IMG/VR virus record: IMGVR_UViG_3300045988_075769
Span: 1-58,438 of that record
Source: a virus
Direction: 5' to 3' (one strand)
Length of the DNA: 58,438 nt
Shown here: positions 1 through 58,438 of the stretch, piece after piece
Layout: the number at the start of each line of letters is the position of its first letter
How positions within the stretch are numbered: position 1 is the first letter of the stretch
Translations under genes and position numbers: made by a program
The notes under the pieces: model-generated
The model's database searches: none
What the model saw: the letters and a program-made list of their open reading frames with translations, nothing else
What the model was told of the DNA's origin: nothing

Positions 1-47
1 CGCCGGACAGCTGCCGCAGCCCTTCTGGCTCGGTGCTGCCTGTGGCG
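1..47. repeat. Terminal direct repeat, left copy
   Basis: The 47-mer cgccggacag...cctgtggcg is identical to 58392..58438. The window is therefore a circularly closed (or terminally redundant) unit of 58,391 bp. Confidence 0.95.
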
Positions 48-266
48 GCGGCTCGTGTAGTCTTTCCGCCAGCGTTGCAAGGGCTTAATGCAGAACAGAT
101 AAAAGCTGTGATAAAACGTGCGCCGCTTGGGAGGTATGACCGGAAAATCGCCCGGTTGCGGTACGTTGACCAGCTATGTCAAGTTGATATTGCAGCGCGT
201 GTGCCGTATTGTCGGACATCAATCGGCAATAGGCTGAAAATTATTGACAAAACGCTTGGCGTGTGA
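33..266 (+). CDS. Small HTH protein, sigma-70 region-4-like (candidate late-gene regulator)
   Basis: 77-aa ORF with a GTG start. RLRYVDQLCQVDIAARVPYCRTSIGNRLKIIDKTL resembles a region 4.2 HTH. A terminator follows at 333-370, and the 5' end overlaps the wrap-around ORF 58297->88. Confidence 0.5.
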   Translation: MLPVAAARVVFPPALQGLNAEQIKAVIKRAPLGRYDRKIARLRYVDQLCQVDIAARVPYCRTSIGNRLKIIDKTLGV

Positions 267-332
267 TATAATATTCTTATAATCTAAGTGTATGTAGGAC
301 ACATATTTGAAGCTGATTCTACAAACGCAACA

Positions 333-370
333 AAGCGGCAGGCTATTCCAGAGCTTGCCGCTTTTATTTT
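333..370 (+). terminator. Rho-independent terminator
   Basis: AAGCGGCA(333-340) pairs with TGCCGCTT(356-363), followed by the run TTTTATTTTT. Confidence 0.7.
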
Positions 371-526
371 TGCACGATTTGTGGTATAATAATCTTAACA
401 AATCCACCCGGCCTATCGGAGAAGCGCATTAGGGCGGATATTTGAAAGGCTCCGGCCTTTGTAGAGAGCGGCATTGCCTGTGGGCAGTTCCGCTCTTGAT
501 TTTAGACTTTTCCGTTTTAGCAGCAC

Positions 527-564
527 AAAACCCCCGGTGTTCCGTTTGGAGCATCGGGGGTTTT
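527..564. terminator. Bidirectional hairpin terminator
   Basis: AAAACCCCCG(527-536) pairs with CGGGGGTTTT(555-564). A/T runs flank both sides, and it sits just downstream of minus gene 570-731. Confidence 0.65.
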
Positions 565-569
565 GCTGT

Positions 570-731
570 TTATACAATTCCGTATTTGTGCGCATACTCA
601 AGCAATTTCTTTTTTGCCCTTTCGTGGATATCCTTGGTTTTTTCACAAGGGTTTTGAGTGTAAGTGTAAAAACTTTCTTCTTCAAGATCAGAAAGAAAAT
701 CCAAAACCTTTTGATCAAATAACTCGTTCAT
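570..731 (-). CDS. Hypothetical small acidic protein (53 aa)
   Basis: ATG at 731 is preceded by GGAGG on the minus strand. The longer ORF reaching 815 has no RBS. Confidence 0.5.
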   Translation of the reverse strand: MNELFDQKVLDFLSDLEEESFYTYTQNPCEKTKDIHERAKKKLLEYAHKYGIV

Positions 732-770
732 AATGGTCCTCCAATATTTTGTTTTCCTTGCTGTGATTAT

Positions 771-876
771 AGTATAGCACTGTTTATAGTGTATGTAAAT
801 TGACATTTTCGACAATGTTTACAGTGCTCCATTGTGCATATTTGGCATTATAAACAGTGCTTTTTTGTGCTATACT
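771..876. promoter_or_regulatory. Mirror-symmetric divergent promoter/operator region
   Basis: GTGCTATACT at 867-876 and its reverse complement at 771-780 give outward-facing -10 TATACT boxes. ACAGTGCT occurs at 821-828 and 854-861, with an inverted copy at 776-783. Confidence 0.5.
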
Positions 877-905
877 AAAGAAAACGAAACGGGGGGGTAT
901 CTTTT

Positions 906-1091
906 ATGATTTCTGAAAAGAAAAAAGCATCCAATGCCAAATGGGACAAGAAAAACATGACAAGCTTGGCTTGCCGCGTAAAAAAGGATTACGCGGAAAA
1001 GTTTAAGGCGGCGTGCGCAGAGGCCGGCACGAGTCCGAATTCCGTATTAAAACAGGCGGTCGAAGAATTTTTGCAGGCGCATACAAAATAA
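906..1091 (+). CDS. Ribbon-helix-helix (CopG/Arc-like) DNA-binding protein
   Basis: 61 aa. MTSLACRVKKDYAEKFKAACAEAGTSPNSVLKQAVEEFL fits a beta-strand/helix/helix RHH pattern. The upstream RBS is GGGGGG. Confidence 0.5.
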   Translation: MISEKKKASNAKWDKKNMTSLACRVKKDYAEKFKAACAEAGTSPNSVLKQAVEEFLQAHTK

Positions 1092-1104
1092 TAGTTTAAA
1101 AGCC

Positions 1105-1147
1105 AAGCGCTCATGCGGATTTTTCCGTGTGGGCGCTTTTCTTTTTT
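1105..1147 (+). terminator. Rho-independent terminator
   Basis: AAGCGC(1105-1110) pairs with GCGCTT(1133-1138), followed by TTTTCTTTTTT. Confidence 0.5.
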
Positions 1148-1221
1148 GTCCTTTGTTGTACCTTCGTTGTCTTTCGCTTTTTGCTGACGCGGTACACTGG
1201 TCACATCAGGAGGGATGCATT

Positions 1222-1740
1222 ATGAGCTATTATCCAACACCCGGAGCACCCTACGTTCCGCAGCAGCCTGTCAATCCTTACGGCGGCATGGGCACGGTAG
1301 GCCTTGCCACTTCCCTGCCAAACACGCAGATGCAGCAAGCACAACCGCAGCGTCCGCAGCCGATGAATGGGCAACAGCCTGTTCAGCAGTCGGCACAGGA
1401 TGGCGGCTGGTTGCTTGGCAGACCTGTTTCTAGCAGGGAAGAATTTTTGGCAATACCGTCCGACCTATACGGCAGACCGACCTACTGCCCCGACCTGCGA
1501 AGCGGCGTGATCTACTGCAAGCGGCTGAACCCGGACACCTGTGAATCCTATGTACAGGAGTTTTACAGCCCGGAAGCGTGGCGGCAGATACAAGCGCAAC
1601 AGGCACAGCAGACCGCTGCACCGACACAGCAGTATGTGCCTGTTGAAGAGTATAACGCCCTCGTCCACAGGCTGGATGAACTGGAAAAGTGGCAGAAAAG
1701 CTTTTCTAAGCCCGCTGCCGCAACGAAGAAAGGAGAATAA
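1222..1740 (+). CDS. Hypothetical Q/P-rich protein
   Basis: ATG at 1222 follows AGGAGG (1208-1213). The N-terminal half is P/Q-rich low complexity and the C-terminal part contains Cys residues. Confidence 0.6.
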   Translation: MSYYPTPGAPYVPQQPVNPYGGMGTVGLATSLPNTQMQQAQPQRPQPMNGQQPVQQSAQDGGWLLGRPVSSREEFLAIPSDLYGRPTYCPDLRSGVIYCKRLNPDTCESYVQEFYSPEAWRQIQAQQAQQTAAPTQQYVPVEEYNALVHRLDELEKWQKSFSKPAAATKKGE

Positions 1741-1742
1741 CA

Positions 1743-1994
1743 ATGCCCTCTCCGTTTGATATGATTACGCACAGCCCCATCATGCAGCTTGCAAATCTGG
1801 CTCGCGCCGGGCAGAACCCAATGGGGCTTATCCAGCAGTTAAGCGGGCAGAATGCCCCCATCATGCAGGGTTTGAACTTGATTCAGGGCAAAAACGAAGC
1901 ACAGCTCCGAACGATGGCGCAGAACCTCGCCAAAGAGCGTGGCATTGACCTGAACCAGCTGGCAAGCGTCCTGAACCTGACGCTGCCCCGGTAA
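1743..1994 (+). CDS. Hypothetical protein (83 aa)
   Basis: ORF starts 2 nt after the previous stop, on the same strand within the same block. Confidence 0.55.
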   Translation: MPSPFDMITHSPIMQLANLARAGQNPMGLIQQLSGQNAPIMQGLNLIQGKNEAQLRTMAQNLAKERGIDLNQLASVLNLTLPR

Positions 1995-2116
1995 AGCATC
2001 CCTCTAAGCGAAACGCTTCTCAGTCTTGCGGACTTGATAAAAACCGCTTTTATCTGGCTTCGCCCATCGCACACGGCGGTGGGATAGCATAACGCAAAAC
2101 TGAAAGGAGTTTTGTT

Positions 2117-2989
2117 ATGGACGATTTTGCAACTGGCTATCTGGCTGGGCAGGACGGCGGTAATAACAACGGCGGATTCTTCGGCAACGAGGGTCTGTGG
2201 GCGGTTATCATCCTCGCCATCATCTTCGGCTGGGGCAACTACGGCAACGGGCGCAACGGCAGCGACAACGGTATGGCGAGCTACATCCCGTATCTTGTAG
2301 GCACCGGAGCAAGCGGTCAGGGCGGCGCAGACACCCGTGCGGCACTGTCTGAGGGCTTCTCCCAGCAGGATACCTCCCGTTCTCTGGCGGGCATCCAGAG
2401 CGGCATCTGCTCTCTGGGCTATGACCAGCTGGCACAGATGAACACCCTCAACGCTGCCATTGCGGGCGGCTTTGCTGGTACTAATCAAGCAATCTGTCAG
2501 CTCGGCTACCAGAACGCACAGCTCGTGAACGGTCTGGAACGCAGCGTGTCCAACGGTGACAACGCCATCAGCCTTGCCATCATGCAGGAGGGCAACGCGC
2601 GGCAGGCGGGTCAGACCGCTATCCAGACGCAGCTTGCGTCTTGCTGCTGCGAGAACAAGCAGCTCATCGGCGACCTGAAGTACACCATTGCACAGCAGGA
2701 CTGCGCTACCCGTCAGGCTATCGCAGACAACGCTCGTGCCATCGTGGACAACTGCAACGCCAACTTCCGCAGCATGATGGACTACTTCACGCAGGATAAG
2801 ATCGCCACTCTGACCGCTGAGAACCAGAGCCTGAAGTTTGCCGCTTCTCAGGATCGTCAGAATGCGCTTCTGACCACTGTGATGTCCCAGCAGACCGATA
2901 CCATCCTGAACCGGGTCAATCCTCGTCCGATTCCCGCTTATCAGGTGGCAAACCCCAACGTTGGCGTGAACTGCTGCGGCTGCTGCTAA
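2117..2989 (+). CDS. Cysteine-rich membrane protein ending in CCGCC
   Basis: RBS AAAGGAG. G/N-rich N-terminus, one TM helix (LWAVIILAIIFGWG) and 11 Cys, including the CCC and C-terminal NCCGCC motifs. Confidence 0.7.
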   Translation: MDDFATGYLAGQDGGNNNGGFFGNEGLWAVIILAIIFGWGNYGNGRNGSDNGMASYIPYLVGTGASGQGGADTRAALSEGFSQQDTSRSLAGIQSGICSLGYDQLAQMNTLNAAIAGGFAGTNQAICQLGYQNAQLVNGLERSVSNGDNAISLAIMQEGNARQAGQTAIQTQLASCCCENKQLIGDLKYTIAQQDCATRQAIADNARAIVDNCNANFRSMMDYFTQDKIATLTAENQSLKFAASQDRQNALLTTVMSQQTDTILNRVNPRPIPAYQVANPNVGVNCCGCC

Positions 2990-3074
2990 CCTACACACTC
3001 CCCGATAACACCGGGTGAACCATCGGGGCAGGGGTAAGACACCTCTGCCCCTGATTTTTTAGGAGGAAAATACT

Positions 3075-3446
3075 ATGGCTTGCAAAACAAGCTGCAAACT
3101 CTGCCCGCACTTGGTCATCAGTCAGGCAGTCACGTTTGCCGACGATACTCTGACCATCAACATCCCTGCTGGCGCATACCAGAACGGAGAGAAGTATTGC
3201 ATCGTGGTTGCCCAGAGCATCCCGGACACAACCACCATCAACGCCCCTGTGGTCATTACTATCGGTGCAGGCACGACCGCATACCCTCTGACCGACTGCA
3301 ACTGCGCTCAGGCGACCGCCGAGAGCATCCACACCCGCACCCGCTACGCTACCCGCGTTGCAACGTCTGCGACCGGCACCGGCACGTTCAAATATCTGGG
3401 CTGCTTCTGCCGCTCTCACGCTGGTGCGCCTGCGTCCATTTCTTGA
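3075..3446 (+). CDS. Small Cys-rich beta-rich protein with Cys clusters at both termini
   Basis: RBS AGGAGG. 123 aa with an N-terminal MACKTSCKLC and a C-terminal YLGCFCRSH around a T/V/I/A-rich core. Confidence 0.65.
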   Translation: MACKTSCKLCPHLVISQAVTFADDTLTINIPAGAYQNGEKYCIVVAQSIPDTTTINAPVVITIGAGTTAYPLTDCNCAQATAESIHTRTRYATRVATSATGTGTFKYLGCFCRSHAGAPASIS

Positions 3447-3459
3447 GGAGGTATAGATT

Positions 3460-4098
3460 ATGGGCAAGACTAATTTTCGCCGCATGATGATGCTCCGTGA
3501 CCACGACAAAAACCGTGAGCCGGAACGTGACCGCCTTGAGGAAGAACGTGACCGCAGGGAGCGTGAGATGGAACGCCGTCTGCGTAAGCTGGAAAGCGGC
3601 AACGACCGCTATCCTTACTATCCGCAGGAGGAGAACCGCTACATTGACCCCTACCCTATCCCCCGCTACCCTGACGTTGAGTATGGGCGCAAGATGCCGC
3701 AGATTGGCTTCTCGCAGAGCGGAGACTGGGACAAGCGGTCTGGACAGTATGAGCATGGCGGTGCGGACAGCCGCTCCATCAAGATGCCACGCAAGCACCT
3801 CACCCACGATGAAGCGGAAGAATGGTGCGACAGCATGGTGAACGCTGACGGCACTAAAGGCTGTCACTGGACACTGGAACAGACACAGGACGTTGCCAAA
3901 CAGCGCAATATCACCTGTGACCCGAACGATTTCTGGGCTGTCATGAACATGATGTACTCGGATTATTGCCAAGTCGCAAAGCGCCAGTCCGTTGACACTC
4001 CGGGCTTCTACGCTGACATGGCAAAAGCGTTCCTTGATGACACGGATGCCGCAGATGGTAAGGCGTATCTCTACTGGGATTGCATTACTGATAAGTAA
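3460..4098 (+). CDS. Hypothetical protein with a charged R/E/D N-terminus and a Cys-containing C-terminal domain
   Basis: RBS GAGGAGG. 212 aa, beginning REPERDRLEEERDRREREMERRLRK, followed by a globular C-terminal region. Confidence 0.65.
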   Translation: MGKTNFRRMMMLRDHDKNREPERDRLEEERDRREREMERRLRKLESGNDRYPYYPQEENRYIDPYPIPRYPDVEYGRKMPQIGFSQSGDWDKRSGQYEHGGADSRSIKMPRKHLTHDEAEEWCDSMVNADGTKGCHWTLEQTQDVAKQRNITCDPNDFWAVMNMMYSDYCQVAKRQSVDTPGFYADMAKAFLDDTDAADGKAYLYWDCITDK

Positions 4099-4102
4099 AA
4101 CA

Positions 4103-4146
4103 GAACCCCTGTACAGCCTTGATTGGTTGCACAGGGGTTTGTTCTT
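4103..4146. terminator. Bidirectional terminator between convergent blocks
   Basis: GAACCCCTGT(4103-4112) pairs with ACAGGGGTTT(4131-4140), followed by a T-rich run. Confidence 0.7.
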
Positions 4147-4559
4147 TAGCAAGTTCCGGTATCTCCGATTTTTTGCATAGTGCTTTTAAGATTTGGCACA
4201 TCTTCTTCCGGCATTTTACGTTTGATACCAATAATCGCTTGCGTGATTCCCGCTTTATTTAACTGGTTTACAGACTTACGAAATACAAAATCAATGTTCA
4301 TATTTGTCTTGATTGTTCCGTCATCTTCAAGATAACAGTTTGGAATCCACACGTTTTGATTGCTTCCGTTGATTTTGAAACGCTTTGCTTTGTAGCAACC
4401 GTAGTCCTCTCTTACAATCAGCTCAACAGGAATACCCTTGTAATACTGCGTGTCAGTATTGTACTCTTCAGCCAGTTTTGCTTTACGTTTTGCTACCTCT
4501 GCGTTTATTTTAGCTTGTTCCTCTTTGCTTCTGTGCTTGTGTGGCTTATATGTGCGCAT
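4146..4559 (-). CDS. Hypothetical protein (137 aa), last gene of the rep-par operon
   Basis: ATG at 4559 is preceded by GGAGAG. The 180-aa ORF extension upstream has no RBS. Confidence 0.6.
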   Translation of the reverse strand: MRTYKPHKHRSKEEQAKINAEVAKRKAKLAEEYNTDTQYYKGIPVELIVREDYGCYKAKRFKINGSNQNVWIPNCYLEDDGTIKTNMNIDFVFRKSVNQLNKAGITQAIIGIKRKMPEEDVPNLKSTMQKIGDTGTC

Positions 4560-4578
4560 TTTTCTCTCCTCACATAAA

Positions 4579-4848
4579 TTATTTTTCTTTTGTGTAGTAC
4601 AATTCCATATCTTCCTTGTACATATCAAGTTGTCTTTTGCTATCCATAAGTGTGTTAAAACTAATTCCCGCCGTAAAAGATACAGCAATGGACAAAATCA
4701 AGTGCGTTGCAACCCATTTACCAGCAAAGATAAACGGAATCTGAACTGCTACGGCAAAAGCATCGAGCAAAAGAACGTAAATGCCATGTTTAACCATTTT
4801 CTGTAAACGGATAATACTTCCTTCGTAAAATTCCTTCGACCTCATCAT
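4579..4848 (-). CDS. Small membrane protein (2 predicted TM helices)
   Basis: 89 aa with hydrophobic stretches GIYVLLLDAFAVAVQIPFIFAG and THLILSIAVSFTAGISF. It starts 3 nt after the AAA+ gene stop. Confidence 0.6.
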   Translation of the reverse strand: MMRSKEFYEGSIIRLQKMVKHGIYVLLLDAFAVAVQIPFIFAGKWVATHLILSIAVSFTAGISFNTLMDSKRQLDMYKEDMELYYTKEK

Positions 4849-4851
4849 GCG

Positions 4852-5733
4852 TCAATTCTCCAAGAAATCCTCTTGATTCAGAACTTGATTTACAATTCGT
4901 TCTGTACATTCTTTAATAACAGTAGATGCTGGGACGTGATCTTCATAAGCTATGTTTTCATATTGTGCTCCTGCATATTCAAAGAACCTTTTGGAAAGTA
5001 TTTCTGCATCCGCACGGCACAACGGCTTTAATTCGTATTGCAACGGAAATCTTCTTGTAAGCGCAGGGTCAATCCTATCAAATCGGTTTGTTGTTCCGAT
5101 AATGATGACATTGTTCGGCAATCTATCCATTTCTTGCATAATCGCAATAACAACACGGTTCATTTCCCCAACGTCATCTTTTTGCCCACGAGCCATTCCG
5201 ACCGCATCTATTTCATCAAAACAAAGAACGCAAGGAACGGTTCTCACATAATCAAAAATTCTTGCAAGGTTAGATTGTGTTTGTCCTAAGTGCGAATCAA
5301 CTAGACTTGAAAATTGAATCCTCAAAAACGGAAGTTTTGCTTTATGTGCGATATACCTAGCCAGCATGGTTTTTCCACATCCGCTTTGCCCATAGAGCAT
5401 CAATGCCGGCAAATAAGGAATGCCCATTTCATTCAATTTTTCAGATGCTCGATAAATGGCAACAGTTTTCTGCGTTATACTTTTTTCTTCGTTCCTAAGA
5501 AGGAATCTTGCTTCCGGAAATTCTTCTGTATCCTCTGCGATCAAAAGATGCTGTAAGTTATATGGCAATTCAATAAATTCTCTTTTGCTTTCCAACTTGC
5601 GAAGCATATTTTCTTTAAACCGCTCATCTTTTTTGGATGATATGGAATTCAAAATGGTTTTAACGGCTTTTTGCGCGTTTCGCATATCTCCATCGCAAAC
5701 AAATCGAATAAGGCATCGTTCACTATCATTCAT
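4852..5733 (-). CDS. AAA+ ATPase (classic clade)
   Basis: Walker A GQSGCGKT, Walker B VLCFDEID, sensor-1 IIGTTN and Arg residues PALTRRF. The start overlaps the upstream RHH gene stop by 8 nt. Confidence 0.85.
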   Translation of the reverse strand: MNDSERCLIRFVCDGDMRNAQKAVKTILNSISSKKDERFKENMLRKLESKREFIELPYNLQHLLIAEDTEEFPEARFLLRNEEKSITQKTVAIYRASEKLNEMGIPYLPALMLYGQSGCGKTMLARYIAHKAKLPFLRIQFSSLVDSHLGQTQSNLARIFDYVRTVPCVLCFDEIDAVGMARGQKDDVGEMNRVVIAIMQEMDRLPNNVIIIGTTNRFDRIDPALTRRFPLQYELKPLCRADAEILSKRFFEYAGAQYENIAYEDHVPASTVIKECTERIVNQVLNQEDFLEN

Positions 5734-6298
5734 CTAAGAAATCCTCCAACTCAATCTTCCCTTCTGCCGCCGCCACTGCCAGAGCATACACGAACTGTCC
5801 AATCGTCATTCCGTGCCGTCTTGCTTCACGGTTGATGTACTTGCGCTCTTCCTCGCTCATAAGGATTGTAATGCGTTTTGAACGCTTTCCGTCACCGCTT
5901 GCAACGCCTTGATGCGATTCCGGCATCGGGATTTTTTTCTTTGTCAAACCAGCTTCGGCTAGTGCGCCGGGAACATCACCTTGTTCGATAAGACGTTGAA
6001 CTTCTTTCGCCTGTTTCAGCTTCTTTGGCTTACTTTCGCTGACTATGGCACGGTTTGGCTGTGTTTCGCTGTCTTTGGCTTGCTTCGGCTTAATACTGCT
6101 TAATTCCGCTTCACTTGGCTGTGCATGGCTGTCTGTGGCTTCACTGGGCTTAATCGGTACTTGTTCGGCATTATTCGGCTTTATTTGGCTTACTTCTTCT
6201 TCCTTTGGCTCACTTCGGCTTAATGTCTGCTCCGAAAAAACAGGCTGGAAATCAAAGCCGCCAAGCAAGCCGGATGTTTTTTTGCTGGTTGACTTCAT
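5726..6298 (-). CDS. RHH protein, candidate ParG/omega-like centromere-binding partner of ParA
   Basis: C-terminal KRITILMSEEERKYINREARRHGMTIGQFVYALAVAAA is RHH-like. The N-terminus is a 10-aa-periodic K/P/S/E-rich tail. Confidence 0.55.
   Translation of the reverse strand: MKSTSKKTSGLLGGFDFQPVFSEQTLSRSEPKEEEVSQIKPNNAEQVPIKPSEATDSHAQPSEAELSSIKPKQAKDSETQPNRAIVSESKPKKLKQAKEVQRLIEQGDVPGALAEAGLTKKKIPMPESHQGVASGDGKRSKRITILMSEEERKYINREARRHGMTIGQFVYALAVAAAEGKIELEDFLDE
6011..6230. repeat. About 21 tandem decamers in strict 10-bp phase (NNNNTT[G/C]GCT)
   Basis: Counted directly. 16 of 22 consecutive 10-bp windows from 6011 (16 of the 20 in 6021-6220) end in GCT, 12 of them in GGCT (6030, 6060, 6080, 6090, 6120, 6130, 6140, 6150, 6180, 6190, 6210, 6220). 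Confidence 0.85.
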
Positions 6299-6657
6299 TT
6301 TTCTTTCTCCTTCTTACCGCCTATTCCTAGAACTTTAAGAATTTCTTCCGGGATTCCGCTTGCGGAATTGATTTTTTCTACAATTTCCATCAATTCATCT
6401 TTATTCAGCTGAACGGTTGCTATGTTTTCTTTGGAAGGACTTTCTGGCGCGTCCGTCCAGTATTCTACATCTTGCATATAAAAGTCGGTTTGAATGTTCC
6501 ACCACTGATACTCACCAGTATGAATATTGTAACAATATCTTGCTGTAAGATACGTTCCATATTTCGTATATACTAAAAAAACAAGATTTTCCCTATGATT
6601 GTACGAATCAAGTTTTGGTGGGTCGTATTTCGCACTATGCCATATCCGCTTGTTCAT
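6295..6657 (-). CDS. DUF551-like protein
   Basis: N-terminal WHSAKYDPPKLD ... YWTDAPE pattern is typical of DUF551. Start and stop overlap the neighbouring genes by 4 nt each. Confidence 0.55.
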   Translation of the reverse strand: MNKRIWHSAKYDPPKLDSYNHRENLVFLVYTKYGTYLTARYCYNIHTGEYQWWNIQTDFYMQDVEYWTDAPESPSKENIATVQLNKDELMEIVEKINSASGIPEEILKVLGIGGKKEKEK

Positions 6658-7424
6658 TTTGCATCCCCCTTTACAATCTTCTTTGCTAGTTCTTTGAAAT
6701 CCTCTGCGCTGGTACTCTTTGCCGTGTCACCGCAAAACAGGCTGTGACGCTCTGCCTGTGCCTTGCGAACGCCCATAGACGGTCTAATCTTCACGTCCAA
6801 CAGCCTTGTTCCCATGCTTTGTGCAATCACAGGAAGCTGCTCTACAACCTCTTTGGACAGATTCTCACGGCTCTTGTACTGGTTCAGAAGCAGACCTTCA
6901 ATCTTCAAAGTCGGGTTGAAGTATCTGCGAACGTCACCAATGGTCTGCGAAAGCTGGCTCAAACCAGCAAGTGCATATCGGTCTGCTGTAATGGGCACAA
7001 TGATGCTGTTGGCGGCAATCAGAGCGTTTACAAGCGCAAGACCGAGCTGCGGGGGAGTGTCCAGAACGATGTAATCGTACCGTTCTGACACGGATTCCAG
7101 CGCTTCACGCAGCCGGAAGTTCTTGCCAATGTCCCGGACAAGCTGCTCGTCAATGTCCTTCAATGCGCTGTCTGACGGCAGAATGTCACCAGCTTCACAG
7201 TGCTGTATTCCTTCTTCTACCGTACCCTGCCGGGTCATTACATCAAACAAAGTACACACTTCCTCTGTCTGCGCGCCGTAGGTGTCCGTTGCGTTGCACT
7301 GGGCATCGCAGTCCACCAGCAACACTTTCTTGCCAAGCAACTGCAATGCACCAGCCAGACAGGTGCTTGTGGTAGTCTTTCCTGTGCCGCCCTTCTGGTT
7401 GGCGACAGCTATGATTTTTGCCAT
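6654..7424 (-). CDS. parA: ParA/Soj-type partition ATPase (small, no N-terminal HTH)
   Basis: Deviant Walker A NQKGGTGKTTT, plus LLVDCDAQ and IVLDTPP motifs. 256 aa. Confidence 0.9.
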   Translation of the reverse strand: MAKIIAVANQKGGTGKTTTSTCLAGALQLLGKKVLLVDCDAQCNATDTYGAQTEEVCTLFDVMTRQGTVEEGIQHCEAGDILPSDSALKDIDEQLVRDIGKNFRLREALESVSERYDYIVLDTPPQLGLALVNALIAANSIIVPITADRYALAGLSQLSQTIGDVRRYFNPTLKIEGLLLNQYKSRENLSKEVVEQLPVIAQSMGTRLLDVKIRPSMGVRKAQAERHSLFCGDTAKSTSAEDFKELAKKIVKGDAK

Positions 7425-7426
7425 TT

Positions 7427-7666
7427 TTATTCTCCCCAGTCTATAAAATATCCGTTATAAACAAACTTTTTCGCTGCTTTACCAGCTTCGATTAGAGACT
7501 TCCCGACTTCAATCGCTTCGTCAGGCGTTAGTTCGCTGTAGCTTCTTTGCGGCAAAACCCTTACAGAAGCCTGATTTCCATGATGATTGAACCGAAACTG
7601 ATAATCAAACTTCTTTTCAAGGTCAAGTTCTGCTTTATTCAGAACGGAGTAGGGAACTTTTGCCAT
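7427..7666 (-). CDS. Hypothetical protein (79 aa)
   Basis: In-operon ORF ending 2 nt before the parA start. Confidence 0.55.
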   Translation of the reverse strand: MAKVPYSVLNKAELDLEKKFDYQFRFNHHGNQASVRVLPQRSYSELTPDEAIEVGKSLIEAGKAAKKFVYNGYFIDWGE

Positions 7667-7681
7667 TTTATCACTCTTTCT

Positions 7682-7891
7682 TTATTTTTCTGGTTCTTCA
7701 GGAAGCGGCATCCAATGGGTTACATCTTTTAGAACTTCGTTGTCCTTCCATACATCAACGGAATCCCTTTCCCACCACAACGAACCATATCTTCCTCTTG
7801 CCAAATGCCCAACGTCAATATGCTTTTCCGTAAAAACAATTACATTTTCCCTATAATTTGGCAACTCATCTTTCACACTAATCCATCCCAT
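7682..7891 (-). CDS. DUF551 protein
   Basis: MGWISVKDELP ... THWMPLPEEPE is the canonical DUF551 pattern. ATG at 7891 follows AAAGGAG, and an alternative start lies at 7912. Confidence 0.7.
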   Translation of the reverse strand: MGWISVKDELPNYRENVIVFTEKHIDVGHLARGRYGSLWWERDSVDVWKDNEVLKDVTHWMPLPEEPEK

Positions 7892-7931
7892 TCTTTCTCC
7901 TTTCTGCATCATCTGCTCAATGCGCTACGTC

Positions 7932-9011
7932 TTACTGCTCTTGTAACGCTTCAATGGAATAGAACGCTGGCATATACTTGTCTACGATACCCGCTTTGTC
8001 TACGCTTCTAATCAGATAGCCAACAGGTCTGTCAGGGAACGGAGACCTGTCCAAAGACAAGATGTCCTTATACGCCGCCTTCACCGTGTCGTAAACCGCT
8101 TCTCTGCGTCTCGGCAGCTTGATTTCTGGATGCTCTTTCTTCATCCACTTCTCAACTACCTTCGCCACGTCAATGCAGTCCTGCTTTTCCAATTCGTCAC
8201 ACACAGACCAATCAAAATCATCGTATCCGCTTCTACGGGGCTTTCTCACGGCTTTTTGAGGTTCTACCGGCACTTCGCTTGCCTGAGCTTCAATCAGCGT
8301 CTCAGACGCTTTAATTTTGGGCTTGAACTTGACCGCCACAGCCTTTCGTGCCACAAGAACCGGTTCATAGGTCACTACGATGTCAGACACGGCATTGATT
8401 TCATCTACTGCAACGTCAAGCACTCGTTTGCGGAGATTCTTGTAAACATCGTAGCTTGCTTCCATCGCACCGAGCTGTTCTCTCAGCTTTTTCAGACTGA
8501 TTTCATGCGGCTTGCTGTCCATGTTCAACCAGTCCCGAAGAATCGAATAAAGCAAAATGCTGTATTGAGACTTCATTCTTGACGTGTAACGCAGCCGATA
8601 CCGAACATAGCCGCTTTCAGCAATGTCAAAGAAAATAGGGCGAAGGTCAGGGTTGCAAGTGATTGCCACAACATAAGACCTTGTTTCCGGCACATAGTCC
8701 AGTTTTGCCCTTGTGAAAAGGACAAAGCTCTCAAATGTTCCCTTTTCTTTGTCAATGGGAATCGACACAGTGTTGCCCAAAAAGTGCTTGATCTGCGGCT
8801 CAATCCTTCGTGCATCAAGGCTTTTTAACCCCAGCAGGTCTCTGTACTCTGCCAACGAAAACTCCACACGGCTGCTGTTTGGGTCTCTTGGATTTATTCT
8901 TGACAAGTAAACCTCTAGCAACCGAAGCTCGCCTGCCGTGTAGTCCCTGAACTTTGCCCACACAAGAGATTTACTTTTTTCGACAAGGTTGTTGTCGGAT
9001 ATTTTTTGCAT
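7932..9011 (-). CDS. repB: Rep_3/RepB-family plasmid replication initiator
   Basis: The N-terminal region NLVEKSKSLVWAKFRDYTAGELRLLEVYLSRINPRD...RYRLRYTSRMKSQYSILLYSIL matches the Rep_3 pattern. Iterons lie immediately upstream. Confidence 0.8.
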   Translation of the reverse strand: MQKISDNNLVEKSKSLVWAKFRDYTAGELRLLEVYLSRINPRDPNSSRVEFSLAEYRDLLGLKSLDARRIEPQIKHFLGNTVSIPIDKEKGTFESFVLFTRAKLDYVPETRSYVVAITCNPDLRPIFFDIAESGYVRYRLRYTSRMKSQYSILLYSILRDWLNMDSKPHEISLKKLREQLGAMEASYDVYKNLRKRVLDVAVDEINAVSDIVVTYEPVLVARKAVAVKFKPKIKASETLIEAQASEVPVEPQKAVRKPRRSGYDDFDWSVCDELEKQDCIDVAKVVEKWMKKEHPEIKLPRRREAVYDTVKAAYKDILSLDRSPFPDRPVGYLIRSVDKAGIVDKYMPAFYSIEALQEQ

Positions 9012-9054
9012 CTGTTCGCCTCCTTTTCTAGCCTAAAAGCAGTATATCACATAT

Positions 9055-9534
9055 TGGGGGACAAGTCAATACATTCTGTCCCCCGTGGCTTGTCTTTTTG
9101 TCCCCCATAGGGTCGTCAAAACGTCCCCCATGACTTGTCAAAACGTCCCCCATGCTTTGTCATTTCGTCCCCCATCTACATATTATATATTAAACAAGAA
9201 ATAAACAAGAGGTTAAATATCATCGTTAAATAGGCGATGACGATAATTTTCAACAATTTCTTTATTTTCTCATTCCAGCTTGTGAATAACTCAACCTTTC
9301 ATTTGCTGAATAAAGTCTTTCCAGCAATGATTAGTCTTATCTAACGTGTACAAAAAGTGGATGAAAAACTTTTGAGCCGGTGTTATGGGGGACGGATTGA
9401 CGAGATGCTTAATTGCAAACAACAAATTAACGCCAATCCGTCATTTATTCCGTGCGAATGTTGTCGATTTACAGCCTATGGGGGACGGAATGACAAGGCA
9501 AATTTGCCCGATAGGTGTACAAAAAGTGGATGAA
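9055..9534. other. Plasmid-type origin region (iterons, AT-rich spacer, inverted iteron cores)
   Basis: Inverted cores TGGGGGAC occur at 9055, 9386 and 9479. The tract 9176-9260 is AT-rich. A perfect 20-mer GTGTACAAAAAGTGGATGAA occurs at 9346 and 9515. Confidence 0.7.
9078..9175 (+). repeat. Five direct iterons at 22-23 bp spacing (core GTCCCCCAT)
   Basis: Cores begin at 9078, 9100, 9123, 9145 and 9167. The best-matching units read GTCCCCCATGACTTGTCAAAAC. Confidence 0.85.
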
Positions 9535-9575
9535 CGAGGACAAAATGTTCTGCAAAAACTTCGATAATTCGACCA

Positions 9576-10169
9576 TCAGCCAGTTATATTATTGGGATTC
9601 ACGGTATAAGAATCATTGGACTTCATAGCAGCTTCCGTTCCGGCATCCTGTGCCTGATAGAGAATCTCCATCTTTGGGGCGGTTCCGTTCGGGTCTGGGT
9701 CTGTTCCGGTAGCCTGTGCTATCTCATAGCTGCCCGATACCATCCGGCAGACAGAGACCCTGTCCTTCAATGGCGTATGGAGGTTTGCCAGAACCTCCGT
9801 CAGAACACCTATATGGTCTGAACCGTGATCTCCGTACCGCATATACAACAAGGCATCTATCTCGTAGGAAGAACACTCCATCATGGCATCTATGAGAATC
9901 TTACGCTTTTCCATGTCGAAAAGGTCGTCCTCTAGATGCTCCAGCAATCCAGGATGAATGCAAGCGTCCATATATCGAGCCACTGATACGCCGCAGCAGG
10001 TAAACCAACGCATAGCCATTGGAAAGGAAATGGCTGCCAGACCTTGCTCCCAGTTGGCAATCGTGCCACGATTCACGCCCATCCGTGCTGCCAATTTCTG
10101 CTGGCTCAGACCGGAGCTCATCCGTGCCATCTCTAATGCTTTGGCCGTTCTTACCAAATATTCATCCAT
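9576..10169 (-). CDS. XRE-family HTH regulator with an extended C-terminal domain
   Basis: LSQQKLAARMGVNRGTIANWEQG is an HTH_3 motif. The start at 10169 was chosen because the upstream ORF extension looks non-coding. Confidence 0.65.
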   Translation of the reverse strand: MDEYLVRTAKALEMARMSSGLSQQKLAARMGVNRGTIANWEQGLAAISFPMAMRWFTCCGVSVARYMDACIHPGLLEHLEDDLFDMEKRKILIDAMMECSSYEIDALLYMRYGDHGSDHIGVLTEVLANLHTPLKDRVSVCRMVSGSYEIAQATGTDPDPNGTAPKMEILYQAQDAGTEAAMKSNDSYTVNPNNITG

Positions 10170-10311
10170 AAATTCACGCCATTTCAACAAAATTCTGCAA
10201 AACTGCCGGATTCGACAAGCCAAAAAATGGAAAAAGCTGCTATGGAGAACCAACAGCAGCCTGTGTTATAACTGTATTGTCAAAAAATTCCAAATAGAAA
10301 GGAAACACAAA

Positions 10312-10422
10312 ATGAAAGAAACTGTAATCTGGAACCATGAACGTATGCCGATCATCGATGGAATGCCTGCCAGCGTTCCCGATGGGCAACCACACACACC
10401 TGAACCGTGGGAGGAAAGTTAA
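10312..10422 (+). CDS. Hypothetical micro-protein (36 aa)
   Basis: ATG follows AGAAAGGAAA, and the stop overlaps the next start (TAATG). Confidence 0.35.
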   Translation: MKETVIWNHERMPIIDGMPASVPDGQPHTPEPWEES

Positions 10423-10886
10423 TGAACCGAACCGTAGATGCTCTGATTATTCCATACGCTCGTAGACGGACGCTGGAGCTTGTCCTGAGCCTTTCTGGGT
10501 ACGAAGCTGATAAAGATGCTTACCTCGAAGCAAAAGGCATCCTGGAACGTGCCGTAGCCGCCTTAGACGATGGACGCGACCCGGCAGATAACATCGAACG
10601 CATTGACGGACAGCTTGTGGAACTGCGAAAGGAGAAGAAGATGGACTTTACGAACGGATTCTATAAAACCGAAAACCCTGTTATTCTTGAAGAAGTAAAA
10701 ACCTTCCTCCAGTCAATGGAACGGCGTGGGGCAACCGTAAAAGACTTAGACGATGCCATTGTGCAGCTAAACAATGTTTCGCACAGCATCAGCACAAACG
10801 CTCTCGTCAAAGCAGATGTACTGGACGATTTACCGAATAACCCTTTTCGTTCCATGCTCAACGGAATGCTACAAAGCAAAAGGTAA
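10422..10886 (+). CDS. Hypothetical protein (154 aa)
   Basis: ATG at 10422 is preceded by GGAGGAAAG. Confidence 0.6.
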   Translation: MNRTVDALIIPYARRRTLELVLSLSGYEADKDAYLEAKGILERAVAALDDGRDPADNIERIDGQLVELRKEKKMDFTNGFYKTENPVILEEVKTFLQSMERRGATVKDLDDAIVQLNNVSHSISTNALVKADVLDDLPNNPFRSMLNGMLQSKR

Positions 10887-10997
10887 CTTAAATTTAATGT
10901 GGCTCTTAATCATTGTCATTGCAATTTTTGGTTTCCCCGATGCAAAGTAACGGATGCAAAGAAAACGTTCGATTTTTATGAAGTTGTTCAAACTGCA

Positions 10998-11025
10998 TTG
11001 ACTATACAACTGAAAGATGTATAAT
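10998..11025 (+). promoter_or_regulatory. Sigma-70-type promoter
   Basis: TTGACT (10998-11003), 16-nt spacer, TATAAT (11020-11025). A tandem GATGCAAAG x2 lies just upstream. Confidence 0.5.
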
Positions 11026-11072
11026 CGTATCAAATGAACATTCGTATTTGCTGATCGGGAGGATATGCTGCA

Positions 11073-11174
11073 ATGAGCGAACAAGAAAGAGCTAAGATTG
11101 ACAGGTTTATCGAATGGCTGTTGGAACATCCTGAAAAGATTCCGGCAGCGGAGCAAGCCCTAGACCTAGAATAA
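11073..11174 (+). CDS. Hypothetical micro-protein (33 aa)
   Basis: ATG follows GGGAGGA and the ORF ends at terminator 11177-11229. It is below the ORF-track length cutoff. Confidence 0.4.
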   Translation: MSEQERAKIDRFIEWLLEHPEKIPAAEQALDLE

Positions 11175-11176
11175 CA

Positions 11177-11229
11177 GAAAACCCCTTGCGCAGAGCTACA
11201 CCAGCCCGGCACAAGGGGTTTTTATTTTA
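11177..11229. terminator. Bidirectional terminator
   Basis: AAAACCCCTTG pairs with CAAGGGGTTTT, followed by TTTATTTT. Confidence 0.7.
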
Positions 11230-11234
11230 CCGGG

Positions 11235-11711
11235 TTAATCTTCACAGACTTTCATCAGCTCATTGAACCTAGAAGAATTTGCGCTTACGGTTTCGGATGC
11301 CTTGTGCCCGTCCTCGTAGGTGACATAGAACGTCACATCGGCTTTGGATTTTGCAGTAGCAGAGCCATAAATAGCACCAGGAAGCCCACCAACAGCACCG
11401 CCGACCGCTGTGCGAACAGCAGCGCTTCCTGCTTTCTTACTAACCCCAGAAGCGACAATCTTTGCTTTTATAGGCGTTTTGTACATTTTCTGCTTTAGCT
11501 TATTTTTCTCCATAAAAAGATTGTATTCCTTTTTGCCCTTAAAGAACAAAAACAGACCAACCGCCATACAAATGATAAAGGCAGTGGTTGAATACATCAG
11601 GAGAAGAAAGGAAAACACAATGAAAACCATTCCGAACGAGTACATAAACCTTGCACCCATGTGACTGCTTTTATCGTTAAGAAGCTCTTCTTTGCTGTGC
11701 TTTTTCATCAT
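11235..11711 (-). CDS. Membrane protein (2 TM) with a soluble C-terminal domain
   Basis: TM stretches FGMVFIVFSFLLLMY and AFIICMAVGLFLFF, with a G/A-rich segment. It lies between the two repressor genes. Confidence 0.6.
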   Translation of the reverse strand: MMKKHSKEELLNDKSSHMGARFMYSFGMVFIVFSFLLLMYSTTAFIICMAVGLFLFFKGKKEYNLFMEKNKLKQKMYKTPIKAKIVASGVSKKAGSAAVRTAVGGAVGGLPGAIYGSATAKSKADVTFYVTYEDGHKASETVSANSSRFNELMKVCED

Positions 11712-11861
11712 CCACCTCACTTAAAACCAGTGGTTCTTTCTTTTGCGGTAACGATATTTTCTGCCGTTGCCATATAGCGCACGGTCATTGCCTTTTAACA
11801 AGGCCTGCATGAACCAGAAGCAAAAGGCACATCCACACAATAGGTAATACAAAATCTTACC

Positions 11862-12191
11862 TCACATCTTCTCGATCAGGTTCATCAGCGCTTCACGCTG
11901 TTCCTTTGGCATAGATTCAAGCTTTTTTCTAATCCGCTCCAATGCTGCATCGACTTCACTTTGCGGCTGCTGGGGCGGGTTTTCTTTTTGTTCGCCATTG
12001 AGAAGGTAGTCTACCGATACGTTGAAGTAGGCTGCAATTTTAGAAAGAACCTCTGCGGACAGGCTCTTGGTTCTCCCGGATTTTAACTCGGAAAGAAAAC
12101 TACGGCGAATCCCGATGTTGGCACAAAGAGTTCCGTCTTTAATTCCCTCTTTTTCGCAGAGTGCATGGATGTTGTTGTACAAGTCCGACAT
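11862..12191 (-). CDS. CI-like XRE-family repressor
   Basis: The HTH is GTLCANIGIRRSFLSELKSGR. ATG at 12191 follows GGGAGTG, and the gene is divergent from a Cro-like gene. Confidence 0.75.
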   Translation of the reverse strand: MSDLYNNIHALCEKEGIKDGTLCANIGIRRSFLSELKSGRTKSLSAEVLSKIAAYFNVSVDYLLNGEQKENPPQQPQSEVDAALERIRKKLESMPKEQREALMNLIEKM

Positions 12192-12214
12192 AAGAACACT
12201 CCCATATTTGTGCA

Positions 12215-12350
12215 AGTATACAAATGCACAGAATTTTGTACAAAAGAGTTGACTTGTACAGAAGCCTGTACTATAATACAGACATGGGCAGTACAGAACA
12301 CTGTACGATATGAACTCTCTACACCATTATATTAGTACAGTTTTCCGTAC
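12215..12350. promoter_or_regulatory. Divergent promoters with three GTACAG-N4-C[T/C]GTAC operators
   Basis: Rightward promoter: TTGACT (12249-12254), 17 nt, TATAAT (12272-12277). Leftward promoter: TTGTAC, 17 nt, TATACT (reverse complement of 12215-12220). Operators lie at 12256-12271, 12291-12306 and 12335-12350, with the palindrome TTTTGTACAAAA at 12234-12245. Confidence 0.7.
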
Positions 12351-12384
12351 TTGTCAATAGATTTTAGCAAATGGAGGTGGAATT

Positions 12385-12606
12385 TTGAAAGAAAACTTCC
12401 GTTCTGGCTTTGAGCTGGAAGTGAAGATGAAGCTGTTGCAGCGAGGTATGAAGCAAACGGAGCTGATTCAGGAGGTTCAAAGCGATACTGGATTGTTCCT
12501 TGATGATTCGTACCTCTACAAGATTCTTCGTGGCGAGCGAAAGCCGGAGAAGATTATCCAGAGCATCTGTAAGATTCTGGAAATCGAGCAGAAACCCGAA
12601 AATTAA
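12385..12606 (+). CDS. Cro-like small HTH protein
   Basis: TTG start follows GGAGGTGG. 73 aa containing MKQTELIQEV, in the position expected for Cro. Confidence 0.55.
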   Translation: MKENFRSGFELEVKMKLLQRGMKQTELIQEVQSDTGLFLDDSYLYKILRGERKPEKIIQSICKILEIEQKPEN

Positions 12607-12666
12607 CCTGAACTGTGACAGCGAAAATATTTGAGCATGAAAACACAAAAAAGAAAGAGAGGAAAA

Positions 12667-13419
12667 ATGAACGAAATCGTACTATCCACGAAAAGTGGCG
12701 AACCGGTAGCGTCTAGCCGTCAGGTTGCCGAGAACTTCGGAAAGGAACACAAGGACACTTTGGAGAGTATACGGCAGATTTTGGCGGCGGAAAATTCCGC
12801 CACCAAATCCATGTTTTACGAAACCACGTTTGAGAACAGGGGCAAGCAGTACCCCATGTACCTGATGAACCGTGACGGCTTTACACTGCTGGCTATGGGC
12901 TTTACCGGAAAGGCTGCTCTTGAGTGGAAGCTCAAGTATATCGCAGCATTCAACGAGATGGAGAAGAAGCTGACCGAACAGCCGCAGCTTACCCGCTCGC
13001 AGCTCCTTGCAACTGCATTGATCGCAGCACACGAGGAACTGGAAGAAAAGGACAAGCAGATTGAAACCATGAAGCCGAAAGCGCTTTTCGCTGACGCTGT
13101 GAGCGCAAGCAGCCAAAGCATTCTTGTTGGTGAGATGGCAAAGCTGCTGTCGCAGAACGGCATCCAGATGGGGCAGAACCGCCTGTTCCAGTGGATGCGT
13201 GAGAACGGATACTTGATTAAAGACAAGAAGCGGACGGACTACAATATGCCAACGCAGAAGTCTATGGAACTTCGCTTGTTTGAAATCAAGGAAACGTCCA
13301 TTGCACATTCCGATGGGCACACTTCTATCAATAAGACCCCGAAGGTGACGGGTATCGGTCAAGTCTATTTCGTTAATTTCTTCTTAAAGACGGAGAAGAG
13401 CAAGAAAGCGGAGGGCTGA
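12667..13419 (+). CDS. Rha-family regulator with a KilAC/antirepressor C-terminal domain
   Basis: The N-terminus VASSRQVAENFGKEHKDTLESIR is pRha-like. The C-terminus LFADAVSASSQSILVGEMAKLL..NRLFQWMRENGYL is KilAC-like. Confidence 0.7.
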   Translation: MNEIVLSTKSGEPVASSRQVAENFGKEHKDTLESIRQILAAENSATKSMFYETTFENRGKQYPMYLMNRDGFTLLAMGFTGKAALEWKLKYIAAFNEMEKKLTEQPQLTRSQLLATALIAAHEELEEKDKQIETMKPKALFADAVSASSQSILVGEMAKLLSQNGIQMGQNRLFQWMRENGYLIKDKKRTDYNMPTQKSMELRLFEIKETSIAHSDGHTSINKTPKVTGIGQVYFVNFFLKTEKSKKAEG

Positions 13420-13421
13420 AC

Positions 13422-13796
13422 ATGGAACAGATTTTGACATTGAAGGTAGACCTTGAGCACCCGGACGATGCTCGCCACGCCATTAACAAGGCTGTGGAAG
13501 CCTACAATGAGAGCAAAAAGCACTGGGACGCTTTTGAACTTAACGAAGCCAAAAGCAAAGCACGAGATATTATGTACAACCTGTGCAATGAAGGCTACAG
13601 TATGATATGGACGGTCGCTGATGGCGCTGTTGGGCTGACGATTTGGGTGGATTTTGAGAAGCCAAGCGTTGGTCAGTGCTATATGATCGAAGAAGGACTG
13701 TATGATATCTGGGTCGAAAGGCTTGTTGCACTGTGCATTGCCACAGGTCGGGAAGTCCCGAAGTTCATCACAGACAAGGCTGGTGAGTGCTGGTGA
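13422..13796 (+). CDS. Hypothetical protein
   Basis: RBS GGAGGG. 124 aa. Confidence 0.6.
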   Translation: MEQILTLKVDLEHPDDARHAINKAVEAYNESKKHWDAFELNEAKSKARDIMYNLCNEGYSMIWTVADGAVGLTIWVDFEKPSVGQCYMIEEGLYDIWVERLVALCIATGREVPKFITDKAGECW

Positions 13797-13978
13797 TGAA
13801 ATTTCGTAAAGCGCAAAGCCACAAGCGCAGGCTGAAGCTTGCAATGGCTGCTGGCGTATCACGAAACGATGCCAACAAAGTGCTGTGGATGGAGAAGTCC
13901 ATCAACCAATGCTTTGAGCGCCATAATCGGGAAGCCAGACTGAAAGAGGAGACGCAACGTGGAAGAAAAGTACTGTGA
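13796..13978 (+). CDS. Hypothetical basic protein (60 aa)
   Basis: ATG overlaps the previous stop (TGATG). An alternative GTG start lies at 13787. Confidence 0.45.
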   Translation: MKFRKAQSHKRRLKLAMAAGVSRNDANKVLWMEKSINQCFERHNREARLKEETQRGRKVL

Positions 13979-14384
13979 GCGCTGCGGTCTGTATCTTGGC
14001 GCGGTTAGACCGACAAGACGGTATTGCAAAGAATGTGCGATATTGGTTCAAAAAGAAAAACAGACCGAACGCCGCGCTCCGTATGGCATTGTTCCGTGCG
14101 AATGGTGCAAAAGGCCGATGCGCAAATTATACAAGTATCAAAAATACCATAAGAAATGCGCAAACGCCGTAAAGCGAAAAAAGACCGCAGACTGGTGGAA
14201 AGAACACCCAGACTACATCAGAACTTCTTCCGATGAATTTAGACAGGAAGGAAATACAACGAAAGAAAAGCCGAAGTACAGTCTTAAACAGGTAAATGAC
14301 AAGGCGAAAGAACTTGGAATGAGTTATGGGCATTACAGCGACTTGCTTTCACAAGGAAAGGTAGACCCTCCCGATGAACGGTAG
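13959..14384 (+). CDS. Zn-ribbon protein
   Basis: GTG start follows GAGGAG. It contains three CxxC-type pairs (CERC, CKEC, CEWC...HKKC). Confidence 0.55.
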   Translation: MEEKYCERCGLYLGAVRPTRRYCKECAILVQKEKQTERRAPYGIVPCEWCKRPMRKLYKYQKYHKKCANAVKRKKTADWWKEHPDYIRTSSDEFRQEGNTTKEKPKYSLKQVNDKAKELGMSYGHYSDLLSQGKVDPPDER

Positions 14385-14464
14385 ATACTACGGAAAGCGA
14401 GAAATCCGCTGGCACGGCCGAGAGAAAGACCGTCTAGAACACATACATAATAGAAAGGGTAAAG

Positions 14465-14656
14465 ATGAAAGCACTTGTAGAAATCGTCCTGATCTGGGGA
14501 ATCGTCTTAGCGATGGTTCTCGCAGCGTTTCTGCTGAACTTATGGCTGATTCACCGGATTGATCTTCTGGTTGGCGTAAACGCAACGCGTGCAATCATTG
14601 GCATTGGCGCTCTGATGGCAACCATCTGGATTTTTGGACATTCAGTGAAAAGCTAA
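14465..14656 (+). CDS. Small membrane protein
   Basis: RBS AAGGGTAAAG. 63 aa with two hydrophobic helices. Confidence 0.55.
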   Translation: MKALVEIVLIWGIVLAMVLAAFLLNLWLIHRIDLLVGVNATRAIIGIGALMATIWIFGHSVKS

Positions 14657-14667
14657 GGAGAGAATAG

Positions 14668-14892
14668 ATGACATTGAAAGCAGCGCTTAAAAAGCGAAAC
14701 ATGAGCGCTCTTGAGCTTATTCACAGGAGCGGGTTATCCGAGCAAACAGTTTACAACATCACTAGTCCGAACAAACAACCATACAAGACTGGCGTTAAAA
14801 CTGAAACGCTTGCAAAGATAGCGCAGGTTCTGAACGCAACAATCGTGATAAACGAAAGAAAACCGTTTATGTTTGACATCATTTTGAACTAA
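14668..14892 (+). CDS. XRE-family HTH protein (74 aa)
   Basis: RBS AAGGAGAG. The HTH is MSALELIHRSGLSEQTVYNI. Confidence 0.6.
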   Translation: MTLKAALKKRNMSALELIHRSGLSEQTVYNITSPNKQPYKTGVKTETLAKIAQVLNATIVINERKPFMFDIILN

Positions 14893-14901
14893 GGAGAACC
14901 A

Positions 14902-15165
14902 ATGAAAACTTTGAAAGGAATGGCGCTTTCCATGCTTGGTCTGATCGCGGCTATCGCAGCAGTTGGCTGCGGTGATGCGATTCAGGGCTGTCAAACCACA
15001 GCGCAGATGCTTGGCTGGGTAATCGTGTCCTGCGGGTTTCTCGCAACGGCTATCTTGCTGTGTGCGTTGGCAGTTAGCGAGGAGATGGACGAACGCAGCG
15101 AGAAAAAATGCCGGAAAATCAAGCGTGTTGCCCACCACACCAGCGAGTGGAGGGATGCACAATGA
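14902..15165 (+). CDS. Small membrane protein
   Basis: RBS AAGGAGAA. Two TM helices. Confidence 0.55.
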   Translation: MKTLKGMALSMLGLIAAIAAVGCGDAIQGCQTTAQMLGWVIVSCGFLATAILLCALAVSEEMDERSEKKCRKIKRVAHHTSEWRDAQ

Positions 15166-15356
15166 AATGCCCGATGTGCGGTAGCGACAACATTACAACG
15201 GTTGATAGCCGGTCTGACCACGATAGCATCGTTCGCCGCAAGAAGTGCATTTCCTGTAACCATCGGTGGTCTACCATCGAAATCGACAAAGACCAGTGGT
15301 ACAGCGCACTGCAAATCAAAGAGGAACGCAAGAGAGGGAGACCCAAAGATGATTAA
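15162..15356 (+). CDS. NrdR-like zinc-ribbon protein lacking an ATP-cone
   Basis: MKCPMCGSDNITTVDSRSDHDSIVRRKKCISCNHRWSTIE parallels the NrdR N-terminal zinc ribbon. The protein is only 64 aa. Confidence 0.6.
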   Translation: MKCPMCGSDNITTVDSRSDHDSIVRRKKCISCNHRWSTIEIDKDQWYSALQIKEERKRGRPKDD

Positions 15357-15543
15357 CCTTGACAGATTCGGTGGCGTGACAGAACCGGAGGACGGCGTGT
15401 ATTTCCTAACCCGTGAGCAGGAAGCAGAAGCCAAAGAAGCTGACCGGCTGGCAGCGATTGAGGACTTACAGTCTGAGATTGAGGACAGGGAAGCAGAGCT
15501 GAAAGACCTCCGTGCGCAGTTGGCAGACCTGATGGCTGGTTGA
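15349..15543 (+). CDS. Hypothetical acidic coiled-coil protein (64 aa)
   Basis: ATG at 15349 overlaps the upstream gene end. Confidence 0.45.
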   Translation: MINLDRFGGVTEPEDGVYFLTREQEAEAKEADRLAAIEDLQSEIEDREAELKDLRAQLADLMAG

Positions 15544-15612
15544 TTTTGTACAGCCGAGTTAAGCCGAAGTAAGAATAATGAAGCCTAATGAAGCCGAAGA
15601 AAGGAAAGAAAA

Positions 15613-15999
15613 ATGGGCAAATACAAGAAAGAAATCAAGCACTGCGAAAAGTGCAATAAGCCTTTTTCGGTGTTCCCGAACAGCACCGAAACGCTCTGCG
15701 CGAAATGCAAGGAAGCAGTGATTGAAGATACGTTGCGAAAGAACGGTTATGCGCCGAAGCATAGATTTGTGAGAAGCAACATGGATTCTGTTTCAGAGCA
15801 GCATGCTATCGTAGAAGCAGAATTTAAGGCATCGTGCGATTCTAACACGAGCGTTCAGAGAATTTGCCGTGACTGCGGAAAAGCATTCGAAATTTCTCGT
15901 GCAGAGCGCATTTTCTTTGAATCACATAACATGGCATTGCCTAAGCGTTGCCCGGCTTGCCGTAAAGTGAGGAAAGAAGCGAGGAAGGAGAACAACTGA
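15613..15999 (+). CDS. Zinc-ribbon protein (zf-trcl-like C-terminus)
   Basis: CEKCNKPF...CAKC, then CRDCGKAFEISRAERIFFESHNMALPKRCPACR. Confidence 0.55.
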   Translation: MGKYKKEIKHCEKCNKPFSVFPNSTETLCAKCKEAVIEDTLRKNGYAPKHRFVRSNMDSVSEQHAIVEAEFKASCDSNTSVQRICRDCGKAFEISRAERIFFESHNMALPKRCPACRKVRKEARKENN

Positions 16000-16607
16000 T
16001 GGATAACAGCAAAATCCATGAAGCTCTGATGGCTGTTCAGTCAGAGCTGAAAGCCCCCAAAGGGCAGATGAACAAATTTGGCGGATACAAGTACCGCTCG
16101 TGTGAGGACATCCTCGAAGCGGTCAAGCCCATCTTGAAAGCGCATAGCCTTGTGCTGCGGCTTTCCGACAAGCCTGTTATCGTTGATAGCTGGCACTACA
16201 TCGAAGCCACTGCAACGGTTGAATCGCAGGATGGAGCCACCTATACGGTGACTGCATACGCTCGTGAGCCTGAGTTTAAGAAGGGCATGGACGATTCGCA
16301 GATTACCGGCACTGCAAGCAGCTACGCTAGAAAGTACGCCCTGAACGGTCTGTTCTGCATTGACGATACGAAGGACGCTGACACGGACGAGTACCAGAAG
16401 CAGACCACAAGCAGGGCAAGCAAGCCTGCGCAGAAGCAAACAGAATCGGAAACTATCCCCCCATGCGCTTGCTGCGGAAAGCAGTTGCAGCCTATTCAGT
16501 ACAACAACCGCACAGTCACTCCGCTGGAAACTGCAAGAAGCACAAAGAAACGCTTTGGGCGTGTCCTGTGTTGGGACTGTGCCCAGAAACAGCCGAAGGA
16601 GGGCTAA
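15999..16607 (+). CDS. erf: ERF-family single-strand annealing protein
   Basis: YKYRSCEDILEAVKPILKAHSL and TGTASSYARKYALNGLFCIDD match ERF motifs. A C-terminal CxxC...CxxC is also present. Confidence 0.8.
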   Translation: MDNSKIHEALMAVQSELKAPKGQMNKFGGYKYRSCEDILEAVKPILKAHSLVLRLSDKPVIVDSWHYIEATATVESQDGATYTVTAYAREPEFKKGMDDSQITGTASSYARKYALNGLFCIDDTKDADTDEYQKQTTSRASKPAQKQTESETIPPCACCGKQLQPIQYNNRTVTPLETARSTKKRFGRVLCWDCAQKQPKEG

Positions 16608-16610
16608 ACA

Positions 16611-17030
16611 ATGCTTAACTCTATCGCAATTCAGGGGCGTCTGGTTCACACGCCTGAAGCTAAGGTCACGAAGTCTGGCAAGGATGTTTGCACGTTCAGC
16701 ATTGCCTGCGACCGTCAGAGCGGCGGCCAGAAGGAAACCGACTTCTTCAACTGCACCGCATTTGGTAATACGGCACTGTTCGTTTCCAAGTGGTTCCAGA
16801 AGGGCAGCCTGATTTTGGTGACTGGTAGCATCCAGACCCGGAAGTATACCGACAAGCAGGGAAACAACCGCACCGCAACGGAAATCATGGCAAACAAGGT
16901 TGATTTCTGCGGTGGCAAGTCTGACAGCAAACCCGCCGATCGGGCGCAGGATGCACCACAGAACTATTCGCAGGGAAACGCAGATGACTTCTCTGTGATT
17001 GACGACAGTTCTGATCTCCCTTTTGACTAA
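16611..17030 (+). CDS. ssb: Single-stranded DNA-binding protein
   Basis: OB-fold pattern MLNSIAIQGRLVHTPE...TDFFNCTAFG...ILVTGSIQTRKYTDKQG, with an acidic tail ending DDSSDLPFD. Confidence 0.9.
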   Translation: MLNSIAIQGRLVHTPEAKVTKSGKDVCTFSIACDRQSGGQKETDFFNCTAFGNTALFVSKWFQKGSLILVTGSIQTRKYTDKQGNNRTATEIMANKVDFCGGKSDSKPADRAQDAPQNYSQGNADDFSVIDDSSDLPFD

Positions 17031-17068
17031 CGGTTACGCTACCGGAACAAAAGGCGAGAAAGGAATAG

Positions 17069-17635
17069 ATGGAGGAACTTTGGAAAGACATTCCGGGATA
17101 TGAGGGGCTTTATCAAGCATCGAATCTTGGAAGAATCAGAAGCGCACCGGGTAAAATAACATCTTCTGCAAGGTATAAAGTCAGAGTTTGGAAAACAAGA
17201 ATTATTAAGCCGAAAACAGAAAGAAGATACAGAGACTCAAAAGGGAACGCAGATGAACGAGTTGAACTTTGGAAAAGCGGCTCTCATAAAACTATGTTGG
17301 TTTCAAGGCTTGTCGCTATGGCTTGGGTTGATGGATACGAACCAAATTTGACAGTAAACCATATTGATGGCAATCCGTCAAACAACATTCCCGAAAATTT
17401 GGAATGGGTGACTATTGGAGAAAACGTAAAGAAGGGCTTCCAAGAAGGCCTTTTTGAAAAGTGCTGTAAAGATGTCGCGCTCATATCTCCAACTGGTGAA
17501 ATTCATTACTTTGGAACATTAAGAGCCGCTTCAAAATTTTTGGGAAAGAATAACGGCTATTTGAACGAACGCCAGAAGCGAAATTACAAGACTGGGATTG
17601 ATTCAAATGGTACGCATTGGCTAATTAGAGCCTGA
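17069..17635 (+). CDS. HNH homing endonuclease (NUMOD4 + HNH_3)
   Basis: WKDIPGYEGLYQASNLGRIRS is the NUMOD4 motif. VNHIDGNPSNNIPENLEWVTIGEN is the HNH motif. Confidence 0.85.
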   Translation: MEELWKDIPGYEGLYQASNLGRIRSAPGKITSSARYKVRVWKTRIIKPKTERRYRDSKGNADERVELWKSGSHKTMLVSRLVAMAWVDGYEPNLTVNHIDGNPSNNIPENLEWVTIGENVKKGFQEGLFEKCCKDVALISPTGEIHYFGTLRAASKFLGKNNGYLNERQKRNYKTGIDSNGTHWLIRA

Positions 17636-17688
17636 CCGCCTACCTTATATAAGAGCTGCGCTATCTGGCTGGACGGGCGTTTGGAAAG

Positions 17689-19599
17689 ATGAAACACTTG
17701 GGCGACATCACAAAGATTCACGGCGACAAGATAGAGCCTGTGGATTGCATCACGTTCGGTAGCCCATGTCAGGACTTGTCCATTGCTGGACGCAGGGCTG
17801 GACTTGCCGGAGAACGCTCCGGGCTATTCATAGAAGCGGTTCGAATCATAAAGGAAATGAGGTCAAGCACAAATGGATTGCATCCAACTTTCGCTATTTG
17901 GGAGAACGTGCCCGGAGCATTCAGTTCCAACGGAGGAGAAGATTTCAGAGCCGTGCTGGAAGAACTTGCCCGCATTGAACAGCCAGACGTTTCAATTCCT
18001 CGACCTTCGGGTAGGGGGGGCAGATGGAGCAAAGCTGGAGCAATCGCCGGAAATGGATGGAGCTTGGCTTGGAGACAGCTCGACGCTCAATATTGGGGAG
18101 TTCCCCAGAGAAGAAAACGTATCGCTCTTGTCGTGGATTTTGCAGGTCAACGCGCCGGAGAAATACTATTTGAGCGAACGAGCCTGTCAAGGCATCCTGA
18201 TTCGCGCATCCCGGCGTGGAAAGAAATTGCCGGACTTACTGCAAACTGCCCTGCTGGAAATGATGGAGTGGTGGGAGCCGGGCGCGGCCGCAAAGGCGAT
18301 GGAAATGCTGATTGCAGAAGAACAGAAACGGATAAGACGGGAGAAGCTGACCGCTCTGAACGAGAGGAAAGAACGGATAAGAGAGAAAGCAGAGAAGCAG
18401 CTGCGTACTCTCTTAAAATCCGCTCTGGCTGTGCCGGGGGCGGAAAGGGCGCACTTGTGCAAACAGAAAAAGTCGGGACGCTATCGACACTCCAAGACCA
18501 GACGATTTTCCAGCTAGTGCAAGCCGGGGAGATAATCCCAATAAACACACAAATCGCTACAAGACACATCTCGATGGGGGAAAAAACAGGTCTTGGAGTT
18601 GGAAAGAATGGAGACCCGTCCTTTACTCTACAGGCACGGCATGAACACGGCGTGTGCTATTGCATTGCGGGAAACATTGTTGACAGAGCCGATACGGCAG
18701 GGGCGAACGGCTTGGGCGCAAAAGAAGAAGTGGGCTATACACTGAACACAATCGACCGTCATGCAGTTGCGTATTCCATAAATCCGTTGTCAAGTAACAG
18801 CATGAAATCGGCAAATCCGTACAGCGGGTTCAATGAAACAGGTGTAAGTAAAACGCTCGACTGCTCTGACGCAAACCCAACGAAGAATCAGGGAGGACTT
18901 GCCATCGTTCAGCCGATTCCGATTCAAGACAAAACAGGAACCCTTTCGCCCGGCGCTCACGCTGGAAGCTACAATGGACAGGATGCTTACAACGATATGC
19001 TGGTAAGGTGCAGAGTTTTTGACGCAAGAGGTAATGGAAATGGAAAGATAGTTCCGACCATTACGGGAGATCACGAAAGCAGAATCACAGACTACACGGC
19101 AATCGTAACAGAACCGGAAGATTGTTTGACACCGTGGGATAATCAAGCTCGGAGGATATATAGCGAGAACGGAACGTTTCCAGCGCTGGCTGCAAGAGAA
19201 AAAGCGGGGCAAAATCAGCAGTCCGTCCTAACGGAAACGGAAATTAGGTGGATAGTCCGCAGACTGACCCCAACGGAATGCGAACGTCTGCAAGGCTACC
19301 CGGACGGCTGGACAGATATCGGAGAGTGGGTAGACACAAAGGGTAAGAAGCACAAGCCGACGGACAGTCCGCGCTATAAAGCGCTTGGAAATTCCATTGC
19401 ACTTCCTCAGTGGTTCTGGATTGCACAGAAGATGAAGCCTTATCTGAGCGAAAATTCCACGCTAGGCAGTCTGTTCGATGGTATAGGCGGCTTTCCGCTT
19501 GTTTGGCAAAAGACTTATGGAAACGGTACGGCACGATGGGCGAGCGAAGTTGATAGCTTCTGCATTGCCGTTACAAAAAGGAGATTCGGCGAAGAATGA
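17689..19599 (+). CDS. C5 cytosine DNA methyltransferase, circularly permuted (IV-X then I-II)
   Basis: Motif order along the ORF: GSPCQDLS (IV), FAIWENVPG (VI), VPQRRKRI (VIII), RRLTPTECERLQGYP (IX), YKALGNSIALP (X), and finally LFDGIGGFP (I) and WASEVD (II) at the C-terminus. Confidence 0.8.
   Translation: MKHLGDITKIHGDKIEPVDCITFGSPCQDLSIAGRRAGLAGERSGLFIEAVRIIKEMRSSTNGLHPTFAIWENVPGAFSSNGGEDFRAVLEELARIEQPDVSIPRPSGRGGRWSKAGAIAGNGWSLAWRQLDAQYWGVPQRRKRIALVVDFAGQRAGEILFERTSLSRHPDSRIPAWKEIAGLTANCPAGNDGVVGAGRGRKGDGNADCRRTETDKTGEADRSEREERTDKRESREAAAYSLKIRSGCAGGGKGALVQTEKVGTLSTLQDQTIFQLVQAGEIIPINTQIATRHISMGEKTGLGVGKNGDPSFTLQARHEHGVCYCIAGNIVDRADTAGANGLGAKEEVGYTLNTIDRHAVAYSINPLSSNSMKSANPYSGFNETGVSKTLDCSDANPTKNQGGLAIVQPIPIQDKTGTLSPGAHAGSYNGQDAYNDMLVRCRVFDARGNGNGKIVPTITGDHESRITDYTAIVTEPEDCLTPWDNQARRIYSENGTFPALAAREKAGQNQQSVLTETEIRWIVRRLTPTECERLQGYPDGWTDIGEWVDTKGKKHKPTDSPRYKALGNSIALPQWFWIAQKMKPYLSENSTLGSLFDGIGGFPLVWQKTYGNGTARWASEVDSFCIAVTKRRFGEE
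17873..18517 (+). CDS. Embedded +1-frame ORF (214 codons) inside the MTase gene; candidate overprinted gene
   Basis: ATG lies 10 nt after GAGG. The translation looks like a real protein (PEKYYLSERACQGILIRASRRGKKLP followed by a K/E/R coiled coil) over the stretch where the MTase frame turns low-complexity. Confidence 0.35.
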   Translation: MDCIQLSLFGRTCPEHSVPTEEKISEPCWKNLPALNSQTFQFLDLRVGGADGAKLEQSPEMDGAWLGDSSTLNIGEFPREENVSLLSWILQVNAPEKYYLSERACQGILIRASRRGKKLPDLLQTALLEMMEWWEPGAAAKAMEMLIAEEQKRIRREKLTALNERKERIREKAEKQLRTLLKSALAVPGAERAHLCKQKKSGRYRHSKTRRFSS

Positions 19600-19811
19600 T
19601 TACCTGTTGTCTCAACTGTACATCACGCTGCACAGCTTGCCACGACACTTGCGAGAAGTACAAGGCAGAGAAGAAAGACTTCGAGGAGCGCAAGGCGTTC
19701 GTGCATGAGCTGAATTATAGCCAAAGCGTGTACCACCGCGATTATGAGGACAAGCACCGGGAACGTGGCAAGAAGCGGTATCTCGGAAGTGAATTTAGAG
19801 GTGAACGATAA
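19596..19811 (+). CDS. Small Cys-rich protein (71 aa)
   Basis: ATGA overlap with the MTase stop. Contains CCLNCTSRCTACHDTC. Confidence 0.55.
   Translation: MITCCLNCTSRCTACHDTCEKYKAEKKDFEERKAFVHELNYSQSVYHRDYEDKHRERGKKRYLGSEFRGER
19790..19809 (+). repeat. 20-bp direct repeat, copy 1 (TGAATTTAGAGGTGAACGAT)
   Basis: A perfect second copy lies at 20085-20104. The two copies bracket gene 19812-20087. Confidence 0.9.
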
Positions 19812-20087
19812 ATGGGAGCGTTTATTGCAAGACAGCCTAACGGTTTGCTATGTCGGTTTTCTTCGGTGGTCGATTGTGTCACCGATTACAACATGACCGA
19901 AGAAGAATATATCGAGATGTGTGCTGAAAAGGCACGAAAAGAAGCACGAGATGTTCTTGACCATTATATTGAGCCGTTTGAAATGGTTGACAGGTGTTTC
20001 TTCCCGAACAACATGACAATCGAAGAACACAAGCGGATTATGAAGGAAATGGAAAAGCCTGCTGACAAGGCAACTCGTATTCCTTGA
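19812..20087 (+). CDS. Hypothetical protein (91 aa)
   Basis: RBS AGAGGTGA, located inside the repeat. Confidence 0.6.
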   Translation: MGAFIARQPNGLLCRFSSVVDCVTDYNMTEEEYIEMCAEKARKEARDVLDHYIEPFEMVDRCFFPNNMTIEEHKRIMKEMEKPADKATRIP

Positions 20088-20104
20088 ATTTAGAGGTGAA
20101 CGAT
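20085..20104 (+). repeat. 20-bp direct repeat, copy 2
   Basis: Identical to 19790-19809. Confidence 0.9.
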
Positions 20105-20462
20105 GATGATTTGTAAAGCAAACAATCTTGAGGAAAACACGCTTGAAGTTGTGCTTCCTGTTGGTTCGGACAAAATTTTTGAAAATGTACGTCGTGTTTC
20201 TGTAAAGACGTGCGATAGCAATTTGGCGAAATTTTTTCCTGAGGAAGCGTTTGGAGCGGAAGCGTGGATAAGAGTTGAGGATGAAAAGCCGAAATACGAT
20301 GAACCTCTCTTGATTTTGGTTGTAAGACCTAGCGGAGAATGCTTTAGAGACATCGGATGGCTTGACAGCAAAACAAAGGAATGGAACAGGACATACCAAT
20401 TAGCCGACGACACAATTACGCATTGGATGTATCTTCCCGGCTTTCCGGATTTTGAATCATGA
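20103..20462 (+). CDS. DUF551-like protein
   Basis: C-terminal EDEKPKYDEPLLILV...THWMYLPGFP is a DUF551-type pattern. Confidence 0.55.
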   Translation: MMICKANNLEENTLEVVLPVGSDKIFENVRRVSVKTCDSNLAKFFPEEAFGAEAWIRVEDEKPKYDEPLLILVVRPSGECFRDIGWLDSKTKEWNRTYQLADDTITHWMYLPGFPDFES

Positions 20463-20983
20463 ACACTGGCAAGCAGTTTGAAGCAGACTTCAAAGCGTCC
20501 GTGCCAAAGGATGCGTGGTGCTACCGCTTGAAAGACAGCGCCGCCACCTACTACGGCGGCAACGAGAACTTGTCCTTCTCCATCGACAACATTTGTGACT
20601 TCCTTGTGTACCGTTACCCGATGAACCACTTGTTTGAGCTGAAAACCATTGAAACGCCCTCTATCCCTCTGGAAAAGGTGTTCGGCAAGTACGACAAGGA
20701 AAAGTGCAAATATCGCAAGGAAAAGCACATCACGGACATGGTGGAAGCAATGGGGTACAGCGGTCAGACCGCCCATGTGATAGTCAATTACAGGGCGGTC
20801 AACCGCACCTTTGCAATCCCTGCCAGCAAGGTTCTGGCGTTTCGTTACAACGAGAGCCGCAAGAGCATCCATTGGCAGTGGGCAGAGCAAGAGGGGATAG
20901 AGGTCAAAGCAAAAAGGCTGCGTGTCCATTGGCGGTATGACGTGGATGCGCTGTTGAAAAGATTGGAGAAAGAGCATGGATGA
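20459..20983 (+). CDS. PD-(D/E)xK nuclease, RecU-like Holliday-junction resolvase candidate
   Basis: NTGKQFEADF...DNICDFLVYRYPMNHLFELKT gives a D...E-x-K arrangement similar to RecU. Confidence 0.45.
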   Translation: MNTGKQFEADFKASVPKDAWCYRLKDSAATYYGGNENLSFSIDNICDFLVYRYPMNHLFELKTIETPSIPLEKVFGKYDKEKCKYRKEKHITDMVEAMGYSGQTAHVIVNYRAVNRTFAIPASKVLAFRYNESRKSIHWQWAEQEGIEVKAKRLRVHWRYDVDALLKRLEKEHG

Positions 20984-21161
20984 AGTGTTTAAGTGTGACC
21001 GATGCGGCGAAACATTTAATATGGGCAATTGGTTCAACCTCAACATGATTGAAGCAAGGGTATACAGCACTGGATGCCCACAAGATTATAGTTTCAATCT
21101 TTGCCCCTCTTGCATGGCTGCATTGGCTGTCCTATGGCTGGTAGGGGGGCAGACAGCGTGA
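20976..21161 (+). CDS. Small Zn-ribbon protein
   Basis: CDRCGETF...CPSC. Confidence 0.45.
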   Translation: MDEVFKCDRCGETFNMGNWFNLNMIEARVYSTGCPQDYSFNLCPSCMAALAVLWLVGGQTA

Positions 21162-21165
21162 GTTT

Positions 21166-21351
21166 ATGCGCTGGCCTTCTTATGAAAAAATGTACATTTC
21201 TGCGTTTGAAAGAATGCTTGATGTCAGAAAAGCAAAAGGCTTGCCGTGCGACTGGCAGGCCGGCATGGACGTTTTCCGCTGGTGGATGGAAGACGACAAC
21301 ATCAGCGGTCAGTTGAGCATAGACGATTTGATGGAGGATAACAATGTTTGA
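21166..21351 (+). CDS. Hypothetical protein (61 aa)
   Basis: ORF within a tight + strand array. Confidence 0.45.
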   Translation: MRWPSYEKMYISAFERMLDVRKAKGLPCDWQAGMDVFRWWMEDDNISGQLSIDDLMEDNNV

Positions 21352-21526
21352 TTTTGCAACTCGCTGGCTGGTCTGCTTAGTCCTGCTGGCGGTAGTAGTT
21401 CAGTCTGAACGGACAATCAAGACCATGGCGAACAGCCTGTTTGAGGAACGGCAGGCAATGCTTGTCTGGCTGTTCGTCAACGTGTGTCTGGCCGTTTGTA
21501 CGGCTGTTGTGATGGGGTGGAAATGA
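21344..21526 (+). CDS. Small membrane protein
   Basis: Two hydrophobic helices. It overlaps both neighbouring genes. Confidence 0.45.
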   Translation: MFDFATRWLVCLVLLAVVVQSERTIKTMANSLFEERQAMLVWLFVNVCLAVCTAVVMGWK

Positions 21527-21714
21527 TGATTCAGGAAATTAACATGGTAGGGCGTGAAAGACTGGCTTTTCTGTATGGTCTTTATAGCGGCTGTGCGGAA
21601 TCCGAAACTGAGCTTAATATCAAAGGCATTTATCAGGAAATGGCTTCCGAGTTAGCTTGGTGTTTGGGATTCAACGAGAACGGCGGCAAATGTTATGAGA
21701 TGAACGGGGAATAA
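21523..21714 (+). CDS. Hypothetical protein (63 aa)
   Basis: ATG at 21523 follows GGGTGGAA and overlaps the previous stop. Confidence 0.45.
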   Translation: MMIQEINMVGRERLAFLYGLYSGCAESETELNIKGIYQEMASELAWCLGFNENGGKCYEMNGE

Positions 21715-21717
21715 CCA

Positions 21718-21882
21718 ATGGATAATGAACTTTACTGCCCGATGAAAATGACCAGCAATCCGCTTGGTCGGTGCATCTGTGAGAAAGAAAAGTGCGCGTG
21801 GTGGAACGAACTTGGTAGTTGTTGTTCCGTCTGGTGGATTGCAAGGAATCTGAACAACATCGAAACGAAGATGAAGAGGTGA
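21718..21882 (+). CDS. Small Cys/Trp-rich protein (54 aa)
   Basis: Translated by hand: MDNELYCPMKMTSNPLGRCICEKEKCAWWNELGSCCSVWW. It is below the ORF-track length cutoff. Confidence 0.45.
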   Translation: MDNELYCPMKMTSNPLGRCICEKEKCAWWNELGSCCSVWWIARNLNNIETKMKR

Positions 21883-21886
21883 GAAC

Positions 21887-22258
21887 GTGAAGCTGGTTGA
21901 TGTTGAGCCAATCATTGCGGCGTGGAAAACTGTTGGTGCTAGCAAAAAGAATGAAGCAAAGTCGTTTTTGGATAGCAAAAACTTCATCGTATACATACAA
22001 GGACAAATCAGAAGTAGCATTGGAGATGTGTTTTTAGATTTAGCCAACGTATTGGAAAAATCTGAGCCCGCCAATATATGGTTTGATTCCAAGAAAGTTT
22101 TACCCGAAAAAGACAAAGAAGTTCTCGTAAAAAGAGAAAAGTTTGGCATTGAAATTGCATTTTTATCTTATGAAGGATTATGGCAAGACAACGAGTGTTT
22201 TGTACTTGTGGATGTAACTCATTGGGCGTATCTTCCTGAACCACCAAAGGAGGTCTGA
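21887..22258 (+). CDS. DUF551 protein
   Basis: GTG start follows GAGGTGAG. C-terminal LPEKDKEVLV...THWAYLPEPPKE. Confidence 0.65.
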   Translation: MKLVDVEPIIAAWKTVGASKKNEAKSFLDSKNFIVYIQGQIRSSIGDVFLDLANVLEKSEPANIWFDSKKVLPEKDKEVLVKREKFGIEIAFLSYEGLWQDNECFVLVDVTHWAYLPEPPKEV

Positions 22259-22261
22259 CAC

Positions 22262-23017
22262 ATGGCAACACCCCCGAAGCGTGGTCGTGGCAGACCGCCG
22301 CTGACCGAAGCGGAAAAGAAAAAGCGTGAGAAGCGAGCGCAAAAGGCGAAAGAGCAAGCTGCTGCGAAGCGTGAGAAAGAACGTGAGAAGAAGAAACAAC
22401 AGATGCTTAACAAGCGGAAATCTATCCGCTCACAGGTGAGTAAAAAGGTGAAAGAACAGCAGGAATTGGCAATCACGAGGTCTAAGATGCTGAACACAGG
22501 CGATTTGCAGTCAAGAATCGGCGATGAAGAGGACAAGAAAGTTGTCGGCATGATTGCAGCCAAGTATTTTGGCGACCTTCCGAGCGTGGACATGAACAAC
22601 CCGATTGAAGTGCAGCAACGCCTTGATTTCTTCTTTGACGCTTGCATCGAAGCCAGAATCTCCCCTGTGGTGGAATGGATTGCGCTGGTGCTTGGCATTG
22701 AATGGCCTAGTCTTAGACAGATTATGACAGGCAAACGCCGTGACGACAGCTTGCAGCAGAAGTACATCTTGAAGCTGATTCTGCAAATGCAGTCCATGTG
22801 GGCGTACAACGGTATGTATGGTCAGGAAAACCCGGCAGAGTGGATTTTCCGAGCCAAGAACTATTTTGGCATGCGTGACAACGTGGAAGTCACCGTTGCG
22901 CCGCCTGAACAGCCGTTGGGTGATGCCCAGAGCGCAGAGCAGCTTGCCCAAAAGTACCAGACGGCTTTGCCGAAGGGGATTGACGTGGAGTACAGAGAGG
23001 TGGTGGAACATGACTAA
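22262..23017 (+). CDS. Terminase small subunit-like protein (Terminase_2-like) with an AT-hook-like basic N-terminus
   Basis: RLDFFFDACIEARISPVVEWIALVLGIEWPSLRQI and EWIFRAKNYFGMRD resemble TerS motifs. The N-terminus contains GRGRPP followed by a K/E run. Confidence 0.5.
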   Translation: MATPPKRGRGRPPLTEAEKKKREKRAQKAKEQAAAKREKEREKKKQQMLNKRKSIRSQVSKKVKEQQELAITRSKMLNTGDLQSRIGDEEDKKVVGMIAAKYFGDLPSVDMNNPIEVQQRLDFFFDACIEARISPVVEWIALVLGIEWPSLRQIMTGKRRDDSLQQKYILKLILQMQSMWAYNGMYGQENPAEWIFRAKNYFGMRDNVEVTVAPPEQPLGDAQSAEQLAQKYQTALPKGIDVEYREVVEHD

Positions 23018-23207
23018 CGGCGATTTTATCCGCTCCATGACGGACGAGGATATTACAGAAAACTTTACGCGGGGCATCTGCGAGCTTATCAAGAATCGAG
23101 ACCCGGAGCGTTGCCAGAACCGTGAGCATTGCTTCCATTGCGTCAAGGACTGGCTGAAAGAAAAAAACAAAATCATGGTGAGGGCTGACCAATGGAAAAT
23201 AAAATGA
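23010..23207 (+). CDS. Hypothetical protein (65 aa)
   Basis: ATG at 23010 overlaps the end of the upstream gene. Confidence 0.45.
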   Translation: MTNGDFIRSMTDEDITENFTRGICELIKNRDPERCQNREHCFHCVKDWLKEKNKIMVRADQWKIK

Positions 23208-23246
23208 GAAAAAGAATCAAAGCTCAGTGAATGAAAGGCTAAAAAA

Positions 23247-24020
23247 ATGAACTACGGGTATGCTCGTGTGAGTTCATCCGACCAAAACGAAGCACGGCAA
23301 ATAATCGCATTAAAAGAAGCCGGAATTGAAGAAAAAAGTATCTATGTAGATAAGCAGTCCGGCAAAAATTTCGACCGCCCTGCATGGAAACGGATGAAAA
23401 GAAAAATAAAAAAAGGCGATGTTCTTTTTATTAAAAGTCTTGACCGAATGGGACGAGATTACATAGATGTACAAGAACAGTGGCGACAGCTAAACAAAGT
23501 GAAGGGTGTTGACATTGTAATACTGGATATGCCGTTGTTAGACACACGAGCAGACAAGAATCTTGTGGGAACGCTTATTAGCGACATTGTGCTACAGCTT
23601 TTAGCTTTTGTTGCGCAAACAGAACGAGAAAACATTAAACAACGTCAACGCGAGGGCATCGATGCTGCAATGGCTCGTGGAGTTAGGTTTGGTCGTCCAA
23701 AGAGAGAATTGCCAGATGGATTTGAGGAAGCGTTCCAAGCGTATCTAAATGGGAAAATTGCAGGAACAGAAGCGGCAAAGAAATGCGGACTTCCTTATGG
23801 AACATTCTACACATACGCAAGGCAAAGGATTCCTGCTGGCGTGAAAATTCCAAAGCCACAGCCAAAAGAAAATCCGAAACCAAGAAAATTAAAAAAACCT
23901 GAACATTTTGACGAAGTATATTTTTCGTGGATAAATGGTGGAATGACAATGGAAGAAGCTGCAATGCTATTAGGAATTACAGAAAAGCGTTTTTATAGGC
24001 TTACGGAAGCGGAGGGATAA
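23247..24020 (+). CDS. Small serine recombinase (resolvase/invertase family)
   Basis: YARVSSSDQ catalytic-Ser motif, plus SLDRMGRD and QTERENIKQRQREGI, with a C-terminal HTH. Confidence 0.85.
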   Translation: MNYGYARVSSSDQNEARQIIALKEAGIEEKSIYVDKQSGKNFDRPAWKRMKRKIKKGDVLFIKSLDRMGRDYIDVQEQWRQLNKVKGVDIVILDMPLLDTRADKNLVGTLISDIVLQLLAFVAQTERENIKQRQREGIDAAMARGVRFGRPKRELPDGFEEAFQAYLNGKIAGTEAAKKCGLPYGTFYTYARQRIPAGVKIPKPQPKENPKPRKLKKPEHFDEVYFSWINGGMTMEEAAMLLGITEKRFYRLTEAEG

Positions 24021-24022
24021 AC

Positions 24023-24223
24023 ATGACAGAATGCCCCACTTGTGGTTCAAAAATGATTTTTCGCCACGACTACACGCAAAAATTCAGACATAACGGAAAA
24101 TGTGTAACGTTAAAAAAATTAAGCGGATGGTATTGCAATGAGTGCAAAGAAATTATCTATTCAGGAGAGGAAGCAAAACGAATTGAAAGAATTGTTCTTG
24201 AAAGAACAAAGAATGTTGATTGA
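24023..24223 (+). CDS. YgiT/MqsA-type zinc-finger protein (no HTH domain)
   Basis: CPTCGSKM...GWYCNECKEIIYSGEEAKR matches the MqsA N-terminal Zn-finger pattern. 66 aa. Confidence 0.55.
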   Translation: MTECPTCGSKMIFRHDYTQKFRHNGKCVTLKKLSGWYCNECKEIIYSGEEAKRIERIVLERTKNVD

Positions 24224-24992
24224 CTTCTCCGACCCATGCCTGCGCACGTTTCTGCCTGTTCTCTTGCAAGACCACACGACAGGCAAGAACATCATCTGGG
24301 CGACAGACCCGCCGCCTGAGCTTGGCGTTGGCTTTGCAGATGAAATCACGCTGGAACAACTGGACAAGGTTCAACTTGTTCCTCGTGTGCAGAAACGACT
24401 TGCAGACCAAAAGAAGCGCACCAGCAAGAAAGCAGAGGTGTTTACGCCGACTTGGGTTTGCAAGAAGATGGCAGAAGTTGCCGAAAACGACCTGAAGGGC
24501 GAGGACTGGAAGGAGTATATCAACAAGACTTGTCTTGAAGTAACCTGTGGAGAAGCGCCGTTCCTCACAAGCCGATACGACACCACCACAGGGCAGATGA
24601 TTGCCGTGCCGGACAGAATCGGTCTGCTGGATAGGAAACTAAATGTTCTGGCAGAGCAGTTCCATGACTACGATATGTGGATGTGCTGGGCAATCAGCGC
24701 CTACGCATCGACATACGGCTATGAGTGGCAGGGAGACAATGTCTTGCTGGCAAGGTGCAACCTGTTCCTGACGCTGGTCGAAAATTTTAGGTATCGGTTT
24801 GATGCTAAAAAGCTGGAAATCGGCAGTATGCCCATGTTTCTTGACTGTGTCGCAGACATCATCTCATGGAACGTCTGGCAGATGGATGGTCTGAAAAAGA
24901 CCATTCCCGGCACGGACATTCCGTGCAAAATAAAAGACTGGAAAGCCTACAAAGAAATCCTGTTTAAGGATGTTGGGGAGAACGAGCAATGA
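24213..24992 (+). CDS. MTase-fold-like protein lacking catalytic NPPY/DPPY
   Basis: AEVFTPTWVCKKM and LEVTCGEAPFL resemble N6-MTase N-terminal motifs, but I could find no (N/D)PP(Y/F/W). The start at 24213 overlaps the previous gene by 11 nt. Confidence 0.45.
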   Translation: MLIDFSDPCLRTFLPVLLQDHTTGKNIIWATDPPPELGVGFADEITLEQLDKVQLVPRVQKRLADQKKRTSKKAEVFTPTWVCKKMAEVAENDLKGEDWKEYINKTCLEVTCGEAPFLTSRYDTTTGQMIAVPDRIGLLDRKLNVLAEQFHDYDMWMCWAISAYASTYGYEWQGDNVLLARCNLFLTLVENFRYRFDAKKLEIGSMPMFLDCVADIISWNVWQMDGLKKTIPGTDIPCKIKDWKAYKEILFKDVGENEQ

Positions 24993-25189
24993 AAATCATT
25001 ACATATCCTGACGGTCGTTCGGAACAGGTTGGAACGCCATTAGAACTAGCGCAGTTTATGCTTGGCTTGATTGAATATCAAACTATGCAGAAGTTCAAGA
25101 ATCTGATTGATTCTATCCCACAGCAGATTGAAAGCCCAAATAAAAAACGCGCATCTAAAAAGAAAGCAGGCGAATTTAATGCAGACTGA
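24989..25189 (+). CDS. Hypothetical protein (66 aa)
   Basis: ATGA overlap with the upstream gene. Confidence 0.5.
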   Translation: MKIITYPDGRSEQVGTPLELAQFMLGLIEYQTMQKFKNLIDSIPQQIESPNKKRASKKKAGEFNAD

Positions 25190-25388
25190 CAGAGGAATCT
25201 ACCACAAGCGAGTGTGCGACCGCTGCGGAGCGGTACAGGGCGGCAGGATGATGAACCCTGACGAATACTTCAAAGACTGGGCGTGGCGCAGGGACACAGG
25301 CGACCTGTGCCCGGAGTGCTATGAAGAGTATAAGCGAGTGATCGGGCGGTTCAATGCCAACAGAAGGAGAAATAGAGGGCAGATATAA
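25179..25388 (+). CDS. Small Zn-ribbon protein
   Basis: CDRCG...CPEC. The ATG is at 25179. Confidence 0.45.
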   Translation: MQTDRGIYHKRVCDRCGAVQGGRMMNPDEYFKDWAWRRDTGDLCPECYEEYKRVIGRFNANRRRNRGQI

Positions 25389-25630
25389 TGGACGTTTACT
25401 GCACCACCGAACATTGCTCTTGCATTGGAATCAAGCAGTTCTCTGCTGGTAAGGCTATCCGATGCACGGCAGAATCCTGTAAGAACAAATCCGAGCCGTT
25501 CTGCGGCTCTTGCAAATGGTACGCAGAGCCGGAGGGCGTGTGTGTGAACGACCAGTCAAAACACGTTGCAGACTTTGTGTGGGATAAACGTGGGTGCAAG
25601 GAATGGGAGAAAAGAGAAAATGACAGCTAA
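25388..25630 (+). CDS. Cys-rich protein (80 aa)
   Basis: 10 Cys. TAATG coupling with the upstream gene. Confidence 0.5.
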   Translation: MDVYCTTEHCSCIGIKQFSAGKAIRCTAESCKNKSEPFCGSCKWYAEPEGVCVNDQSKHVADFVWDKRGCKEWEKRENDS

Positions 25631-25856
25631 AGAAACATTTGCCATATTTGTTTTGGGGTCGCTCATAACATTCTTTGTTGGAGCCTTTGTCACGATTTTT
25701 GAAATGTTTCTTTGGGATATGACCGATGACATTTCGCTTGGATGGTCGTGGAAGCACCCAGAACGCTCAACAATTGCTCATGCAATGATAATAGTGGCTA
25801 TTAACGCCACTGCCTTTGGCGGTGGTCTTCTGGCTGTATGGCTGGCGAAAGGATGA
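25620..25856 (+). CDS. Small membrane protein
   Basis: ATG at 25620. Two TM helices. Confidence 0.5.
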   Translation: MTAKETFAIFVLGSLITFFVGAFVTIFEMFLWDMTDDISLGWSWKHPERSTIAHAMIIVAINATAFGGGLLAVWLAKG

Positions 25857-25860
25857 GAAA

Positions 25861-26226
25861 ATGAGCTATGATATTTCGCTGTGCGATCCTGTAACGCATG
25901 AAACGCTTAAAGCGGATAGCGCACATTTTATCTCAGGCGGTATGAGAGCCATCGGCGGAACAAGGGAACTGTGGCTTAACGTCACATGGAACTATGCGGA
26001 CTTTTACTACCGTAAAGATGTGTTTGGAGAAAACGGCATCCGCTCCATCTACGGTAAAACAGGCGCAGAGAGCATCCCGATGCTGGAAAAGGCGATTGCC
26101 GCACTGGGCAATGATGTTGACGACAGCGACTATTGGAACGCAACAGAAGGCAATGCAAAGCGTGCGCTGTATGGGCTGCTGGCGTTTGCAAAGATGCGCC
26201 CGGATGGCGTATGGGAAGGTGATTGA
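25861..26226 (+). CDS. Hypothetical protein (121 aa)
   Basis: ATG at 25861 follows GGATGAGAAA. Confidence 0.55.
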   Translation: MSYDISLCDPVTHETLKADSAHFISGGMRAIGGTRELWLNVTWNYADFYYRKDVFGENGIRSIYGKTGAESIPMLEKAIAALGNDVDDSDYWNATEGNAKRALYGLLAFAKMRPDGVWEGD

Positions 26227-26466
26227 GTGAATAGCACGATATGGCATCCGGCAAGCGAACAGCCACGAGAACGGACGCAGCCTTTGCTGCTTGCGACTAA
26301 GACAATGTGGTGTGATAAAGATGGAAAAATGTTGCAAGGAATATCGCCGACAGCGTACTTTCTTGGCTGTTACGCAGACGGTCAGTTCTGGGACGAGATA
26401 GGCGAGAGGCTGCCGAAAAATGTGACAGTGACGCATTGGATGCGCATTGATGCGCCGGAGGAATGA
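26227..26466 (+). CDS. DUF551 protein
   Basis: GTG start follows GGAAGGTGA. WHPASEQP...VTHWMRIDAPEE. Confidence 0.6.
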   Translation: MNSTIWHPASEQPRERTQPLLLATKTMWCDKDGKMLQGISPTAYFLGCYADGQFWDEIGERLPKNVTVTHWMRIDAPEE

Positions 26467-26467
26467 T

Positions 26468-26701
26468 ATGAGTGACGAACTCAATGATTTTTTTAAAGCG
26501 TTTACGGAAGCAGCTGACAAGTTCTGCAATGAACTTGAAAAATTTGCAAAAGCAGTTAAGCAGTGCGAGACGCAATCAGGATGCTACAATCCGAAAGACA
26601 AAAGAAAGTCAAAGCACACACGCCCGGTCTACAGCAGAGGAAAGAAGCCTTGTGACGGGTTCAGGTCAACTATCAGAACGAGAGAGGGATTTAGAAAATG
26701 A
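26468..26701 (+). CDS. Hypothetical basic protein
   Basis: ATG at 26468. Confidence 0.45.
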   Translation: MSDELNDFFKAFTEAADKFCNELEKFAKAVKQCETQSGCYNPKDKRKSKHTRPVYSRGKKPCDGFRSTIRTREGFRK

Positions 26702-26910
26702 AAAACCTGTCAAAGAAGCACCTGAAACAGATTTACAGGCGCAGAAACAATTTCATAGGAAGCGTTGCTATGCTGAACCGGTTCTTCCGCTCTGCACCAA
26801 GTAATCGAGATGATTACAGCAAGATGATGGACTGGCGTTGGAGCATGTGTACGAACGTCTACTACATGATTCCGGGTGAGAAAATTAAGAGAAGGAGCAA
26901 AAGGACATGA
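26698..26910 (+). CDS. Hypothetical protein (70 aa)
   Basis: ATGA overlaps at both ends. Confidence 0.45.
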   Translation: MKNLSKKHLKQIYRRRNNFIGSVAMLNRFFRSAPSNRDDYSKMMDWRWSMCTNVYYMIPGEKIKRRSKRT

Positions 26911-27551
26911 GCATGGACAAAAAACGAGACAGCTTTACATTCCAACGATATTACTTTGAAGCCATCTCCACACTCAAAAGCAAAGAGAAGTTGGAACTCT
27001 ACGATGCAATCTGTGCATACATTTTTGAAGGAAAAGACGCAACTTTGAACTCAAAAAAGGCAGAATCTTGTTTCATTTTGATTAAGCATCTGCTCGATGA
27101 AGAACGGAAAAGAAGCGATATTTCGTCAAAAGGATGGTCTACACGAAAGTCGGCTCATCCTCATGTCATAAATGAGATGAAAGTCAGCTCATCTATGAGT
27201 TCAAAGTCGGATGAAAATGAGCCCATTGTATCGACTGACAGTCAGATGAACGTCAAGACCCTGCCAGAGAGTGCAGTCAAAAAGAAACCTGACATCTTCT
27301 CCGACTTTGCTCATGGCGATAAAGCCTTGCTGGAATCCCTGCGAGAGTTCGCACAGATGCGTACAAGAATCAAAAAGCCTATGACAGACCGGGCAAAACA
27401 GATGCTCTGCAACAAGCTGGAAAAGTTTGATCGGCATGATTGGAAAGCCATTCTCGACCAGAGCATCTATGCCGGGTGGCAGGACATTTACGCATTAAAA
27501 CAGGATGACCAGTACGAGCAAAGTACGGAGATGGAGTTTCCTAGACTATGA
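26907..27551 (+). CDS. Replisome organiser / DnaD-like replication protein
   Basis: N-terminal FQRYYFEAISTLKSKEKLELYDAICAYIFEG and C-terminal LREFAQMRTRIKKPMTDRA...IYAGWQDIY. It sits directly upstream of the helicase gene. Confidence 0.5.
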   Translation: MSMDKKRDSFTFQRYYFEAISTLKSKEKLELYDAICAYIFEGKDATLNSKKAESCFILIKHLLDEERKRSDISSKGWSTRKSAHPHVINEMKVSSSMSSKSDENEPIVSTDSQMNVKTLPESAVKKKPDIFSDFAHGDKALLESLREFAQMRTRIKKPMTDRAKQMLCNKLEKFDRHDWKAILDQSIYAGWQDIYALKQDDQYEQSTEMEFPRL

Positions 27552-28753
27552 CAATGGACGTTCAAACGGTATTTATCGGTGCGCTGATGCTCTGCAAGCC
27601 GGGCATTGTGGATGAAATCATACCAGACCTTGAACTTGACTTGTTCAGACCTGAGCTGAGAGACGCTTTTGCGGCTGTTCAGGGCTATTGGACGGCTAGG
27701 GGTAAGATAGATATAGTCGAGATAAACACGCAACATCCAGACGTAGCGCAGACACTCTTGGCGTGTGTACAAACCTGTGAATCAGAGTGTGTACGAATTG
27801 ATAAGGAGCAGATGCAGCGTTGGGTACAGCTTATCAGAGAACAAGCTGCACTCACTCGTGTGCAAGGTCTGGCATTTCAGATGACCAGCGAGCTTACCGA
27901 CTATTCTGATCTATCAGACATTTACCAGCAGATGGGCGAGGCGATGAGCCTGAAAGCTGAGGAAGAAGATGCGTGGACATACGAGGATGTGCTGAACGAC
28001 TATGTGCTTCACATGGACGAAAAGCCTGTGTACATCAAGACAGGCCTAGAGCGTCTGGATGAAGCACTGCACATCTCACCGGGTGATTTTATTATCATCG
28101 GCGGCAGACCGTCTGCTGGCAAGACAGCCCTGTCCTTGCAAATAGCAGCAAGCATGGCAAAGCAGGACTACACCGTGTACTATTTCAGCTTAGAAACCAG
28201 CAAACGCAAGCTGGGCGCACGTCTGATGGCCAATCAAATATACTGCCCTCTGGACACGGTGAAAAATAAGGCGGTCAGCTTAAATGAGATTGACGGACAG
28301 GCAAAAAACATGAAGATGCCCCTATATATACGCTCCGCTGCCGGAAAGAACGTGGCGTGGATGAAGGCGCAGGCTCTCCGTAAAAAGGCTCAAGTCATCT
28401 TTGTGGACTATCTTCAACTCATCCACGAAACAGGCGCAAAGGACAGATATGCCGCCATTACAGCTATATCCATTGCCCTGCACGAACTGGCACAGACCAC
28501 AGGAATTGTCGTGGTGGCACTGGCACAGCTCAATCGAAACCCATCCAAGCCCGGAGCAACGCCTACTAACTCCGACTTGCGAGAGAGCGGACAGATTGAA
28601 CAGGACGCAGATGCAATCATCCTTCTGTCCGGTGATAATCCCGACAAGTACCTGTTCCGGCTGAGCAAGAACAAGGAAGGCGAGATAGGCGACCTTCCCA
28701 TCATGTTTAACAAGCAGATTCAACGGTTCCAAGAGTACACTTGGATGGACTGA
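27548..28753 (+). CDS. dnaB: Replicative DNA helicase (DnaB family)
   Basis: Walker A GGRPSAGKT, Walker B IFVDYLQL, plus ALAQLNR and SDLRESGQIEQDADAIILL. Confidence 0.9.
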   Translation: MTMDVQTVFIGALMLCKPGIVDEIIPDLELDLFRPELRDAFAAVQGYWTARGKIDIVEINTQHPDVAQTLLACVQTCESECVRIDKEQMQRWVQLIREQAALTRVQGLAFQMTSELTDYSDLSDIYQQMGEAMSLKAEEEDAWTYEDVLNDYVLHMDEKPVYIKTGLERLDEALHISPGDFIIIGGRPSAGKTALSLQIAASMAKQDYTVYYFSLETSKRKLGARLMANQIYCPLDTVKNKAVSLNEIDGQAKNMKMPLYIRSAAGKNVAWMKAQALRKKAQVIFVDYLQLIHETGAKDRYAAITAISIALHELAQTTGIVVVALAQLNRNPSKPGATPTNSDLRESGQIEQDADAIILLSGDNPDKYLFRLSKNKEGEIGDLPIMFNKQIQRFQEYTWMD

Positions 28754-28768
28754 AAGGAGAACGAAAAG

Positions 28769-29056
28769 ATGACGCAGAATCGATACAAAAAACTGTTAAT
28801 GTCCATTGGCCTGCAACGCAATGAAGCTGATTTTGCCGTAAGACTTTTTATCGGGGCTCATCGGGGCGATGAAAGACGCCATGTAAACATCTTCCAGACG
28901 TACGATGGGCTTTGGGAGACATTTCAGTGGGTTATGAGAACACCTGTTGACCAGCTTCCGAAAATCACTCTGGTTGAAGAATTAGCGCAATACAACGAAC
29001 CGGCAAGAGCTGTTCTGTCAACTTATGACAGGATGGCTTTTTCTTGTTTCGCTTAA
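28769..29056 (+). CDS. Hypothetical protein (95 aa)
   Basis: RBS AAAGGAGAA. Confidence 0.55.
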   Translation: MTQNRYKKLLMSIGLQRNEADFAVRLFIGAHRGDERRHVNIFQTYDGLWETFQWVMRTPVDQLPKITLVEELAQYNEPARAVLSTYDRMAFSCFA

Positions 29057-29158
29057 ACACTGAGAGAAAGCCTGTTTTAAGGCGTTTTAGGTGTTGGACG
29101 ATAACTTTATCGACTTCATCGAAAAAACGCGCCACAGACGCTCGTAGGCGGCTCTCCG

Positions 29159-29362
29159 TTGATGCTGATGGCATATAGCAGACTGGGCTATGCAATCAGA
29201 CCGATGCAGGAGCGGGCAGAACAGCTTTTCAGGGTCAGACGTGAAAGTTATCGGGTCAATCAGAAAAACGCGGCAGACAGGCTCTTACACGCCTTTCCAG
29301 CGATGATAGCAGCCATATGGGCAGATGATAGTGACTATTCGTCTAATCGCAGGGCTGATTGA
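29159..29362 (+). CDS. Hypothetical protein (start uncertain)
   Basis: Last ORF before the gene-free island. It has no clear RBS. Confidence 0.3.
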   Translation: MMLMAYSRLGYAIRPMQERAEQLFRVRRESYRVNQKNAADRLLHAFPAMIAAIWADDSDYSSNRRAD

Positions 29363-29434
29363 GACGAAAGCAAGATGTGTGAGACGAAAAAACGCTTCGA
29401 CAATCACTTTCGGAAATGGCTTTCAAATTTTTGT

Positions 29435-29546
29435 CCCCTTTCCCCCTTGTTTCCTCTTCCCCCCTTTTGTCCCCCTCTTTCCCCTACAACCCCTATTACC
29501 CCCTATAATCCCCCTAGCATCTTCCGTGCTCCCCCTTTCCCTCCCC
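29435..29546 (-). repeat. Cluster of 11 C4-C6 tracts (G-tracts on the minus strand); G-quadruplex/i-motif-prone
   Basis: C-runs counted at 29435, 29442, 29459, 29471, 29481, 29490, 29499, 29510, 29531 and 29543 (plus a C3 run at 29539), all within 112 nt. Confidence 0.85.
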
Positions 29547-29763
29547 GTGTGTTTAGCGCGTCCGCGGGCGTTATACGCGCCAGCGCGCGCGTTGGCGGAG
29601 CCGGGTGTGCCACGATAGTTCAAAAGTGAATAAATAACAGTTATGCGAAATTGCAAGTTGGTTCTTTCCCCCTACAACCCTCTATCTCCAAAAGCCAGAC
29701 CGTTAGCCAGTAGAGCATACCGTAGGAAAGAACTAGCGTGAGGTTCGGACTGGTGGAAAGTCT

Positions 29764-30412
29764 ACGACTATTTCACATGAAGAATTGACTTCATTTTGTA
29801 GGCGGTTTGATATGTATAAATGTTGCATATCTGTATGAGCGGTTTATTACAAATTGAAAGCGTCTGACCGGTCGGATAGTCTTATTAAATAGTTAAAAGT
29901 ATTGAGATATTTGCTGAATGAGTAATCCTAGTTGGTTGGTATGATATAATTGTAGTTGTCAGTAATTAAATCGGAGTAGAACGAACCGAATCGGATGATA
30001 CGACTATTTCAGCAGAATAATAGTTAAAAAGATTGAGTAATTGTCTGCGACTATTATAATAAGTACGATTATTAAAGATTTTGAGGTAATGTGATTGGGA
30101 TTAAAATTGACAGGTGTCTTGATACATCTTGATTTTGGGAAGGTCGGATGACTTAGCGACTATCGCACCTCTCTTTCTCTAAAAGGCAAACAACTATTTC
30201 ACGCAAAAAAATACACGACTATTTAGCGATAATTCGCAAGAAAACGCTACGACTATTAATCTGCGACTATCAGCGAACAGATCGTTACTATACTATATAT
30301 AGGACTTTCAAACGCTAGTCATCTGACGACTTTGCGACTATTCTACGACTATCCGTCGGGAGAAGCTACGACTATTGGCTACGACTATTCCAGCCGGAAC
30401 GCTACGACTATT
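29764..30412 (+). repeat. Array of 13 same-orientation copies of [A/G]CGACTAT[T/C] (candidate lytic origin or centromere)
   Basis: Copies begin at 29764, 30000, 30047, 30156, 30190 (degenerate), 30215, 30249, 30263, 30334, 30345, 30368, 30381 and 30404. The background is AT-rich and spacing tightens toward the 3' end. Confidence 0.85.
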
Positions 30413-30419
30413 GCTGACC

Positions 30420-31037
30420 TCTATTAGCTATCGGGCGACAGCCCGAAAAGAGATACGGCGGTAGCCGTCAATGGTTCCGCGCCGCCAGCCGCTGGACTGC
30501 CCCACCGGGTGGAGCGTGTCAGCCGGTGCGCCCTGACCGCTAACCGGTGCCAGATCGCCGCCGGGCGTGGGAAGTATCGAGACCGCCGCCGGGCTGACCT
30601 TGTACAGGTGCAGACGTTACACCCCATCAGCGGGTGCGCCGGGTCTGTACTGCTGACGGTAGAAGCTGACCCCGCCGGGCTGGCATGGTCTGCGATATGC
30701 TGCACTGTCTGGCATAGATCCACGACAGGGGCGCACCCCTGCACCCTTATATATACCTTATTATAATAGGGCGGCTGTGCTGACCTACATAGCGTCCGGC
30801 GCGGCGGTGGTATCTGGGTATCGGTGCAAGGCGTCCGGGCGCGTGTGTGTGCTCCAGCGCGGCGCAGGCGGTGTTATATCCACTTTTGCCGGTCTGGTAT
30901 TTGTGGCGGTAGAATGTGGCAAATCTCAGAAAAAGCCACTGTAAAGCCCTGTGTACTGTTTTGTGATGTGGGTGGTATAACTGCATTAACGGAACAAAAC
31001 GCATTGCAAACGCTTGTATGCAGCTGTATTGCAACAG
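30420..31037. ncRNA. ORF-free GC-rich hairpin-dense block (candidate structured RNA; strand unknown)
   Basis: No credible ORF in six frames. Perfect small hairpins include TCGGGCgacaGCCCGA, ACGGCggtaGCCGT and CAGGGGcgcaCCCCTG. Repeated motifs include CCGCCGGGC x3 and GCTGACC x4. Confidence 0.3.
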
Positions 31038-31106
31038 GACAAAATAAAAGCCCTGCACCGTGTTAGATGCAAGGCAAAAGAAAAGCCCGGCCATTTCTGA
31101 CCGGGT
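31038..31106 (-). terminator. Tandem minus-strand terminators
   Basis: GCCTTGCA/TGCAGGGC followed by CTTTTATTTT, and CCCGG/CCGGG followed by CTTTTCTTTT (both read on the minus strand). They lie downstream of gene 31196-31459. Confidence 0.6.
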
Positions 31107-31195
31107 TGAATGCTTCTTATTTGGACGCTTTAAACAACGCCGAAAAAAACCAGAAGAAAAACAGGACACAAGATAAAATCACAGCTTGCACCCCC

Positions 31196-31459
31196 TTATA
31201 CCACGCTGAAGAGCTTGTAGGTGGTTTTACTGCTGCACTCTGCGTAAATATCCGGGTGCAGCGTCTTGAGTAGCTTGCTATCCAACCGGACGCTTTGAAC
31301 ATCCTTGTAAATGGCTTTTGCCGTACCCTGTGCCATCTCCGGTGCGCCCTGCATCATGCAGATAATATCTGCTTTAATGCTTTCGTTCATTGCTTCCAGC
31401 TCTTCCAAAAGCCGCTTGTTTTCGCGGTATTCGTTCACCTTTTCTTCGAACAACGTCAT
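31196..31459 (-). CDS. Hypothetical protein (87 aa)
   Basis: Clean ORF. N-terminal coiled coil MTLFEEKVNEYRENKRLLEELEAM. Confidence 0.6.
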   Translation of the reverse strand: MTLFEEKVNEYRENKRLLEELEAMNESIKADIICMMQGAPEMAQGTAKAIYKDVQSVRLDSKLLKTLHPDIYAECSSKTTYKLFSVV

Positions 31460-31472
31460 TTTTTAGCCCTCC

Positions 31473-31568
31473 TTAGCTGTTGAGGAATGCGATCATAACC
31501 AACGCACCGGAAATCATGCCGCCCACATACCAGATGGCGGCCCACTGGGTTGCATCAAGTATCAGCAT
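31473..31568 (-). CDS. Micro membrane protein (31 aa)
   Basis: ATG at 31568 lies 8 nt after GGGGG and immediately after the upstream stop. The sequence is hydrophobic: WAAIWYVGGMISGALVMIAFL. Confidence 0.4.
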   Translation of the reverse strand: MLILDATQWAAIWYVGGMISGALVMIAFLNS

Positions 31569-31569
31569 A

Positions 31570-31998
31570 TTACTGCACCCCCTTGCAATACAAGCCGTTG
31601 GTGCGGCAGATGGTGCGGATACGGTTGCAAGCCTGATACAGCGCACGGGCTTGCACGTCAAGCCACGTTTCCCGGCTGTTTGGGGCGTTCATGCCACCAT
31701 CGGTGCGCTTGAGTTCAGACGGGGTACAGACACGTGCGGCGATATCGGCATTGTAGCAGATGGAGCAACCGCCGTTGCTGTACTGCTCCCAGCAGCTTGC
31801 GCCGTTGAGCGCCCACCGCTCAAGCTCTGCACCGTCAAGGGGCAAGCGCTCCATATTGTCCGCGCCCTCCTGCACATCGTCCAACAGGTCGAGAGCGTAC
31901 AGCGTGACGGCCTTATTCCATGCGCTGCGGTCGTGGCGGGCGTTGAGTTCGGCGCGGATGGTATCTGTAAGTGCGGTATAGTCGATGGTCTTTTTCAT
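31570..31998 (-). CDS. Hypothetical protein (142 aa)
   Basis: ATG at 31998 follows GGAGG. The sequence looks like a conserved, globular protein. Confidence 0.6.
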   Translation of the reverse strand: MKKTIDYTALTDTIRAELNARHDRSAWNKAVTLYALDLLDDVQEGADNMERLPLDGAELERWALNGASCWEQYSNGGCSICYNADIAARVCTPSELKRTDGGMNAPNSRETWLDVQARALYQACNRIRTICRTNGLYCKGVQ

Positions 31999-32053
31999 GG
32001 TTTTTGTCCTCCTGTTTTGGTTCAATGGGGTTTGTTCTTGTTTGTGTCTTTAT

Positions 32054-32198
32054 TATACTATCAATAGGATGGTATGTCAATAGATAGATAGCAATTTACT
32101 ATCACAAGAAACAACAAAACATCCTTGTGATATTTGTTCATATTGCTATCAATATACCATGCCTGTGATAGAGCTATCACAATACGCATGATAGAGGA
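32054..32198. promoter_or_regulatory. Operator/recombination-site cluster built from ACTATCA / TGATAG
   Basis: Perfect palindrome TGTGATAG-AG-CTATCACA at 32164-32181. The 9-bp inverted repeat TATCACAAG/CTTGTGATA is at 32100-32132. Further ACTATCA copies lie at 32056 and 32146. Confidence 0.6.
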
Positions 32199-32474
32199 GT
32201 TGCCACGCCCTCCAGCCCACGCCGCCGTCCCGATCGTCCCTGCGTGGTCTGCCTTGCATCTGGCACGGTCTGCTCTGCTGCCTGTGATGTGTAGCCGTCC
32301 CGGGTGTGCTGGGGGGCTGGGGCTCCACCTCTGGGGTATATGAGGAGAGCCGGGGGTGGGGCGGTCGCCCCCTCGCGTAGAAAAAATTCAAAAAAGGCGC
32401 TTTTCATGGGTCGTGTCACAAACTACCCACCCCACCTTCACAAAACGAAATCCATCCGATTGTGCAAGTCTCCA

Positions 32475-32514
32475 AAAATTCCAAAAAATACAAAAAGACC
32501 CCTTTTGAGGTCTT
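32475..32514 (-). terminator. Minus-strand rho-independent terminator with no obvious gene to terminate
   Basis: AAGACC/GGTCTT hairpin followed, on the minus strand, by TTTTGTATTTTTT. Confidence 0.5.
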
Positions 32515-32567
32515 AGATGTGGTATAATCAGCTAAAGGCAATATGCCAAAGAAAGGAAGAATCAAAA

Positions 32568-33029
32568 ATGAGAAAGAGAATCATTGCGGCAGTTCTGATG
32601 GCTGTCTTGGCTTGCATTATGTTGGTTGGCTGCGATAGCGGAGACTTTGCGCCTGAAATCAGCGAGGATGCTTATAAGGCGCAGTGCCGGCAGATGGATT
32701 ACAAGGAACTGTTCCGCTATCCCGATAATTACAAAGGAACTAAGGTTATGGTCAAGGTCAGGGTGGCACAGATTGTAAGCGCAAACTTCTCCGGCAGCAG
32801 GAAAGCATGGAGAGCCTACACCGATAACAGCGGATACGGATTCTATGCAGATGATGAGTATTATATGCTGGACAAGCGTGGCAGTTCCGCCGTAAAGATT
32901 TTGACTGATGATATTGTCGTTGTCTACGGTGAGTTCACCGGTCTTGAAGAAGTAACAAGAGCGTTGACTGGCACGACCGATGAACTTCCTCGCATTGAAG
33001 TCAAGTACGCAGACCTTGTGGATGAATAA
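32568..33029 (+). CDS. Lipoprotein (moron-like)
   Basis: Signal peptide with lipobox MLVGC|D. RBS AAGGAAGAA. Confidence 0.7.
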   Translation: MRKRIIAAVLMAVLACIMLVGCDSGDFAPEISEDAYKAQCRQMDYKELFRYPDNYKGTKVMVKVRVAQIVSANFSGSRKAWRAYTDNSGYGFYADDEYYMLDKRGSSAVKILTDDIVVVYGEFTGLEEVTRALTGTTDELPRIEVKYADLVDE

Positions 33030-33039
33030 GGAGAACATA

Positions 33040-33243
33040 ATGGAAAACAAAACGCCTAAGAGCGATTTGATTCCTTGCGAACACTGCGGTCACATGATTT
33101 CTAAAACGGCTAAGACCTGTCCTGAATGTGGCGGCAAAAACAGAAAATATATAAGTGCTGGCAAAGTTGTGCTTATAGTTGTCATGCTTATTATCTTCGC
33201 TTACCTTGAATTTATGCTTTCCGCTTCGTTCGCAGCGGGTTAA
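33040..33243 (+). CDS. Zinc-ribbon protein with a C-terminal TM anchor
   Basis: CEHCGHMISKTAKTCPECG followed by the TM stretch VVLIVVMLIIFAYLEFML. RBS AAGGAGAA. Confidence 0.6.
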   Translation: MENKTPKSDLIPCEHCGHMISKTAKTCPECGGKNRKYISAGKVVLIVVMLIIFAYLEFMLSASFAAG

Positions 33244-33250
33244 TCTAAAC

Positions 33251-33296
33251 AAAAAAGCCAGCGGCTAGATGTTCTCTAACCACTGGCTTTTCTTAT
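33251..33296. terminator. Bidirectional terminator
   Basis: AAAAAAGCCAGCGG pairs with CCACTGGCTTTTCTT. Confidence 0.7.
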
Positions 33297-33303
33297 AGGA
33301 TGT

Positions 33304-33594
33304 TTACTTCACAATCTTATCGTGATAGGGATGGTACTCAACATTGGGCAAGGGCATCCAATACTTCACATCGTGCATGATGCACTTGCTGTCACGGAGC
33401 AGAACCGGCTCGATCTCGCCGTTTTCGTCCGGTTCAAAGGAAAGCTGACCGCTATCGACAACCTTTCCGTCACAAGCGATAACAGGCTCGTGGACGCACT
33501 CGCCGTAGTCAACGGTGCGCCAGAGTTTCAGCATGGTCTCGAAAGCGTAGTTGAGGTATTCCCCCATATCCTGAATCTTATCTGCGGTAAGCAT
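33304..33594 (-). CDS. DUF551-like protein
   Basis: C-terminal VKYWMPLPNVE. Confidence 0.5.
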   Translation of the reverse strand: MLTADKIQDMGEYLNYAFETMLKLWRTVDYGECVHEPVIACDGKVVDSGQLSFEPDENGEIEPVLLRDSKCIMHDVKYWMPLPNVEYHPYHDKIVK

Positions 33595-33607
33595 AGCTGT
33601 TCTCCTT

Positions 33608-34342
33608 TCAAACTGCCATCTGGGTCTGGCTATTGACGTTCTGAATCATCATTACGGTGTTTGCACAAGGCCGCCACCGTTCGATATAGGTGATGGCGTT
33701 GTCAAAATCCTTGCGAGGAACGTTGCTGATGCTGTTCACATGGAACCAGTCCTGTGCATCCTTGTTGCATTCACTGTAAACCTTGCACCGGGTGGACTTG
33801 TCAAGGTATGCAGGAGAGGTCTTGCCGCCAAGTGCTTCAACCACGACACGGTTTACCGCACGGCGAAGCGCACGCTGCTGCTCATAGTCCACTGTCATGT
33901 TGGTTTCAAGAGCAGAGATGCGCTTTTCGTGCTGCATGGAACGGTTGTCCAGAACGAAGATTGCTTGCAGTTCTTTGGATGCCCCTGCGAACTGGTTGAC
34001 GGCCACGTTCTTCTCAAGCTCAATCAGCTTCTGGCGAATCTCCATGCCCTGCGGCGTCCGCTGAATCATCGCAATGTGCTTTGCCATGTCAAGGCTAAGA
34101 ACATGGTCTGCGCTAGGACGGCCACCAAGAGGGTTTTGCTCATTTTTGAGCAAAACTGAAAAGTCCGTTCCTTCGACAAAACCAATGTCAATCATGCGCT
34201 TAATCCAGTCTTTGTATGCGGTCTTGATTTTGAGCCGTTCGTGCAGCTCACGACCCAGCACCACCTTTTCGCCGGTGTCGGTGTCGTAAACAGGAATAAC
34301 ATCTTCGGAGAAGATACGGATATTTTCAAGGCTATTATTCAT
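33608..34342 (-). CDS. Antirepressor (AntA N-terminal, ORF6C C-terminal)
   Basis: LGRELHERLKIKTAYKDWIKRMIDIGFVEGTDF is AntA-like. ALETNMTVDYEQQRALRRAVNRVV is ORF6C-like. Confidence 0.7.
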   Translation of the reverse strand: MNNSLENIRIFSEDVIPVYDTDTGEKVVLGRELHERLKIKTAYKDWIKRMIDIGFVEGTDFSVLLKNEQNPLGGRPSADHVLSLDMAKHIAMIQRTPQGMEIRQKLIELEKNVAVNQFAGASKELQAIFVLDNRSMQHEKRISALETNMTVDYEQQRALRRAVNRVVVEALGGKTSPAYLDKSTRCKVYSECNKDAQDWFHVNSISNVPRKDFDNAITYIERWRPCANTVMMIQNVNSQTQMAV

Positions 34343-34463
34343 AAAATTTTATCCTTATGTCTTGCGAGAGCAAGCCATCTTTGGTATAATAACCCAAAGA
34401 GGGTCTATACTCTCTGAGTGTGGATGATACGTTCGCTAAAGTTTGCCGACAGCAGCGGACGTA

Positions 34464-34640
34464 TCATTTTTCGTTTTCATTGGTAGAATCCATCGGATGT
34501 AGCGTAAAGAATGCTTCACGGAACGCAGCAGAAATGGAAACCCGGTTCTTGATGCAATATTCCTGCAAGCTTGCAAACTGCCGCTCCGTCACGCTGATGG
34601 TAACGGTGTGACCGTAACGCTCTGCATAAGGACTGCTCAT
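34464..34640 (-). CDS. RHH (CopG-like) small protein
   Basis: GHTVTISVTERQFASLQEYCIKNRVSISAAFREAF. The ATG at 34640 lies 8 nt after GGGGGTG. Confidence 0.5.
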   Translation of the reverse strand: MSSPYAERYGHTVTISVTERQFASLQEYCIKNRVSISAAFREAFFTLHPMDSTNENEK

Positions 34641-34742
34641 ACACATTCACCCCCTTTCGTTTTGCTGTGCAATAAGTGTAACCGCAAAATATTAGGATGT
34701 CAAGAAAATACACCCCATATATTGTGTTCACTAGTGCTGGCA

Positions 34743-34907
34743 TCAGATTTTTCCGTTCTGATTGGACGCTCCCGCTTCGTACCCTGCCCGGTAGTTCAGT
34801 TCGGACAGCTTACCCAGCGCTTCTGCGTACTCCCTGTCCTCGCTGGTCGGCTCTTTGCCGTGGGCGAGAGTTTTCAGAAATTCTTCGGTTGTCGTGGGAA
34901 AGTTCAT
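34743..34907 (-). CDS. Hypothetical micro-protein (54 aa)
   Basis: Translated by hand: MNFPTTTEEFLKTLAHGKEPTSEDREYAEALGKLSELNYRAGYEAGASNQNGKI. RBS AAAGGAGC. It is below the ORF-track length cutoff. Confidence 0.45.
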   Translation of the reverse strand: MNFPTTTEEFLKTLAHGKEPTSEDREYAEALGKLSELNYRAGYEAGASNQNGKI

Positions 34908-35084
34908 GTTTTTTGCTCCTTTCTATTGCAGACAGTCCATCAGCTTTTAGCTGGTGGATTTTTTGTTTGTGGAAATATTTTAAATCTTTGTCCCCTTTAG
35001 GTCAATTGAATAGAATGTCCGAATTTTTATATATAAAATGGTCGAAATAAACAATTTACGCAATTTCAACTATCAAAAATGTTA

Positions 35085-35113
35085 TTGACAGTACTATCAA
35101 AATGTGATATAAT
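35085..35113 (+). promoter_or_regulatory. Near-consensus extended -10 promoter overlapped by ACTATCA/TGATAG sites
   Basis: TTGACA (35085-35090), 17 nt, TGaTATAAT (35105-35113). GTACTATCA is at 35091 and TGTGATAG at 35115-35122. Confidence 0.7.
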
Positions 35114-35139
35114 CTGTGATAGAAAGAGAGGGCACAAAA

Positions 35140-35757
35140 ATGAAAGTTGGGTATGTAAGAGTTTCGACAGCCGGGCAAAACACGGCTCGTCAGGAAGTCA
35201 TTATGGAACAGCTTGGTGTTGAAAAAGTGTTCATTGACAAAATGAGCGGCAAAAACACCGACCGCCCGCAGTTGAAAGAGATGCTGGCGTTTGTTCGTGA
35301 GGGCGATACTCTTGTGATTGAGAGCTTCAGCCGTCTGGCTCGTTCCACAAAAGACCTTCTGGAAATCGTTGAAGAACTTGAAAAAAAGAATGTAAAGTTC
35401 GTCAGCCAGAAAGAGAACATCGACACTTCTACGCCTAACGGAAAATTTATGCTGACTGTGTTTGCAGCTCTGGCACAACTGGAACGCGAAACGATGTTGG
35501 CACGGCAGAAGGAGGGAATCGAAATCGCAAAAGCAGAAGGCAAGTATAAAGGCAGAAAGCCTGTCGAAGTTGACGAAGAGAAGTTTCGGCAGCTTTATAA
35601 CGACTGGCAGAATGGAAAGACCACGCCGAAGATTATGATGAACGAACTTGGGCTGAAATCTGCTACGTTCTGGCGCACGGTCAAAAAGTATCGTGAAAAG
35701 TATGGTATCACTGATGCGGCCACCACACGCAAGTATGCCAATAAAGAGGAAAAATAA
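35140..35757 (+). CDS. Small serine recombinase (Hin/Gin/resolvase-like)
   Basis: YVRVSTAGQ, SFSRLARS and AQLERETMLARQKEGI motifs, with a C-terminal HTH. ATG at 35140 follows AGAGAGGG. Confidence 0.85.
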   Translation: MKVGYVRVSTAGQNTARQEVIMEQLGVEKVFIDKMSGKNTDRPQLKEMLAFVREGDTLVIESFSRLARSTKDLLEIVEELEKKNVKFVSQKENIDTSTPNGKFMLTVFAALAQLERETMLARQKEGIEIAKAEGKYKGRKPVEVDEEKFRQLYNDWQNGKTTPKIMMNELGLKSATFWRTVKKYREKYGITDAATTRKYANKEEK

Positions 35758-35890
35758 AAAGCAGCGACCCACCACAGGCCGCTGCTACAAACAAGAACCA
35801 CCAATCCCTCAACAGGATGATAGTACATCAGTATTATACCATTTCTGTTGAGGTGTGGCAATATAAAATCAGCAGAAAGGGTATACTAAC

Positions 35891-36217
35891 ATGAAAAAAT
35901 CTAATTTGATAGCAGATTCTCCTTATGGGCATTTAATTGTAGCGGGTGGAAAAATCAAACTACGTTCAGTGTTCGACTTTTCCGGATGCACAGAACTGTT
36001 CTCGTTTTTGTATGTTTGCGAGCAAGCAAATTGCACTGTCGAATTTGAAAATGAGGAAATTATCGTAGAACCAAAGAATACAGACAACGCGATTCAAATT
36101 ATGCTCGCAGTTTATGTTTCATTTGGTCAAGACGATACAATCTTCAAAAGATACATAAACTATTTGACGAAACTCGGTTCAGATGGAAAGCGTGAGCCGA
36201 CTGTTTGCGATGAGTAA
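35891..36217 (+). CDS. Hypothetical protein (108 aa)
   Basis: RBS AGAAAGGG. Part of an AT-rich cassette. Confidence 0.55.
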   Translation: MKKSNLIADSPYGHLIVAGGKIKLRSVFDFSGCTELFSFLYVCEQANCTVEFENEEIIVEPKNTDNAIQIMLAVYVSFGQDDTIFKRYINYLTKLGSDGKREPTVCDE

Positions 36218-36229
36218 AAGGGGATTGCT

Positions 36230-36418
36230 ATGAAACAGATGAATTGGGAAGAATCGGAAGGTTGCAATCGGTTCATAAAAAACATAACCGCTGGTATATT
36301 AGAGTATGTTCTTGAAGTTGGAATTGACGAAGCGGTCAAAGAATGCGTCAAGGACAATCCGCTTTTGGACAAATGCCCTCATCTTGAATCCTACGCAAAG
36401 GAACACGGATTTATCTAA
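36230..36418 (+). CDS. Hypothetical protein (62 aa)
   Basis: RBS AAAGGGGA. Confidence 0.5.
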   Translation: MKQMNWEESEGCNRFIKNITAGILEYVLEVGIDEAVKECVKDNPLLDKCPHLESYAKEHGFI

Positions 36419-36463
36419 CCCGCCAGACATGGTATCGGATTGCTGAACAGAACAGGTGAATCT

Positions 36464-36625
36464 ATGAAGAAAGGGCTTTACAAGCGCAGGACAACAGGTG
36501 AATGCCACTATTGCGATTATAGATGCCGAAAGGGTCACAGATGCTCGTGGTATAAGCGGTATGTGAAGAAAACCATCGGGTCTGGATTGAAGCGAACTTT
36601 TGACATTGTTCGCAACCTAGAATAA
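36464..36625 (+). CDS. Small basic Cys/His-rich protein (53 aa)
   Basis: CHYCDYRCRKGHRC. The ATG is at 36464. Confidence 0.4.
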   Translation: MKKGLYKRRTTGECHYCDYRCRKGHRCSWYKRYVKKTIGSGLKRTFDIVRNLE

Positions 36626-36631
36626 AATCGA

Positions 36632-37864
36632 ATGAGAAAGGAGAATACATTGAAAACGATTAACGGAAAATATGCTTCCGCAAAGGTGTTCACAGACAAT
36701 ATTGAAGATAAGGCAACTGAGCAGATTTTGACGCTTTGCAATCAGAGCTTTGTTGACGGATGCAAGATTCGCATTATGCCAGATGTTCATGCTGGCTCTG
36801 GATGCGTTATCGGATTCACGGCAAACTTGGGCAAGAAGGTCATTCCCAATATTGTCGGCGTTGACATTGGCTGCGGAATGCTTGTCGCTGAACTTGGAAT
36901 TGAACATATCGACCCGGAAAAGTTGGATAAAGTAATCAGAGAACGAGTTCCGGCTGGAATGAATGTTCACGAATCGCAGAAAATGTCGGGAGCTTTTCTT
37001 AACCAACTTGACTGTAAAGATAGCTTGCATAATGTTGACTGGATTCTTCGTAGCATGGGTACTTTGGGTGGCGGAAACCATTTTATCGAACTGGACGAAG
37101 ATGAGGAAAAAAACCAGTACCTTGTTATCCATACTGGAAGCAGGAATCTCGGTAAACAAGTTGCAGAATATCATCAAAACGTAGCAATTTCTAATATCAA
37201 AGGAAAGAACAAAAGAAAAGAAGCTACGGAACGCCTGATTGAGGAACTGAAAAATCAAGGTCGTGAACAAGAAATCTCGCAAAAAATCAAAGAGCTGGAT
37301 ATTCAATTCCCCGATATTCCGAATGATCTTTGCTATCTTGAAGGGAAAGAACGTGATTCTTACCTTAACGATATGCGGATTTGTCAGGCATTTGCGAAAA
37401 TGAATCGGGCAAGAATTATGCACTCCATTTTAGATGGGGTTGGAATTGATTCTATGCTAACTCATGCGTCTTTCTTTGAAACCGTTCATAACTATATTGA
37501 TGAAACAGATAATATTATACGAAAAGGCTCTGTATCCGCTAGAAAGGGAGAGAAGCTAATCATTCCTCTTAATATGAGAGACGGAAGCCTTATCTGTGTT
37601 GGCAAGGGTAATCCTGATTGGAATTTCTCCGCTCCTCATGGTGCTGGAAGATTATATAGCAGAACAGCGGCTAAAAAAGCATTTAGCGTTGAGGAATACC
37701 AAAAACAGATGAACGGAATTTATACTACGTCAGCCGATGAATCCACGTTGGATGAATGCCCGATGGCATATAAGCCAGCACGGGAGATCATCAACGCAAT
37801 TTCTCCAACTGTTGATATTGTAAAGCATATTAAGCCGATTTACAATTTCAAAGCTGGAGAATAA
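36632..37864 (+). CDS. rtcB: RtcB-family RNA ligase
   Basis: MPDVHAGSGCVIG, VGVDIGCGM, GGGNHFIEL, HTGSRNLG and NFSAPHGAGR motifs. An alternative TTG start at 36650 has a better RBS (AAAGGAGAA). Confidence 0.9.
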   Translation: MRKENTLKTINGKYASAKVFTDNIEDKATEQILTLCNQSFVDGCKIRIMPDVHAGSGCVIGFTANLGKKVIPNIVGVDIGCGMLVAELGIEHIDPEKLDKVIRERVPAGMNVHESQKMSGAFLNQLDCKDSLHNVDWILRSMGTLGGGNHFIELDEDEEKNQYLVIHTGSRNLGKQVAEYHQNVAISNIKGKNKRKEATERLIEELKNQGREQEISQKIKELDIQFPDIPNDLCYLEGKERDSYLNDMRICQAFAKMNRARIMHSILDGVGIDSMLTHASFFETVHNYIDETDNIIRKGSVSARKGEKLIIPLNMRDGSLICVGKGNPDWNFSAPHGAGRLYSRTAAKKAFSVEEYQKQMNGIYTTSADESTLDECPMAYKPAREIINAISPTVDIVKHIKPIYNFKAGE

Positions 37865-37882
37865 AACCGAAAGGAAAGCGAC

Positions 37883-38044
37883 ATGAAAACTGCAAAATTG
37901 TCAGAACAGAGTTTGAAACTCATTGAAACGCTGTGCGATTACACCGACAAGCCCGATATTCTCAATGCCATCGCAGACGCTTTGTACTACGATGCGGACG
38001 AGCTGAAACGCAGGCTCAACCAGCTTGCAGAAGAAGTCAAATAA
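37883..38044 (+). CDS. Hypothetical micro-protein (53 aa)
   Basis: Translated by hand: MKTAKLSEQSLKLIETLCDYTDKPDILNAIADALYYDADELKRRLNQLAEEVK. RBS GAAAGGAAAG. Confidence 0.45.
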   Translation: MKTAKLSEQSLKLIETLCDYTDKPDILNAIADALYYDADELKRRLNQLAEEVK

Positions 38045-38133
38045 ACTGTGCAACCCATTTATTAAGGTGGATTTTAGCAAATAATTTTCTAAAGTGGCAT
38101 TATAAAACCGAATATTTGATTTTTGTGCAGTTG

Positions 38134-38175
38134 TAGGCACTCTTTACATTTTCAGGTAGGGGGTGCCTATTTTTT
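38134..38175 (+). terminator. Rho-independent terminator abutting the terL start codon
   Basis: TAGGCAC(38134-38140) pairs with GTGCCTA(38163-38169), followed by TTTTTT. The terL ATG follows at 38176. Confidence 0.65.
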
Positions 38176-39843
38176 ATGCAGCCAAAGCAGTGTATCGCCA
38201 TCATCGACAGCATCAAAGCGTATGCAAAACAGAATCCGACAGAAGCGCAGGTATATGAGGACTGGTTTCAGGCGGTGGTGAACTTAAGAGACGCTCTGCC
38301 GCAAGACAAGCGGTTCGATGCTTACAAATATTCTGGCGAACTGCGCTCTGTCTGCGCGGCCATGATGGGGAAGATGAAAACAGGCGAGGACGTGGCGAAG
38401 GTCTATGATATTATCAGCCGGACGTACCTGTTTGAAGCAAAGGATGTGTTCGACAGCTATTGCATTTACCTTGAATGGAATCGTGCGCCGGAGAAAAAGT
38501 TCTATCAGCCCAGACGCAGAGTGTTGAAAGTGCTGGCAGACGACCTAGAGGACTTGTTCTATAAGCGGATAGATTTCTTGGGGGTCAGTCTTCCGGCTCG
38601 TGTTGGCAAGAGTACGCTGTGCATTTTCTTCATCACATGGCTGATGGGAAACCGCCCTGACGTTGCATCGGTTATGAGCGGACATTCTGACAAGCTGACC
38701 AACGGCTTCTACGGCGAAGTGCTGTCCATCATCACCGACCCTGTAACTTACAACTGGGGCAAAATCTTCCCTGACGTTCAGCTTGTGGACAAAAGCGCAA
38801 AGGACGAAAGCGTTGACCTAAATCGAAAGAAACGCTTCCCCACCCTGACTTGCCGCTCCATTGGAGGTACGCTGACTGGTGCTGTTGAAATCGGCGAGGG
38901 CGGCGTGCTGTACAGTGATGACCTGATTGAGGACTTGGAGGAAAGCCTGAACGTTGAGCGTCTGAACAACAAGTACGATGCCTACCTGAACCAGCTAAAA
39001 GACCGTAAAAAGCAGGGCGCATTGGAGCTGATGGTCGGCACACGCTGGAACGTGCTTGACCCTCTGGGGCGCATCCAGAACCAGTACGCAGACAATCCTA
39101 AGTACAGATTTCGGGTGATTCCTGCGGTAGACGAGAACGGACACAGCAATTTCAATTATGACTACGGCGTGGGATTTGACGATGCTTACTATGCCGACAT
39201 GAAAGCAAGTATTGACGATGCAACATGGTGGGCAAAGTACATGGGCAAGCCTTATGTGCGTGAAGGTCTGCTGTTCCCTGCCGATGAACTTCGATACTTT
39301 AACGGTGTTCTGCCTGATGGTGAGCCTGATCGCAAGCTCATGGTTATGGATATTGCATGGGGCGGCGGTGACTTCACCGCCTGTCCTATCGCTTATGTGT
39401 ACGGCGATGCCGTGTTCATCCCTGACCTTGTGTTCAATAACGGCGACAAGACCGTGACCCGCCCGGAAGTCGTGGGTAAAATCATCCAGCACAAAATCAA
39501 CGTGGTGCGTGGCGAAGCCAACAACGGTGGCGATGAATACTGTGACGTAGTGGACAGCCAACTCCGGCAGCAAGGATACCACTGCTCTGTCCGCAGCCAG
39601 CGCGCACCCAGCGGTCAAAGTAAGCTGTCCAGAATCATCCAGTATGCGCCGGACATCAAACGGTTCTATTTCCTTGACGAAAAACACCAGTCAAAAGAGT
39701 ACAAGGCGTTCATGGAACAGGTGACAATGTTCACGCAGCTTGGCAAAGTTCCGCACGATGACGCACCGGATAGTCTGGCACAGCTTGCCGATGAACTGTA
39801 CAACGGAATCAGTAAAATTGAGCCTGTCAAGAGGCCTTTTTGA
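38176..39843 (+). CDS. terL: Terminase large subunit
   Basis: Walker A LPARVGKST, Walker B VLYSDDLIED, and nuclease acidic motifs MDIAWGGGDF, GEANNGGDEY and PHDDAPDSL. Confidence 0.85.
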   Translation: MQPKQCIAIIDSIKAYAKQNPTEAQVYEDWFQAVVNLRDALPQDKRFDAYKYSGELRSVCAAMMGKMKTGEDVAKVYDIISRTYLFEAKDVFDSYCIYLEWNRAPEKKFYQPRRRVLKVLADDLEDLFYKRIDFLGVSLPARVGKSTLCIFFITWLMGNRPDVASVMSGHSDKLTNGFYGEVLSIITDPVTYNWGKIFPDVQLVDKSAKDESVDLNRKKRFPTLTCRSIGGTLTGAVEIGEGGVLYSDDLIEDLEESLNVERLNNKYDAYLNQLKDRKKQGALELMVGTRWNVLDPLGRIQNQYADNPKYRFRVIPAVDENGHSNFNYDYGVGFDDAYYADMKASIDDATWWAKYMGKPYVREGLLFPADELRYFNGVLPDGEPDRKLMVMDIAWGGGDFTACPIAYVYGDAVFIPDLVFNNGDKTVTRPEVVGKIIQHKINVVRGEANNGGDEYCDVVDSQLRQQGYHCSVRSQRAPSGQSKLSRIIQYAPDIKRFYFLDEKHQSKEYKAFMEQVTMFTQLGKVPHDDAPDSLAQLADELYNGISKIEPVKRPF

Positions 39844-39882
39844 TTAAAAACACAATATATTGTGTTCGCTGGGTCTATTTAT

Positions 39883-39912
39883 TTGATTTCACCACTTGAC
39901 AAGGCTTATAAT
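39883..39912 (+). promoter_or_regulatory. Candidate promoter for the non-coding/tRNA spacer
   Basis: TTGATT (39883-39888), 18 nt, TATAAT (39907-39912). A 14-bp palindrome CACAATATATTGTG lies at 39851-39864. Confidence 0.45.
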
Positions 39913-39916
39913 GTAC

Positions 39917-40263
39917 GCAGGAAGTTTTGCAACTTCCCTTAAAGGAATAGCTTGCACGCGGGGTTTTGTCATTTTACTCGCGTGCGTGTCAACAAGCATA
40001 TTCCTCCTTTCACCGGTGGAGGTTTTCTCACTCTTTCACCTTCACCGGGCTTTATATGTTGCGTTTCCAATTGTTTGGGGAATGCCAGTCTGTCTCCCCC
40101 ACGGCTGGCAAGCAACGGTTCGATTCCGTTACGCAGCACAACCAACTACCTAGCTTTGCATGGACTTATTCTCCAAAACCTCCACCGCTATTCCCGGCTC
40201 TCAATGTAATGTTTAGGCATGACATTGCAAAGAGCAGCGGTTAACCAATCAAGCCGGGTTTTT
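39917..40263 (+). ncRNA. Structured non-coding transcript candidate (leader of the tRNA cluster)
   Basis: Hairpins lie at 39920-39937 (7 bp) and 39943-40005 (three-segment stem, 17 bp). A long-range complement pairs CGGTGGAGG (40014-40022) with CCTCCACCG (40179-40187). A closing stem CCCGGCT/AGCCGGG is followed by TTTTT at 40193-40263. Confidence 0.4.
40058..40138 (+). tRNA. tRNA-like element with an oversized anticodon loop (possible pseudo-tRNA)
   Basis: 7-bp acceptor stem GTTGCGT/ACGCAGC and a perfect T-arm AACGG-TTCGATT-CCGTT. The D-arm is TTCC/GGAA. The GCCAG/CTGGC stem encloses a 16-nt loop instead of the usual 7. Confidence 0.35.
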
Positions 40264-40265
40264 AT

Positions 40266-40343
40266 GCTACATTAGCTTAGTATGGTTAGAGCACTCGGCT
40301 CATATCCGAGCATACATTGGTTCAAATCCATTATGTAGCACCA
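40266..40343 (+). tRNA. tRNA with CAT anticodon (Met, or Ile2 after lysidine modification), CCA encoded
   Basis: Folded by hand: acceptor GCTACAT/ATGTAGC, D-stem GCTT/GAGC, anticodon arm CTCGG-CTCATAT-CCGAG, T-arm ATTGG-TTCAAAT-CCATT, then ACCA. G1-C72 argues against an initiator tRNA. Confidence 0.85.
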
Positions 40344-40512
40344 AAATTGCAGCTTACCCGTTTTACGTCTGTCCGACAACTGAATGTAAAGGCTGCAATG
40401 GTTTTCTTCGGGCGAAGAATAGCACGGCTGGAAGTGCGAACAGTTTCCCAGTAGCTTCTGACAGGTCTGTGCTCAACAGCCTGTTTCCAGAAATTTAAAG
40501 AAAGGAGCACAG

Positions 40513-40701
40513 ATGGTAGCAAAAGTCAGATGCAAGCGTCCTCGGAAAGACGCAAACGGCAATCCGTGTGATTGCGGACGTTATCTTGGCGAAGTGGAAG
40601 GTAAGTTCTCCCTTCTGTGTCCTCTTTGCCATTGGATTACAATTGGAGATTCCAACCTTCCAAAAGATACATGGGTCTCCGTACCGAAGTTTAAGAACTG
40701 A
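40513..40701 (+). CDS. Small zinc-ribbon protein (Com-like pattern)
   Basis: RBS AAAGGAGC. VRCKRPRKDANGNPCDCGRYLGEVEGKFSLLCPLCHW. Confidence 0.45.
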   Translation: MVAKVRCKRPRKDANGNPCDCGRYLGEVEGKFSLLCPLCHWITIGDSNLPKDTWVSVPKFKN

Positions 40702-40724
40702 ATAGCTTTTGAAGCGCAGTTGTA

Positions 40725-40775
40725 AGCGCAGTGAGATAGACCTTAACAGGTTTGTCTTGCTGCGCTTTTTATTTT
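40725..40775 (+). terminator. Rho-independent terminator just upstream of the portal gene
   Basis: AGCGCAG(40725-40731) pairs with CTGCGCT(40760-40766), followed by TTTTTATTTT. Confidence 0.65.
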
Positions 40776-40793
40776 GCCGGAAAGGAGGAACAC

Positions 40794-42320
40794 ATGGCTG
40801 AGTACCAGATGGTCGTTGGCGGCTTTTTGAATAATCCGCTGACCGGACGCAGACCGATTGAAACGCCGGAGACGGAAATCAATCGGGGAAATGTGCTGAA
40901 AGTGGTCATGGGCAAGGCAGAGCCTATTCATCTGCTAAACAAGAACGAAATCCGTTTCCTGCACAACTACTACTTGGGCAGTCAGCCCGTCCTCCTTCGC
41001 ACGAAGGAATACCACGCTGAAATCACGAACCGCATTGTAGAAAACCACGCCAACGAGTGCGTGGGCTTCTACACAGGTTATATGAGCGGCACGCCGTGCT
41101 CTTATGTGCGGTCTGAAACGGCAACTGGTGACGGTGAGGAAATCGCCCGCCTGTCCAACGCCTTGCAGTATGAAGGCAAGGACGCGCTTGATCGGCGGCT
41201 CTGGCAGTGGATGTTGGAGTGTGGACAGGGATACCGCATTGTTCTTCCTGACAAGGGGTATGGCGGCAACTACCCGGACGAAACACCCCTGCTGGTGGAT
41301 GTTCCCGACCCGGATATGGCGTATGTGATTTACAACTCCGGCATCGGACACAAGCCCATCGCCAACGTGCTGCACATCCCACGCAATTATCAGAACGACT
41401 TGAACGACCTGATTTGCGTGTACACGCCAAACCAGTACTTTGAAATCGACAACGGCAAGGTCACAAAATCTGAAAGCCATTCTCTCGGAATGCTGCCGAT
41501 GGTCGAATACAAGCTAAACCCGGAGCGCATGGGTCTGTTTGAACCGGCTATTCCCGTTCTCGATGCCATCAACGACCTAGAAAGCAACCGTCTGGACGGC
41601 GTGGCACAGTTCATCCAGTCCATCATGGTGTTTACGAACTGCCTTGTGGACGAGGATGCGCTCAACAAGGTTAAGGAACTTGGCGCAATGTGTCTGAAGT
41701 CCACCGCTGGTCTGCCCGCATCTGTTTCGCAGATTGCAAACGAGCTTGACCAGCAGCAGAGCCAGACCTTGCTTGATTCCATGTTGAATGTGTATCGCAG
41801 CCTGACTGCCATGCCCAGTGCCACTGGCAGCGAGAATGCAACGTCTGACAACGTGGGCGCAGTTATCGTCCGCAACGGCTGGAATCACACAGAAGCAAGG
41901 GCACAGCAGTACGAGAATATGTTCAAGTTCTCGGAACGCCAAAGCCTGTCTGTGATGCTGAAAATCCTGCGTGACACGGCTGATTCTAAACTGATGGCAA
42001 GCGACATCAACATCAAACTGCCCCGCCGTCAGTACGACAACCAGCAGAGCAAAGTTCAGATTTTTGCACAGATGCTTGGCCAGAGCATTGACCCGCAGTT
42101 GGCGTTCACAACGCCCGGTCTGTTCCCCGACCCGCAGGCTGCTTATGAAATGAGCAAGCCCTTCCTGATTGCCGCTGGCAAGCTGGGCGAGGACGGCAAA
42201 GCTCCGAAACCGCAAATTGAAAAGTCAAAACAGGATGTTCCCGACATAAATGCCGGGAACATGGCAAACAAACAGTCTGCCGATACCAACTCGGAGAACA
42301 GCGATGGAATCAAACAGTGA
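40794..42320 (+). CDS. Portal protein (SPP1 Gp6-like)
   Basis: ATG at 40794 follows AAAGGAGG. 508 aa, in the expected position and size, with the pattern NEIRFLHNYYLGSQP...NRIVENHANE. Confidence 0.8.
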   Translation: MAEYQMVVGGFLNNPLTGRRPIETPETEINRGNVLKVVMGKAEPIHLLNKNEIRFLHNYYLGSQPVLLRTKEYHAEITNRIVENHANECVGFYTGYMSGTPCSYVRSETATGDGEEIARLSNALQYEGKDALDRRLWQWMLECGQGYRIVLPDKGYGGNYPDETPLLVDVPDPDMAYVIYNSGIGHKPIANVLHIPRNYQNDLNDLICVYTPNQYFEIDNGKVTKSESHSLGMLPMVEYKLNPERMGLFEPAIPVLDAINDLESNRLDGVAQFIQSIMVFTNCLVDEDALNKVKELGAMCLKSTAGLPASVSQIANELDQQQSQTLLDSMLNVYRSLTAMPSATGSENATSDNVGAVIVRNGWNHTEARAQQYENMFKFSERQSLSVMLKILRDTADSKLMASDINIKLPRRQYDNQQSKVQIFAQMLGQSIDPQLAFTTPGLFPDPQAAYEMSKPFLIAAGKLGEDGKAPKPQIEKSKQDVPDINAGNMANKQSADTNSENSDGIKQ

Positions 42321-42633
42321 AATCCTTGCAAGGGATTGGGATGACGGTTTTGTCAAGAAGATGCAAAACCGAATCCTTGTCTCTCATTACAAGTATGGCT
42401 GGATGAGCCAAACTTACCCCGAATTGGCACAAGCTGTTAAGGAGATTCAACCACGCATTCAAAAATATCTCGAAACGGGAAATACCGAATGGCTGATTGA
42501 TGTGGCTAATTTTGCAATGATTGAGTATTTACATCCGAGTGTTAAAAATGCTCATTTCGTTGGAACGGATAGTGAAGAATCGCCCGGTCTGACTAGTGGG
42601 ATTAGCTACAAAGAGCTTGTGGACAATATGTAA
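42304..42633 (+). CDS. Hypothetical all-alpha protein (MazG-like pattern, weak)
   Basis: HYKYGW...TGNTEWLIDVANFAMIE. The start overlaps the end of the portal gene. Confidence 0.35.
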   Translation: MESNSEILARDWDDGFVKKMQNRILVSHYKYGWMSQTYPELAQAVKEIQPRIQKYLETGNTEWLIDVANFAMIEYLHPSVKNAHFVGTDSEESPGLTSGISYKELVDNM

Positions 42634-42740
42634 TCATCCCGAACTTTCGGGCTGATATATTCCGGCAGGGAAGCCGGGATACAAATTTCGCAGCGTTGCA
42701 GGGAAGCAACGGTAAAAAAACGCAGGAGGAAATTAACGAT

Positions 42741-43325
42741 ATGAAACTCAATGTGTTGCTTGGTGATGCCTACAAAGAGGGCATGACCGCCGATGAAATC
42801 ATTTCTGCGCTGGAAAAGGTTGCAGACCCTAACGCAGAAGTCGAGAAGCTGCGCAACGCCGTGACAAAAGCCAACGGCGAAGCCGCCGAGTACAAGAAGC
42901 AGCTCAAAGCAAAGCGCACCGATGACGAGAATGCCGCACAGGAACAGGCTGACAAGCTGGCAGAGATGCAGAAGCAGATTGAAGCCCTGACTGCCGACAA
43001 AGAGAACCTCGTCAAGGAAAAGACCCTTGCATCTTACCGTGAGAAGTTCGTTGCACAGGGCTATGACGCTGAACTGGCTGGCAAGGCTGCATCTGCACTG
43101 GCTGACGGCGACATGGATAAGGTGTTTAAGTTCCAGTCGGAGTTTATGACCGCCCATGACACTGCATACAAGGCTTCTCTACTGAAGGATATGCCCACAC
43201 CTCCGGGTGCGGATGGCAATGGTAACAGCGCAGATAGCGCAGGTGTTGCCTTTGCTAAACGCTTCGCACAGGAGCGTGCAGACGCAAACAAGGCATCGAG
43301 TGACGCAATGACTGCTTTCCATTAA
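42741..43325 (+). CDS. Scaffolding protein
   Basis: Alpha-helical and K/E/A-rich, positioned between portal and capsid genes. The ATG is at 42741. Confidence 0.7.
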   Translation: MKLNVLLGDAYKEGMTADEIISALEKVADPNAEVEKLRNAVTKANGEAAEYKKQLKAKRTDDENAAQEQADKLAEMQKQIEALTADKENLVKEKTLASYREKFVAQGYDAELAGKAASALADGDMDKVFKFQSEFMTAHDTAYKASLLKDMPTPPGADGNGNSADSAGVAFAKRFAQERADANKASSDAMTAFH

Positions 43326-43335
43326 GGAGGAAAAC

Positions 43336-43710
43336 ATGAAGTACACCAATACTCCGGTATCGGCTCCTGAAAGCACTATTCTGGCTGCTGATACCTACGT
43401 TGCCATTCCCTTTACCGTCAAGGAAACCAATGCCGTTCCGGCTGGTTATCCCATGGCAAAGACTGGTCTGAAAGCTGCTGCCACTACTGGCACTAGCGCT
43501 GCTGACGCAGCTACCGATGCCATTGGCATTCTGCTGCACACCGTTGACCCTGCCGTCAACCCCAATGGCGCACTGCTGATTCAGGGCGTTATTGATGTGG
43601 ACAAGGCAAAGCTGTCCGGCTTTACCTATTCTGCAAACGATATTGCCGCTCTGAAAAAGGCTGTTCCTGCCGTTTTCTGCCGTACTGATGTTGGCGCAAA
43701 GAGCGAGTAA
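43336..43710 (+). CDS. Head decoration/auxiliary capsid protein candidate
   Basis: 124 aa, A/T/G-rich and beta-rich, directly upstream of the MCP gene. RBS AAGGAGG. Confidence 0.4.
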   Translation: MKYTNTPVSAPESTILAADTYVAIPFTVKETNAVPAGYPMAKTGLKAAATTGTSAADAATDAIGILLHTVDPAVNPNGALLIQGVIDVDKAKLSGFTYSANDIAALKKAVPAVFCRTDVGAKSE

Positions 43711-43723
43711 GGAGGACTAAATT

Positions 43724-44800
43724 ATGGCACTGAATCTGAATGAAATCTTCTCCCCCGCTGCGATTGCCGCCTATTGGACGAATGACCCGACCAATGCGCA
43801 GCCCTATGCTTCTGATGCTCTGTTCCCTGCCCGTAAAAAAGTCAGCATGGAACTGAAGTGGCTGCGTGGTCACAAGGGCGTTGGCGTTTCGCTGAAGCCT
43901 AGCGTGTTTGACACTAAGGCTACGTTCCGTACTCGTCAGGGCATCAAAATGACCGAGACTAGTATGCCGTTCTTCCGTGAGGGCACTCACATTGACGAGG
44001 AAGACCGCCGCAAGATTATCTCTGTCCTGGCTACCAATCAGGAGTTTGCAGCAGATGTTATCAATCGTGTCTACGATGATACCGCACAGCTTATCACTGG
44101 CGCACGCATCGTTCCTGAGCGTATGGTGTGGCAGCTTCTGGCTCCCAAGACTGGCAAGCCCGGAATCTCCATCGAATCCAACGGCGTGAGTTACGTCTAC
44201 GATTACGACCCTGACGGCACTTGGCAGCAGTCCAATTACAAGGCTCTGGCTACCAAGGAGAAGTGGGATGCTCCTACTACTGCAACTCCCATCGCCACGA
44301 TGACCACTGCCGCAAACACCGTGCTGGCAAACACTGGTGAGATTATCACCGATGCCTACATGAACACCAACACTTTCCACAAGATGATTGCTGCGGATGA
44401 AATCAAGAACCGGTTCCTTACGGTTATGAAAACCGCCACCGCCGTTCTTGTCGATTCCGAGGCACGTTCTGTTGTTGAAAGCGCATCTGGCATCCGCATT
44501 CATCTGTACGACAAGATGTACAAGCCGGAGGAAACCGCAGCTGCTGAGAAGTATCTGCCTGATGGCTATGTCGTGCTGGCTCCTTCTGGCTCTCTGGGCA
44601 ATATGTACTATGTTGCCACCCCTGAGGAAGCCGACCTGATGGCTGGCATCTCCAACGCACAGGTTTCTGTTGTGAACACCGGCGTTGCCGTTACAACCGA
44701 ACAGACCGTGCATCCTGTCAACACTAACATTTACGTTTCTGAAATCGTCCTGCCGTCCTTTGAGCGCATGGACGCTGTGTACTGCATCAAGGCTTACTAA
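43724..44800 (+). CDS. Major capsid protein (E-like family)
   Basis: 358 aa. LFPARKKVSMELKWLRGHKG...FDTKATFRTRQG matches the Phage_cap_E pattern. RBS AAGGAGG. Confidence 0.85.
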   Translation: MALNLNEIFSPAAIAAYWTNDPTNAQPYASDALFPARKKVSMELKWLRGHKGVGVSLKPSVFDTKATFRTRQGIKMTETSMPFFREGTHIDEEDRRKIISVLATNQEFAADVINRVYDDTAQLITGARIVPERMVWQLLAPKTGKPGISIESNGVSYVYDYDPDGTWQQSNYKALATKEKWDAPTTATPIATMTTAANTVLANTGEIITDAYMNTNTFHKMIAADEIKNRFLTVMKTATAVLVDSEARSVVESASGIRIHLYDKMYKPEETAAAEKYLPDGYVVLAPSGSLGNMYYVATPEEADLMAGISNAQVSVVNTGVAVTTEQTVHPVNTNIYVSEIVLPSFERMDAVYCIKAY

Positions 44801-44820
44801 GGCGAAAGGAGGAAAGCAGC

Positions 44821-45165
44821 ATGGGAGACCAGTATTCTGAAGCGGCAGTCAAGCTGGGGCAGTACATCGCTCCTGCACTTGACCGTGAAATCACGGACGA
44901 GGACTACCCACTCTTTGACCTGCTGCTTGATTTCGCCAAGGACAAGATATTTGCACAGGGCTACCCCTTCGGCAACAGACCGGACGAGCTGCCTTTGCAG
45001 TATCAGTCGTTGCAGATACGCATTGCAGCGGAACTGTACAACCACATCGGCGCAAACGGACAGACGAGCTATACCAACAACGGTATCACTCGTGTGTGGG
45101 AAAGCTCCGATGTGGCACAATCCCTGCTTAACGAAGTGGTTCCGAGAGTAGGTGTTATCGGCTGA
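44821..45165 (+). CDS. Head-tail connector (gp6-like)
   Basis: Position and size fit. DEDYPLFDLLLDFAKDKI pattern. Confidence 0.6.
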   Translation: MGDQYSEAAVKLGQYIAPALDREITDEDYPLFDLLLDFAKDKIFAQGYPFGNRPDELPLQYQSLQIRIAAELYNHIGANGQTSYTNNGITRVWESSDVAQSLLNEVVPRVGVIG

Positions 45166-45614
45166 TGTTCAATGGAAGCCCGCTGGACAAGCGTCCGCTG
45201 TGGTATTCAAACCCGGTCGGAGAGAAAAAACCTGTTGTGGACGAGTGGGGAAACGAGACTGGCGAATCCGCATACGAATCGTGGAGTGACCCTGCAAAGC
45301 TGATGCTGAACGTCAGCCCGCCTACTGGTTCTGCGGAAGCAAGCCCTTTTGGAGCGTTCACGGATTACAGCTATGTGGTCAGCACGCCAAGAAAGAAACG
45401 GAGAAATTGGTTTCTTATTGGATATTCAAGGCTGGCATCAAGGGACGTTTTGGGTTCTTCCAGTAAACTCAACAATAATTCGCTTTGTGAGGGCAGCCAT
45501 GTCTGGTTTGGGATAAAACCGGACGTTCCTTACAACTACATTGTGGTCAAAGTCGCAGAGCATATCACGGATACGTTGTATGCGCTGAAGGAGGTGGCTG
45601 CAAGTGAAAATTAA
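45165..45614 (+). CDS. Head closure/adaptor protein candidate
   Basis: Called from gene order. The start overlaps the previous stop. Confidence 0.45.
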   Translation: MFNGSPLDKRPLWYSNPVGEKKPVVDEWGNETGESAYESWSDPAKLMLNVSPPTGSAEASPFGAFTDYSYVVSTPRKKRRNWFLIGYSRLASRDVLGSSSKLNNNSLCEGSHVWFGIKPDVPYNYIVVKVAEHITDTLYALKEVAASEN

Positions 45615-46146
45615 AGTGAGGTTGAGCGATGCCGGACTTCGTGATTCGGAACGTCAGATACAGGAGTACAAGACCACCCTGAACAAAAAGGCGCAGGAGT
45701 TTGCAAAGGCGTTGGCTGACAAAGGGCTTGACGTGGCGAAAGTTCGCTTTGCAAATGCAGAATATGCCGGTAGCAACGATGTTTCTTGCCATGTTGAGCA
45801 GAACGGGAACACCTGCACCATCATTGCCGAGGGCAAGGCAGTTGCTTTCATCGAGTTTGGCACTGGCGTTACGCATCAGGGATGGGGCGCTGCCGGAACG
45901 GTCGGCCCGCTCCCTTTGCCTGATAACATTGGTGAGCATGGCACATACGGTAAGGAAAACGGCAAGCATAAGCGCTGGTACTACTACGGCGACCCCGGCA
46001 ATGCCGGAACCTATGTGGATACCGTTCCCGGCAAAGGTCAGTTGAATTACACCAGCGGCAACGATGCAGCTATGGCTATGTGGGGGGCTGTTGAAGAAAT
46101 GGCTTCTCAAGTAGAAGCAACGTGGAGGGAGGTTTGGAATAGTTGA
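45604..46146 (+). CDS. HK97 gp10-like tail/neck protein
   Basis: GTG start follows GGAGGTGG. Contains AVAFIEFGTGV. Confidence 0.55.
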   Translation: MKIKVRLSDAGLRDSERQIQEYKTTLNKKAQEFAKALADKGLDVAKVRFANAEYAGSNDVSCHVEQNGNTCTIIAEGKAVAFIEFGTGVTHQGWGAAGTVGPLPLPDNIGEHGTYGKENGKHKRWYYYGDPGNAGTYVDTVPGKGQLNYTSGNDAAMAMWGAVEEMASQVEATWREVWNS

Positions 46147-46544
46147 TTGATTATTTCAATTCCATCTTCACGGCTGTTGCAACCGAACTTCGGAAACAGG
46201 TTCCCGGCATCTTTGTCACCGGTGAAATCAACGACAGCAACGTCAAGAAGTTTCCGTGTGTGCAGATAGAGGAAAACAGTAATCTTCCGGTTCATCGGGA
46301 TTCTGCCAGTCACAGCAAGTATGCCGCCGTTTCCCTGCGTGTGCGTGTCTATTCCAACAAAACCAGCGGGCGCATTGCAGAAGCACGCTCCATTGTGGAC
46401 ATCGTGGATTCTGTATTAGAACCGCTCAATTTTTATCGAAAATCGTTTGCCCCGTTGAATGGGCTGTACAACAATTCCGTCTATCGGATTGATTGCAGCT
46501 ATGGGGCAACAATCGGAGAGGACGGAATGATTTACCGAAACTAA
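46143..46544 (+). CDS. Tail completion protein candidate
   Basis: Called from gene order. TTG start. Confidence 0.45.
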   Translation: MIDYFNSIFTAVATELRKQVPGIFVTGEINDSNVKKFPCVQIEENSNLPVHRDSASHSKYAAVSLRVRVYSNKTSGRIAEARSIVDIVDSVLEPLNFYRKSFAPLNGLYNNSVYRIDCSYGATIGEDGMIYRN

Positions 46545-46559
46545 GGAGGTAAACATTCT

Positions 46560-46997
46560 ATGAGTACTGCTATCTCCGGTCTGAATACCACCCTTTATTG
46601 TGGCGACAGCGCAACCGCTCTGACGAAGCTGTGCGACATCAAGGATGTGCCCGACCTGATCTCCGACCCAAACCTTCTGGATGCGACCACCTTGTCTGAT
46701 GGTATGCAGAAGCAGATTTTCGGCATTGTTCAGGCTGACACTAAAGCCTTTACCGCCAACTACAACAAGACCGACTACGCCGCCGTCAAGGCTGCTGGTT
46801 ATGACGATACCTCTGAGAGCAACGTGGACAAGTACTACGCCCTGAAGATGCAGGACGGCTCCGGCTTCACTTGGCAGGGTATGCATCAGGTCGGTCTGTC
46901 CGGCTTTGGCGTGGACGAGGTCGTGGAAATGACCATCAATTGCATCTTCCACTCTACCCCGAAGTTCAGCGAGAGCCTGACCATTAATGGCGGCTAA
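46560..46997 (+). CDS. Major tail protein
   Basis: 145 aa. RBS AAGGAGG. Positioned just before the chaperone and TMP genes. Confidence 0.6.
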   Translation: MSTAISGLNTTLYCGDSATALTKLCDIKDVPDLISDPNLLDATTLSDGMQKQIFGIVQADTKAFTANYNKTDYAAVKAAGYDDTSESNVDKYYALKMQDGSGFTWQGMHQVGLSGFGVDEVVEMTINCIFHSTPKFSESLTINGG

Positions 46998-47081
46998 ACC
47001 GCAAAAATCGAATCAATCAAACCGGGCAGAACTGAACAACGGATTTGGTTCTGCTCCTATTTATAAAGGAGAGCATTTATT

Positions 47082-47429
47082 ATGGCTGCAAAGGTTATCA
47101 ACTTTCATTCCCCCGATGGCAAGAACACTTACGAGCTGACCTTCACCCGCGAGAGCGCCGAAGCTACCGAGCGTAACGGCTTCCAGATTTACGAGTTCTC
47201 CAACGGCATCAACCCTATCAAGAACACTTCTGCCCTGTTCTACGGCGCGTTCATTGCCCGCAACAAGGGCATCAGCCGAAAGACGGTCGATGATATGCTT
47301 GTGCACACCGAAAACAAGGAAGGTCTGATAGCCGCCCTGATGGAGATGTACGCAAATTCTATCAAAGCTCTGATTGCTACCGATGAAGAGGACAAGACCG
47401 CAAAAAACGCAACGTGGGAGATTGTGTAA
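47082..47429 (+). CDS. Tail assembly chaperone (G-like)
   Basis: Positioned before the TMP gene, with a slippery site near its 3' end. Confidence 0.7.
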   Translation: MAAKVINFHSPDGKNTYELTFTRESAEATERNGFQIYEFSNGINPIKNTSALFYGAFIARNKGISRKTVDDMLVHTENKEGLIAALMEMYANSIKALIATDEEDKTAKNATWEIV

Positions 47430-47839
47430 CTTCACAGTCTCAAGAACAGAACAGCCGCACAGAGCCATTCTCTGTGTCTAAGCTGTTCCACGATGTAGAA
47501 GCCTATTACATTTCCATTGGCATGACCTATGACCAGTTCTGGCGTGATGACGTCTGGCTGGCAAAGGTCTACCGGGACGCAGAAGAACTTCGCGCTCGCA
47601 GAGCCAATGTTGAAGCGTGGAGAAATGGCTTTTACATGAAATCTGCGCTTTCCTCTACGGTTGGCAATATGTTCCGCAAGAAAGGGTCTAGCTCTATCAA
47701 GTACATGGATAGACCGATTCCGCTCACGCAGAAAGAGCAAGACGAATACGAATACCAACGCGCAATGGAAGCGCAAGAACGCATCAAGAGGGCAATGTTC
47801 TCTATGATGAATCAGAAGGATGGTGGTAGTGATGGCTGA
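47082..47839 (+). CDS. Tail assembly chaperone G-T fusion (via a -1 frameshift at 47402-47408)
   Basis: Conserved siphovirus arrangement. The T part has no independent RBS. Confidence 0.6.
47402..47408 (+). promoter_or_regulatory. -1 programmed frameshift heptamer A_AAA_AAC
   Basis: The zero frame reads gcA AAA AAC, checked by codon phasing. The -1 frame is open from 47408 into ORF 47414-47839. Confidence 0.7.
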
Positions 47840-50800
47840 TGTTGATATTACAAGCTTATCCGTAGAAATCTCTGCGGAATCGCAGGGCGCAGAGCTTAAT
47901 ATCGACAAGCTCACTACCGCCATTTCTAATTTGCGGACAAAAGGCAGTGTTGGCAAGGTCTGTACAAGCCTTGATAAGCTGTCTAGTTCCATTTCCGCGC
48001 TGAAACAAGCGTCTGTCGGTATTTCCGGTCTGGATAAAGTCACAAACTTCCTGAATGGCATCTCTTCTGTCAACACAACCGCTGGCGTGAAGGGCGTTAA
48101 CTCTGTTGTAAATGCCATCAAGAAAATTCCAAACGCGGTATCTGCTCTGAACGGCGTGGACTTCTATTCTATGTCCGGTAGCATCACGCAGCTGACGAAT
48201 GCTCTTGCACCCCTGTCCATTTTGGACATTTCCGGCTTGAAATCGCTTGGCAGCGCGTTCAAGGCAATTGGCACCGTGCCAGACCTTACCGACAAGCTAA
48301 AAGCGGCAGACCTTGATTCTTTCGCGGATTCTTGCCAGAAAATATCCACCGCTCTCACTCCCCTTGCATCTCAGCTTGACAAAGTAGGCAACGCCTTTGC
48401 AAAGCTGCCGCCCCAGTTGAGCAAAGTGGTCACGCAGGCAAACCGTGTGACAGCTGCAAACGAACGGCAGAAAAAAAGCTTCATGAGCCTTACCAGTCAG
48501 CTGAACGGCTTCATGCGGTCTGCGGCAAAGCTGGTTTCGCTGAAAGCCATTGCAACCTATCTTGGAAACGCAGCGGAGAAGTTCAACAGCTACTATGAAG
48601 CCGCAAACCTGTTCGGCGTGTCCATGAAGGAGCTGACCGGAGAAGCAAGCACGTTCATCAACAAGATGGAGACCCTGCTTGGCATCGACCCCACCGAAGC
48701 CATGAACAACATGGCGACGATTCAAGGTCTGACCACCTCGTTTGGTATGGCAAGCGACAAGGCGTATGTGTTGTCAAAGAACCTGACGCAGCTTGGCTAT
48801 GACCTTGCTTCTTTGAAGAATATCCCTGTTGCGGAATCCTTTACGAAGATTCAGGCGGCTATCTCTGGCGAATTGGAACCCATTCGCCGTCTGGGCGTCG
48901 ATATTTCTAACGCACGGTTGCAGCAAGAATTGCTCAATCTTGGCTATTCGCAGAGCGTTTCTACCCTGTCTCAGGCTGATAAGGCTGTTCTGCGGTACAT
49001 TGCCATCATGAAGCAGACCACCGATGCACAGGGAGACTTTGCCCGCACTCTGTCCAGCCCTGCCAATATGATTCGCATTTTGCAGGCACAGCTGAACAGT
49101 CTGGCGCGTGCCGTTGGTTCTTTGCTCTACCCCGCCCTAAAATCTATCCTTCCACCGCTGATCGCAGCCGTTGAGCTAGTTAAAGAGCTAGTCACTGGCA
49201 TTGCATCCATGATGGGCGTGAAGGTGGAGTTCCCCGATTTTAGTAGCGCAAGCGATGCTGTTGGCGGCGTCACGGATGCGATGGACAATACCACCAAAGC
49301 GACCGGCAAGGCTGCAAAGGCGTTCAAGAACTACATCATGGGCTTTGATGAACTGAACGTCATCCAGAAGGACAAGGGTTCTTCCGGTGGTTCCGGCTCT
49401 GGTGCTGGCGCTGCTGGCAACCTCTTAGGCGATGTAGACTTGTCCGGTTATGATATGTTCAAGAACTACGTTGGTTCTTCCGTTGATGAAATCAAGGCAA
49501 AACTTGAAAAGCTGCTTCCGCTTGTCTCTGGAATTGCAGCCGGTTTTGCAACATGGGCAATTAGCAATGCCGTCCTTACTGCTCTTGAGAAAATCAAAGG
49601 TGAAGGGTCTTTGATTGAAGCGGTCTTGAAACTTTGGAAAAACCCGATAATGGCAGCTGCGGTTGCCGTTGGCATTATCGTTGCAAGATTTGTAAGCCTT
49701 TATCAGAATAGCGAAAAATTCCGAAAAGGTCTTGAGCGTGTAAGGGCTCTTGTCTACCTCGCAGCAGAAGGATTCAAACAGGGCTGGAACATATCGCTTG
49801 CCGATGGGAAACTCGGAGAATCCATTGAATACCTGAAAGAATCTCTTTCCAATCTTGGGCAATCTATCCTGAATTTGCTCCCCGAAAGCTGGCAGGAAGG
49901 AATCACTTCCGCGTTCGATTCCATTTCAAAAGTTGTGAAAAAACTCAACCTTGACGTTTGGGATTTAGTTACAACGCTTGCTGGTATCGGACTTATCGTA
50001 TCCGGTCATCCTGTTGCGGGTCTTGCGGTTATAGGCTTTGAAGCTATTTCCGTAGCCGTTCGCGGACTTGGAAGCGAAAACCAAAAAACAGCTTTCGGAA
50101 TGGAAACCGACTGGTTCAATTCCTTCAAGTCTATTGGCGAAAGCGTTGCAAACTTTGCGGCTGCTGCCGTTACCGCGATTGGGAACATCATTAACGATAT
50201 TGCAATCTTTGTTGGTTGGATTAAAAACGGAGTTTCCGAAACAGACCGCTTGGATTTGCAGATGAACGGCAACTTCATCGAAAATTTTGTAATGGGCATC
50301 GCCCAAACAATCCACAATATAGGCGTTTTTGTTGGTTGGATCACAAGCGGCGTTGATGAAGCTGACCGGTTGGCAATTGCAGCGAACGGAAATTTTGCAG
50401 AAAAGTTTATTCTTCTGATTGCTGATGTTATCAACGGAATCAAAGAAGCCGTAAAATGGTTCGGGAAGTTAATCGAAAAAATCTCCAAGTTCAATCCTGT
50501 TAGCGTTGGCAAAAACATCATAGATGGCATCACAAAAGGCATTGTTGGCAAAAAAAACGTTGCAGATGATGCTGTCAAGGTTGTAACGGACGGAATCAAA
50601 GAAAAAGCACAGACTGAACTTGAAATCCACTCCCCTTCCAAAGTCTTTAAGGGCTACGGTGGTTACATCGTAGAAGGTCTTGCCAACGGCATCTCCGCTG
50701 CCAAAGACCTTGCGGTAAACGCTATCCAGTCCGTGTCTGACGCGGTAAAGACCATCGGCTCTCAGCTGGCAGATGAGAACTACGGATTGGGCAATGGTTC

Positions 50801-52055
50801 TATCAGTTTTTCCATTGATGCAAGCGGTAAGTCCATGATGGAAACCGCAAACGCACTGAAACGTTCTGTGCGCACCACCAATGATAGCTTTGGTGGCTGG
50901 TTCAAGAAGGTAAAGACCGACCTGAACGATTTCACAGAGGGCATTGACGCTGTGACTAAGGCGGGCAAGGATATCTCCAACGGCTTCAAATCTTCTATTG
51001 ACGCCCTTACCGCTGCATCAAAGTCCATCCTGAACACGCATGATGGTTTTGTGAGCGCGGTTTATGATATCCGGTCTTTTGTAAAGACGAGCGTTGCGGA
51101 GATTGAAAACGAGTACCAGTACAACGGCTTCTTTGGTGCTGCCGGTCTTGCCATCCAAAAGGCGTTTGAGGGTATCTACCTTGTCTTTACTAAGGTTTCT
51201 ACTGCCATCAAGAACGTGTCTGACACCATCGACAGCGTGAAGAACGTCATTACCACCTTTAATGCTCTGAAAACCAAAGTTGGTGAGGTCATCGACCAAG
51301 TTCCTCTTTTGAAGCAGGCGTATGGTGGGTTGAAATCCTTCTTCAGCGATTTGTTTGACAAAGACAAAGGCATTGGCAAAATCGTGTCTGACGGCTTCGA
51401 TTACATCTTATCAAAGGGCGCTGCGGTTATAAACTGGCTTAAGGAAAAGCTTGGCATTGGAAGCGCTGGCGCTTCTTCTGCTGGCTCGGCAGGAGCTGAT
51501 GTGTTAGGCACAATTGGAGGTACAGCGGCTTCAAGCGGCGCTTTGTCACATCTTGGCGCATACGGTGGCATAGGAATTGGTGTTGGCCTTGGCGCTGCTG
51601 GTGGCGTCCAGTGGTGGAAGGACATGATAGGCACTTGGAGTGATTCTAACAAGTCTACCGGCACGAAGCTTTTAGAGACCGCGAAGCATACCCTTTGGGA
51701 TTTATCTCCTATTGGCGCACTGTGGAATCTCGGAAAAAGCATCTTCGGCTTTGCGGACGGCGGCTTCCCAGATGCCGGGCAGCTGTTCATTGCGCGCGAG
51801 GCCGGTGCTGAGATGGTCGGCTCTTTGGGTGGCCACACAGCAGTTGCCAACAATGACCAAATCGTTGAGGGCATCCGCGAAGGTGTTGAAGCCGCAATGG
51901 AACGTCAGAACCAGCTTCTGCGCCGTCAGAACGAGCTGTTGCAGGCTCTGCTTGAGAAGGAAGGAAGCGCAGAGGTCAACGTGTCCAGCTTCTATCAGGC
52001 AGTGAACAGAACGAACCAGCGCAACGGCAAAACGATTATCCCGGTAGGTACTTAA
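47832..52055 (+). CDS. Tape measure protein (1,407 aa)
   Basis: Size, position, long helical segments and G/A-rich TM-like stretches. An internal tandem 120-nt repeat lies at 50195-50434. Confidence 0.9.
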   Translation: MADVDITSLSVEISAESQGAELNIDKLTTAISNLRTKGSVGKVCTSLDKLSSSISALKQASVGISGLDKVTNFLNGISSVNTTAGVKGVNSVVNAIKKIPNAVSALNGVDFYSMSGSITQLTNALAPLSILDISGLKSLGSAFKAIGTVPDLTDKLKAADLDSFADSCQKISTALTPLASQLDKVGNAFAKLPPQLSKVVTQANRVTAANERQKKSFMSLTSQLNGFMRSAAKLVSLKAIATYLGNAAEKFNSYYEAANLFGVSMKELTGEASTFINKMETLLGIDPTEAMNNMATIQGLTTSFGMASDKAYVLSKNLTQLGYDLASLKNIPVAESFTKIQAAISGELEPIRRLGVDISNARLQQELLNLGYSQSVSTLSQADKAVLRYIAIMKQTTDAQGDFARTLSSPANMIRILQAQLNSLARAVGSLLYPALKSILPPLIAAVELVKELVTGIASMMGVKVEFPDFSSASDAVGGVTDAMDNTTKATGKAAKAFKNYIMGFDELNVIQKDKGSSGGSGSGAGAAGNLLGDVDLSGYDMFKNYVGSSVDEIKAKLEKLLPLVSGIAAGFATWAISNAVLTALEKIKGEGSLIEAVLKLWKNPIMAAAVAVGIIVARFVSLYQNSEKFRKGLERVRALVYLAAEGFKQGWNISLADGKLGESIEYLKESLSNLGQSILNLLPESWQEGITSAFDSISKVVKKLNLDVWDLVTTLAGIGLIVSGHPVAGLAVIGFEAISVAVRGLGSENQKTAFGMETDWFNSFKSIGESVANFAAAAVTAIGNIINDIAIFVGWIKNGVSETDRLDLQMNGNFIENFVMGIAQTIHNIGVFVGWITSGVDEADRLAIAANGNFAEKFILLIADVINGIKEAVKWFGKLIEKISKFNPVSVGKNIIDGITKGIVGKKNVADDAVKVVTDGIKEKAQTELEIHSPSKVFKGYGGYIVEGLANGISAAKDLAVNAIQSVSDAVKTIGSQLADENYGLGNGSISFSIDASGKSMMETANALKRSVRTTNDSFGGWFKKVKTDLNDFTEGIDAVTKAGKDISNGFKSSIDALTAASKSILNTHDGFVSAVYDIRSFVKTSVAEIENEYQYNGFFGAAGLAIQKAFEGIYLVFTKVSTAIKNVSDTIDSVKNVITTFNALKTKVGEVIDQVPLLKQAYGGLKSFFSDLFDKDKGIGKIVSDGFDYILSKGAAVINWLKEKLGIGSAGASSAGSAGADVLGTIGGTAASSGALSHLGAYGGIGIGVGLGAAGGVQWWKDMIGTWSDSNKSTGTKLLETAKHTLWDLSPIGALWNLGKSIFGFADGGFPDAGQLFIAREAGAEMVGSLGGHTAVANNDQIVEGIREGVEAAMERQNQLLRRQNELLQALLEKEGSAEVNVSSFYQAVNRTNQRNGKTIIPVGT

Positions 52056-52068
52056 AGGAGGGGCATTT

Positions 52069-52446
52069 ATGGAGTTTGACCAGTACAATCCGATTCGGAG
52101 CGTGGATGGGCAGTATCTTAAATGCCCCTCTTCTTATCAGTGGCGGTTACAGGACATTTCAGCATCCGATGCCGGACGCACAGAGGACAACAAGATGGAC
52201 AAGAAACGTCTTGGACAGTGCGTCAAGCTGGAACTGGAATGGAAGTACACCACGATAAAAGAAGCCGCTATTATCCTGAAAGCGTTCAACCCGGAGTACA
52301 TCAACGTTACCTATCTTGACGCAATGGCTGGCGATTGGAAAACCAGCGAGTTCTACGTTGGCGACCGTGCTGTCCCTATGTACAATTCGCGGATGAATCG
52401 CTGGGAAGGGATATCTTTTAACATCATCGAAAGGGCTGCACACTGA
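52069..52446 (+). CDS. Small distal tail protein candidate
   Basis: Called from gene order after the TMP gene. RBS AAAGGAGG. Confidence 0.4.
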   Translation: MEFDQYNPIRSVDGQYLKCPSSYQWRLQDISASDAGRTEDNKMDKKRLGQCVKLELEWKYTTIKEAAIILKAFNPEYINVTYLDAMAGDWKTSEFYVGDRAVPMYNSRMNRWEGISFNIIERAAH

Positions 52447-54461
52447 TGGTCAATGTATCGCAAGATATCATAAAATCCTTCAACGAGGGCAATCAACAGA
52501 CTGCTCTTATTGAGGTTACTTCTGGCAGCAAGACGTTTACCATCACGGAAGCGGATATTATTCAGGGCGGTTTGAAGATTGACCGATACTGCGTGACCAA
52601 CAGTAAAATCGAGGTCGGCTCTGCGGTTGCGTCTGAACTATCCTTGAAACTGCGTAACTACGATGGCAAGTTCAACGATGTTTCCTTTGAGGGCGCTGTC
52701 CTGAACGTTAAAATCGGCATCAAGCTTGCCAGTGTCCTTGATGGCGCAACTCTTGGCAAGGGTGTTCTTGGGCGCATGATTCTTGGTTCTGCATCTTCCG
52801 ATCAAGACGTTGCATACGTTCCTTGTGGTCTGTTCATCGTGGACACGCCGCCCCGCAAGCTGAGCACAATAAGCATCTCCGCACTGGACTACATGGTCTT
52901 GTTCGACCGTGAAGTAAACGCATCTGCTCTCTCCTTCCCTATCCATGTTGACGCGCTTATTCAGAAAATCTGCTCCATCTGCAATGTCACGCTTGCAACG
53001 GATGTTTCGGTGCTGCCAAACCACTATTTCAGCATCGGCGGTCTGCCGGACACAAACCAGAAGCTGACATACCGCCAGCTTTTGCAATGGTGTGCACAGC
53101 TTACCGGCACTTGCGCGTTCATGGATGGCAGCGGACGGCTTGTGCTGAAATGGTATGAGCAGACCGGCGTGACCATTACCGCAAGTGAGCGCTATTCCAG
53201 TGATATGCTGGAAAACGATATCACCATTACCGGCTTCACCTGTGACGATGGCAAGGGCAACACATACCTGTCCGGTACAGCAGATTACACGCTTGACCTA
53301 AGTGACTGCGGTTTCCTGACCAACGCCTACGAGGGTGTCTTGAAGGAATTGCAAGCTGCACGCGGTGGGTTTGCCTACCGCCCATACAGCGCTACCATCA
53401 AATCCGCTCCGTATTTGTTCCCGCTTGACATGATACGCTACAAGGACAAAGACGGCGTTGTGCACGATACCATTGTTACCAACGTCACGCTTGCTTTGAA
53501 CTGCAACACGGCGATTTCCGGCGCTGGCGAAACGGTCACAAGTTCTTCCTACGCGCAGTCTACAAGCGGTGTTACAAGCCAACAGGCGGCAACGGACAGG
53601 GCAAACCTCGAAAAGATAAACCAGAACGCCACGCAGACGAACCAGACCAAGAACGACTTGGTGCAGTTCAAGACGCAATATTCTTCTGATTTTGAAAAGA
53701 CGCAAGCTGCCATTGAATCCCGCGTCACGAAGGAAACGTACCAAACTGACATGGCTGGCGTTTCTACGCGTATCGGTGCAGCGGAAACAAAGATTTCTCA
53801 AAACGCTGATGCTATTACTCTGCGCGCAACAAAAGAAGAGCTTTATAGCATGATAACGTTTACTCCTGAAAATGGGTTGGTCGTCACTCGTAGCGACTGG
53901 GAAGGCAAAGTTCAAATCACCGGTCAAAACGTACAAGTCATTCGCGGAAACAATAAAGTTGTTATAAACGACAATGGCATAGACATAACGAATGCCTATG
54001 GAAGTGTTTCTATATACAGCGATGGCATATCTTTTCATGGCATTCGCAACAGTAAGATTTTTGAATGGCCTTATCAAAAGGATTCTTATGGCAACCAAAT
54101 AGGAGAATTTACTGCACAAACAACAAAAATCGACCTTTCTTCCTACTCGTCTGTAATGCTGGTCTATGACACGCATAAAGACGGAACATGGTTCGCAAAT
54201 GGCGGCAGCGCTGGCAGGCTTACGGTCATTCTTCCTGTTAATGGGCAGACGTACTCCTATGCGTATCCATGGAATACGGTACACTGGCGAGAGGTAACAG
54301 TATCATATAATGGCATCACTTTTGGAGATGGAAATGAGAGAACGTCCGACTATAAAAATAACGTTATAACTGGCGTGATACATTTGGAAGTTCCTATTTC
54401 TGATGGTGTTAAGAAAAACGATAAGGTTTGCCGCCCGTTGGAACTATACGGCTTTATGTAA
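52446..54461 (+). CDS. Tail tip/baseplate protein
   Basis: 671 aa, immediately after the distal tail gene. Confidence 0.55.
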   Translation: MVNVSQDIIKSFNEGNQQTALIEVTSGSKTFTITEADIIQGGLKIDRYCVTNSKIEVGSAVASELSLKLRNYDGKFNDVSFEGAVLNVKIGIKLASVLDGATLGKGVLGRMILGSASSDQDVAYVPCGLFIVDTPPRKLSTISISALDYMVLFDREVNASALSFPIHVDALIQKICSICNVTLATDVSVLPNHYFSIGGLPDTNQKLTYRQLLQWCAQLTGTCAFMDGSGRLVLKWYEQTGVTITASERYSSDMLENDITITGFTCDDGKGNTYLSGTADYTLDLSDCGFLTNAYEGVLKELQAARGGFAYRPYSATIKSAPYLFPLDMIRYKDKDGVVHDTIVTNVTLALNCNTAISGAGETVTSSSYAQSTSGVTSQQAATDRANLEKINQNATQTNQTKNDLVQFKTQYSSDFEKTQAAIESRVTKETYQTDMAGVSTRIGAAETKISQNADAITLRATKEELYSMITFTPENGLVVTRSDWEGKVQITGQNVQVIRGNNKVVINDNGIDITNAYGSVSIYSDGISFHGIRNSKIFEWPYQKDSYGNQIGEFTAQTTKIDLSSYSSVMLVYDTHKDGTWFANGGSAGRLTVILPVNGQTYSYAYPWNTVHWREVTVSYNGITFGDGNERTSDYKNNVITGVIHLEVPISDGVKKNDKVCRPLELYGFM

Positions 54462-54469
54462 GGAGAACT

Positions 54470-54748
54470 ATGAAACACTTTAAATTCAAGTGCAGGGTCT
54501 GCTCTGATGGGCGGCTGTATGCAGGCGGCTGGTGCCACGAAAGCGTTATTCCAAACCCGCTGCCGCCTGATGAGATTTTGTTTGATGACCTGTCAGGGAT
54601 GACAGAAGGGTTTTATACAGACTATTTGTGGGATGGAAGCAATTTGATATACAGTCCCGCGCCAACAGTCGATGAACCTACTGATACCAAAACAGAAACG
54701 GTTTTTACACAAACCAATGAAAATGAAGAGGAGGTAACTTATCAATGA
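54470..54748 (+). CDS. Hypothetical tail-associated protein (92 aa)
   Basis: RBS AAGGAGAA. Confidence 0.45.
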   Translation: MKHFKFKCRVCSDGRLYAGGWCHESVIPNPLPPDEILFDDLSGMTEGFYTDYLWDGSNLIYSPAPTVDEPTDTKTETVFTQTNENEEEVTYQ

Positions 54749-55296
54749 GCTATCAAAAGCAAAACTTTGCAAACGGCGAAGTGCTTACCGCTCCGCAGCT
54801 AAACCACATTGAGGATGGCATTGTTGACCTTGAATCTGCTGTCAATGAAAACAAAGGTGTTGTCGATAAAATCATCGACCCCACCCTCTCCCTCTCCGGC
54901 AAGGCGGCGGATGCAAAGGCGACTGGTGACGCGATCCGTGGCGTAAGGGATGACCTTACCGCCGAGACCGCTCGCGCACAGGCAGCGGAAAAGGCCAACG
55001 CCGACAGCATCGCGGCTGAGGTCGAGCGCGCACAAGCCGCCGAAAGCGCTCTGTCCACTAAAATCACGGAGGAGACGGAGCGGGCAAAGGCTGCAGAACA
55101 GGCGAACGCGGACGGGATTGCCGCTGAAGCATTCCGCGCCAAGGGCGAGGAGCAGCGCTTGGACACTGCCATTACCGCCGAAAAGACCCGCGCGGAACAG
55201 GCAGAGCAGGCGCTGGATACGCGCACCGCAGCCCTCGAATCCTGCGGATTTGTCGTTGTAGACGGCAAAATCTGCGTAAAATACGTCAAACGTTGA
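54745..55296 (+). CDS. Tail fibre coiled-coil protein
   Basis: N-terminal LTAPQLNHIEDGI, with repeated ERAQAAE/ERAKAAE heptads. Confidence 0.55.
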   Translation: MSYQKQNFANGEVLTAPQLNHIEDGIVDLESAVNENKGVVDKIIDPTLSLSGKAADAKATGDAIRGVRDDLTAETARAQAAEKANADSIAAEVERAQAAESALSTKITEETERAKAAEQANADGIAAEAFRAKGEEQRLDTAITAEKTRAEQAEQALDTRTAALESCGFVVVDGKICVKYVKR

Positions 55297-55310
55297 AAGG
55301 AGCAAAACAC

Positions 55311-56591
55311 ATGGCTGATAACATTGAGACTGTAGCTGCAGCGGGAACTCTCGTAACCGAGCCCCCCTATCTGGACAAGACCGCAAAAGACAACGGCAGA
55401 AAGCTTGACCAGATGACCGCCGCCCTGCTGGGTATGTCCAGCTCGCTAGGCGTGATCGCGCAGGCACAGACCGGCGTGGTGGAAGAGATGGACTATAACG
55501 GCATCAAGGCCGTGGTGGCTGCCGGTAACGCACCGGCAGTTTTCCCGGTTGGCACCCAGCTTGTCAACACCTACACCGGCAAGGACGGCAAATCCTACGA
55601 CTGCCCTTGGGATGTGGTGCAGCCGGACGATACCGCAGAGGGTGAGACCGGCACCACCGCACCCGCAATGGTGCTGCAGATGCACTACGCATCTCTGGAA
55701 GATATCCAGTTTTCTGCATATCAGGCTTTTTATGTGGTGCAAGAATCCGGCCTTGCTGCTGGTACCTACAACGTCAAGATGGGCTTAGACTGGGGCACCA
55801 ACGTCAAGAACGGCACCGTCTACCAGTTTACCCTGACCAAGAACGCCCCCGCAGGCGCACGCCTGACCGGCTTCTACAACGCCCCGGATACCGCACCCAC
55901 CAGCTGGAAGGTGTACGTCTACAAAGACCAAAACAAGAGCGAGCTGCTGGAAACCTGCAACGTCTCTGCTGGCAGCGCGGGTATGAATCTCGGCACGTTC
56001 CTCGCAAAGCCCAACGGCAAGCTGAACGGCTTGCATCCGGTTAGCTGCGGCGACAACCGGTGGTATAAGTCCGCATACCGCCAGTACCTCAATAGCGACC
56101 TGCCCGCAAAAGAGTGGTGGACTCCGCAGGACGAGTGGGACATGAAGCCCGATCAGGCAGACACCGTGCCCGGCTTCCTCGCGGGCTTCTCCGATGACTT
56201 CAAAAATGCCCTGTCCCGCGTGAAAGTCGTGACCTACGGCAACAGCGTCACCGATGACGGCAGCGCCGTTGTAACCTATGACAAGGTTTTCCTGCCCTCC
56301 CTGCAGGAGATCTATTGCAGCCCGCAGGTGTCCGGTGAGGGCACCTATTGGCCCTACTGGAAGGAACGCACCGGCGCAAAGACCCCGCAGGCCCTGTTGG
56401 AGGCCTATCCCCTGCGCATTACCCGCGATCTGGCACAGCGTACTGTGGGCCGCAATGTGCAGCTGCGCTCTGCGCTTCGTGGCAACGGCTGCCACGCTTT
56501 CTACGTCAACGGTTCCGGCGATGTGTACAGCTGGTACGCGATCAGCGCGCACCGCAGCGCCCCGGCTTGCGAAATGACTACGTTAGGCTAA
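55311..56591 (+). CDS. Receptor-binding tail fibre tip candidate
   Basis: ATG at 55311 follows GAAAGGAG. 426 aa in the last structural position. Confidence 0.45.
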   Translation: MADNIETVAAAGTLVTEPPYLDKTAKDNGRKLDQMTAALLGMSSSLGVIAQAQTGVVEEMDYNGIKAVVAAGNAPAVFPVGTQLVNTYTGKDGKSYDCPWDVVQPDDTAEGETGTTAPAMVLQMHYASLEDIQFSAYQAFYVVQESGLAAGTYNVKMGLDWGTNVKNGTVYQFTLTKNAPAGARLTGFYNAPDTAPTSWKVYVYKDQNKSELLETCNVSAGSAGMNLGTFLAKPNGKLNGLHPVSCGDNRWYKSAYRQYLNSDLPAKEWWTPQDEWDMKPDQADTVPGFLAGFSDDFKNALSRVKVVTYGNSVTDDGSAVVTYDKVFLPSLQEIYCSPQVSGEGTYWPYWKERTGAKTPQALLEAYPLRITRDLAQRTVGRNVQLRSALRGNGCHAFYVNGSGDVYSWYAISAHRSAPACEMTTLG

Positions 56592-56601
56592 GGAGGATTC
56601 T

Positions 56602-56763
56602 ATGGAAATTATTCACAACACCGGAAGCATCAAGGCCCGGCAGGAAGAAGAAAACCGCGCGGCAGACCTTGCCAACGCCGTAGCAAAGGTGGAGTTTCTC
56701 TGCCTGTTGGAGGGCGTTCCGGTAGAGGATACCGCAGAACAGGAGGGCGCATACCATGACTGA
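56602..56763 (+). CDS. Hypothetical micro-protein (53 aa)
   Basis: Translated by hand. RBS AAGGAGGA. Confidence 0.45.
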   Translation: MEIIHNTGSIKARQEEENRAADLANAVAKVEFLCLLEGVPVEDTAEQEGAYHD

Positions 56764-56902
56764 TCGCAGCAACGGCTACTATATGGCAAAGAAAAACTAC
56801 GAAAACGGGATGTGGAGCAAAGCTATGCTGCAAATGCTGGTAGCCCGCGACCGCCTGACCGCAGCGGAATATGAGGAAATAACGGGGGAAGTGTATGCCT
56901 AA
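56756..56902 (+). CDS. XkdX-like small protein (48 aa)
   Basis: Translated by hand: MTDRSNGYYMAKKNYENGMWSKAMLQMLVARDRLTAAEYEEITGEVYA. This follows the XkdX pattern. Confidence 0.5.
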   Translation: MTDRSNGYYMAKKNYENGMWSKAMLQMLVARDRLTAAEYEEITGEVYA

Positions 56903-57575
56903 TATCATTATGGACGTTTCACGCTGGCAGAAGCGCATCGACTGGGATGCGGTCAAGGCAAGCGGGCTTGTCTCCGGCGTGATGCTGCGGGCACTGGGCA
57001 ACAGCTCCAAAGACGCACCCAGCAAGCCGTACATTGACCCTACCTTTGAGCGCAACTATGCCGCGTGCCAGCGGCTTGGCATCCCCTGCGGCGTGTACTA
57101 CTACTGCAAGGCGGTCAACGTGGCAGAGGCTGACGCAGAGCTTGCCCTGCTGCGCCAGATGCTGACCGGCAAAACGGTGCAGCTTCCTGTGGCGGTGGAC
57201 ATTGAGGACACCTATGTGCAAGCGCCGCTCGACAAGCAGACCCTGACCGACATTGCAGCGCATGCGCTGGCGGCTATCGAGCAGATGGGCTTTTACGCCA
57301 TGCTGTACACCGGTTTGTACTTTGGCCGTGATAACCTGTACATGACCGGCGCGGCGCTGAAAAAGTACGATGTGTGGCTTGCAGCCTACCGCAGCAAAAA
57401 GCCTGCACCGGACTGGCCGTTCGGCTTGTGGCAGTACACCAGCAAGGGCAAGATTCCCGGTGTTGTGGACGCGATACCGGGCAAGATTTCCGGCGTGGAC
57501 TTGTCTGTGCCCTACAAGGACTATGCAAAAATCATTGCAAAGAAGGGTCTGACCCGTCTCCGGGAGGGCGCATGA
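56895..57575 (+). CDS. Endolysin, GH25 muramidase
   Basis: IIMDVSRWQKRIDWDAVK, LPVAVDIED and FGLWQYTSKGKIPG...VDLS are typical of Glyco_hydro_25. Confidence 0.85.
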   Translation: MPNIIMDVSRWQKRIDWDAVKASGLVSGVMLRALGNSSKDAPSKPYIDPTFERNYAACQRLGIPCGVYYYCKAVNVAEADAELALLRQMLTGKTVQLPVAVDIEDTYVQAPLDKQTLTDIAAHALAAIEQMGFYAMLYTGLYFGRDNLYMTGAALKKYDVWLAAYRSKKPAPDWPFGLWQYTSKGKIPGVVDAIPGKISGVDLSVPYKDYAKIIAKKGLTRLREGA

Positions 57576-57964
57576 GCGAAAAACAAGCTCTTATCTGGGT
57601 GCTGGGCATCCTTGGCAGTGTGTGCGCTGCAGCGATCACGCTGGACAAGGTGCTGGACATCATCCACAAGTACATCAAAAAGGCACAAGCGCCGGACGCA
57701 GCACAGGACAAGCGTCTTGACGAGATGGAAAGGCGCATCGGTGCACTGGAACAGGGACAGCTGCAGCATGGTGCTGCCCTGACCCGCGACCTTGGGCGAT
57801 TTGGAGAAATTGACGAGGTGAACCGCCTGACGCTTGAAGCCGTCCGCGCCCTGCTGGAATCGCAGCTGACCGGAAACAACGTTGCAGCCATGCAAGCCAG
57901 CAAAGCGAAAATCGACAACTATTTAATGGAAGGGGTAACCAAACATGGAAACACTAGTAACTAA
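57572..57964 (+). CDS. Holin-like protein (N-terminal TM plus coiled coil)
   Basis: ATGA overlap with the endolysin stop. The TM stretch is LIWVLGILGSVCAAAITL. Confidence 0.45.
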   Translation: MSEKQALIWVLGILGSVCAAAITLDKVLDIIHKYIKKAQAPDAAQDKRLDEMERRIGALEQGQLQHGAALTRDLGRFGEIDEVNRLTLEAVRALLESQLTGNNVAAMQASKAKIDNYLMEGVTKHGNTSN

Positions 57965-58286
57965 GCTTTTGTCTGTTCTTCCCGCATGGGCGGCGCTGCT
58001 GCTCATGCTGGGCGGGTTCGTTTTCTACGCCTTGGGCGGCATCCGTCTGGGCTACGGCGCAGCGGTCAAGACGCTTGTGCTTAACCTTATCGACCAAGCG
58101 GAGCGGGAGATTCAGGGCACCAAGCGCGGCGCAGAGCGCAAGGCATGGTGCGTCAGGATGCTGCGCACCTACTTGAACAACAGCCGGTGGGGCAAGCTGG
58201 TAAGCTGGGCAATCACGGAAGAGACCATGAGCAAGGTCATCCAATTTTTCTTTGACAGGGCAAGAGCAGCCCTGCAAAAGCAGTAA
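57945..58286 (+). CDS. Holin (LL-H-like)
   Basis: N-terminal TM PAWAALLLMLGGFVFYALGG, followed by an ...AEREIQGTKRGAERKAW pattern. Confidence 0.5.
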   Translation: METLVTKLLSVLPAWAALLLMLGGFVFYALGGIRLGYGAAVKTLVLNLIDQAEREIQGTKRGAERKAWCVRMLRTYLNNSRWGKLVSWAITEETMSKVIQFFFDRARAALQKQ

Positions 58287-58296
58287 GGAGGATATC

Positions 58297-58438
58297 ATGG
58301 CAAGCACTACATACGAGCAGAAACGATTTTGCGAAATCAAGAGATGCGGCGAAATTGACCATCTCGGTAACGTCCCCGTGATGGTGCGCAACGCCGGACA
58401 GCTGCCGCAGCCCTTCTGGCTCGGTGCTGCCTGTGGCG
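58297..58438 (+). CDS. Small ORF running through the circular junction (ends at position 88)
   Basis: RBS AAGGAGGA. The frame continues in the terminal repeat and stops at TAA 86-88, giving about 60 aa. Confidence 0.4.
   Translation, partial: MASTTYEQKRFCEIKRCGEIDHLGNVPVMVRNAGQLPQPFWLGAACG
58392..58438. repeat. Terminal direct repeat, right copy
   Basis: Identical to 1..47. Confidence 0.95.

Follow-up and report, generated by a model that had tools for sequence, protein, structure and literature searches.

The five-gene block at positions 1222-4098 of the window is best explained as a copy of an accessory cassette, mobile and self-contained, that is carried by tailed phages of strictly anaerobic gut bacteria. 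The window, i.e., the whole stretch of 58,438 nucleotides that was analysed, is a circular 58.4-kb phage-plasmid in which the lysin and holin genes precede the block by ~1.4 kb.

Genomic organization of the block

The five co-directional ORFs described in an earlier note on this DNA were all present with the features attributed to them. They are genes and not chance ORFs, since sister phage-plasmids carry identical gene calls and each protein has many conserved homologues. The GC content of the block is 0.55-0.58, compared with 0.39-0.45 in its flanks. The genes and signals are as follows:

33-266, plus strand: small HTH / sigma-region-4-like ORF, 77 aa (PHROG match)
906-1091, plus strand: ribbon-helix-helix (RHH) gene, 61 aa (Pfam ParG, E = 3.9e-5)
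1105-1138, plus strand: intrinsic terminator hairpin with T-run (15-bp stem, MFE -28.1 kcal/mol, z = -7.1)
1222-1740, plus strand: g1, 172 aa (phrog_21718, E = 1.3e-9)
1743-1994, plus strand: g2, 83 aa (slot occupied by two subfamilies)
2117-2989, plus strand: g3, 290 aa, predicted membrane-anchored stalk protein (phrog_16490, E = 5.3e-38)
3025-3060, plus strand: terminator/attenuator hairpin with T-run within the cassette (z = -3.7)
3075-3446, plus strand: g4, 123 aa, predicted all-beta 'knob' (AF2 model, family alignment)
3460-4098, plus strand: g5, 212 aa (Pfam DUF7841, E = 3.9e-26)
4099-4143, no strand assigned: hairpin terminator ending the block (MFE -26 kcal/mol, z = -3.5)

The earlier note saw no recognisable phage role for these proteins, which is right as to function. 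However, g3, g1, and g5 do belong to families (phrog_16490, phrog_21718, and Pfam DUF7841, respectively). Across loci, the cassette proteins fall into DUF7841 and PHROGs 16490, 21718, 20016, 3754, 1233, and 22984, all annotated as 'unknown function', and no cassette member matched a characterised family. None of these entries records the cassette or its synteny.

The RHH gene reported upstream of the block was confirmed by the ParG match and by Arc-like repressor PHROGs (~2e-4), and the sister elements L003 and L004 carry it too. The sigma-region-4-like gene fared less well in this window. The matches of the ORF at 33-266 were with PHROG 36 (E = 0.003; transcriptional regulator) and phrog_3512 (E = 0.21; sigma factor), and there was none with HMMs of the 'sig' genes located immediately upstream of the cassette at 25 other loci. 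It is possibly a regulator, with a weak tie to the block here; elsewhere, the cassette does have its own sigma-region-4-like regulator directly upstream (25 loci), in addition to its own terminators.

Both flanking terminators proposed in the earlier note are real. The hairpin at 1105-1138 closes the RHH gene upstream of g1, and that at 4099-4143 lies between g5 and a convergent minus-strand gene (4146-4688). A third strong terminator-like hairpin (3025-3051, followed by a T-run), for which no Rfam family was found, is located inside the block between g3 and g4. The cassette consists of two transcriptionally separated halves, g1-g2-g3 and g4-g5. Across 54 non-redundant loci, the gap between g3 and gene 4 had a mean z of -3.8, and a GC-rich stem of at least 8 bp was found in 69% of these gaps versus 6% of the g2-g3 gaps.

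Distribution, synteny, and insertion sites

The block is a copy of a conserved cassette, found at 90 loci that include prophages of Clostridia. The gene order is g1, g2, g3, then g4 or an alternative fourth gene (alt4), then g5 or an R/D/Y-rich IDR protein. Carriers include prophages of Oscillospiraceae, Lachnospiraceae, and Bacilli, phages of C. perfringens, Butyrivibrio virus Ceridwen, and Dulem viruses. One Bacteroides phage and one crAss-like phage have a variant led by g3, and the latter, with two records, is the only crAss-like genome that the matched phage records contained. The hosts on which some carriers were isolated, Butyrivibrio fibrisolvens and Bacteroides uniformis, do not sporulate. 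Carriers can be temperate or virulent. The g3 family comprises at least 7,127 clusters at 90% identity, and the g4 family at least 2,107 clusters at 90% identity and 571 at 50% identity.

The cassette is accessory, because close relatives of carrier phages do not have it. For the phages vB_CpeS-17DYC and phiCP13O, the shared coverage is only 70% (PMC10353432).

Cassettes contain five to eight genes, and some copies carry peptidases and the small sigma-like regulator. The additional genes encode Cys-peptidase-like proteins (25 loci), HExxH peptidases (24 loci), and small TM / coiled-coil proteins of cluster 12, whose ORFs are interleaved in nine loci.

The insertion sites vary, including positions after endolysin/holin genes, prophage edges next to integrase or host genes, the junction of minor capsid and scaffold genes, and replication genes. 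About one third of the loci have the cassette straight after lysis genes, an adjacency also seen in Ceridwen and the crAss-like cr116_1, and the commonest families in the three nearest upstream ORFs are endolysin domains (Amidase_2, CHAP, PG_binding, GH25, M23, M15, and Amidase_3). At about six loci the cassette sits in the head module, between Phage_min_cap2 and the scaffold gene, and in Dulem 36 it is directly 3' of the receptor-binding protein gene. In XP41-N3-like phages, L093, and Bacteroides phage C3_41T2LP, it lies among replication and recombination genes, far from lysis genes.

Features of the cassette proteins

Gene g1 starts with an ATG behind an AGGAGG ribosome-binding site, and its product (Q23, P20) has an N-terminus of low complexity that is rich in P/Q/Y, and an amphipathic helix at the C-terminus; its globular core, ~60 aa long, is conserved (RPVxSxEE...IYxK...G...Y). 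The g1 family has no match in Pfam or PDB, and is present in 78 of the 90 loci, nearly always two genes ahead of g3. The M/Q/N-rich and apparently helical g2 is probably translationally coupled to g1, since it starts 2 nt past the g1 stop codon. Two subfamilies fill the g2 slot (43 and 30 loci), the second of which is phrog_22984, of unknown function. The sequences of g1, g2, g4, and g5 contain no signal peptide or TM segment.

The N-terminal end of g3 consists of an acidic G/N-rich tail, a W-flanked hydrophobic segment LWAVIILAIIFGW (residues 27-39), and a Gly-rich linker. The remainder comprises an amphipathic-helical region that is rich in A/N/Q and carries C-LGY repeats, together with an invariant CCC, the hinge PxPAYxVPNP, and Cys clustered at the C-terminus. 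The 11 Cys, the CCC at residues 176-178, and the C-terminal NCCGCC noticed earlier were all confirmed. Residues 85-262 show a hydrophobic periodicity of 3.6 residues (z ~5), and the length of this stalk varies across the family. Among 85 homologues, proteins contain 8-19 Cys, and the charge flanking the anchor is -2.2 on the N side and ~0 on the C side. From its sequence, g3 is predicted to be a bitopic or otherwise anchored membrane protein. Cys is reportedly strongly depleted from exported proteins of Firmicutes, which favours a cytoplasmic site for the Cys-rich domains.

The G-rich/hydrophobic/G-rich N-terminus of g3 also resembles that of YjcZ-like tiny TM sporulation proteins. The likeness is compositional only, and an NCBIfam scan returned no family at E ≤ 1. 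No covariation was seen between the C-terminal tail of g3 and the type of fourth gene. In one fusion protein (P0184), the N-terminal part of a collagen-repeat fibre is joined to the C-terminal half of g3; it comes from a singleton contig that may be chimeric. The hydrophobic anchor is only 13-15 residues long, so g3 might be monotopic, and the charge bias is modest.

The earlier note described Cys clusters at both ends of g4. Its eight Cys, the MACKTSCKLC start, and the ...YLGCFCRSH... end are indeed present, but the C-terminal pair is not conserved in the family. C7, C10, and P50 are invariant and C42 nearly so, whereas C110/C112 and C75/C77 are not conserved; the N-terminal motif C-x3-C-x2-C always lies at the very N-terminus of a protein that stands alone. 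Of the 150 best representatives, 149 are 91-180 aa long and the remaining one has 243 aa; their matches mostly begin at or near residue 1, and none is fused to a fibre. In 10 diverged cassettes, g4 was the best-conserved member, with a mean identity of 62% versus 35-50% for the other genes.

A confident AF2 model of g4 (pLDDT 83.7) has eight strands. No Pfam family matched g4 at E ≤ 1, the NCBIfam scan gave nothing meaningful, and a profile search of PDB sequences found nothing. Foldseek comparison of the model with PDB returned no match at E ≤ 0.001, the best being 9b45_2 (Pa193 baseplate/tail fibre; E = 0.05, TMq 0.43). Against BFVD, the model shows a weak likeness to distal or C-terminal parts of phage fibres (E 1e-4 to 1e-2, TM ~0.5), those of T7-type, collagen-repeat, and other fibres giving E 2.6e-4 to 1e-2 and TMq ~0.5. 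BclA_C (PF18573) had no match in g4; in alt4, two of 33 members matched it weakly (best E = 0.011), not above threshold. A g4-like fold is also found together with DUF7841 in one 294-aa crAss-like protein.

Only 13 nt separate g4 from g5, a tight coupling. The reported composition of g5 was confirmed (K+R 35, D+E 42, and a Cys-containing C-terminal domain). At its N-terminus the protein has a short conserved motif (xKMMLM), which is joined by a disordered region rich in R/E/D/Y and, at the C-terminus, by DUF7841 (residues 109-202; 92 bits, cut-off 25.2). The cassette in Bacteroides phage C3_41T2LP has DUF7841 as a separate gene (59 bits, E = 5e-16).

Possible functions of the cassette

The synteny, the internal attenuator, the dedicated regulator, and the strongly conserved g4 argue for a real, selected function. 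As a tentative reading, possible rather than probable, we suggest that g3 and g4 form a membrane stalk and a knob stapled by Cys or metal, serving phage-phage exclusion or the control of envelope events and not a spore- or cell-surface appendage. The g3 protein would insert so that its short acidic N-terminal tail faces outward and the large Cys-rich domain is cytoplasmic, and the g4 knob might dock on it via disulfides or via Cys/metal sites (Zn or Fe-S) that the two share. The hairpin could set the stalk:knob ratio, and g1, g2, and g5 may be low-complexity assembly or adaptor factors. Such a complex would work at the inner membrane face during phage development, in a non-essential, competitive capacity, where its most likely roles would be to block DNA entry by superinfecting phages or to gate lysis or egress.

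Several observations are in line with this stalk and knob, namely the conserved synteny, the variable sites with the cassette's own signals, the hairpin between g3 and gene 4, the charge, Cys content, and periodicity of g3, the absence of export signals, the depletion of Cys from exported proteins, the N-terminal Cys motif, conservation, and fibre-like fold of g4, the g4-like fold found with DUF7841, and the accessory status of the cassette. Known superinfection-exclusion proteins, however, are products of single small genes and not of 5-8-gene cassettes with peptidases and disordered proteins, and the strong conservation of g4 is atypical of arms-race genes; both points speak against an exclusion role. 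Placement after lysis genes would suit a lysis role equally well, and placement in the head module would suit a role in the virion or its assembly.

The first of these, a lysis or egress accessory, we consider rather unlikely. Here g3 would be a class-III-holin- or antiholin-like bitopic protein with a Cys-bearing helical domain, which would tune or complete envelope disruption together with soluble partners. The GH25 lysin and holins 1.4 kb upstream in the window, the prevalence of endolysin domains upstream of the cassette (Ceridwen and cr116_1 included), and the interleaved cluster 12 ORFs would fit. However, the cassette is remote from lysis genes in the XP41-N3-like phages, L093, and C3_41T2LP, and its own terminators and regulator set it apart from the lysis operon. 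The window already has holin candidates, and a spanin is not needed in Gram-positive hosts. In addition, g1-g5 matched no holin or spanin family in Pfam or PHROG, and no embedded or adjacent lipoprotein gene of an Rz/Rz1-type architecture was visible in the block.

It is unlikely that the products are part of the virion, either as an accessory fibre with a g3 stalk and a g4 knob or as ejected cargo, with the disordered proteins and peptidases packaged and the g3 segment entering the target membrane. The weak fold similarities of g4 to distal tail-fibre domains in BFVD and PDB and the alt4 matches to BclA_C point in this direction, as do the head-module loci, the Dulem 36 site, the P0184 fusion, and the high GC content that the block shares with the tail-fibre/lysis segment. 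Depositors have also named g3 homologues of Bacteroides phages 'viral fiber' or 'spike'. On the other hand, the carriers have unrelated virion architectures (sipho-like and crAss-like), and the cassette is often found in the early/lysogeny region or at a prophage edge. Neither continuity with a fibre shaft nor a tail-module location was found for g4, the best 150 members of its family being stand-alone and the cassette position being variable. Receptor-binding tips are usually hypervariable, unlike the unusually conserved g4, and P0184 is a singleton.

A moron-borne cassette for anti-phage defence, anti-defence, or toxin/bacteriocin production, with no structural role, is quite improbable. Its moron-like positions, own regulator and terminators, accompanying peptidases, and occurrence in both temperate and virulent carriers would agree with it, but ten cassette proteins gave no PADLOC model below E = 0.02, the core g1-g5 are fibrous, low-complexity proteins with no enzymatic effector domains, and a bacteriocin would be at odds with the absence of a secretion signal.

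Least credible of all, and very improbable in our view, is the earlier note's hypothesis of a host cell or spore surface that is remodelled by the phage-plasmid, by means of disulfide-crosslinked proteins like those of Ena, coat, or exosporium. The compositions are coat-like (Cys-rich, G/N-rich, and Q/P-rich, with R/D/Y/S repeats in the fifth-gene family), coat proteins made in the mother cell likewise have no signal peptides, alt4 has its BclA_C matches, and many hosts are sporulating Clostridia. Nevertheless, g4 matched no DUF3992 in Pfam, no Ena or coat structure was found in PDB for its model, none being among the 50 matches listed, and the Cys at its C-terminus lack conservation. Since hosts of the cassette include the non-sporulating Butyrivibrio and Bacteroides, and its carriers include a crAss-like phage and virulent phages, remodelling of the spore surface is not supported. 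In a weaker form, the earlier note's reading does find support, as an accessory module with a 'fibre-like' flavour in the BFVD folds of g4 and the alt4 matches, and with a small sigma-region-4-like regulator directly upstream in ~25 other loci; it may be the novel structural module that the note also suggested.

The stalk-and-knob idea can be taken further, to a speculative and unlikely extension in which the cassette would encode a membrane-anchored array or lattice, stapled by metal or disulfides, nucleated by the low-complexity proteins, and run by its own small sigma-like regulator. Such an array might organise virion assembly or egress, sequester a conserved host factor, or sense redox state or oxygen via Fe-S Cys clusters. 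If so, it would be a new class of phage machinery, extending from Clostridia phages to crAss-like phages.

Thousands of gut phage genomes contain the cassette, among phages of both Firmicutes and Bacteroides, yet no characterised homologue exists for any of its 5-8 gene families. The signs of a selected function make it a well-defined way into gut-phage 'dark matter'. It would also represent anaerobe-specific phage biology if its Cys clusters bind metals or Fe-S. Its function is directly testable in three culturable carriers, i.e., Butyrivibrio virus Ceridwen, Bacteroides phage C3_41T2LP, and the C. perfringens XP41-N3 group.

Comparison with known systems

Ena subunits (DUF3992, Bacillus cereus group) resemble g4 in being small, beta-rich proteins (~120 aa) that lack a signal peptide and have Cys close to the N-terminus. 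However, in g4 only the N-terminal CxxC is conserved, no DUF3992 or PDB fold matches, and the protein is phage-encoded, with non-sporulating hosts included. Distal domains of phage tail fibres and of collagen-like fibres (BclA_C / C1q-like knobs) are a second comparison. The C-terminal parts of many predicted phage fibre proteins align with the g4 model, but g4 stands alone, has no significant PDB match, and is far more conserved than receptor-binding tips. To our knowledge, no tail fibre has a membrane anchor, unlike g3, the putative partner of g4. Tail-tip proteins of the lambda gpL type, with Cys/Fe-S metal sites, offer a parallel to g4.

The T4 holin T, the antiholins RI/RIII, and the i-spanin Rz share with the cassette a bitopic, N-anchored protein with a large Cys-bearing helical domain, soluble partners, and a frequent location near the endolysin. 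The cassette differs from them in having no sequence relationship, mostly Gram-positive hosts, Cys-rich domains that are probably cytoplasmic, and positions often far from lysis genes. XepA/YomS and XhlA of the PBSX/SPbeta lysis cassettes likewise combine small beta-sandwich and membrane-associated coiled-coil proteins beside holin and lysin genes in Firmicutes phages. However, XepA and YomS were not among the best 50 Foldseek PDB matches of g4, and there was no match with Pfam XhlA.

Superinfection-exclusion morons (HK97 gp15, lactococcal Sie2009, and T4 Imm) are, like the cassette, membrane-anchored accessory genes located at late-operon ends, next to integrase, or in early regions of both temperate and virulent phages. 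These morons, with which no homology was found, are single small proteins, whereas the cassette is a set of five to eight genes that combines disordered proteins, a beta knob, and peptidases.

The cassette and its copy in the window

The five-gene block at window positions 1222-4098 is an instance of a widespread cassette, a conserved gene set with relatives in many phages. All five plus-strand ORFs that the earlier note had described were found, with the features it gave them:

1222-1740, +, g1: 172 aa counted from the ATG after a strong ribosome-binding site; Q/P-rich
1743-1994, +, g2: 83 aa
2117-2989, +, g3: 290 aa; G/N-rich N-terminus; hydrophobic segment LWAVIILAIIFGW
3075-3446, +, g4: 123 aa; 8 Cys; N-terminal MACKTSCKLC
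3460-4098, +, g5: 212 aa; K+R 35, D+E 42

The g3 protein contains 11 cysteines, with CCC at residues 176-178 and NCCGCC at the C-terminus. The flanking terminators that had been claimed were confirmed as hairpins at 1105-1138 and 4099-4143, and a third strong terminator hairpin lies within the block at 3025-3051, in the gap between g3 and g4.

The g3 protein belongs to phrog_16490 (E = 5e-38), a family of at least 7,127 clusters at 90% identity. The g4 family includes at least 2,107 clusters at 90% identity (571 at 50%), and almost every member is a stand-alone protein of 100-180 aa. A tblastn search with g3 matched 33 phage records, including Butyrivibrio virus Ceridwen, C. perfringens phage XP41-N3, Bacteroides phage C3_41T2LP, and the crAss-like cr116_1. 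Gene order was kept in Ceridwen, XP41-N3, HMD-PC1, Dulem virus 36, and one 85-kb uncultured phage, with a P/Q/Y-rich g1-like gene and a small M/Q-rich g2-like gene preceding the g3-like gene, which is followed by a gene for a beta-rich, Cys-containing protein of ~125-150 aa. A scan of one genome per species recovered 127 relatives, of which 80 loci were retained, mainly from genomes and MAGs of Oscillospiraceae, Lachnospiraceae, Acutalibacteraceae, and Bacilli. One cassette (L019) is in a prophage of Anaerotruncus colihominis DSM 17241, a sporulating host. The plasmid collection yielded only one g3 homologue, a distant one on a Vescimonas megaplasmid. Neighbour genes across 90 loci were clustered to define the slots of the cassette.

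Gene families at each slot of the cassette (90 loci)
g3: phrog_16490; 90 loci
g1: phrog_21718; 78 loci
g2: two subfamilies; 43 + 30 loci
Fourth gene: g4 family; 34 loci
Fourth gene: alt4, an all-beta family not detectably related to g4, phrog_20016; 46 loci
Fifth gene: disordered R/D/Y/E-rich protein; 65 loci
Fifth gene: g5 with DUF7841; 16 loci
Optional, upstream of g1: Cys-peptidase-like protein, ~126 aa, C/H/D invariant; 25 loci
Optional, 3' of the fifth gene: small HExxH peptidase; 24 loci
Optional, 3' of the fifth gene: helical protein, 109 aa; 13 loci
Optional, directly upstream of the cassette: small sigma-region-4-like regulator; 25 loci

Two Bacteroides-infecting phages have a different layout: downstream of g3 come genes for a beta-rich Cys protein, a coiled-coil protein, and an R/E/D-rich mini-protein, after which DUF7841 is encoded on its own (E = 5e-16), ahead of an HExxH peptidase gene. 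The 177-aa protein of the Bacteroides phage cassette had no detectable relationship to g1.

The protein encoded before g1 is phrog_3754 (e.g., L038:1719-2096, L001:4635-5009, and 23 other loci), and its invariant Cys17, His97, and Asp108 suggest a small papain-like peptidase. The HExxH protein has 106 aa and a weak likeness to SprT/M78. The copy in the window has neither the Cys-peptidase-like gene nor the HExxH gene.

Genomic context

An exact direct repeat of 47 bp at the window ends (1-47 = 58392-58438) shows that the window was assembled as a circle and is a complete genome, 58,391 bp long. Circularity places the block ~1.4 kb beyond the GH25 endolysin (56895-57575) and the holin candidates (ending at 58286), with minus-strand plasmid-type genes on its downstream side. 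The same five genes adjoin Rep3 and ParA in sister contigs of 56-58 kb, so the window is a phage-plasmid.

The GC content of the block is 0.55-0.58, against 0.39-0.45 in its flanks, and matches that of the tail-fibre/lysis segment (55-58.4 kb). Genome-wide, GC reaches 0.55-0.59 in 55001-58438 and 1001-4100 (distal tail-fibre gene, lysin, holins, and cassette) and is 0.39-0.53 in the remainder, suggesting that the high-GC segments originated in, or adapted to, a higher-GC background.

Several further features were seen around the block. About 650 bp (240-900) hold few ORFs; a perfect sigma-70 promoter (TTGACA-17-TATAAT with TG, 244-272) runs into strong terminator hairpins at 332-364 and 526-565, and a minus-strand promoter lies at 799-771. 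This region may give rise to small RNAs or serve to control the phage-plasmid; every Rfam match within it was under threshold. A match to the plasmid counter-transcript ctRNA_pGA1 at 1076-1151 also scored below threshold (26.9 bits vs. gathering 45, E = 0.024) and coincides with the terminator of the RHH gene, so that it is probably just a hairpin. A replication-control RNA at this position would be compatible with the phage-plasmid nature of the genome. Convergent to the block on the minus strand are an adjoining gene for a 180-aa protein of unknown function (4146-4688, phrog_7070, E = 1e-33) and a gene for a 293-aa AAA+ ATPase (4852-5733, Pfam AAA E = 8e-32, phrog_3757), which are replaced by a Bro-N protein in sister elements. 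Between holins and cassette, sister phage-plasmids have a gene for an 84-aa Pfam Sequestin-domain protein (L003:7350-7604); the window lacks this gene, and only a 75-aa ORF (58252..88) spans the junction. In the sister phage-plasmid L095, a 455-aa ORF (P0184, 1699-3066) joins a tail-fibre-like N-part, which carries collagen repeats, to the g3 C-half (96% identity). It takes the place of the regulator, the RHH gene, both g1 and g2, and the first half of g3, with g4 and g5 kept downstream. Since the contig is a singleton, P0184 is either a genuine recombinant or an assembly chimera.

Elsewhere, endolysin domains (Amidase_2, CHAP, PG_binding, GH25, M23, M15, Amidase_3) were the commonest among the three nearest upstream ORFs of about 62 loci, followed by Phage_min_cap2 and host genes. 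Downstream were integrases, HTH repressors, dUTPase, phage scaffold proteins, and NrdD/NrdG. In several phages (L011-L090), dUTPase and anaerobic ribonucleotide reductase NrdD with its radical-SAM activase are found repeatedly, no more than three ORFs downstream. One cassette forms the final prophage segment beside host genes and in the excised form lies directly 3' of the integrase, another lies between DnaB/Metallophos and Erf/SSB, and in Dulem virus 36 the cassette directly follows the receptor-binding protein gene. These placements make the cassette a mobile accessory unit that has inserted at several permissive junctions; terminators of its own, and often a regulator, come with it. An integrated small virus or satellite was rejected, as no capsid, replication, or integrase gene accompanies the cassette.

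Transcriptional organization

The spacer between g3 and the fourth gene has a median length of 83 nt and contains a GC-rich hairpin. Across 54 non-redundant loci, its folding had a mean z-score of -3.8; stems of ≥8 bp including ≥5 GC pairs occurred in 69% of the spacers, half having a T-run as well, and the same stem criterion was met in 6% of g2-g3 spacers. The fourth and fifth genes are coupled (median gap 11 nt). This conserved terminator or attenuator divides the cassette into g1-g2-g3 and g4-g5. In the window this spacer spans 2990-3074, and a terminator-like hairpin is conserved in the corresponding spacer of L002, L007-L010, and L015-L089 despite great divergence of the cassettes; some lineages (e.g., L033, L038, L079) have three hairpins in a row. 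The hairpin may act in attenuation or in stabilising the mRNA. Scanning the block and the multi-hairpin spacer with Rfam returned no family. A terminator and a -10-like box come after the sigma-region-4-like regulator of the cassettes; ORF 33-266 of the window did not match HMMs built from such cassette-adjacent genes.

Architecture of g3 and fold of g4

Homologue alignment showed that g3 begins with an acidic tail of ~30 residues, followed by a W-flanked hydrophobic core of 13-15 residues with Gly-rich linkers on either side. Further on are repeats containing C-LGY, variable in number (residues 96-109 and 125-138 in the window), a nearly invariant CCC, a helix QDKIAxLxAENQxLKxAASQ, a hinge PxPAYxVPNP, and a terminal CxCxC-type cluster. 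Residues 85-262 have a hydrophobic periodicity of 3.6 residues (z about 5), pointing to amphipathic helices, not a strict heptad coiled coil. Over 85 homologues, the net charge was -2.2 in the N-flank and about 0 in the C-flank, and each protein had 8-19 Cys. No covariation was seen between the C-terminal tail of g3 and which family fills the fourth slot.

Mean identity over ten diverged five-gene cassettes was highest for g4 (62%), the most conserved gene, followed by g3 (50%), g2 (40%), g1 (37%), and g5 (35%). An initial AF2 model of g4 from 26 close homologues had low confidence (pLDDT 51.5) and was set aside; the accepted model, built on a diversified alignment of 62 sequences, was confident (pLDDT 83.7, pTM 0.75) and has eight strands. 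Foldseek found no PDB match at E ≤ 0.001; the top match was a Pa193 baseplate/tail-fibre chain (E = 0.05, TMq 0.43), and no Ena, coat, XepA, or YomS protein was among the 50 PDB matches listed. In BFVD, the family itself came first, followed by C-terminal parts of many predicted phage fibres of T7-type, collagen-repeat, and tail-collar kinds (E 2.6e-4 to 1e-2, TMq about 0.5). A crAss-like "DUF7841 domain-containing protein" of 294 aa also matched (TMq 0.60, rmsd 2.0), which we infer to be a fusion of a g4-like fold and the g5 domain. The alt4 family showed weak BclA_C matches in 2/33 members, and hhalign found no relationship between alt4 and g4, so the two are analogous, not demonstrably homologous.

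Possible functions

The earlier note had proposed an Ena- or coat-like, disulfide-crosslinked remodelling of the host cell or spore surface. This reading fails where it could be tested: neither sequence nor fold gives a match, Cys residues at the g4 C-terminus are unconserved, and the carriers include phages isolated on non-sporulating Butyrivibrio and Bacteroides as well as a crAss-like phage. What survives, weakly, is the fibre-like character of the block. A RiPP precursor/radical-SAM reading of the CxxxCxxC in g4 was also rejected, because the protein is too small, no maturase gene adjoins it, and motif spacing differs among Dulem-type members; so was a spanin reading, as most hosts are monoderm and a lipoprotein partner is absent.

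In the best-supported model, g3 would be a membrane-anchored stalk bearing a knob, g4, that is highly conserved and has a gene of its own; g1, g2, and g5 would act as low-complexity partners. The Cys-rich domains would lie in the cytoplasm, because the partners have no export signal, the short, acidic N-tail of g3 suits N-out insertion, and Cys is depleted from exported proteins of Firmicutes. The clustered Cys would then serve as ligands for metals or Fe-S, or as latent cross-links, which would explain why the cassette is found only in phages of anaerobes.

Among possible functions, we rank first a competitive role at the membrane, in superinfection exclusion, host take-over, or envelope gating, because of the predicted membrane anchor and a distribution that is moron-like and independent of lifestyle. 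An accessory role in lysis or egress ranks second, because the cassette so often adjoins lysins. A role in the virion or as ejected cargo ranks third, on the basis of the fibre-like fold and placements in head/tail modules.

Comparison with known systems

Against Pfam, NCBIfam, PHROGs, and PADLOC, the five proteins and their alternative members matched just DUF7841 and PHROGs of unknown function; DUF7841 was carried by g5 (E = 4e-26), and g1-g4 had no match in Pfam, NCBIfam, or PADLOC. Searching PDB sequences with profiles from the g1, g3, g4, alt4, g5, and Cys-peptidase-like alignments gave nothing significant. Literature searches found no paper on DUF7841 and no virion-proteomics or functional paper on the carrier phages searched by name, and membership in a characterised system was established for none of those compared. 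On the basis of these component families, literature searches, and tests, we rate the cassette as falling outside the known kinds of phage systems, although its function may yet prove to be a familiar one, such as exclusion, lysis control, or a virion accessory.

Follow-up and report, generated by a model that had tools for sequence, protein, structure and literature searches.

The window, by which we mean the whole 58,438-nt stretch of DNA that was analysed, carries a string of genes that runs from a replication initiator gene (rep) through parA and the gene of a proposed centromere-binding protein (CBP) to an AAA ATPase gene, all on one strand and with open reading frames (ORFs) that overlap or abut. 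An array of phased decamers lies inside the CBP gene, and a second, shorter run of this decamer is found outside coding sequence. The features referred to throughout the text are the following.

5726-6298, minus strand: CBP gene (190 aa), encoding a conserved N-terminal tail, an array-encoded disordered linker, a short helical element and a putative C-terminal ribbon-helix-helix (RHH) domain
5744-5887, minus strand: putative RHH DNA-binding domain at the C-terminus (residues ~138-185; beta-strand KRITILM)
6020-6229, minus strand: candidate centromere/operator array of 21 decamers, head-to-tail and without gaps, consensus GCCRAAnTAA
6245-6298, minus strand: N-terminal peptide of the CBP (codons 1-18), MKSTSKKTSGLLGGFDFQ, conserved in all lineages
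6295-6657, minus strand: 120-aa ORF separating parA from the CBP gene, a variable slot that holds other ORFs or none in relatives
6654-7424, minus strand: small (256 aa) Walker-type ParA ATPase without an N-terminal HTH domain
7932-9011, minus strand: Rep_3-type replication initiator, first gene of the rep-parA-CBP string (PF01051, E = 1e-22; PF21205, E = 9.5e-13)
9069-9041, minus strand: promoter-like site beside the Rep iterons, within the candidate-origin region 9041-9500
9078-9175 (direct) and 9382-9500 (inverted): ~22-bp Rep iterons (TGTCAnnnCGTCCCCCAT), candidate origin, with a motif unrelated to the decamer
15552-15611, plus strand: non-coding array of six decamers, AGCCGAGTTA AGCCGAAGTA AGAATAATGA AGCCTAATGA AGCCGAAGAA AGGAAAGAAA

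The sole consensus minus-strand promoter of the gene string lies upstream of rep, and the promoter scan found no consensus promoter within or beside either decamer array. ParA matches the Pfam families PF13614 (E = 3.5e-54, residues 2-175) and PF01656 (E = 1.5e-24); its partial match to the NCBIfam model ParA_partition (E = 5e-30) falls below the equivalog cut-off, and a scan of GTDB species genomes with ParA returned only generic relatives of at most 44% identity. The parA and CBP genes are adjacent in three relatives (L085, L171 and L175), and the 120-aa ORF that intervenes in the window is unrelated. Upstream of parA the window has neither repeats nor intergenic room. The original prediction saw no other obvious centromere next to parA, which stands insofar as only the Rep iterons (9078-9500) are nearby, but it missed the second decamer array at 15552-15611. 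The possibility that the in-gene array represents the iterons of the Rep_3 origin was rejected, the Rep iterons being a different motif of ~22 bp.

The N-terminal 18 residues of the CBP stay near-identical even where linker and RHH domain have diverged between lineages, and by analogy with the disordered tails of type I CBPs (PMC5393062) we infer that they form a ParA-interacting, ATPase-stimulating tail. In the AF2 model, residues 20-84, which are array-encoded, score under pLDDT 50 and are predicted to be disordered, and helices at 149-161 and 166-178 follow the KRITILM strand segment. The assignment of the C-terminus to the RHH class is statistically weak: the Pfam match, to a NikA-like domain (residues 138-174; E = 1.7e-5), reaches 25.3 bits against a gathering score of 27, the top Foldseek matches are almost all RHH proteins (CopG at TMt 0.84, Arc, AmrZ, NikA and AtaR) with E-values of 0.7-4 (all above 0.6), and the sole match of a PDB profile search is a CopG-family chain (E = 1.1). 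The protein had been described from the DNA alone as ParG-like, a description that fits its architecture of N-terminal tail and C-terminal RHH but not its sequence, which has no match to ParG: Pfam gave only the NikA-like match and none to ParG or omega, and sequence and profile searches of the PDB returned no ParG chain. Nor does the CBP belong to the CTP-dependent ParB/Spo0J-parS class, which is defined by a ParB/Srx N-terminal domain with an HTH and by a 16-bp palindromic parS: no ParB-type Pfam domain was found in it, and the repeats in its gene are direct. The family is large, with more than 800 protein clusters at 90% identity, nearly all of 190 aa, and more than 500 IMG/VR contigs. Among GenBank phages, relatives occur in only two fecal contigs, where they are unannotated; no homologue was found in PLSDB, a scan of GTDB species genomes gave no match, and PHROGs and NCBIfam contributed nothing useful.

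The in-gene array occupies codons 24-93 of the CBP gene. About 21 decamers in strict 10-bp phase had been proposed, and we confirm them, with 6020-6229 as the best bounds; the individual unit ends read as GGCT (6030, 6060, 6080, 6090, 6120-6150, 6180, 6190, 6210 and 6220) or as CGCT/TGCT (6040, 6070, 6100 and 6110) are all correct. On the minus strand the unit junctions read AGCCRAA, and AGCC occurs 12 times in a single 10-bp register and at most once in each other register. The first six consensus positions are occupied by G in 19/21, C in 18/21, C in 15/21, R in 19/21, A in 15/21 and A in 18/21 decamers, and position 10 by A in 17/21; with units numbered 0-20, units 3 and 7 and the outermost one (6229-6220) are degenerate. 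The repeats are direct rather than palindromic, and their phased-motif scores are the highest in the entire window. Unit starts are divided equally among the three codon phases (7 in each) and give the same consensus in all three, bearing out the earlier observation that one motif is written in every phase. Two of the phases often have TAA at decamer positions 8-10, and it is absent from the third, where it would create an in-frame stop, such that coding constraint and motif constraint are both visible.

Synonymous recodings, the comparison proposed with the original prediction, do not reproduce the 10-bp periodicity. Spectral power at period 10 is 5.55 in the array versus 2.08 ± 0.59 in the recodings, none of which (0/5000) reached the observed value, and 0.67 ± 0.41 in codon permutations; the phased information content is 9.16 bits versus 4.10 ± 0.52 (z = 9.7). 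Power is low at period 30 (0.23) and at period 3 (0.60), and hence the unit of the array is 10 bp and not the 30-bp peptide repeat, which was rejected as the origin of the array on its period-30 power. TRF and a repeat finder likewise return a period of 10.

Natural variation bears out this result. Across 78 distinct natural alleles of the CBP gene, diversity within the array depends on position in the decamer (Kruskal p = 0.002) and not detectably on codon position (p = 0.12), whereas codon position dominates downstream of the array (p = 2e-29). Third-codon sites that fall in GCC cores have a pi of 0.064 compared with 0.206 in the rest of the gene (p = 2e-4), i.e., synonymous-capable core sites are approximately three times less diverse than those elsewhere, and first and second codon positions are 3x more diverse inside the array than outside (p = 9e-10). 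Perfect GCC cores are kept in 73-78 of the 78 alleles, with the exception of that of unit 9 (66/78), and degenerate units drift. Copy number of the coding array shifts by three units (30 bp), giving variants of 180, 170 and 160 aa. Conservation thus follows the decamer phase, also at synonymous-capable sites, as the original prediction had suggested checking in homologues; together with the failure of recodings to generate the period, this upholds its claim that selection acts on the DNA motif rather than on the peptide. The array is under purifying selection at the DNA level.

The array at 15552-15611 repeats the decamer and 10-bp phase of the in-gene array outside any gene. Its phased score of 44.5 far exceeds the maximum of 20.1 in 200 null simulations (mean 8.6). 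It runs up to the start codon (ATG) of a Cys-rich ORF of 128 aa (15613-15999), which is followed by an Erf-like recombinase gene. Some 80 relatives keep the array, including ones with a different gene upstream of it; copy number shifts by one unit (L134). In the absence of binding data, we regard it as probably a secondary binding site or an operator in front of early recombination genes.

Diverged CBP homologues retain the architecture of the protein and carry different repeats, of 10, 9 or 20 bp, in the same linker. The P0132 type has 12 copies of GnAGTCAGnG in the gene and a further 6-7 immediately before the ribosome-binding site of parA (in the relative L168, a non-coding array at 1191-1260; a promoter scan of L168 gave a single match, on the wrong strand); P0132 was not found in IMG/VR. 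The P0163 type has 10+4 copies of TACAGCGGAA in the gene and five copies 3 kb away, this distant array scoring 43.1 against a null maximum of 16.6. The P0126 type has ~19 copies of the 9-bp unit CAGAATGAA in the gene and 3-4 copies upstream of the par operon, the short array scoring 25.2 against a null maximum of 15.6, and P0136-type relatives have 20-bp units. In four lineages a change of the in-gene repeat is matched by a change of the second array. A matrix of cross-scans is dominated by its diagonal (24.9, 33.2, 28.5 and 19.8 versus -10 to 19.5 off the diagonal), and its top off-diagonal values belong to two lineages with near-identical beta-strands (RITIL and RITII); similarity of repeats among lineages follows similarity of the RHH beta-strand. 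ParA is 81-96% identical across lineages, the CBP beyond its N-terminal 18 residues only 29-47%. All arrays found carry the purine-rich motif on the sense strand; three of the short ones directly adjoin a ribosome-binding site.

These homologues are uneven as further evidence for selection on DNA. Of the types put through synonymous recoding, P0132 gives a significant result (7/1000) and P0136 a borderline one; P0137, P0144 and the 9-bp P0126 type show no significance, and we do not count these three as independent proof. The 10-bp signal of the P0137, P0144 and P0159 types is weak or does not exceed the synonymous nulls, and for the lineage with 9-bp units it is not possible to tell selection on the DNA from selection on the peptide. 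In the RMCVA lineage, no second array was found in L174, and in L177 none stood out in a scan limited to 10-bp periodicity. One contig whose only CBP near parA is of the P0126 type (L087) retains the AGCC mini-array before the Cys-rich ORF (L125), a site that is an orphan unless the two CBPs cross-recognize each other's repeats.

The original prediction put the array forward as a candidate centromere, bound by the RHH partition protein. Because the decamer recurs in non-coding DNA and the arrays co-vary in diverged lineages, this identification is supported in silico; binding and centromere function are inferred. We propose, with a probability of about 0.63, a type Ib-like ParA/RHH partition system whose iteron centromere/operator lies in the DNA that encodes the linker of its own CBP, neither binding nor partition having been tested. 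The ~20 iterons, spaced one per helical turn, would constitute a functional DNA element to which, most likely, RHH dimers produced from the array-bearing gene would bind cooperatively, and array, RHH protein and the small Walker ParA encoded two genes upstream would together form the partition system of a gut phage-plasmid. The centromere would sit in the CBP's own ORF instead of upstream of parA. Translated in three phases, the repeats would yield a compositionally tolerant disordered linker joining the conserved tail to the C-terminal RHH domain, and the 10-aa periodicity of the peptide would be a by-product of the DNA repeat. The repeat, the purifying selection on it, its non-coding recurrence and the lineage-specific co-variation of in-gene and second arrays are observed; that the RHH protein is the binder, that its complex recruits ParA and that stable inheritance results are inferences made without data on binding, stability or incompatibility. 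A type Ib centromere usually doubles as an operator, and a role of the array as operator or roadblock is not excluded.

Membership of the type Ib family is met in the small Walker-type ParA without an N-terminal HTH domain, in the RHH-type CBP (on weak statistics), in the position of the CBP gene downstream of parA in a single operon (with the 120-aa ORF between them in the window) and in the multiple short repeats near the par genes (21 phased decamers). It is not met in the expected non-coding centromere/operator upstream of parA, as the array lies in the CBP ORF; the P0132-type relative L168 does meet it. It is in the location of the array inside the CBP ORF that the system departs from the canonical family. 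For the remaining traits of type Ib systems, namely specific and cooperative binding of the repeats by the CBP, stimulation of the ParA ATPase by the complex, and stabilization and incompatibility conferred by the locus, support is only indirect and comes from the lineage-specific co-variation of in-gene and second arrays and from the conserved N-terminal tail.

The most serious competitor, which we nonetheless consider unlikely, has the RHH protein binding the arrays, but with these serving chiefly as operators or roadblocks: the protein would be an omega-like global regulator that throttles its own expression as well as that of the downstream AAA ATPase gene and of the early recombination genes, with partition located elsewhere or absent. 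The short arrays do directly precede ribosome-binding sites and start codons, the in-gene array is buried in a long gene string with its only consensus minus-strand promoter upstream of rep, autoregulation is known for type Ib CBPs, and several dispersed sites are bound by omega and by the ParB of pMF1 (PMC3074162, PMC3235114). Against this stand the conservation of the N-terminal tail and the constant linkage of the CBP to a conserved ParA; ~20 units greatly exceed the needs of an operator and are typical of centromeres, and no alternative repeat near parA could serve as one. Since type Ib systems normally combine both roles, operator and centromere differ more in emphasis than as true alternatives.

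That another factor recognizes the decamers, e.g., a host nucleoid protein or a phage protein such as the 128-aa Cys-rich one, the location in an RHH gene being incidental, appears improbable. It draws on the lack of binding data and on the mini-array that persists where the par locus has only a P0126-type CBP (L087/L125). A host factor would not demand lineage-specific motifs, however, and the concerted change of the CBP-gene repeat and the second array in four lineages, the correspondence of repeats with the RHH beta-strand and the placement of the P0132-type second array upstream of parA, exactly at the type Ib operator/centromere position, all speak against this reading. We give still less credence to an element acting in RNA, in which the purine-rich sense-strand repeats would form a protein-binding or translation-modulating tract of the mRNA. 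The motif is indeed on the transcribed sense strand in all arrays, coding and non-coding, three of which abut ribosome-binding sites, but in the in-gene arrays this orientation follows from the need to encode a stop-free hydrophilic linker. A repeat that keeps strictly to 10 bp (in other lineages to 9 or 20) fits the helical repeat of DNA and the RHH centromeres already known, RHH domains bind DNA, the predicted fold is less structured than that of shuffles (z = +1.4), and Rfam has no match for the array RNA. Least credible of all is a low-complexity disordered linker grown neutrally by slippage of a short DNA unit, without function at the DNA level. The linker is indeed disordered, its amino-acid sequence is poorly constrained and its copy number differs among alleles, but neutral decay would spread substitutions evenly over decamer positions, whereas protection of the GCC core extends to sites where a synonymous change is possible. 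Gene conversion could not have homogenized units this short and this diverged outside the core, and the motif array is conserved in non-coding DNA, with cognate second arrays in other lineages.

Among known systems, the proposed arrangement invites comparison with that of pCXC100, a type Ib system in which successive RHH dimers bind unspaced 9-bp direct repeats (PMC3074162). Both have a small Walker ParA, a CBP in which a long flexible region precedes the RHH domain at the C-terminus, and head-to-tail short direct repeats of modest consensus, to which in pCXC100 one RHH dimer binds per repeat, cooperatively; the 9-bp unit matches that of the P0126-type relatives. The pCXC100 centromere is separate, non-coding and near the par operon, whereas the array described here is translated as part of the CBP and, at 12-21 units, is at least roughly twice as long; there is no detectable sequence homology. 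In the ParR/parC systems of pSK41 (type II) and R1 (cf. PMC2241845), an RHH CBP likewise binds tandem iterons, of 10/20 bp or 11 bp, at about one per helical turn, in a superhelical or U-shaped segrosome, and the 20-bp units of the P0136-type relatives resemble those of pSK41. These systems use an actin-like ParM motor and a parC upstream of the operon overlapping the promoter, in place of a Walker ParA and an intragenic array. ParF/ParG/parH of TP228 and delta/omega of pSM19035 share the type Ib logic, in which the disordered tail of the RHH protein activates ParA (PMC5393062), and omega, by the secondary account given in PMC3235114, is both a centromere binder and a transcriptional regulator at several sites. 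ParG and omega are proteins of 71-76 aa with short tails that recognize tetramer boxes or 7-bp heptads in promoter regions; the CBP here has a ~120-residue region before the RHH domain, and that region contains the intragenic array.

Binding sites within the gene of their own binder have precedents. In RepA_N plasmids of the pSK41 family the origin (Rep boxes) lies inside the rep gene, in its middle portion, where it encodes a dispensable interdomain linker (PMC5703833); by analogy this is the closest conceptual precedent, although it concerns initiation of replication at four Rep boxes rather than partition at ~20 one-turn iterons, and reading of a single short motif in three phases is not described for RepA_N. 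Centromere-like sites in coding sequence are also known from Bacillus subtilis, where a parS lies within the parB/spo0J gene (mentioned in PMC4442127), and from pMF1, where ParB iterons are dispersed inside ORFs (PMC3235114). The former is a single 16-bp palindrome for an HTH/CTPase ParB and the latter are short sites scattered in other genes, as opposed to a long tandem array that forms a segment of the protein. A literature search, which was not exhaustive, turned up no account of an RHH CBP gene that contains an iteron centromere.

More tentatively, and with odds that we place somewhat below even, the CBP gene may be a self-contained, one-gene "centromere plus adaptor" cassette in which the array that sets partition specificity is the DNA encoding the linker of its own reader, such that a swap of this gene against a conserved ParA would switch the partition or incompatibility type of a phage-plasmid, and freshly synthesized CBP could load in cis onto the template that encodes it; the principle would be general in the family, with a different 9-, 10- or 20-bp repeat in each lineage that co-varies with its RHH head. 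If our interpretation is correct, the locus would be a clear natural case of overlapping codes, in which a binding array spaced at one helical turn is translated in three frames and selection at the DNA level visibly overrides selection on the peptide, and it would extend the repertoire of bacterial centromere architectures. It would also supply pairs of motif and reading head for the study of RHH recognition that are directly testable, and a practical rule for annotation: where the DNA for the linker of a small DNA-binding protein has a periodicity that is not a triplet one, it can give away the site to which this very protein binds. For the abundant mosaic phage-plasmids of the gut, it would mean that partition specificity is diversified through the exchange of one gene, while ParA and the tail that contacts it remain constant.

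The window combines tailed-phage genes (large terminase, portal, major head protein, tape measure, DnaB-like helicase and Erf-like recombinase) with a plasmid-type maintenance module on its minus strand, and is therefore taken to be a phage-plasmid. The features relevant here are:

9078-9175 (direct) and 9382-9500 (inverted): ~22-bp Rep iterons (TGTCAnnnCGTCCCCCAT) of the Rep_3 origin-like region 9041-9500
9069..9041, minus: promoter-like site in front of rep
7932-9011, minus: Rep_3 initiator gene, preceded by the iterons and the promoter-like site
listed between the Rep_3 initiator and ParA, minus: two small ORFs of the maintenance module
6654-7424, minus: Walker ParA of the maintenance module, 256 aa
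6295-6657, minus: 120-aa ORF between parA and the CBP gene, without Pfam match
5726-6298, minus: gene of the 190-aa putative centromere-binding protein (CBP, a name that rests on inference)
4852-5733, minus: AAA ATPase, 293 aa, directly downstream of the CBP gene
15552-15611, plus: six-unit AGCCRAA decamer array, AGCCGAGTTA AGCCGAAGTA AGAATAATGA AGCCTAATGA AGCCGAAGAA AGGAAAGAAA

Spurious ORFs over 9041-9500 encode repeated "PMGD" peptides. Each relative carries a different small ORF, or none, between parA and the CBP gene or immediately ahead of parA (window 6295-6657, minus; contigs L001 3570-3905, L002 3873-4157 and L083 2935-3216). This slot looks like an insertion hot spot for accessory genes within the par operon; a true DUF551 ORF lies upstream of it, at 7682-7912. 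The last 8 nt of the CBP gene, stop codon included, are also the start of the AAA ATPase gene (5726-5733), which suggests translational coupling of the two genes; in L001, L002 and L085 different genes stand downstream of the CBP gene.

Within the CBP gene, 21 decamers fill 6020-6229 back to back without gaps, encoding codons 24-93 of the ORF. Read on the minus (coding) strand, they share the consensus GCCRAAnTAA, or AGCCRAA where two units join (G 19/21, C 18/21, C 15/21, R 19/21, A 15/21, A 18/21; position 10 A 17/21), and AGCC occurs 12 times in a single register and at most once in every other. The original prediction had described such a 10-bp-phased array written in all three codon phases; its decamer ends all proved correct when the sequence was re-read, and exactly seven units start in each phase with an identical consensus. 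At period 10 the array has a spectral power of 5.55 vs 2.08 ± 0.59 in synonymous recodings, none of 5000 reaching the observed value, so the array passes the recoding check that had been proposed for it; codon permutations give 0.67 ± 0.41, and the phased information content is 9.16 bits (comparison value 4.10 ± 0.52). Power is only 0.23 at period 30 and 0.60 at period 3, hence the repeat unit is 10 bp and the 10-aa periodicity of the peptide is a by-product. TAA (decamer positions 8-10) is common in two phases and missing where the phase would create an in-frame stop, a distribution in which coding and motif constraints are visible together. The plus strand also has a 97-aa ORF (6045-6338; MARFGCVSLSLACFGL...) across the array; this is an artefact, open only because the complement of the repeat contains no stops, and it risks being mis-called as a gene.

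Selection acts on the array DNA rather than on the encoded peptide, as had been argued from the phasing alone: in a comparison of 78 distinct alleles of the CBP gene (from 83 collinear copies), a check that had likewise been proposed, diversity follows decamer phase. Nucleotide diversity in the array varies with decamer position (Kruskal p = 0.002) and shows no dependence on codon position (p = 0.12); 3' of the array the ordinary codon-position pattern prevails (p = 2e-29). At third-codon sites, all at least two-fold degenerate in the GCC core, pi is 0.064 in the core vs 0.206 elsewhere in the gene (p = 2e-4), and at codon positions 1 and 2 diversity is three-fold higher inside the array than outside (0.063 vs 0.022; p = 9e-10). 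Among decamer positions, variation is greatest at the A/G site, which the motif leaves unspecified. Units with a perfect GCC core are kept in 73-78 of the 78 alleles, except unit 9 (66/78), and units with degenerate cores drift. The middle units are the most degenerate across the population, and it is mid-array that the natural alleles P0188, P0236 and P0191 (180, 170 and 160 aa, against 190) have lost exactly 10, 20 and 30 residues, i.e., 3, 6 and 9 decamers; copy number in the coding array changes solely in three-decamer steps.

When the whole window was scanned for phased runs with a position-weight matrix, only one other came up, at 15552-15611 on the plus strand, with a score of 44.5 against a maximum of 20.1 (mean 8.6) in 200 simulated sequences. 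This array sits in a 69-bp gap and extends to the start codon of the ORF behind it, which is Cys-rich (128 aa) and is followed by the Erf-like recombinase gene. It is kept in ~80 relatives, including those with a different upstream gene, and has diverged less than the coding DNA on its flanks. In relative L134 it is shorter by exactly one decamer; indel sizes thus fit their contexts, a single decamer in non-coding DNA and three-decamer steps in the coding array.

Clustering at 50% leaves the CBP family few distant members, which we recovered together with their flanks. All share the N-terminal tail and RHH (ribbon-helix-helix) domain, and their linkers are unrelated.

In-gene repeats and second arrays (short copies elsewhere in the genome) of diverged CBP lineages
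P0132 (RHH beta-strand RMAIA): 12 decamers GnAGTCAGnG spread over the three phases (7/1000 in synonymous permutation); second array of 6-7 copies filling the gap from rep to the parA ribosome-binding site, which is the canonical place in type Ib systems
P0163 (RITII): 10+4 decamers TACAGCGGAA; second array of 5 copies inside another ORF 3 kb away (score 43.1 vs null maximum 16.6)
P0126 (RVSVP): ~19 nonamers CAGAATGAA; second array of 3-4 copies upstream of the par operon (25.2 vs null maximum 15.6)
P0136 (RVSVA): 20-bp units with GCAGAATGA; weaker second repeat upstream of parA

Scanning each in-gene matrix against the second sites gave a diagonal-dominant result (diagonal 24.9, 33.2, 28.5 and 19.8; off-diagonal -10 to 19.5), the top off-diagonal values falling between lineages with the near-identical beta-strands RITIL and RITII. 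Across the diverged lineages identity is 96, 94, 88, 81 and 81% for ParA and 47, 44, 39, 29 and 31% for CBP. DNA-level and peptide-level constraints are inseparable in the 9-bp (P0126) lineage, and the repeat signal is weak in P0137-, P0144-, P0150- and P0159-type genes. The P0150-type ParA-CBP pair (L177 2139-5176) lies ~1 kb downstream of the ribosomal protein genes L13 and S9 and close to a RelB/ParE toxin-antitoxin pair, which suggests a chromosomal or integrated context. The short second arrays (15552-15611; L168 1191-1260; L083 2885-2925; L175 5323-5372) all carry the purine-rich motif in the sense orientation relative to the local gene, and in three of these four a ribosome-binding site or start codon lies no more than ~10 nt from the array end.

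The CBP begins with the peptide MKSTSKKTSGLLGGFDFQ. Its C-terminus matches Pfam NikA-like slightly under threshold, its AF2 model has a KRITILM strand followed by two helices, and its Foldseek matches are nearly all RHH proteins, without statistical significance; the putative RHH assignment is therefore statistically weak. Residues 20-84, the array-encoded linker, are predicted to be disordered in the same model. The protein had been called ParG-like: the layout of tail and RHH domain holds, and homology does not, as Pfam gives no ParG match. The family is abundant in human-gut metagenomes (>800 protein clusters; >500 IMG/VR contigs of 55-60 kb). PLSDB contains no member, no annotated relative was found, and a scan of GTDB species genomes with CBP and ParA identified no host.

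We infer, at a probability of about 0.63, that the array is a centromere/operator inside the gene of its own binding protein, none of the binding steps having been demonstrated. Successive RHH dimers would bind the one-turn iterons cooperatively, as ParB of pCXC100 binds nine unspaced 9-bp repeats (PMC3074162), and the complex would display the conserved disordered N-terminal tails to engage ParA, an established role of such tails in type I CBPs (PMC5393062); by this inference the array is the centromere. Within the rep-par gene string it probably also acts as an operator or roadblock, and the six-unit site at 15552-15611 is probably a secondary operator or pairing site. The centromere interpretation is supported in silico. 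A purely regulatory function remains possible, since the motif is purine-rich on the sense strand in all arrays and three short arrays adjoin ribosome-binding sites. The same features would allow a role at the RNA level, which is less likely: the array RNA lacks structure (z = +1.4), and Rfam contains no match to it. A different factor could bind the AGCC mini-array, which is retained before the Cys-rich ORF in L087 and L125 (both IMGVR_UViG_3300045988_083472), a genome with only a P0126-type CBP (9-bp repeats) near parA; this mini-array could equally be an orphan of a recent swap or reflect cross-recognition between CBP types. Neutral slippage is disfavoured by the protected GCC core, the conserved non-coding array and the diagonal-dominant cross-scan.

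The system operates like type Ib partition (small Walker ParA, RHH CBP and iteron centromere), meeting every testable feature of that family save one: the type Ib centromere occupies non-coding DNA upstream of parA, and the putative centromere here lies inside the CBP ORF. Precedents for parts of this arrangement exist: Rep boxes within the linker-coding middle of pSK41 rep, a cis-site in its own gene (PMC5703833); type Ib iterons dispersed inside other ORFs of pMF1 (PMC3235114); and a single palindromic parS within B. subtilis parB (PMC4442127). Our full-text literature search, which was not exhaustive, found no tandem iteron centromere forming the three-phase-read linker of an RHH CBP.

L083 and L085, where a P0126-type CBP gene adjoins a ParA of 94-96% identity, appear from their sequences to be natural CBP-gene swaps. 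L083 (4001-5218; also L084) carries tandem CBP genes: a full P0126-type gene abuts parA, and a 77-aa Cys-rich ORF separates it from a truncated gene of the window type (106 aa; GTG start), of which only the RHH domain and the final five AGCC decamers are left. This arrangement looks like an unfinished cassette replacement. With the array placed in its linker-coding segment, the CBP gene would be a single-gene specificity cassette.

Follow-up and report, generated by a model that had tools for sequence, protein, structure and literature searches.

A large phage family of putative C5-cytosine DNA methyltransferases circularly permuted between motifs II and III

Results

The gene at 17689..19599 of the window (the whole 58-kb stretch of viral DNA that we analysed, on whose plus strand all features given here lie) very probably encodes a naturally circularly permuted DNA C5-cytosine methyltransferase (C5-MTase) of a Faecalibacterium/Oscillospiraceae-type siphophage, in which the motifs run III-X-linker-I-II and the C-terminal tail would complete the fold. 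The open reading frame starts with ATG and codes for 636 amino acids. Its product exceeds both curated thresholds for C5-cytosine methyltransferase families, with a PF00145 match of 117.1 bits (E 1.4e-33, cut-off 22) and a TIGR00675 score of 105.6 bits (threshold 100.65). The full C5-MTase motif set is present (the FxGxGG of motif I, the acidic residue of II, the PCQ cysteine of IV, the ENV of VI, the QxRxR of VIII, motif IX, and the GNS of X), and the same set is invariant or nearly so in 78 relatives. All open reading frame and motif strings quoted in an earlier note on this DNA were found. Instead of the canonical I-II-III-...-X, the order in the protein is III-IV-VI-VIII-variable region-IX-X-linker-I-II.

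Motif III (HLGDITK, residues 3-9, 17695..17715) forms the new N-terminus, at the equivalent of M.HhaI residue ~58. The earlier note had begun the series with motif IV; because motif III comes first, the break lies between motifs II and III. Downstream are motif IV (GSPCQDLS, residues 24-31, 17758..17781), with the catalytic Cys27; motif VI (FAIWENVPG, residues 68-76, 17890..17916), with Glu72; and motif VIII (VPQRRKRI, residues 138-145, 18100..18123). A long variable, or target-recognition, region (residues ~165-516, 18181..19236) precedes motif IX (RRLTPTECERLQGYP, residues 524-538, 19258..19302) and motif X (YKALGNSIALP, residues 563-573, 19375..19407). Past the motif X helix, a 9-residue linker (KPYLSENST, 19435..19461) connects the old C-terminus to the old N-terminus. 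The tail that follows holds motif I with its AdoMet-binding loop (LGSLFDGIGGFPL, residues 592-604, 19462..19500) and the motif II region with the acidic Glu620 (ARWASEVDSFCIAVTKRRFGEE, residues 615-636, 19531..19596), which forms the new C-terminus, at the equivalent of M.HhaI residue ~55.

Three comparisons bear out the central proposal of the earlier note, a circular permutation that places motifs I and II at the C-terminus. With phmmer, query residues 594-635 matched M.HhaI residues 16-55, 4-89 matched 58-136, and 518-579 matched 266-315; the tail ends at HhaI residue ~55 and the N-terminus begins at ~58, which makes the junction one of unit length. A PF00145 scan for split or reordered matches, as the note had suggested, gave four stretches in the native protein and, after the tail was shifted to the front in silico, one unbroken stretch (113.6 bits) that spans profile positions 4-132; without the tail, the N-terminal part scored 86.3 bits over positions 46-132. 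Comparison with homologues that carry I-II at the N-terminus aligned the last 50 residues (54% identity, E 2e-11) with residues 1-48 of the enzyme of Streptococcus phage Javan108, which has the canonical order. A Type/Class B permutation, such as cp62M.MpeI, is defined by new termini located between II and III and by fusion of the original ends, and the phage protein shows both. The arrangement is not that of the BssHII type (Type H), given that motif VIII, the variable region and motifs IX and X follow one another without interruption in the protein; as the note had anticipated, the breakpoint differs from that of M.BssHII and here falls within the catalytic domain.

A search with a family I-II HMM detected no second motif I-II coding sequence in the 58-kb window, so the C-terminal tail provides the sole AdoMet-binding segment there, and we dismissed the idea that another part of the window supplies I-II in trans. 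The 12 codons between an in-frame TAA (17650-17652) and the ATG are present as described, and the earlier note had read them, "ELRYLAGRAFGK", as a relic of a lost I-II segment. Across the six frames of 80 loci (filters off, E<=10), the family HMM matched C-terminal tails only and nothing upstream. The similarity between the upstream DNA and the tail was reached by 848 of 1,000 shuffles and is no better than chance, and the peptide match amounts to five residues, RAFGK/RRFGE (p about 0.1). On the basis of the HMM search and the DNA and peptide shuffling, we rejected the relic.

Between the SSB and MTase genes lies a free-standing homing endonuclease gene (NUMOD4 plus HNH_3, 17069..17635) that is optional in relatives. 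We also rejected the idea that this gene explains why I-II is absent from the N-terminus: in relatives that lack it, the SSB gene ends 71-85 nt before the same ATG and the protein starts identically.

The earlier note called permuted C5-MTases rare; the gene proved to be a member of a large family and not a rare single instance. The identical layout was found in all 79 independent IMG/VR viral loci, at identities down to 40%, and each of these 79 relatives has the N-terminus M[KI]HLGD. The permuted layout was also present in two Faecalibacterium phage isolates, FP_Toutatis and Lelie, and in no fewer than 70 species-representative genomes of bacteria, among them those of the cultured Gemmiger gallinarum DSM 109015 and Acutalibacter sp. 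1XD8-33. The unusual motif order is the only argument for an artefact of assembly or rearrangement at 17640-17690 or 19440-19600; both junctions were seen again in 79 independent viral assemblies, in cultured phages, and in bacterial isolate genomes, and the gene sits in the middle of the window, which together leave an artefact with almost no plausibility. The FP_Toutatis copy is annotated as two separate CDS.

Among the best 150 representatives of 50%-identity clusters, about 100 (96-99 or more) were permuted and 18-21 were canonical. A neighbour-joining tree built on the shared core had a single split that separated 96 of 99 permuted representatives from all 18 canonical ones. The permuted layout appears, from these sequences, to have had essentially one origin, in a phage methyltransferase of the canonical 'LGSLFDGSGGFPL...' kind, and then to have diversified widely in gut Clostridia phages. 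The likeliest route would be that tandem copies fused in frame and that both ends were later trimmed away. This duplication-then-truncation scheme, as put forward in the earlier note, would fit the unit-length junction; no intermediate carrying I-II at both ends was seen among the 150 representatives. The sole representative flagged as having both, P0206, was dismissed as such an intermediate; it is a fragment with a different arrangement.

The tail is under purifying selection. We estimated dN/dS at 0.09 for the I-II tail and 0.04 for motif I, compared with 0.06-0.19 for the other motifs (0.12 for the motif II region, 0.07 for IX, and 0.06 for X) and 0.48 for the linker, where constraint is relaxed; these values are rough because synonymous sites are near saturation (pS about 0.65). 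In 78 sequences of ~50% identity, the invariant residues were P26, C27, and Q28 in motif IV; E72 and V74 in VI; R524 and E530 in IX; G567 and N568 in X; S594, L595, F596, D597, G598, G601, and F602 in I; and E620 in II. The FDGxGG and the Glu of the tail show no variation among the 78 relatives. The relatives differ in the ~350-aa variable region, through modular insertions and deletions of blocks.

These data bear on whether the gene is a decaying tandem pair, in which the C-terminal I-II would be the start of a downstream MTase gene that became fused when a stop codon disappeared, the first copy would have lost its own I-II, and the protein would be dead. A tandem duplicate in mid-decay would have such an architecture, and many relatives carry frameshifts. 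However, the frameshifts are nearly all at G/C homopolymers rather than at random sites, selection on the tail is as strong as on the catalytic motifs, key residues are invariant at ~50% identity, the layout is preserved in about 100 50%-identity clusters and hundreds of loci, and the unit-length junction leaves no remainder on either side. We therefore consider decay very improbable; family-wide conservation, purifying selection, and the structure model all favour a functional permutant, as the note had held.

AlphaFold2 modelled most of residues 1-160, as well as residues 520-636, with pLDDT of about 90 or above (above 90 for the strand at 68-73 that contains motif VI residues, low for the loop at 31-40), and the variable region poorly (pLDDT <50). 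The tail is modelled as beta1-alphaA-beta2-alphaB, with strands at residues 592-594 and 615-618 and helices at 601-610 and 623-633 (pLDDT 94-98), and the linker lies between a helix at 572-585 and the strand at 592-594. The best Foldseek structures were M.HhaI, M.MpeI, and M.HaeIII, with rmsd of 1.6-1.8 A over ~146 aligned collinear columns. Because only the collinear parts align, Foldseek supports the fold and says nothing about docking of the tail; the structure prediction proposed in the note yielded the confident tail model.

The MTase coding sequence contains a poly-G tract of 7 G (18014..18020) that is in frame here and differs in length between related genomes, from 6 to 10 nt across the viral loci. 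Roughly a fifth of viral copies and nearly half of bacterial-genome copies have their reading frame broken at homopolymer runs, with G7-G11 runs at almost every frame break of the bacterial-genome copies. The gene is intact in Gemmiger gallinarum DSM 109015, Acutalibacter sp. 1XD8-33 and phage Lelie, and its frame is broken in FP_Toutatis and Faecalibacterium tardum CLA-AA-H175. A frame-setting homopolymer whose length varies between similar genomes is the mark of a phase-variable gene, with homopolymer sequencing error as a possible alternative, and the out-of-frame copies could reflect frequent inactivation instead of switching.

As a side observation that is not needed for the permutation, a 214-aa open reading frame in the +1 frame (17873..18517) is embedded in the MTase gene. 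It is under purifying selection, and its conservation extends to phage P1 dmt. Its product matched no Pfam family, and the window copy matched no PHROG; the copy in phage NatCom_9291 had one weak PHROG match, labelled 'DNA methyltransferase'. A model of the product from a shallow alignment is helical and only partly confident. Our literature search found no report of an overlapping gene within C5-MTase genes, although absence elsewhere is unproven.

It is conceivable, if somewhat doubtful, that these elements constitute a three-part coding unit: the first natural Type B C5-MTase family, an expressed +1 overlapping gene, and poly-G slippage that switches between the full-length MTase and an N-terminal/+1 fusion. 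The +1 gene would in this case be conserved across a phage C5-MTase subfamily that includes gut Clostridia phages, Streptococcus phages, and coliphage P1 dmt. If real, the +1 frame and the G tract would mean that well-studied genes such as P1 dmt hold a conserved overlapping gene and that phage methylation in the human gut may have an on/off switch.

Discussion

We propose that the chain of this enzyme opens at strand beta3 (motif III), passes through the catalytic PCQ loop, ENV, QxRxR, the modular target-recognition region, and motifs IX and X, and after the 9-residue linker closes with beta1-alphaA-beta2-alphaB (motifs I and II). On this reading, the folded-back tail would supply the missing part of the Rossmann-type AdoMet-binding sheet, with the strand at residues 592-594 predicted to lie between beta4 (20-24) and beta2 (615-618), and the protein would be an ordinary enzyme in three dimensions with only its chain connectivity altered. 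Its predicted role, most likely, would be to protect the DNA of the phage (and of the prophage host) from restriction by methylating it at several target sequences.

The fold could also be intact in a protein that is not, or not only, a DNA C5-MTase: a low-affinity or regulated enzyme, an enzyme acting on RNA or another substrate, a DNA-binding protein, or a gene whose main output is the poly-G/+1 products. The length-variable G tract and the selected +1 frame within the gene point in this direction, as does a speculation from 2018 that opening between II and III might weaken AdoMet binding (PMC5944983). Yet the catalytic and cofactor-binding residues are all invariant, the nearest structures are bona fide DNA C5-MTases, and the canonical sisters, including the C5 half of P1 Dmt, are annotated as phage DNA methyltransferases. 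We regard these alternatives as unlikely and favour a permuted DNA C5-MTase.

Permutation of C5-MTases is a textbook case of protein topology evolution, for which the natural record in the 2018 paper consists of one topology: Type/Class B permutants were said not to occur naturally, and the natural cases listed were all BssHII-like (PMC5944983). Engineered permutants opened between II and III (cp62M.MpeI and cp58M.SssI) were the most active, with cp62M.MpeI close to wild type, and the authors asked why nature avoids this opening, proposing an AdoMet-binding cost (PMC5944983). The existence in nature of a large and conserved family with this opening answers that question: nature uses this topology. 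Our search, confined to the literature, found no natural Type B permuted C5-MTase, and absence elsewhere is unproven. Natural pairs of permuted and canonical enzymes provide material for measuring any cost in AdoMet affinity or folding, and annotation that is aware of domain order would prevent the splitting or mislabelling of permuted MTase genes.

The closest parallels in architecture are cp62M.MpeI and the first group of laboratory-evolved M.HaeIII permutants (PMC5944983), which likewise have their N-terminus between II and III and the order III...X-I-II. In cp62M.MpeI-type constructs the native C-terminus, which follows the motif X helix, is fused to the native N-terminus either directly or via a short linker, and the phage protein joins its old termini at this position too. 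The constructs are laboratory-made, CG- or GGCC-specific, and short in their variable regions, whereas the phage family is natural, with a 350-aa modular region and its own 9-residue linker; activity has been demonstrated for the constructs, while the phage protein is known from sequence and model. With the M.BssHII type ('Type H': M.Alw26I, M2.Eco31I, M.Esp3I, and M2.BsaI) it shares a natural permutation that puts motif X ahead of motif I, but its chain is opened between beta2 and beta3, within the Rossmann-type catalytic domain.

The plant DRM2 de novo methyltransferases also have a naturally rearranged C5-MTase catalytic domain. In DRM enzymes the order is VI-X and then I-V, with the break between V and VI. 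Sequence matches in the PDB included DRM2 chains, which have motif IV close to the C-terminal end; DRM2 is eukaryotic and not closely related to the phage enzyme. Multispecific phage C5-MTases of the SPR/phi3T type carry several target-recognition modules one after another in a single variable region; the variable region here spans 350 aa with block insertions and deletions among relatives, in a part of the protein that is poorly modelled. The canonical sisters (those of phage NatCom_9291 and Streptococcus phage Javan108, and the C5 part of phage P1 Dmt) are up to 74% identical in the core and share the motif I-II sequence LGSLFDG.GGFPL ... WASEIE.FPI.VT, the long variable region, and the embedded +1 frame. 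They carry motifs I and II at the N-terminus, whereas the enzyme described here carries them at the C-terminus.

Results

The open reading frame at 17689..19599 on the plus strand (636 codons) matches both PF00145 and TIGR00675, the latter with a score above the cut-off. The earlier note had described it as a circularly permuted C5-cytosine DNA methyltransferase (MTase) that starts with motif IV and ends with motifs I and II, and all of the motif strings that it quoted are found at the positions it gave. The PF00145 match (E 1.4e-33) is split into four stretches. In a residue-level comparison with M.HhaI, query residues 594-635 correspond to M.HhaI 16-55 (motifs I-II), residues 4-89 to 58-136 (motifs III, IV, and VI), residues 128-148 to 149-169 (motif VIII), and residues 518-579 to 266-315 (motifs IX-X); therefore, the MTase ends at approximately residue 55 of a normal enzyme and begins at approximately residue 58. 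When we placed the last 55 residues at the front in silico and repeated the Pfam search, we obtained a single unbroken stretch (profile positions 4-132, 113.6 bits), compared to 86.3 bits for the N-terminal part by itself (positions 46-132) and 17.3 bits for the C-terminal motif I-II segment, or tail, by itself (positions 4-43). The tail is also 54% identical (E 2e-11) to residues 1-48 of the canonical enzyme of Streptococcus phage Javan108, which carries I-II at the N-terminus. The permuted order with I-II last thus stands, but motif IV is not the first motif: HLGDITK, which is motif III, precedes it, and the break therefore lies between motifs II and III. At the level of sequence, these comparisons confirm the putative enzyme as a circularly permuted C5-MTase.

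We found the permuted start (M[KI]HLGDITKI.G) and end (...LGSLFDGIGGFPL...WASEIEEFPIAVTK.RF...) across several independent collections: in all 79 related IMG/VR loci, at identities down to 40%; in >100 near-identical protein clusters from gut metagenomes; in the cultured Faecalibacterium phages FP_Toutatis and Lelie; and in at least 70 species-representative bacterial genomes, nearly all of them Oscillospiraceae, Ruminococcaceae, or other Clostridia. The MTase genes of Gemmiger gallinarum DSM 109015 and Acutalibacter sp. 1XD8-33 are intact and permuted. This recurrence in independent viral, cultured-phage, and bacterial collections rules against a rearrangement or misassembly at the junctions, for which the earlier note had allowed; the permuted MTase is neither an artefact nor a one-off.

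We ran an exhaustive HMMER search against one representative per 50%-identity cluster and classified the best 150 matches twice, independently, by motif position. Among these 150 representatives, the two classifications gave 96 and 99 permuted and 21 and 18 canonical enzymes, and several of those left unclassified visibly carry the same C-terminal tail. A neighbor-joining tree built from the shared core (III-VIII plus IX-X) contains one split that gathers 96 of the 99 permuted sequences and none of the 18 canonical ones on one side, which points to the permutation having arisen essentially once, within a canonical phage subfamily with a core up to 74% identical.

Four lines of evidence, namely, selection, invariance, a structure model, and the lack of another source of I-II in the window, say that the tail (residues ~592-636; motif I at 19462..19500, motif II at 19531..19596) is in use. 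Over 56-58 distinct coding sequences, dN/dS was 0.04 for motif I, 0.12 for motif II, and 0.09 for the whole tail, with 0.06-0.19 for motifs III-IV, VI, VIII, IX, and X and 0.48 for the 9-residue linker; these values are rough because synonymous sites are near saturation, but the linker nonetheless stands out clearly from the motifs. In an alignment of 78 sequences at ~50% identity, S594, L595, F596, D597, G598, G601, F602, and E620 are invariant within the tail, as are P26, C27, Q28, E72, V74, R524, E530, G567, and N568 outside it. AlphaFold2, run on the same alignment, reached a pLDDT of ~90 or above across residues 520-636 and over most of 1-160, where the loop at 31-40 scores low, and modeled the variable region (165-516) without confidence. 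The modeled tail (strand 592-594, helix 601-610, strand 615-618, helix 623-633; pLDDT 94-98) is the beta1-alphaA-beta2-alphaB unit of a predicted Rossmann-type fold. The top PDB matches from Foldseek were M.HhaI, M.MpeI, and M.HaeIII (rmsd 1.6-1.8 A over ~146 columns); because Foldseek aligns collinear parts only, these confirm the fold and do not cover docking of the tail. A family I-II HMM detected no second I-II copy elsewhere in the 58-kb window. We infer that the MTase is enzymatically active.

The earlier note had read 12 in-frame codons upstream of the ATG (ELRYLAGRAFGK) as a relic of a lost I-II segment, and we detected no such relic. The I-II HMM found nothing upstream of the MTase start in any locus at E<=10, the upstream 53 nt resemble the tail DNA no better than shuffles do (848 of 1,000 reach the score), and the peptide match RAFGK/RRFGE has a p of about 0.1. 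Between the SSB gene and the MTase gene lies a free-standing homing-endonuclease gene with NUMOD4 and HNH_3 domain matches (17069-17635). This gene is optional, being found in only approximately eight related loci; at other loci, its place is either empty or taken by another insert of comparable size. Truncation of the MTase N-terminus by this HNH gene is ruled out by loci that lack it and keep the same ATG, with the SSB gene ending 71-85 nt upstream. In four related loci (L012, L037 at 5421-6143, L047, and L056), another HNH gene, unlike the first, is inserted within the final 16 codons of the MTase coding region. This insertion supplies the interrupted MTase with a replacement end, EVDNFCIAITRKRFPDVEES*, whereas the original end, EEFPMAVTKRRFGEE*, has been displaced and now forms a fusion with the end of the second HNH ORF. 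Homing endonucleases thus occur, in different genomes, at both ends of the permuted gene, and both ends correspond to the single canonical II/III junction.

Inside the MTase gene, the +1 frame holds an ORF of 214 aa (17873..18517, plus strand), with counterparts in related loci L002 (3185-3574), L083 (2001-2396), and L082 (2300-2719). An open +1 frame occurs at the corresponding place in several canonical relatives (NatCom_9291, Javan108, and phage P1 dmt), and its ATG is at the same position in the window, NatCom_9291, and Javan108. Between these very distant phages, the 48 codons past motif VIII are 48-62% identical in the +1 frame and 21-42% in the annotated frame, with stops in the +2 frame. 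For a 30-codon block, the +1 frame gave a pN/pS of 0.31, against values of 1.26 for the main frame and 1.37 for the +2 frame, and main-frame pS drops to 0.13-0.19 there. In 10 of 10 genes tested, the ORF exceeded the average length under synonymous shuffling. These data are good support for a coding sequence that overlaps the MTase gene and is conserved, and we regard it as a candidate gene. Its product has no Pfam match; the prediction is 83 disordered residues followed by helix, with the conserved C-terminal part in the helical portion. At 18270-18420 (main-frame residues ~195-245), the main frame encodes a low-complexity charged insertion, GAGRGRKGDGNADCRRTETDKTGEADRSEREERTDKRESRE, that many relatives lack. 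In the +1 frame, the same DNA encodes a long predicted helix, EEQKRIRREKLTALNERKERIREKAEKQLRTLL (pLDDT about 90), and the insertion may have its role in the +1 product instead of in the MTase.

The MTase coding sequence contains an in-frame poly-G tract of 7 G (18014-18020). In related viral loci, the tract is 6-10 G long, and about one in five of these loci is out of frame there. The observation extends to L001, L018, L019, L030, L031, L041-L046, L049-L052, L055, L057, L060, and L079, and to L084-L149. With one G fewer, the tract fuses the N-terminal part of the MTase to the +1 ORF, as in gp14 of FP_Toutatis. The permuted MTase of that phage (L001, 4001-5412) is annotated as two "DNA methyltransferase" CDS, gp14 and gp15; the frame shift caused by its 9-G tract leaves gp14 as the N-terminal MTase part plus the +1 ORF. 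MTase copies in bacterial genomes were intact in 28 cases and broken in 25 (25 of 53), nearly all at runs of G7-G11 or C7-C8, of which some genes have four or five. Such runs could alternatively be a hotspot of homopolymer sequencing error; to us, the tracts look like phase variation.

The MTase sits in an early recombination/replication module (NrdR-like zinc ribbon, ERF, SSB, HNH, MTase, RecU-like). Its neighbors at 15108-16607 and 20459-20983 include an NrdR-like zinc ribbon, a treble-clef zinc ribbon, an ERF single-strand annealing protein, SSB, a weak RecU-like resolvase, and two DUF551 proteins. A small Cys-rich ORF of 71 aa (MITCCLNCTSRCTACHDTCEKYK..., 19596-19811) overlaps the MTase stop codon through ATGA; in most close relatives it is conserved immediately after the MTase, at 85-97% identity, and it has no match in Pfam.

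Discussion

The helix that follows motif X in C5-MTases packs back onto the catalytic domain beside the N-terminus, as in the M.HhaI and M.MpeI structures (PMC5944983). Because this helix adjoins the N-terminus, joining the native ends and opening the chain in the beta2/beta3 surface loop would leave the three-dimensional enzyme as before. Canonical sisters read ...VTTKR[ML]P[EQ]V-KH[LY]GD... across the II-III junction; the tail studied here ends ...VTKRRFGEE* and the protein starts M-KHLGD, which makes the permutation unit-length, give or take one residue. In length, the linker (KPYLSENS, ahead of TLGSLFDG) approximately equals a canonical C-terminal end and a canonical N-terminal leader combined. 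In the model of Jeltsch (1999), cited in PMC5944983, tandem copies fuse in frame and are then trimmed. The earlier note had pointed to such a duplication-then-truncation route; the unit-length junction and the linker length are as it predicts, but we found no surviving intermediate among the 150 representatives. Judged from sequence, the most likely origin is that tandem MTase copies fused in frame and both were then trimmed.

The MTase presumably shields phage DNA from host restriction. Relatives differ by whole blocks in the variable region, which suggests, by analogy with multispecific Bacillus phage enzymes, that these enzymes may have several specificities.

Slaska-Kiss et al. (2018; PMC5944983) built 21 permutants from M.MpeI and M.SssI and, searching REBASE, listed 27 natural sequences with motif X ahead of motif I, all of them permuted in the variable region (the BssHII type, "Type H"). 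We found no natural case of their engineered Type B, opened between motif II and motif III, within the literature searched, which included papers citing PMC5944983 (REBASE lay outside this search). Whereas the natural cases in that study are all Type H, the MTase family of the window has exactly the Type B topology, and a natural Type B family would be an addition to the known permuted C5-MTases.
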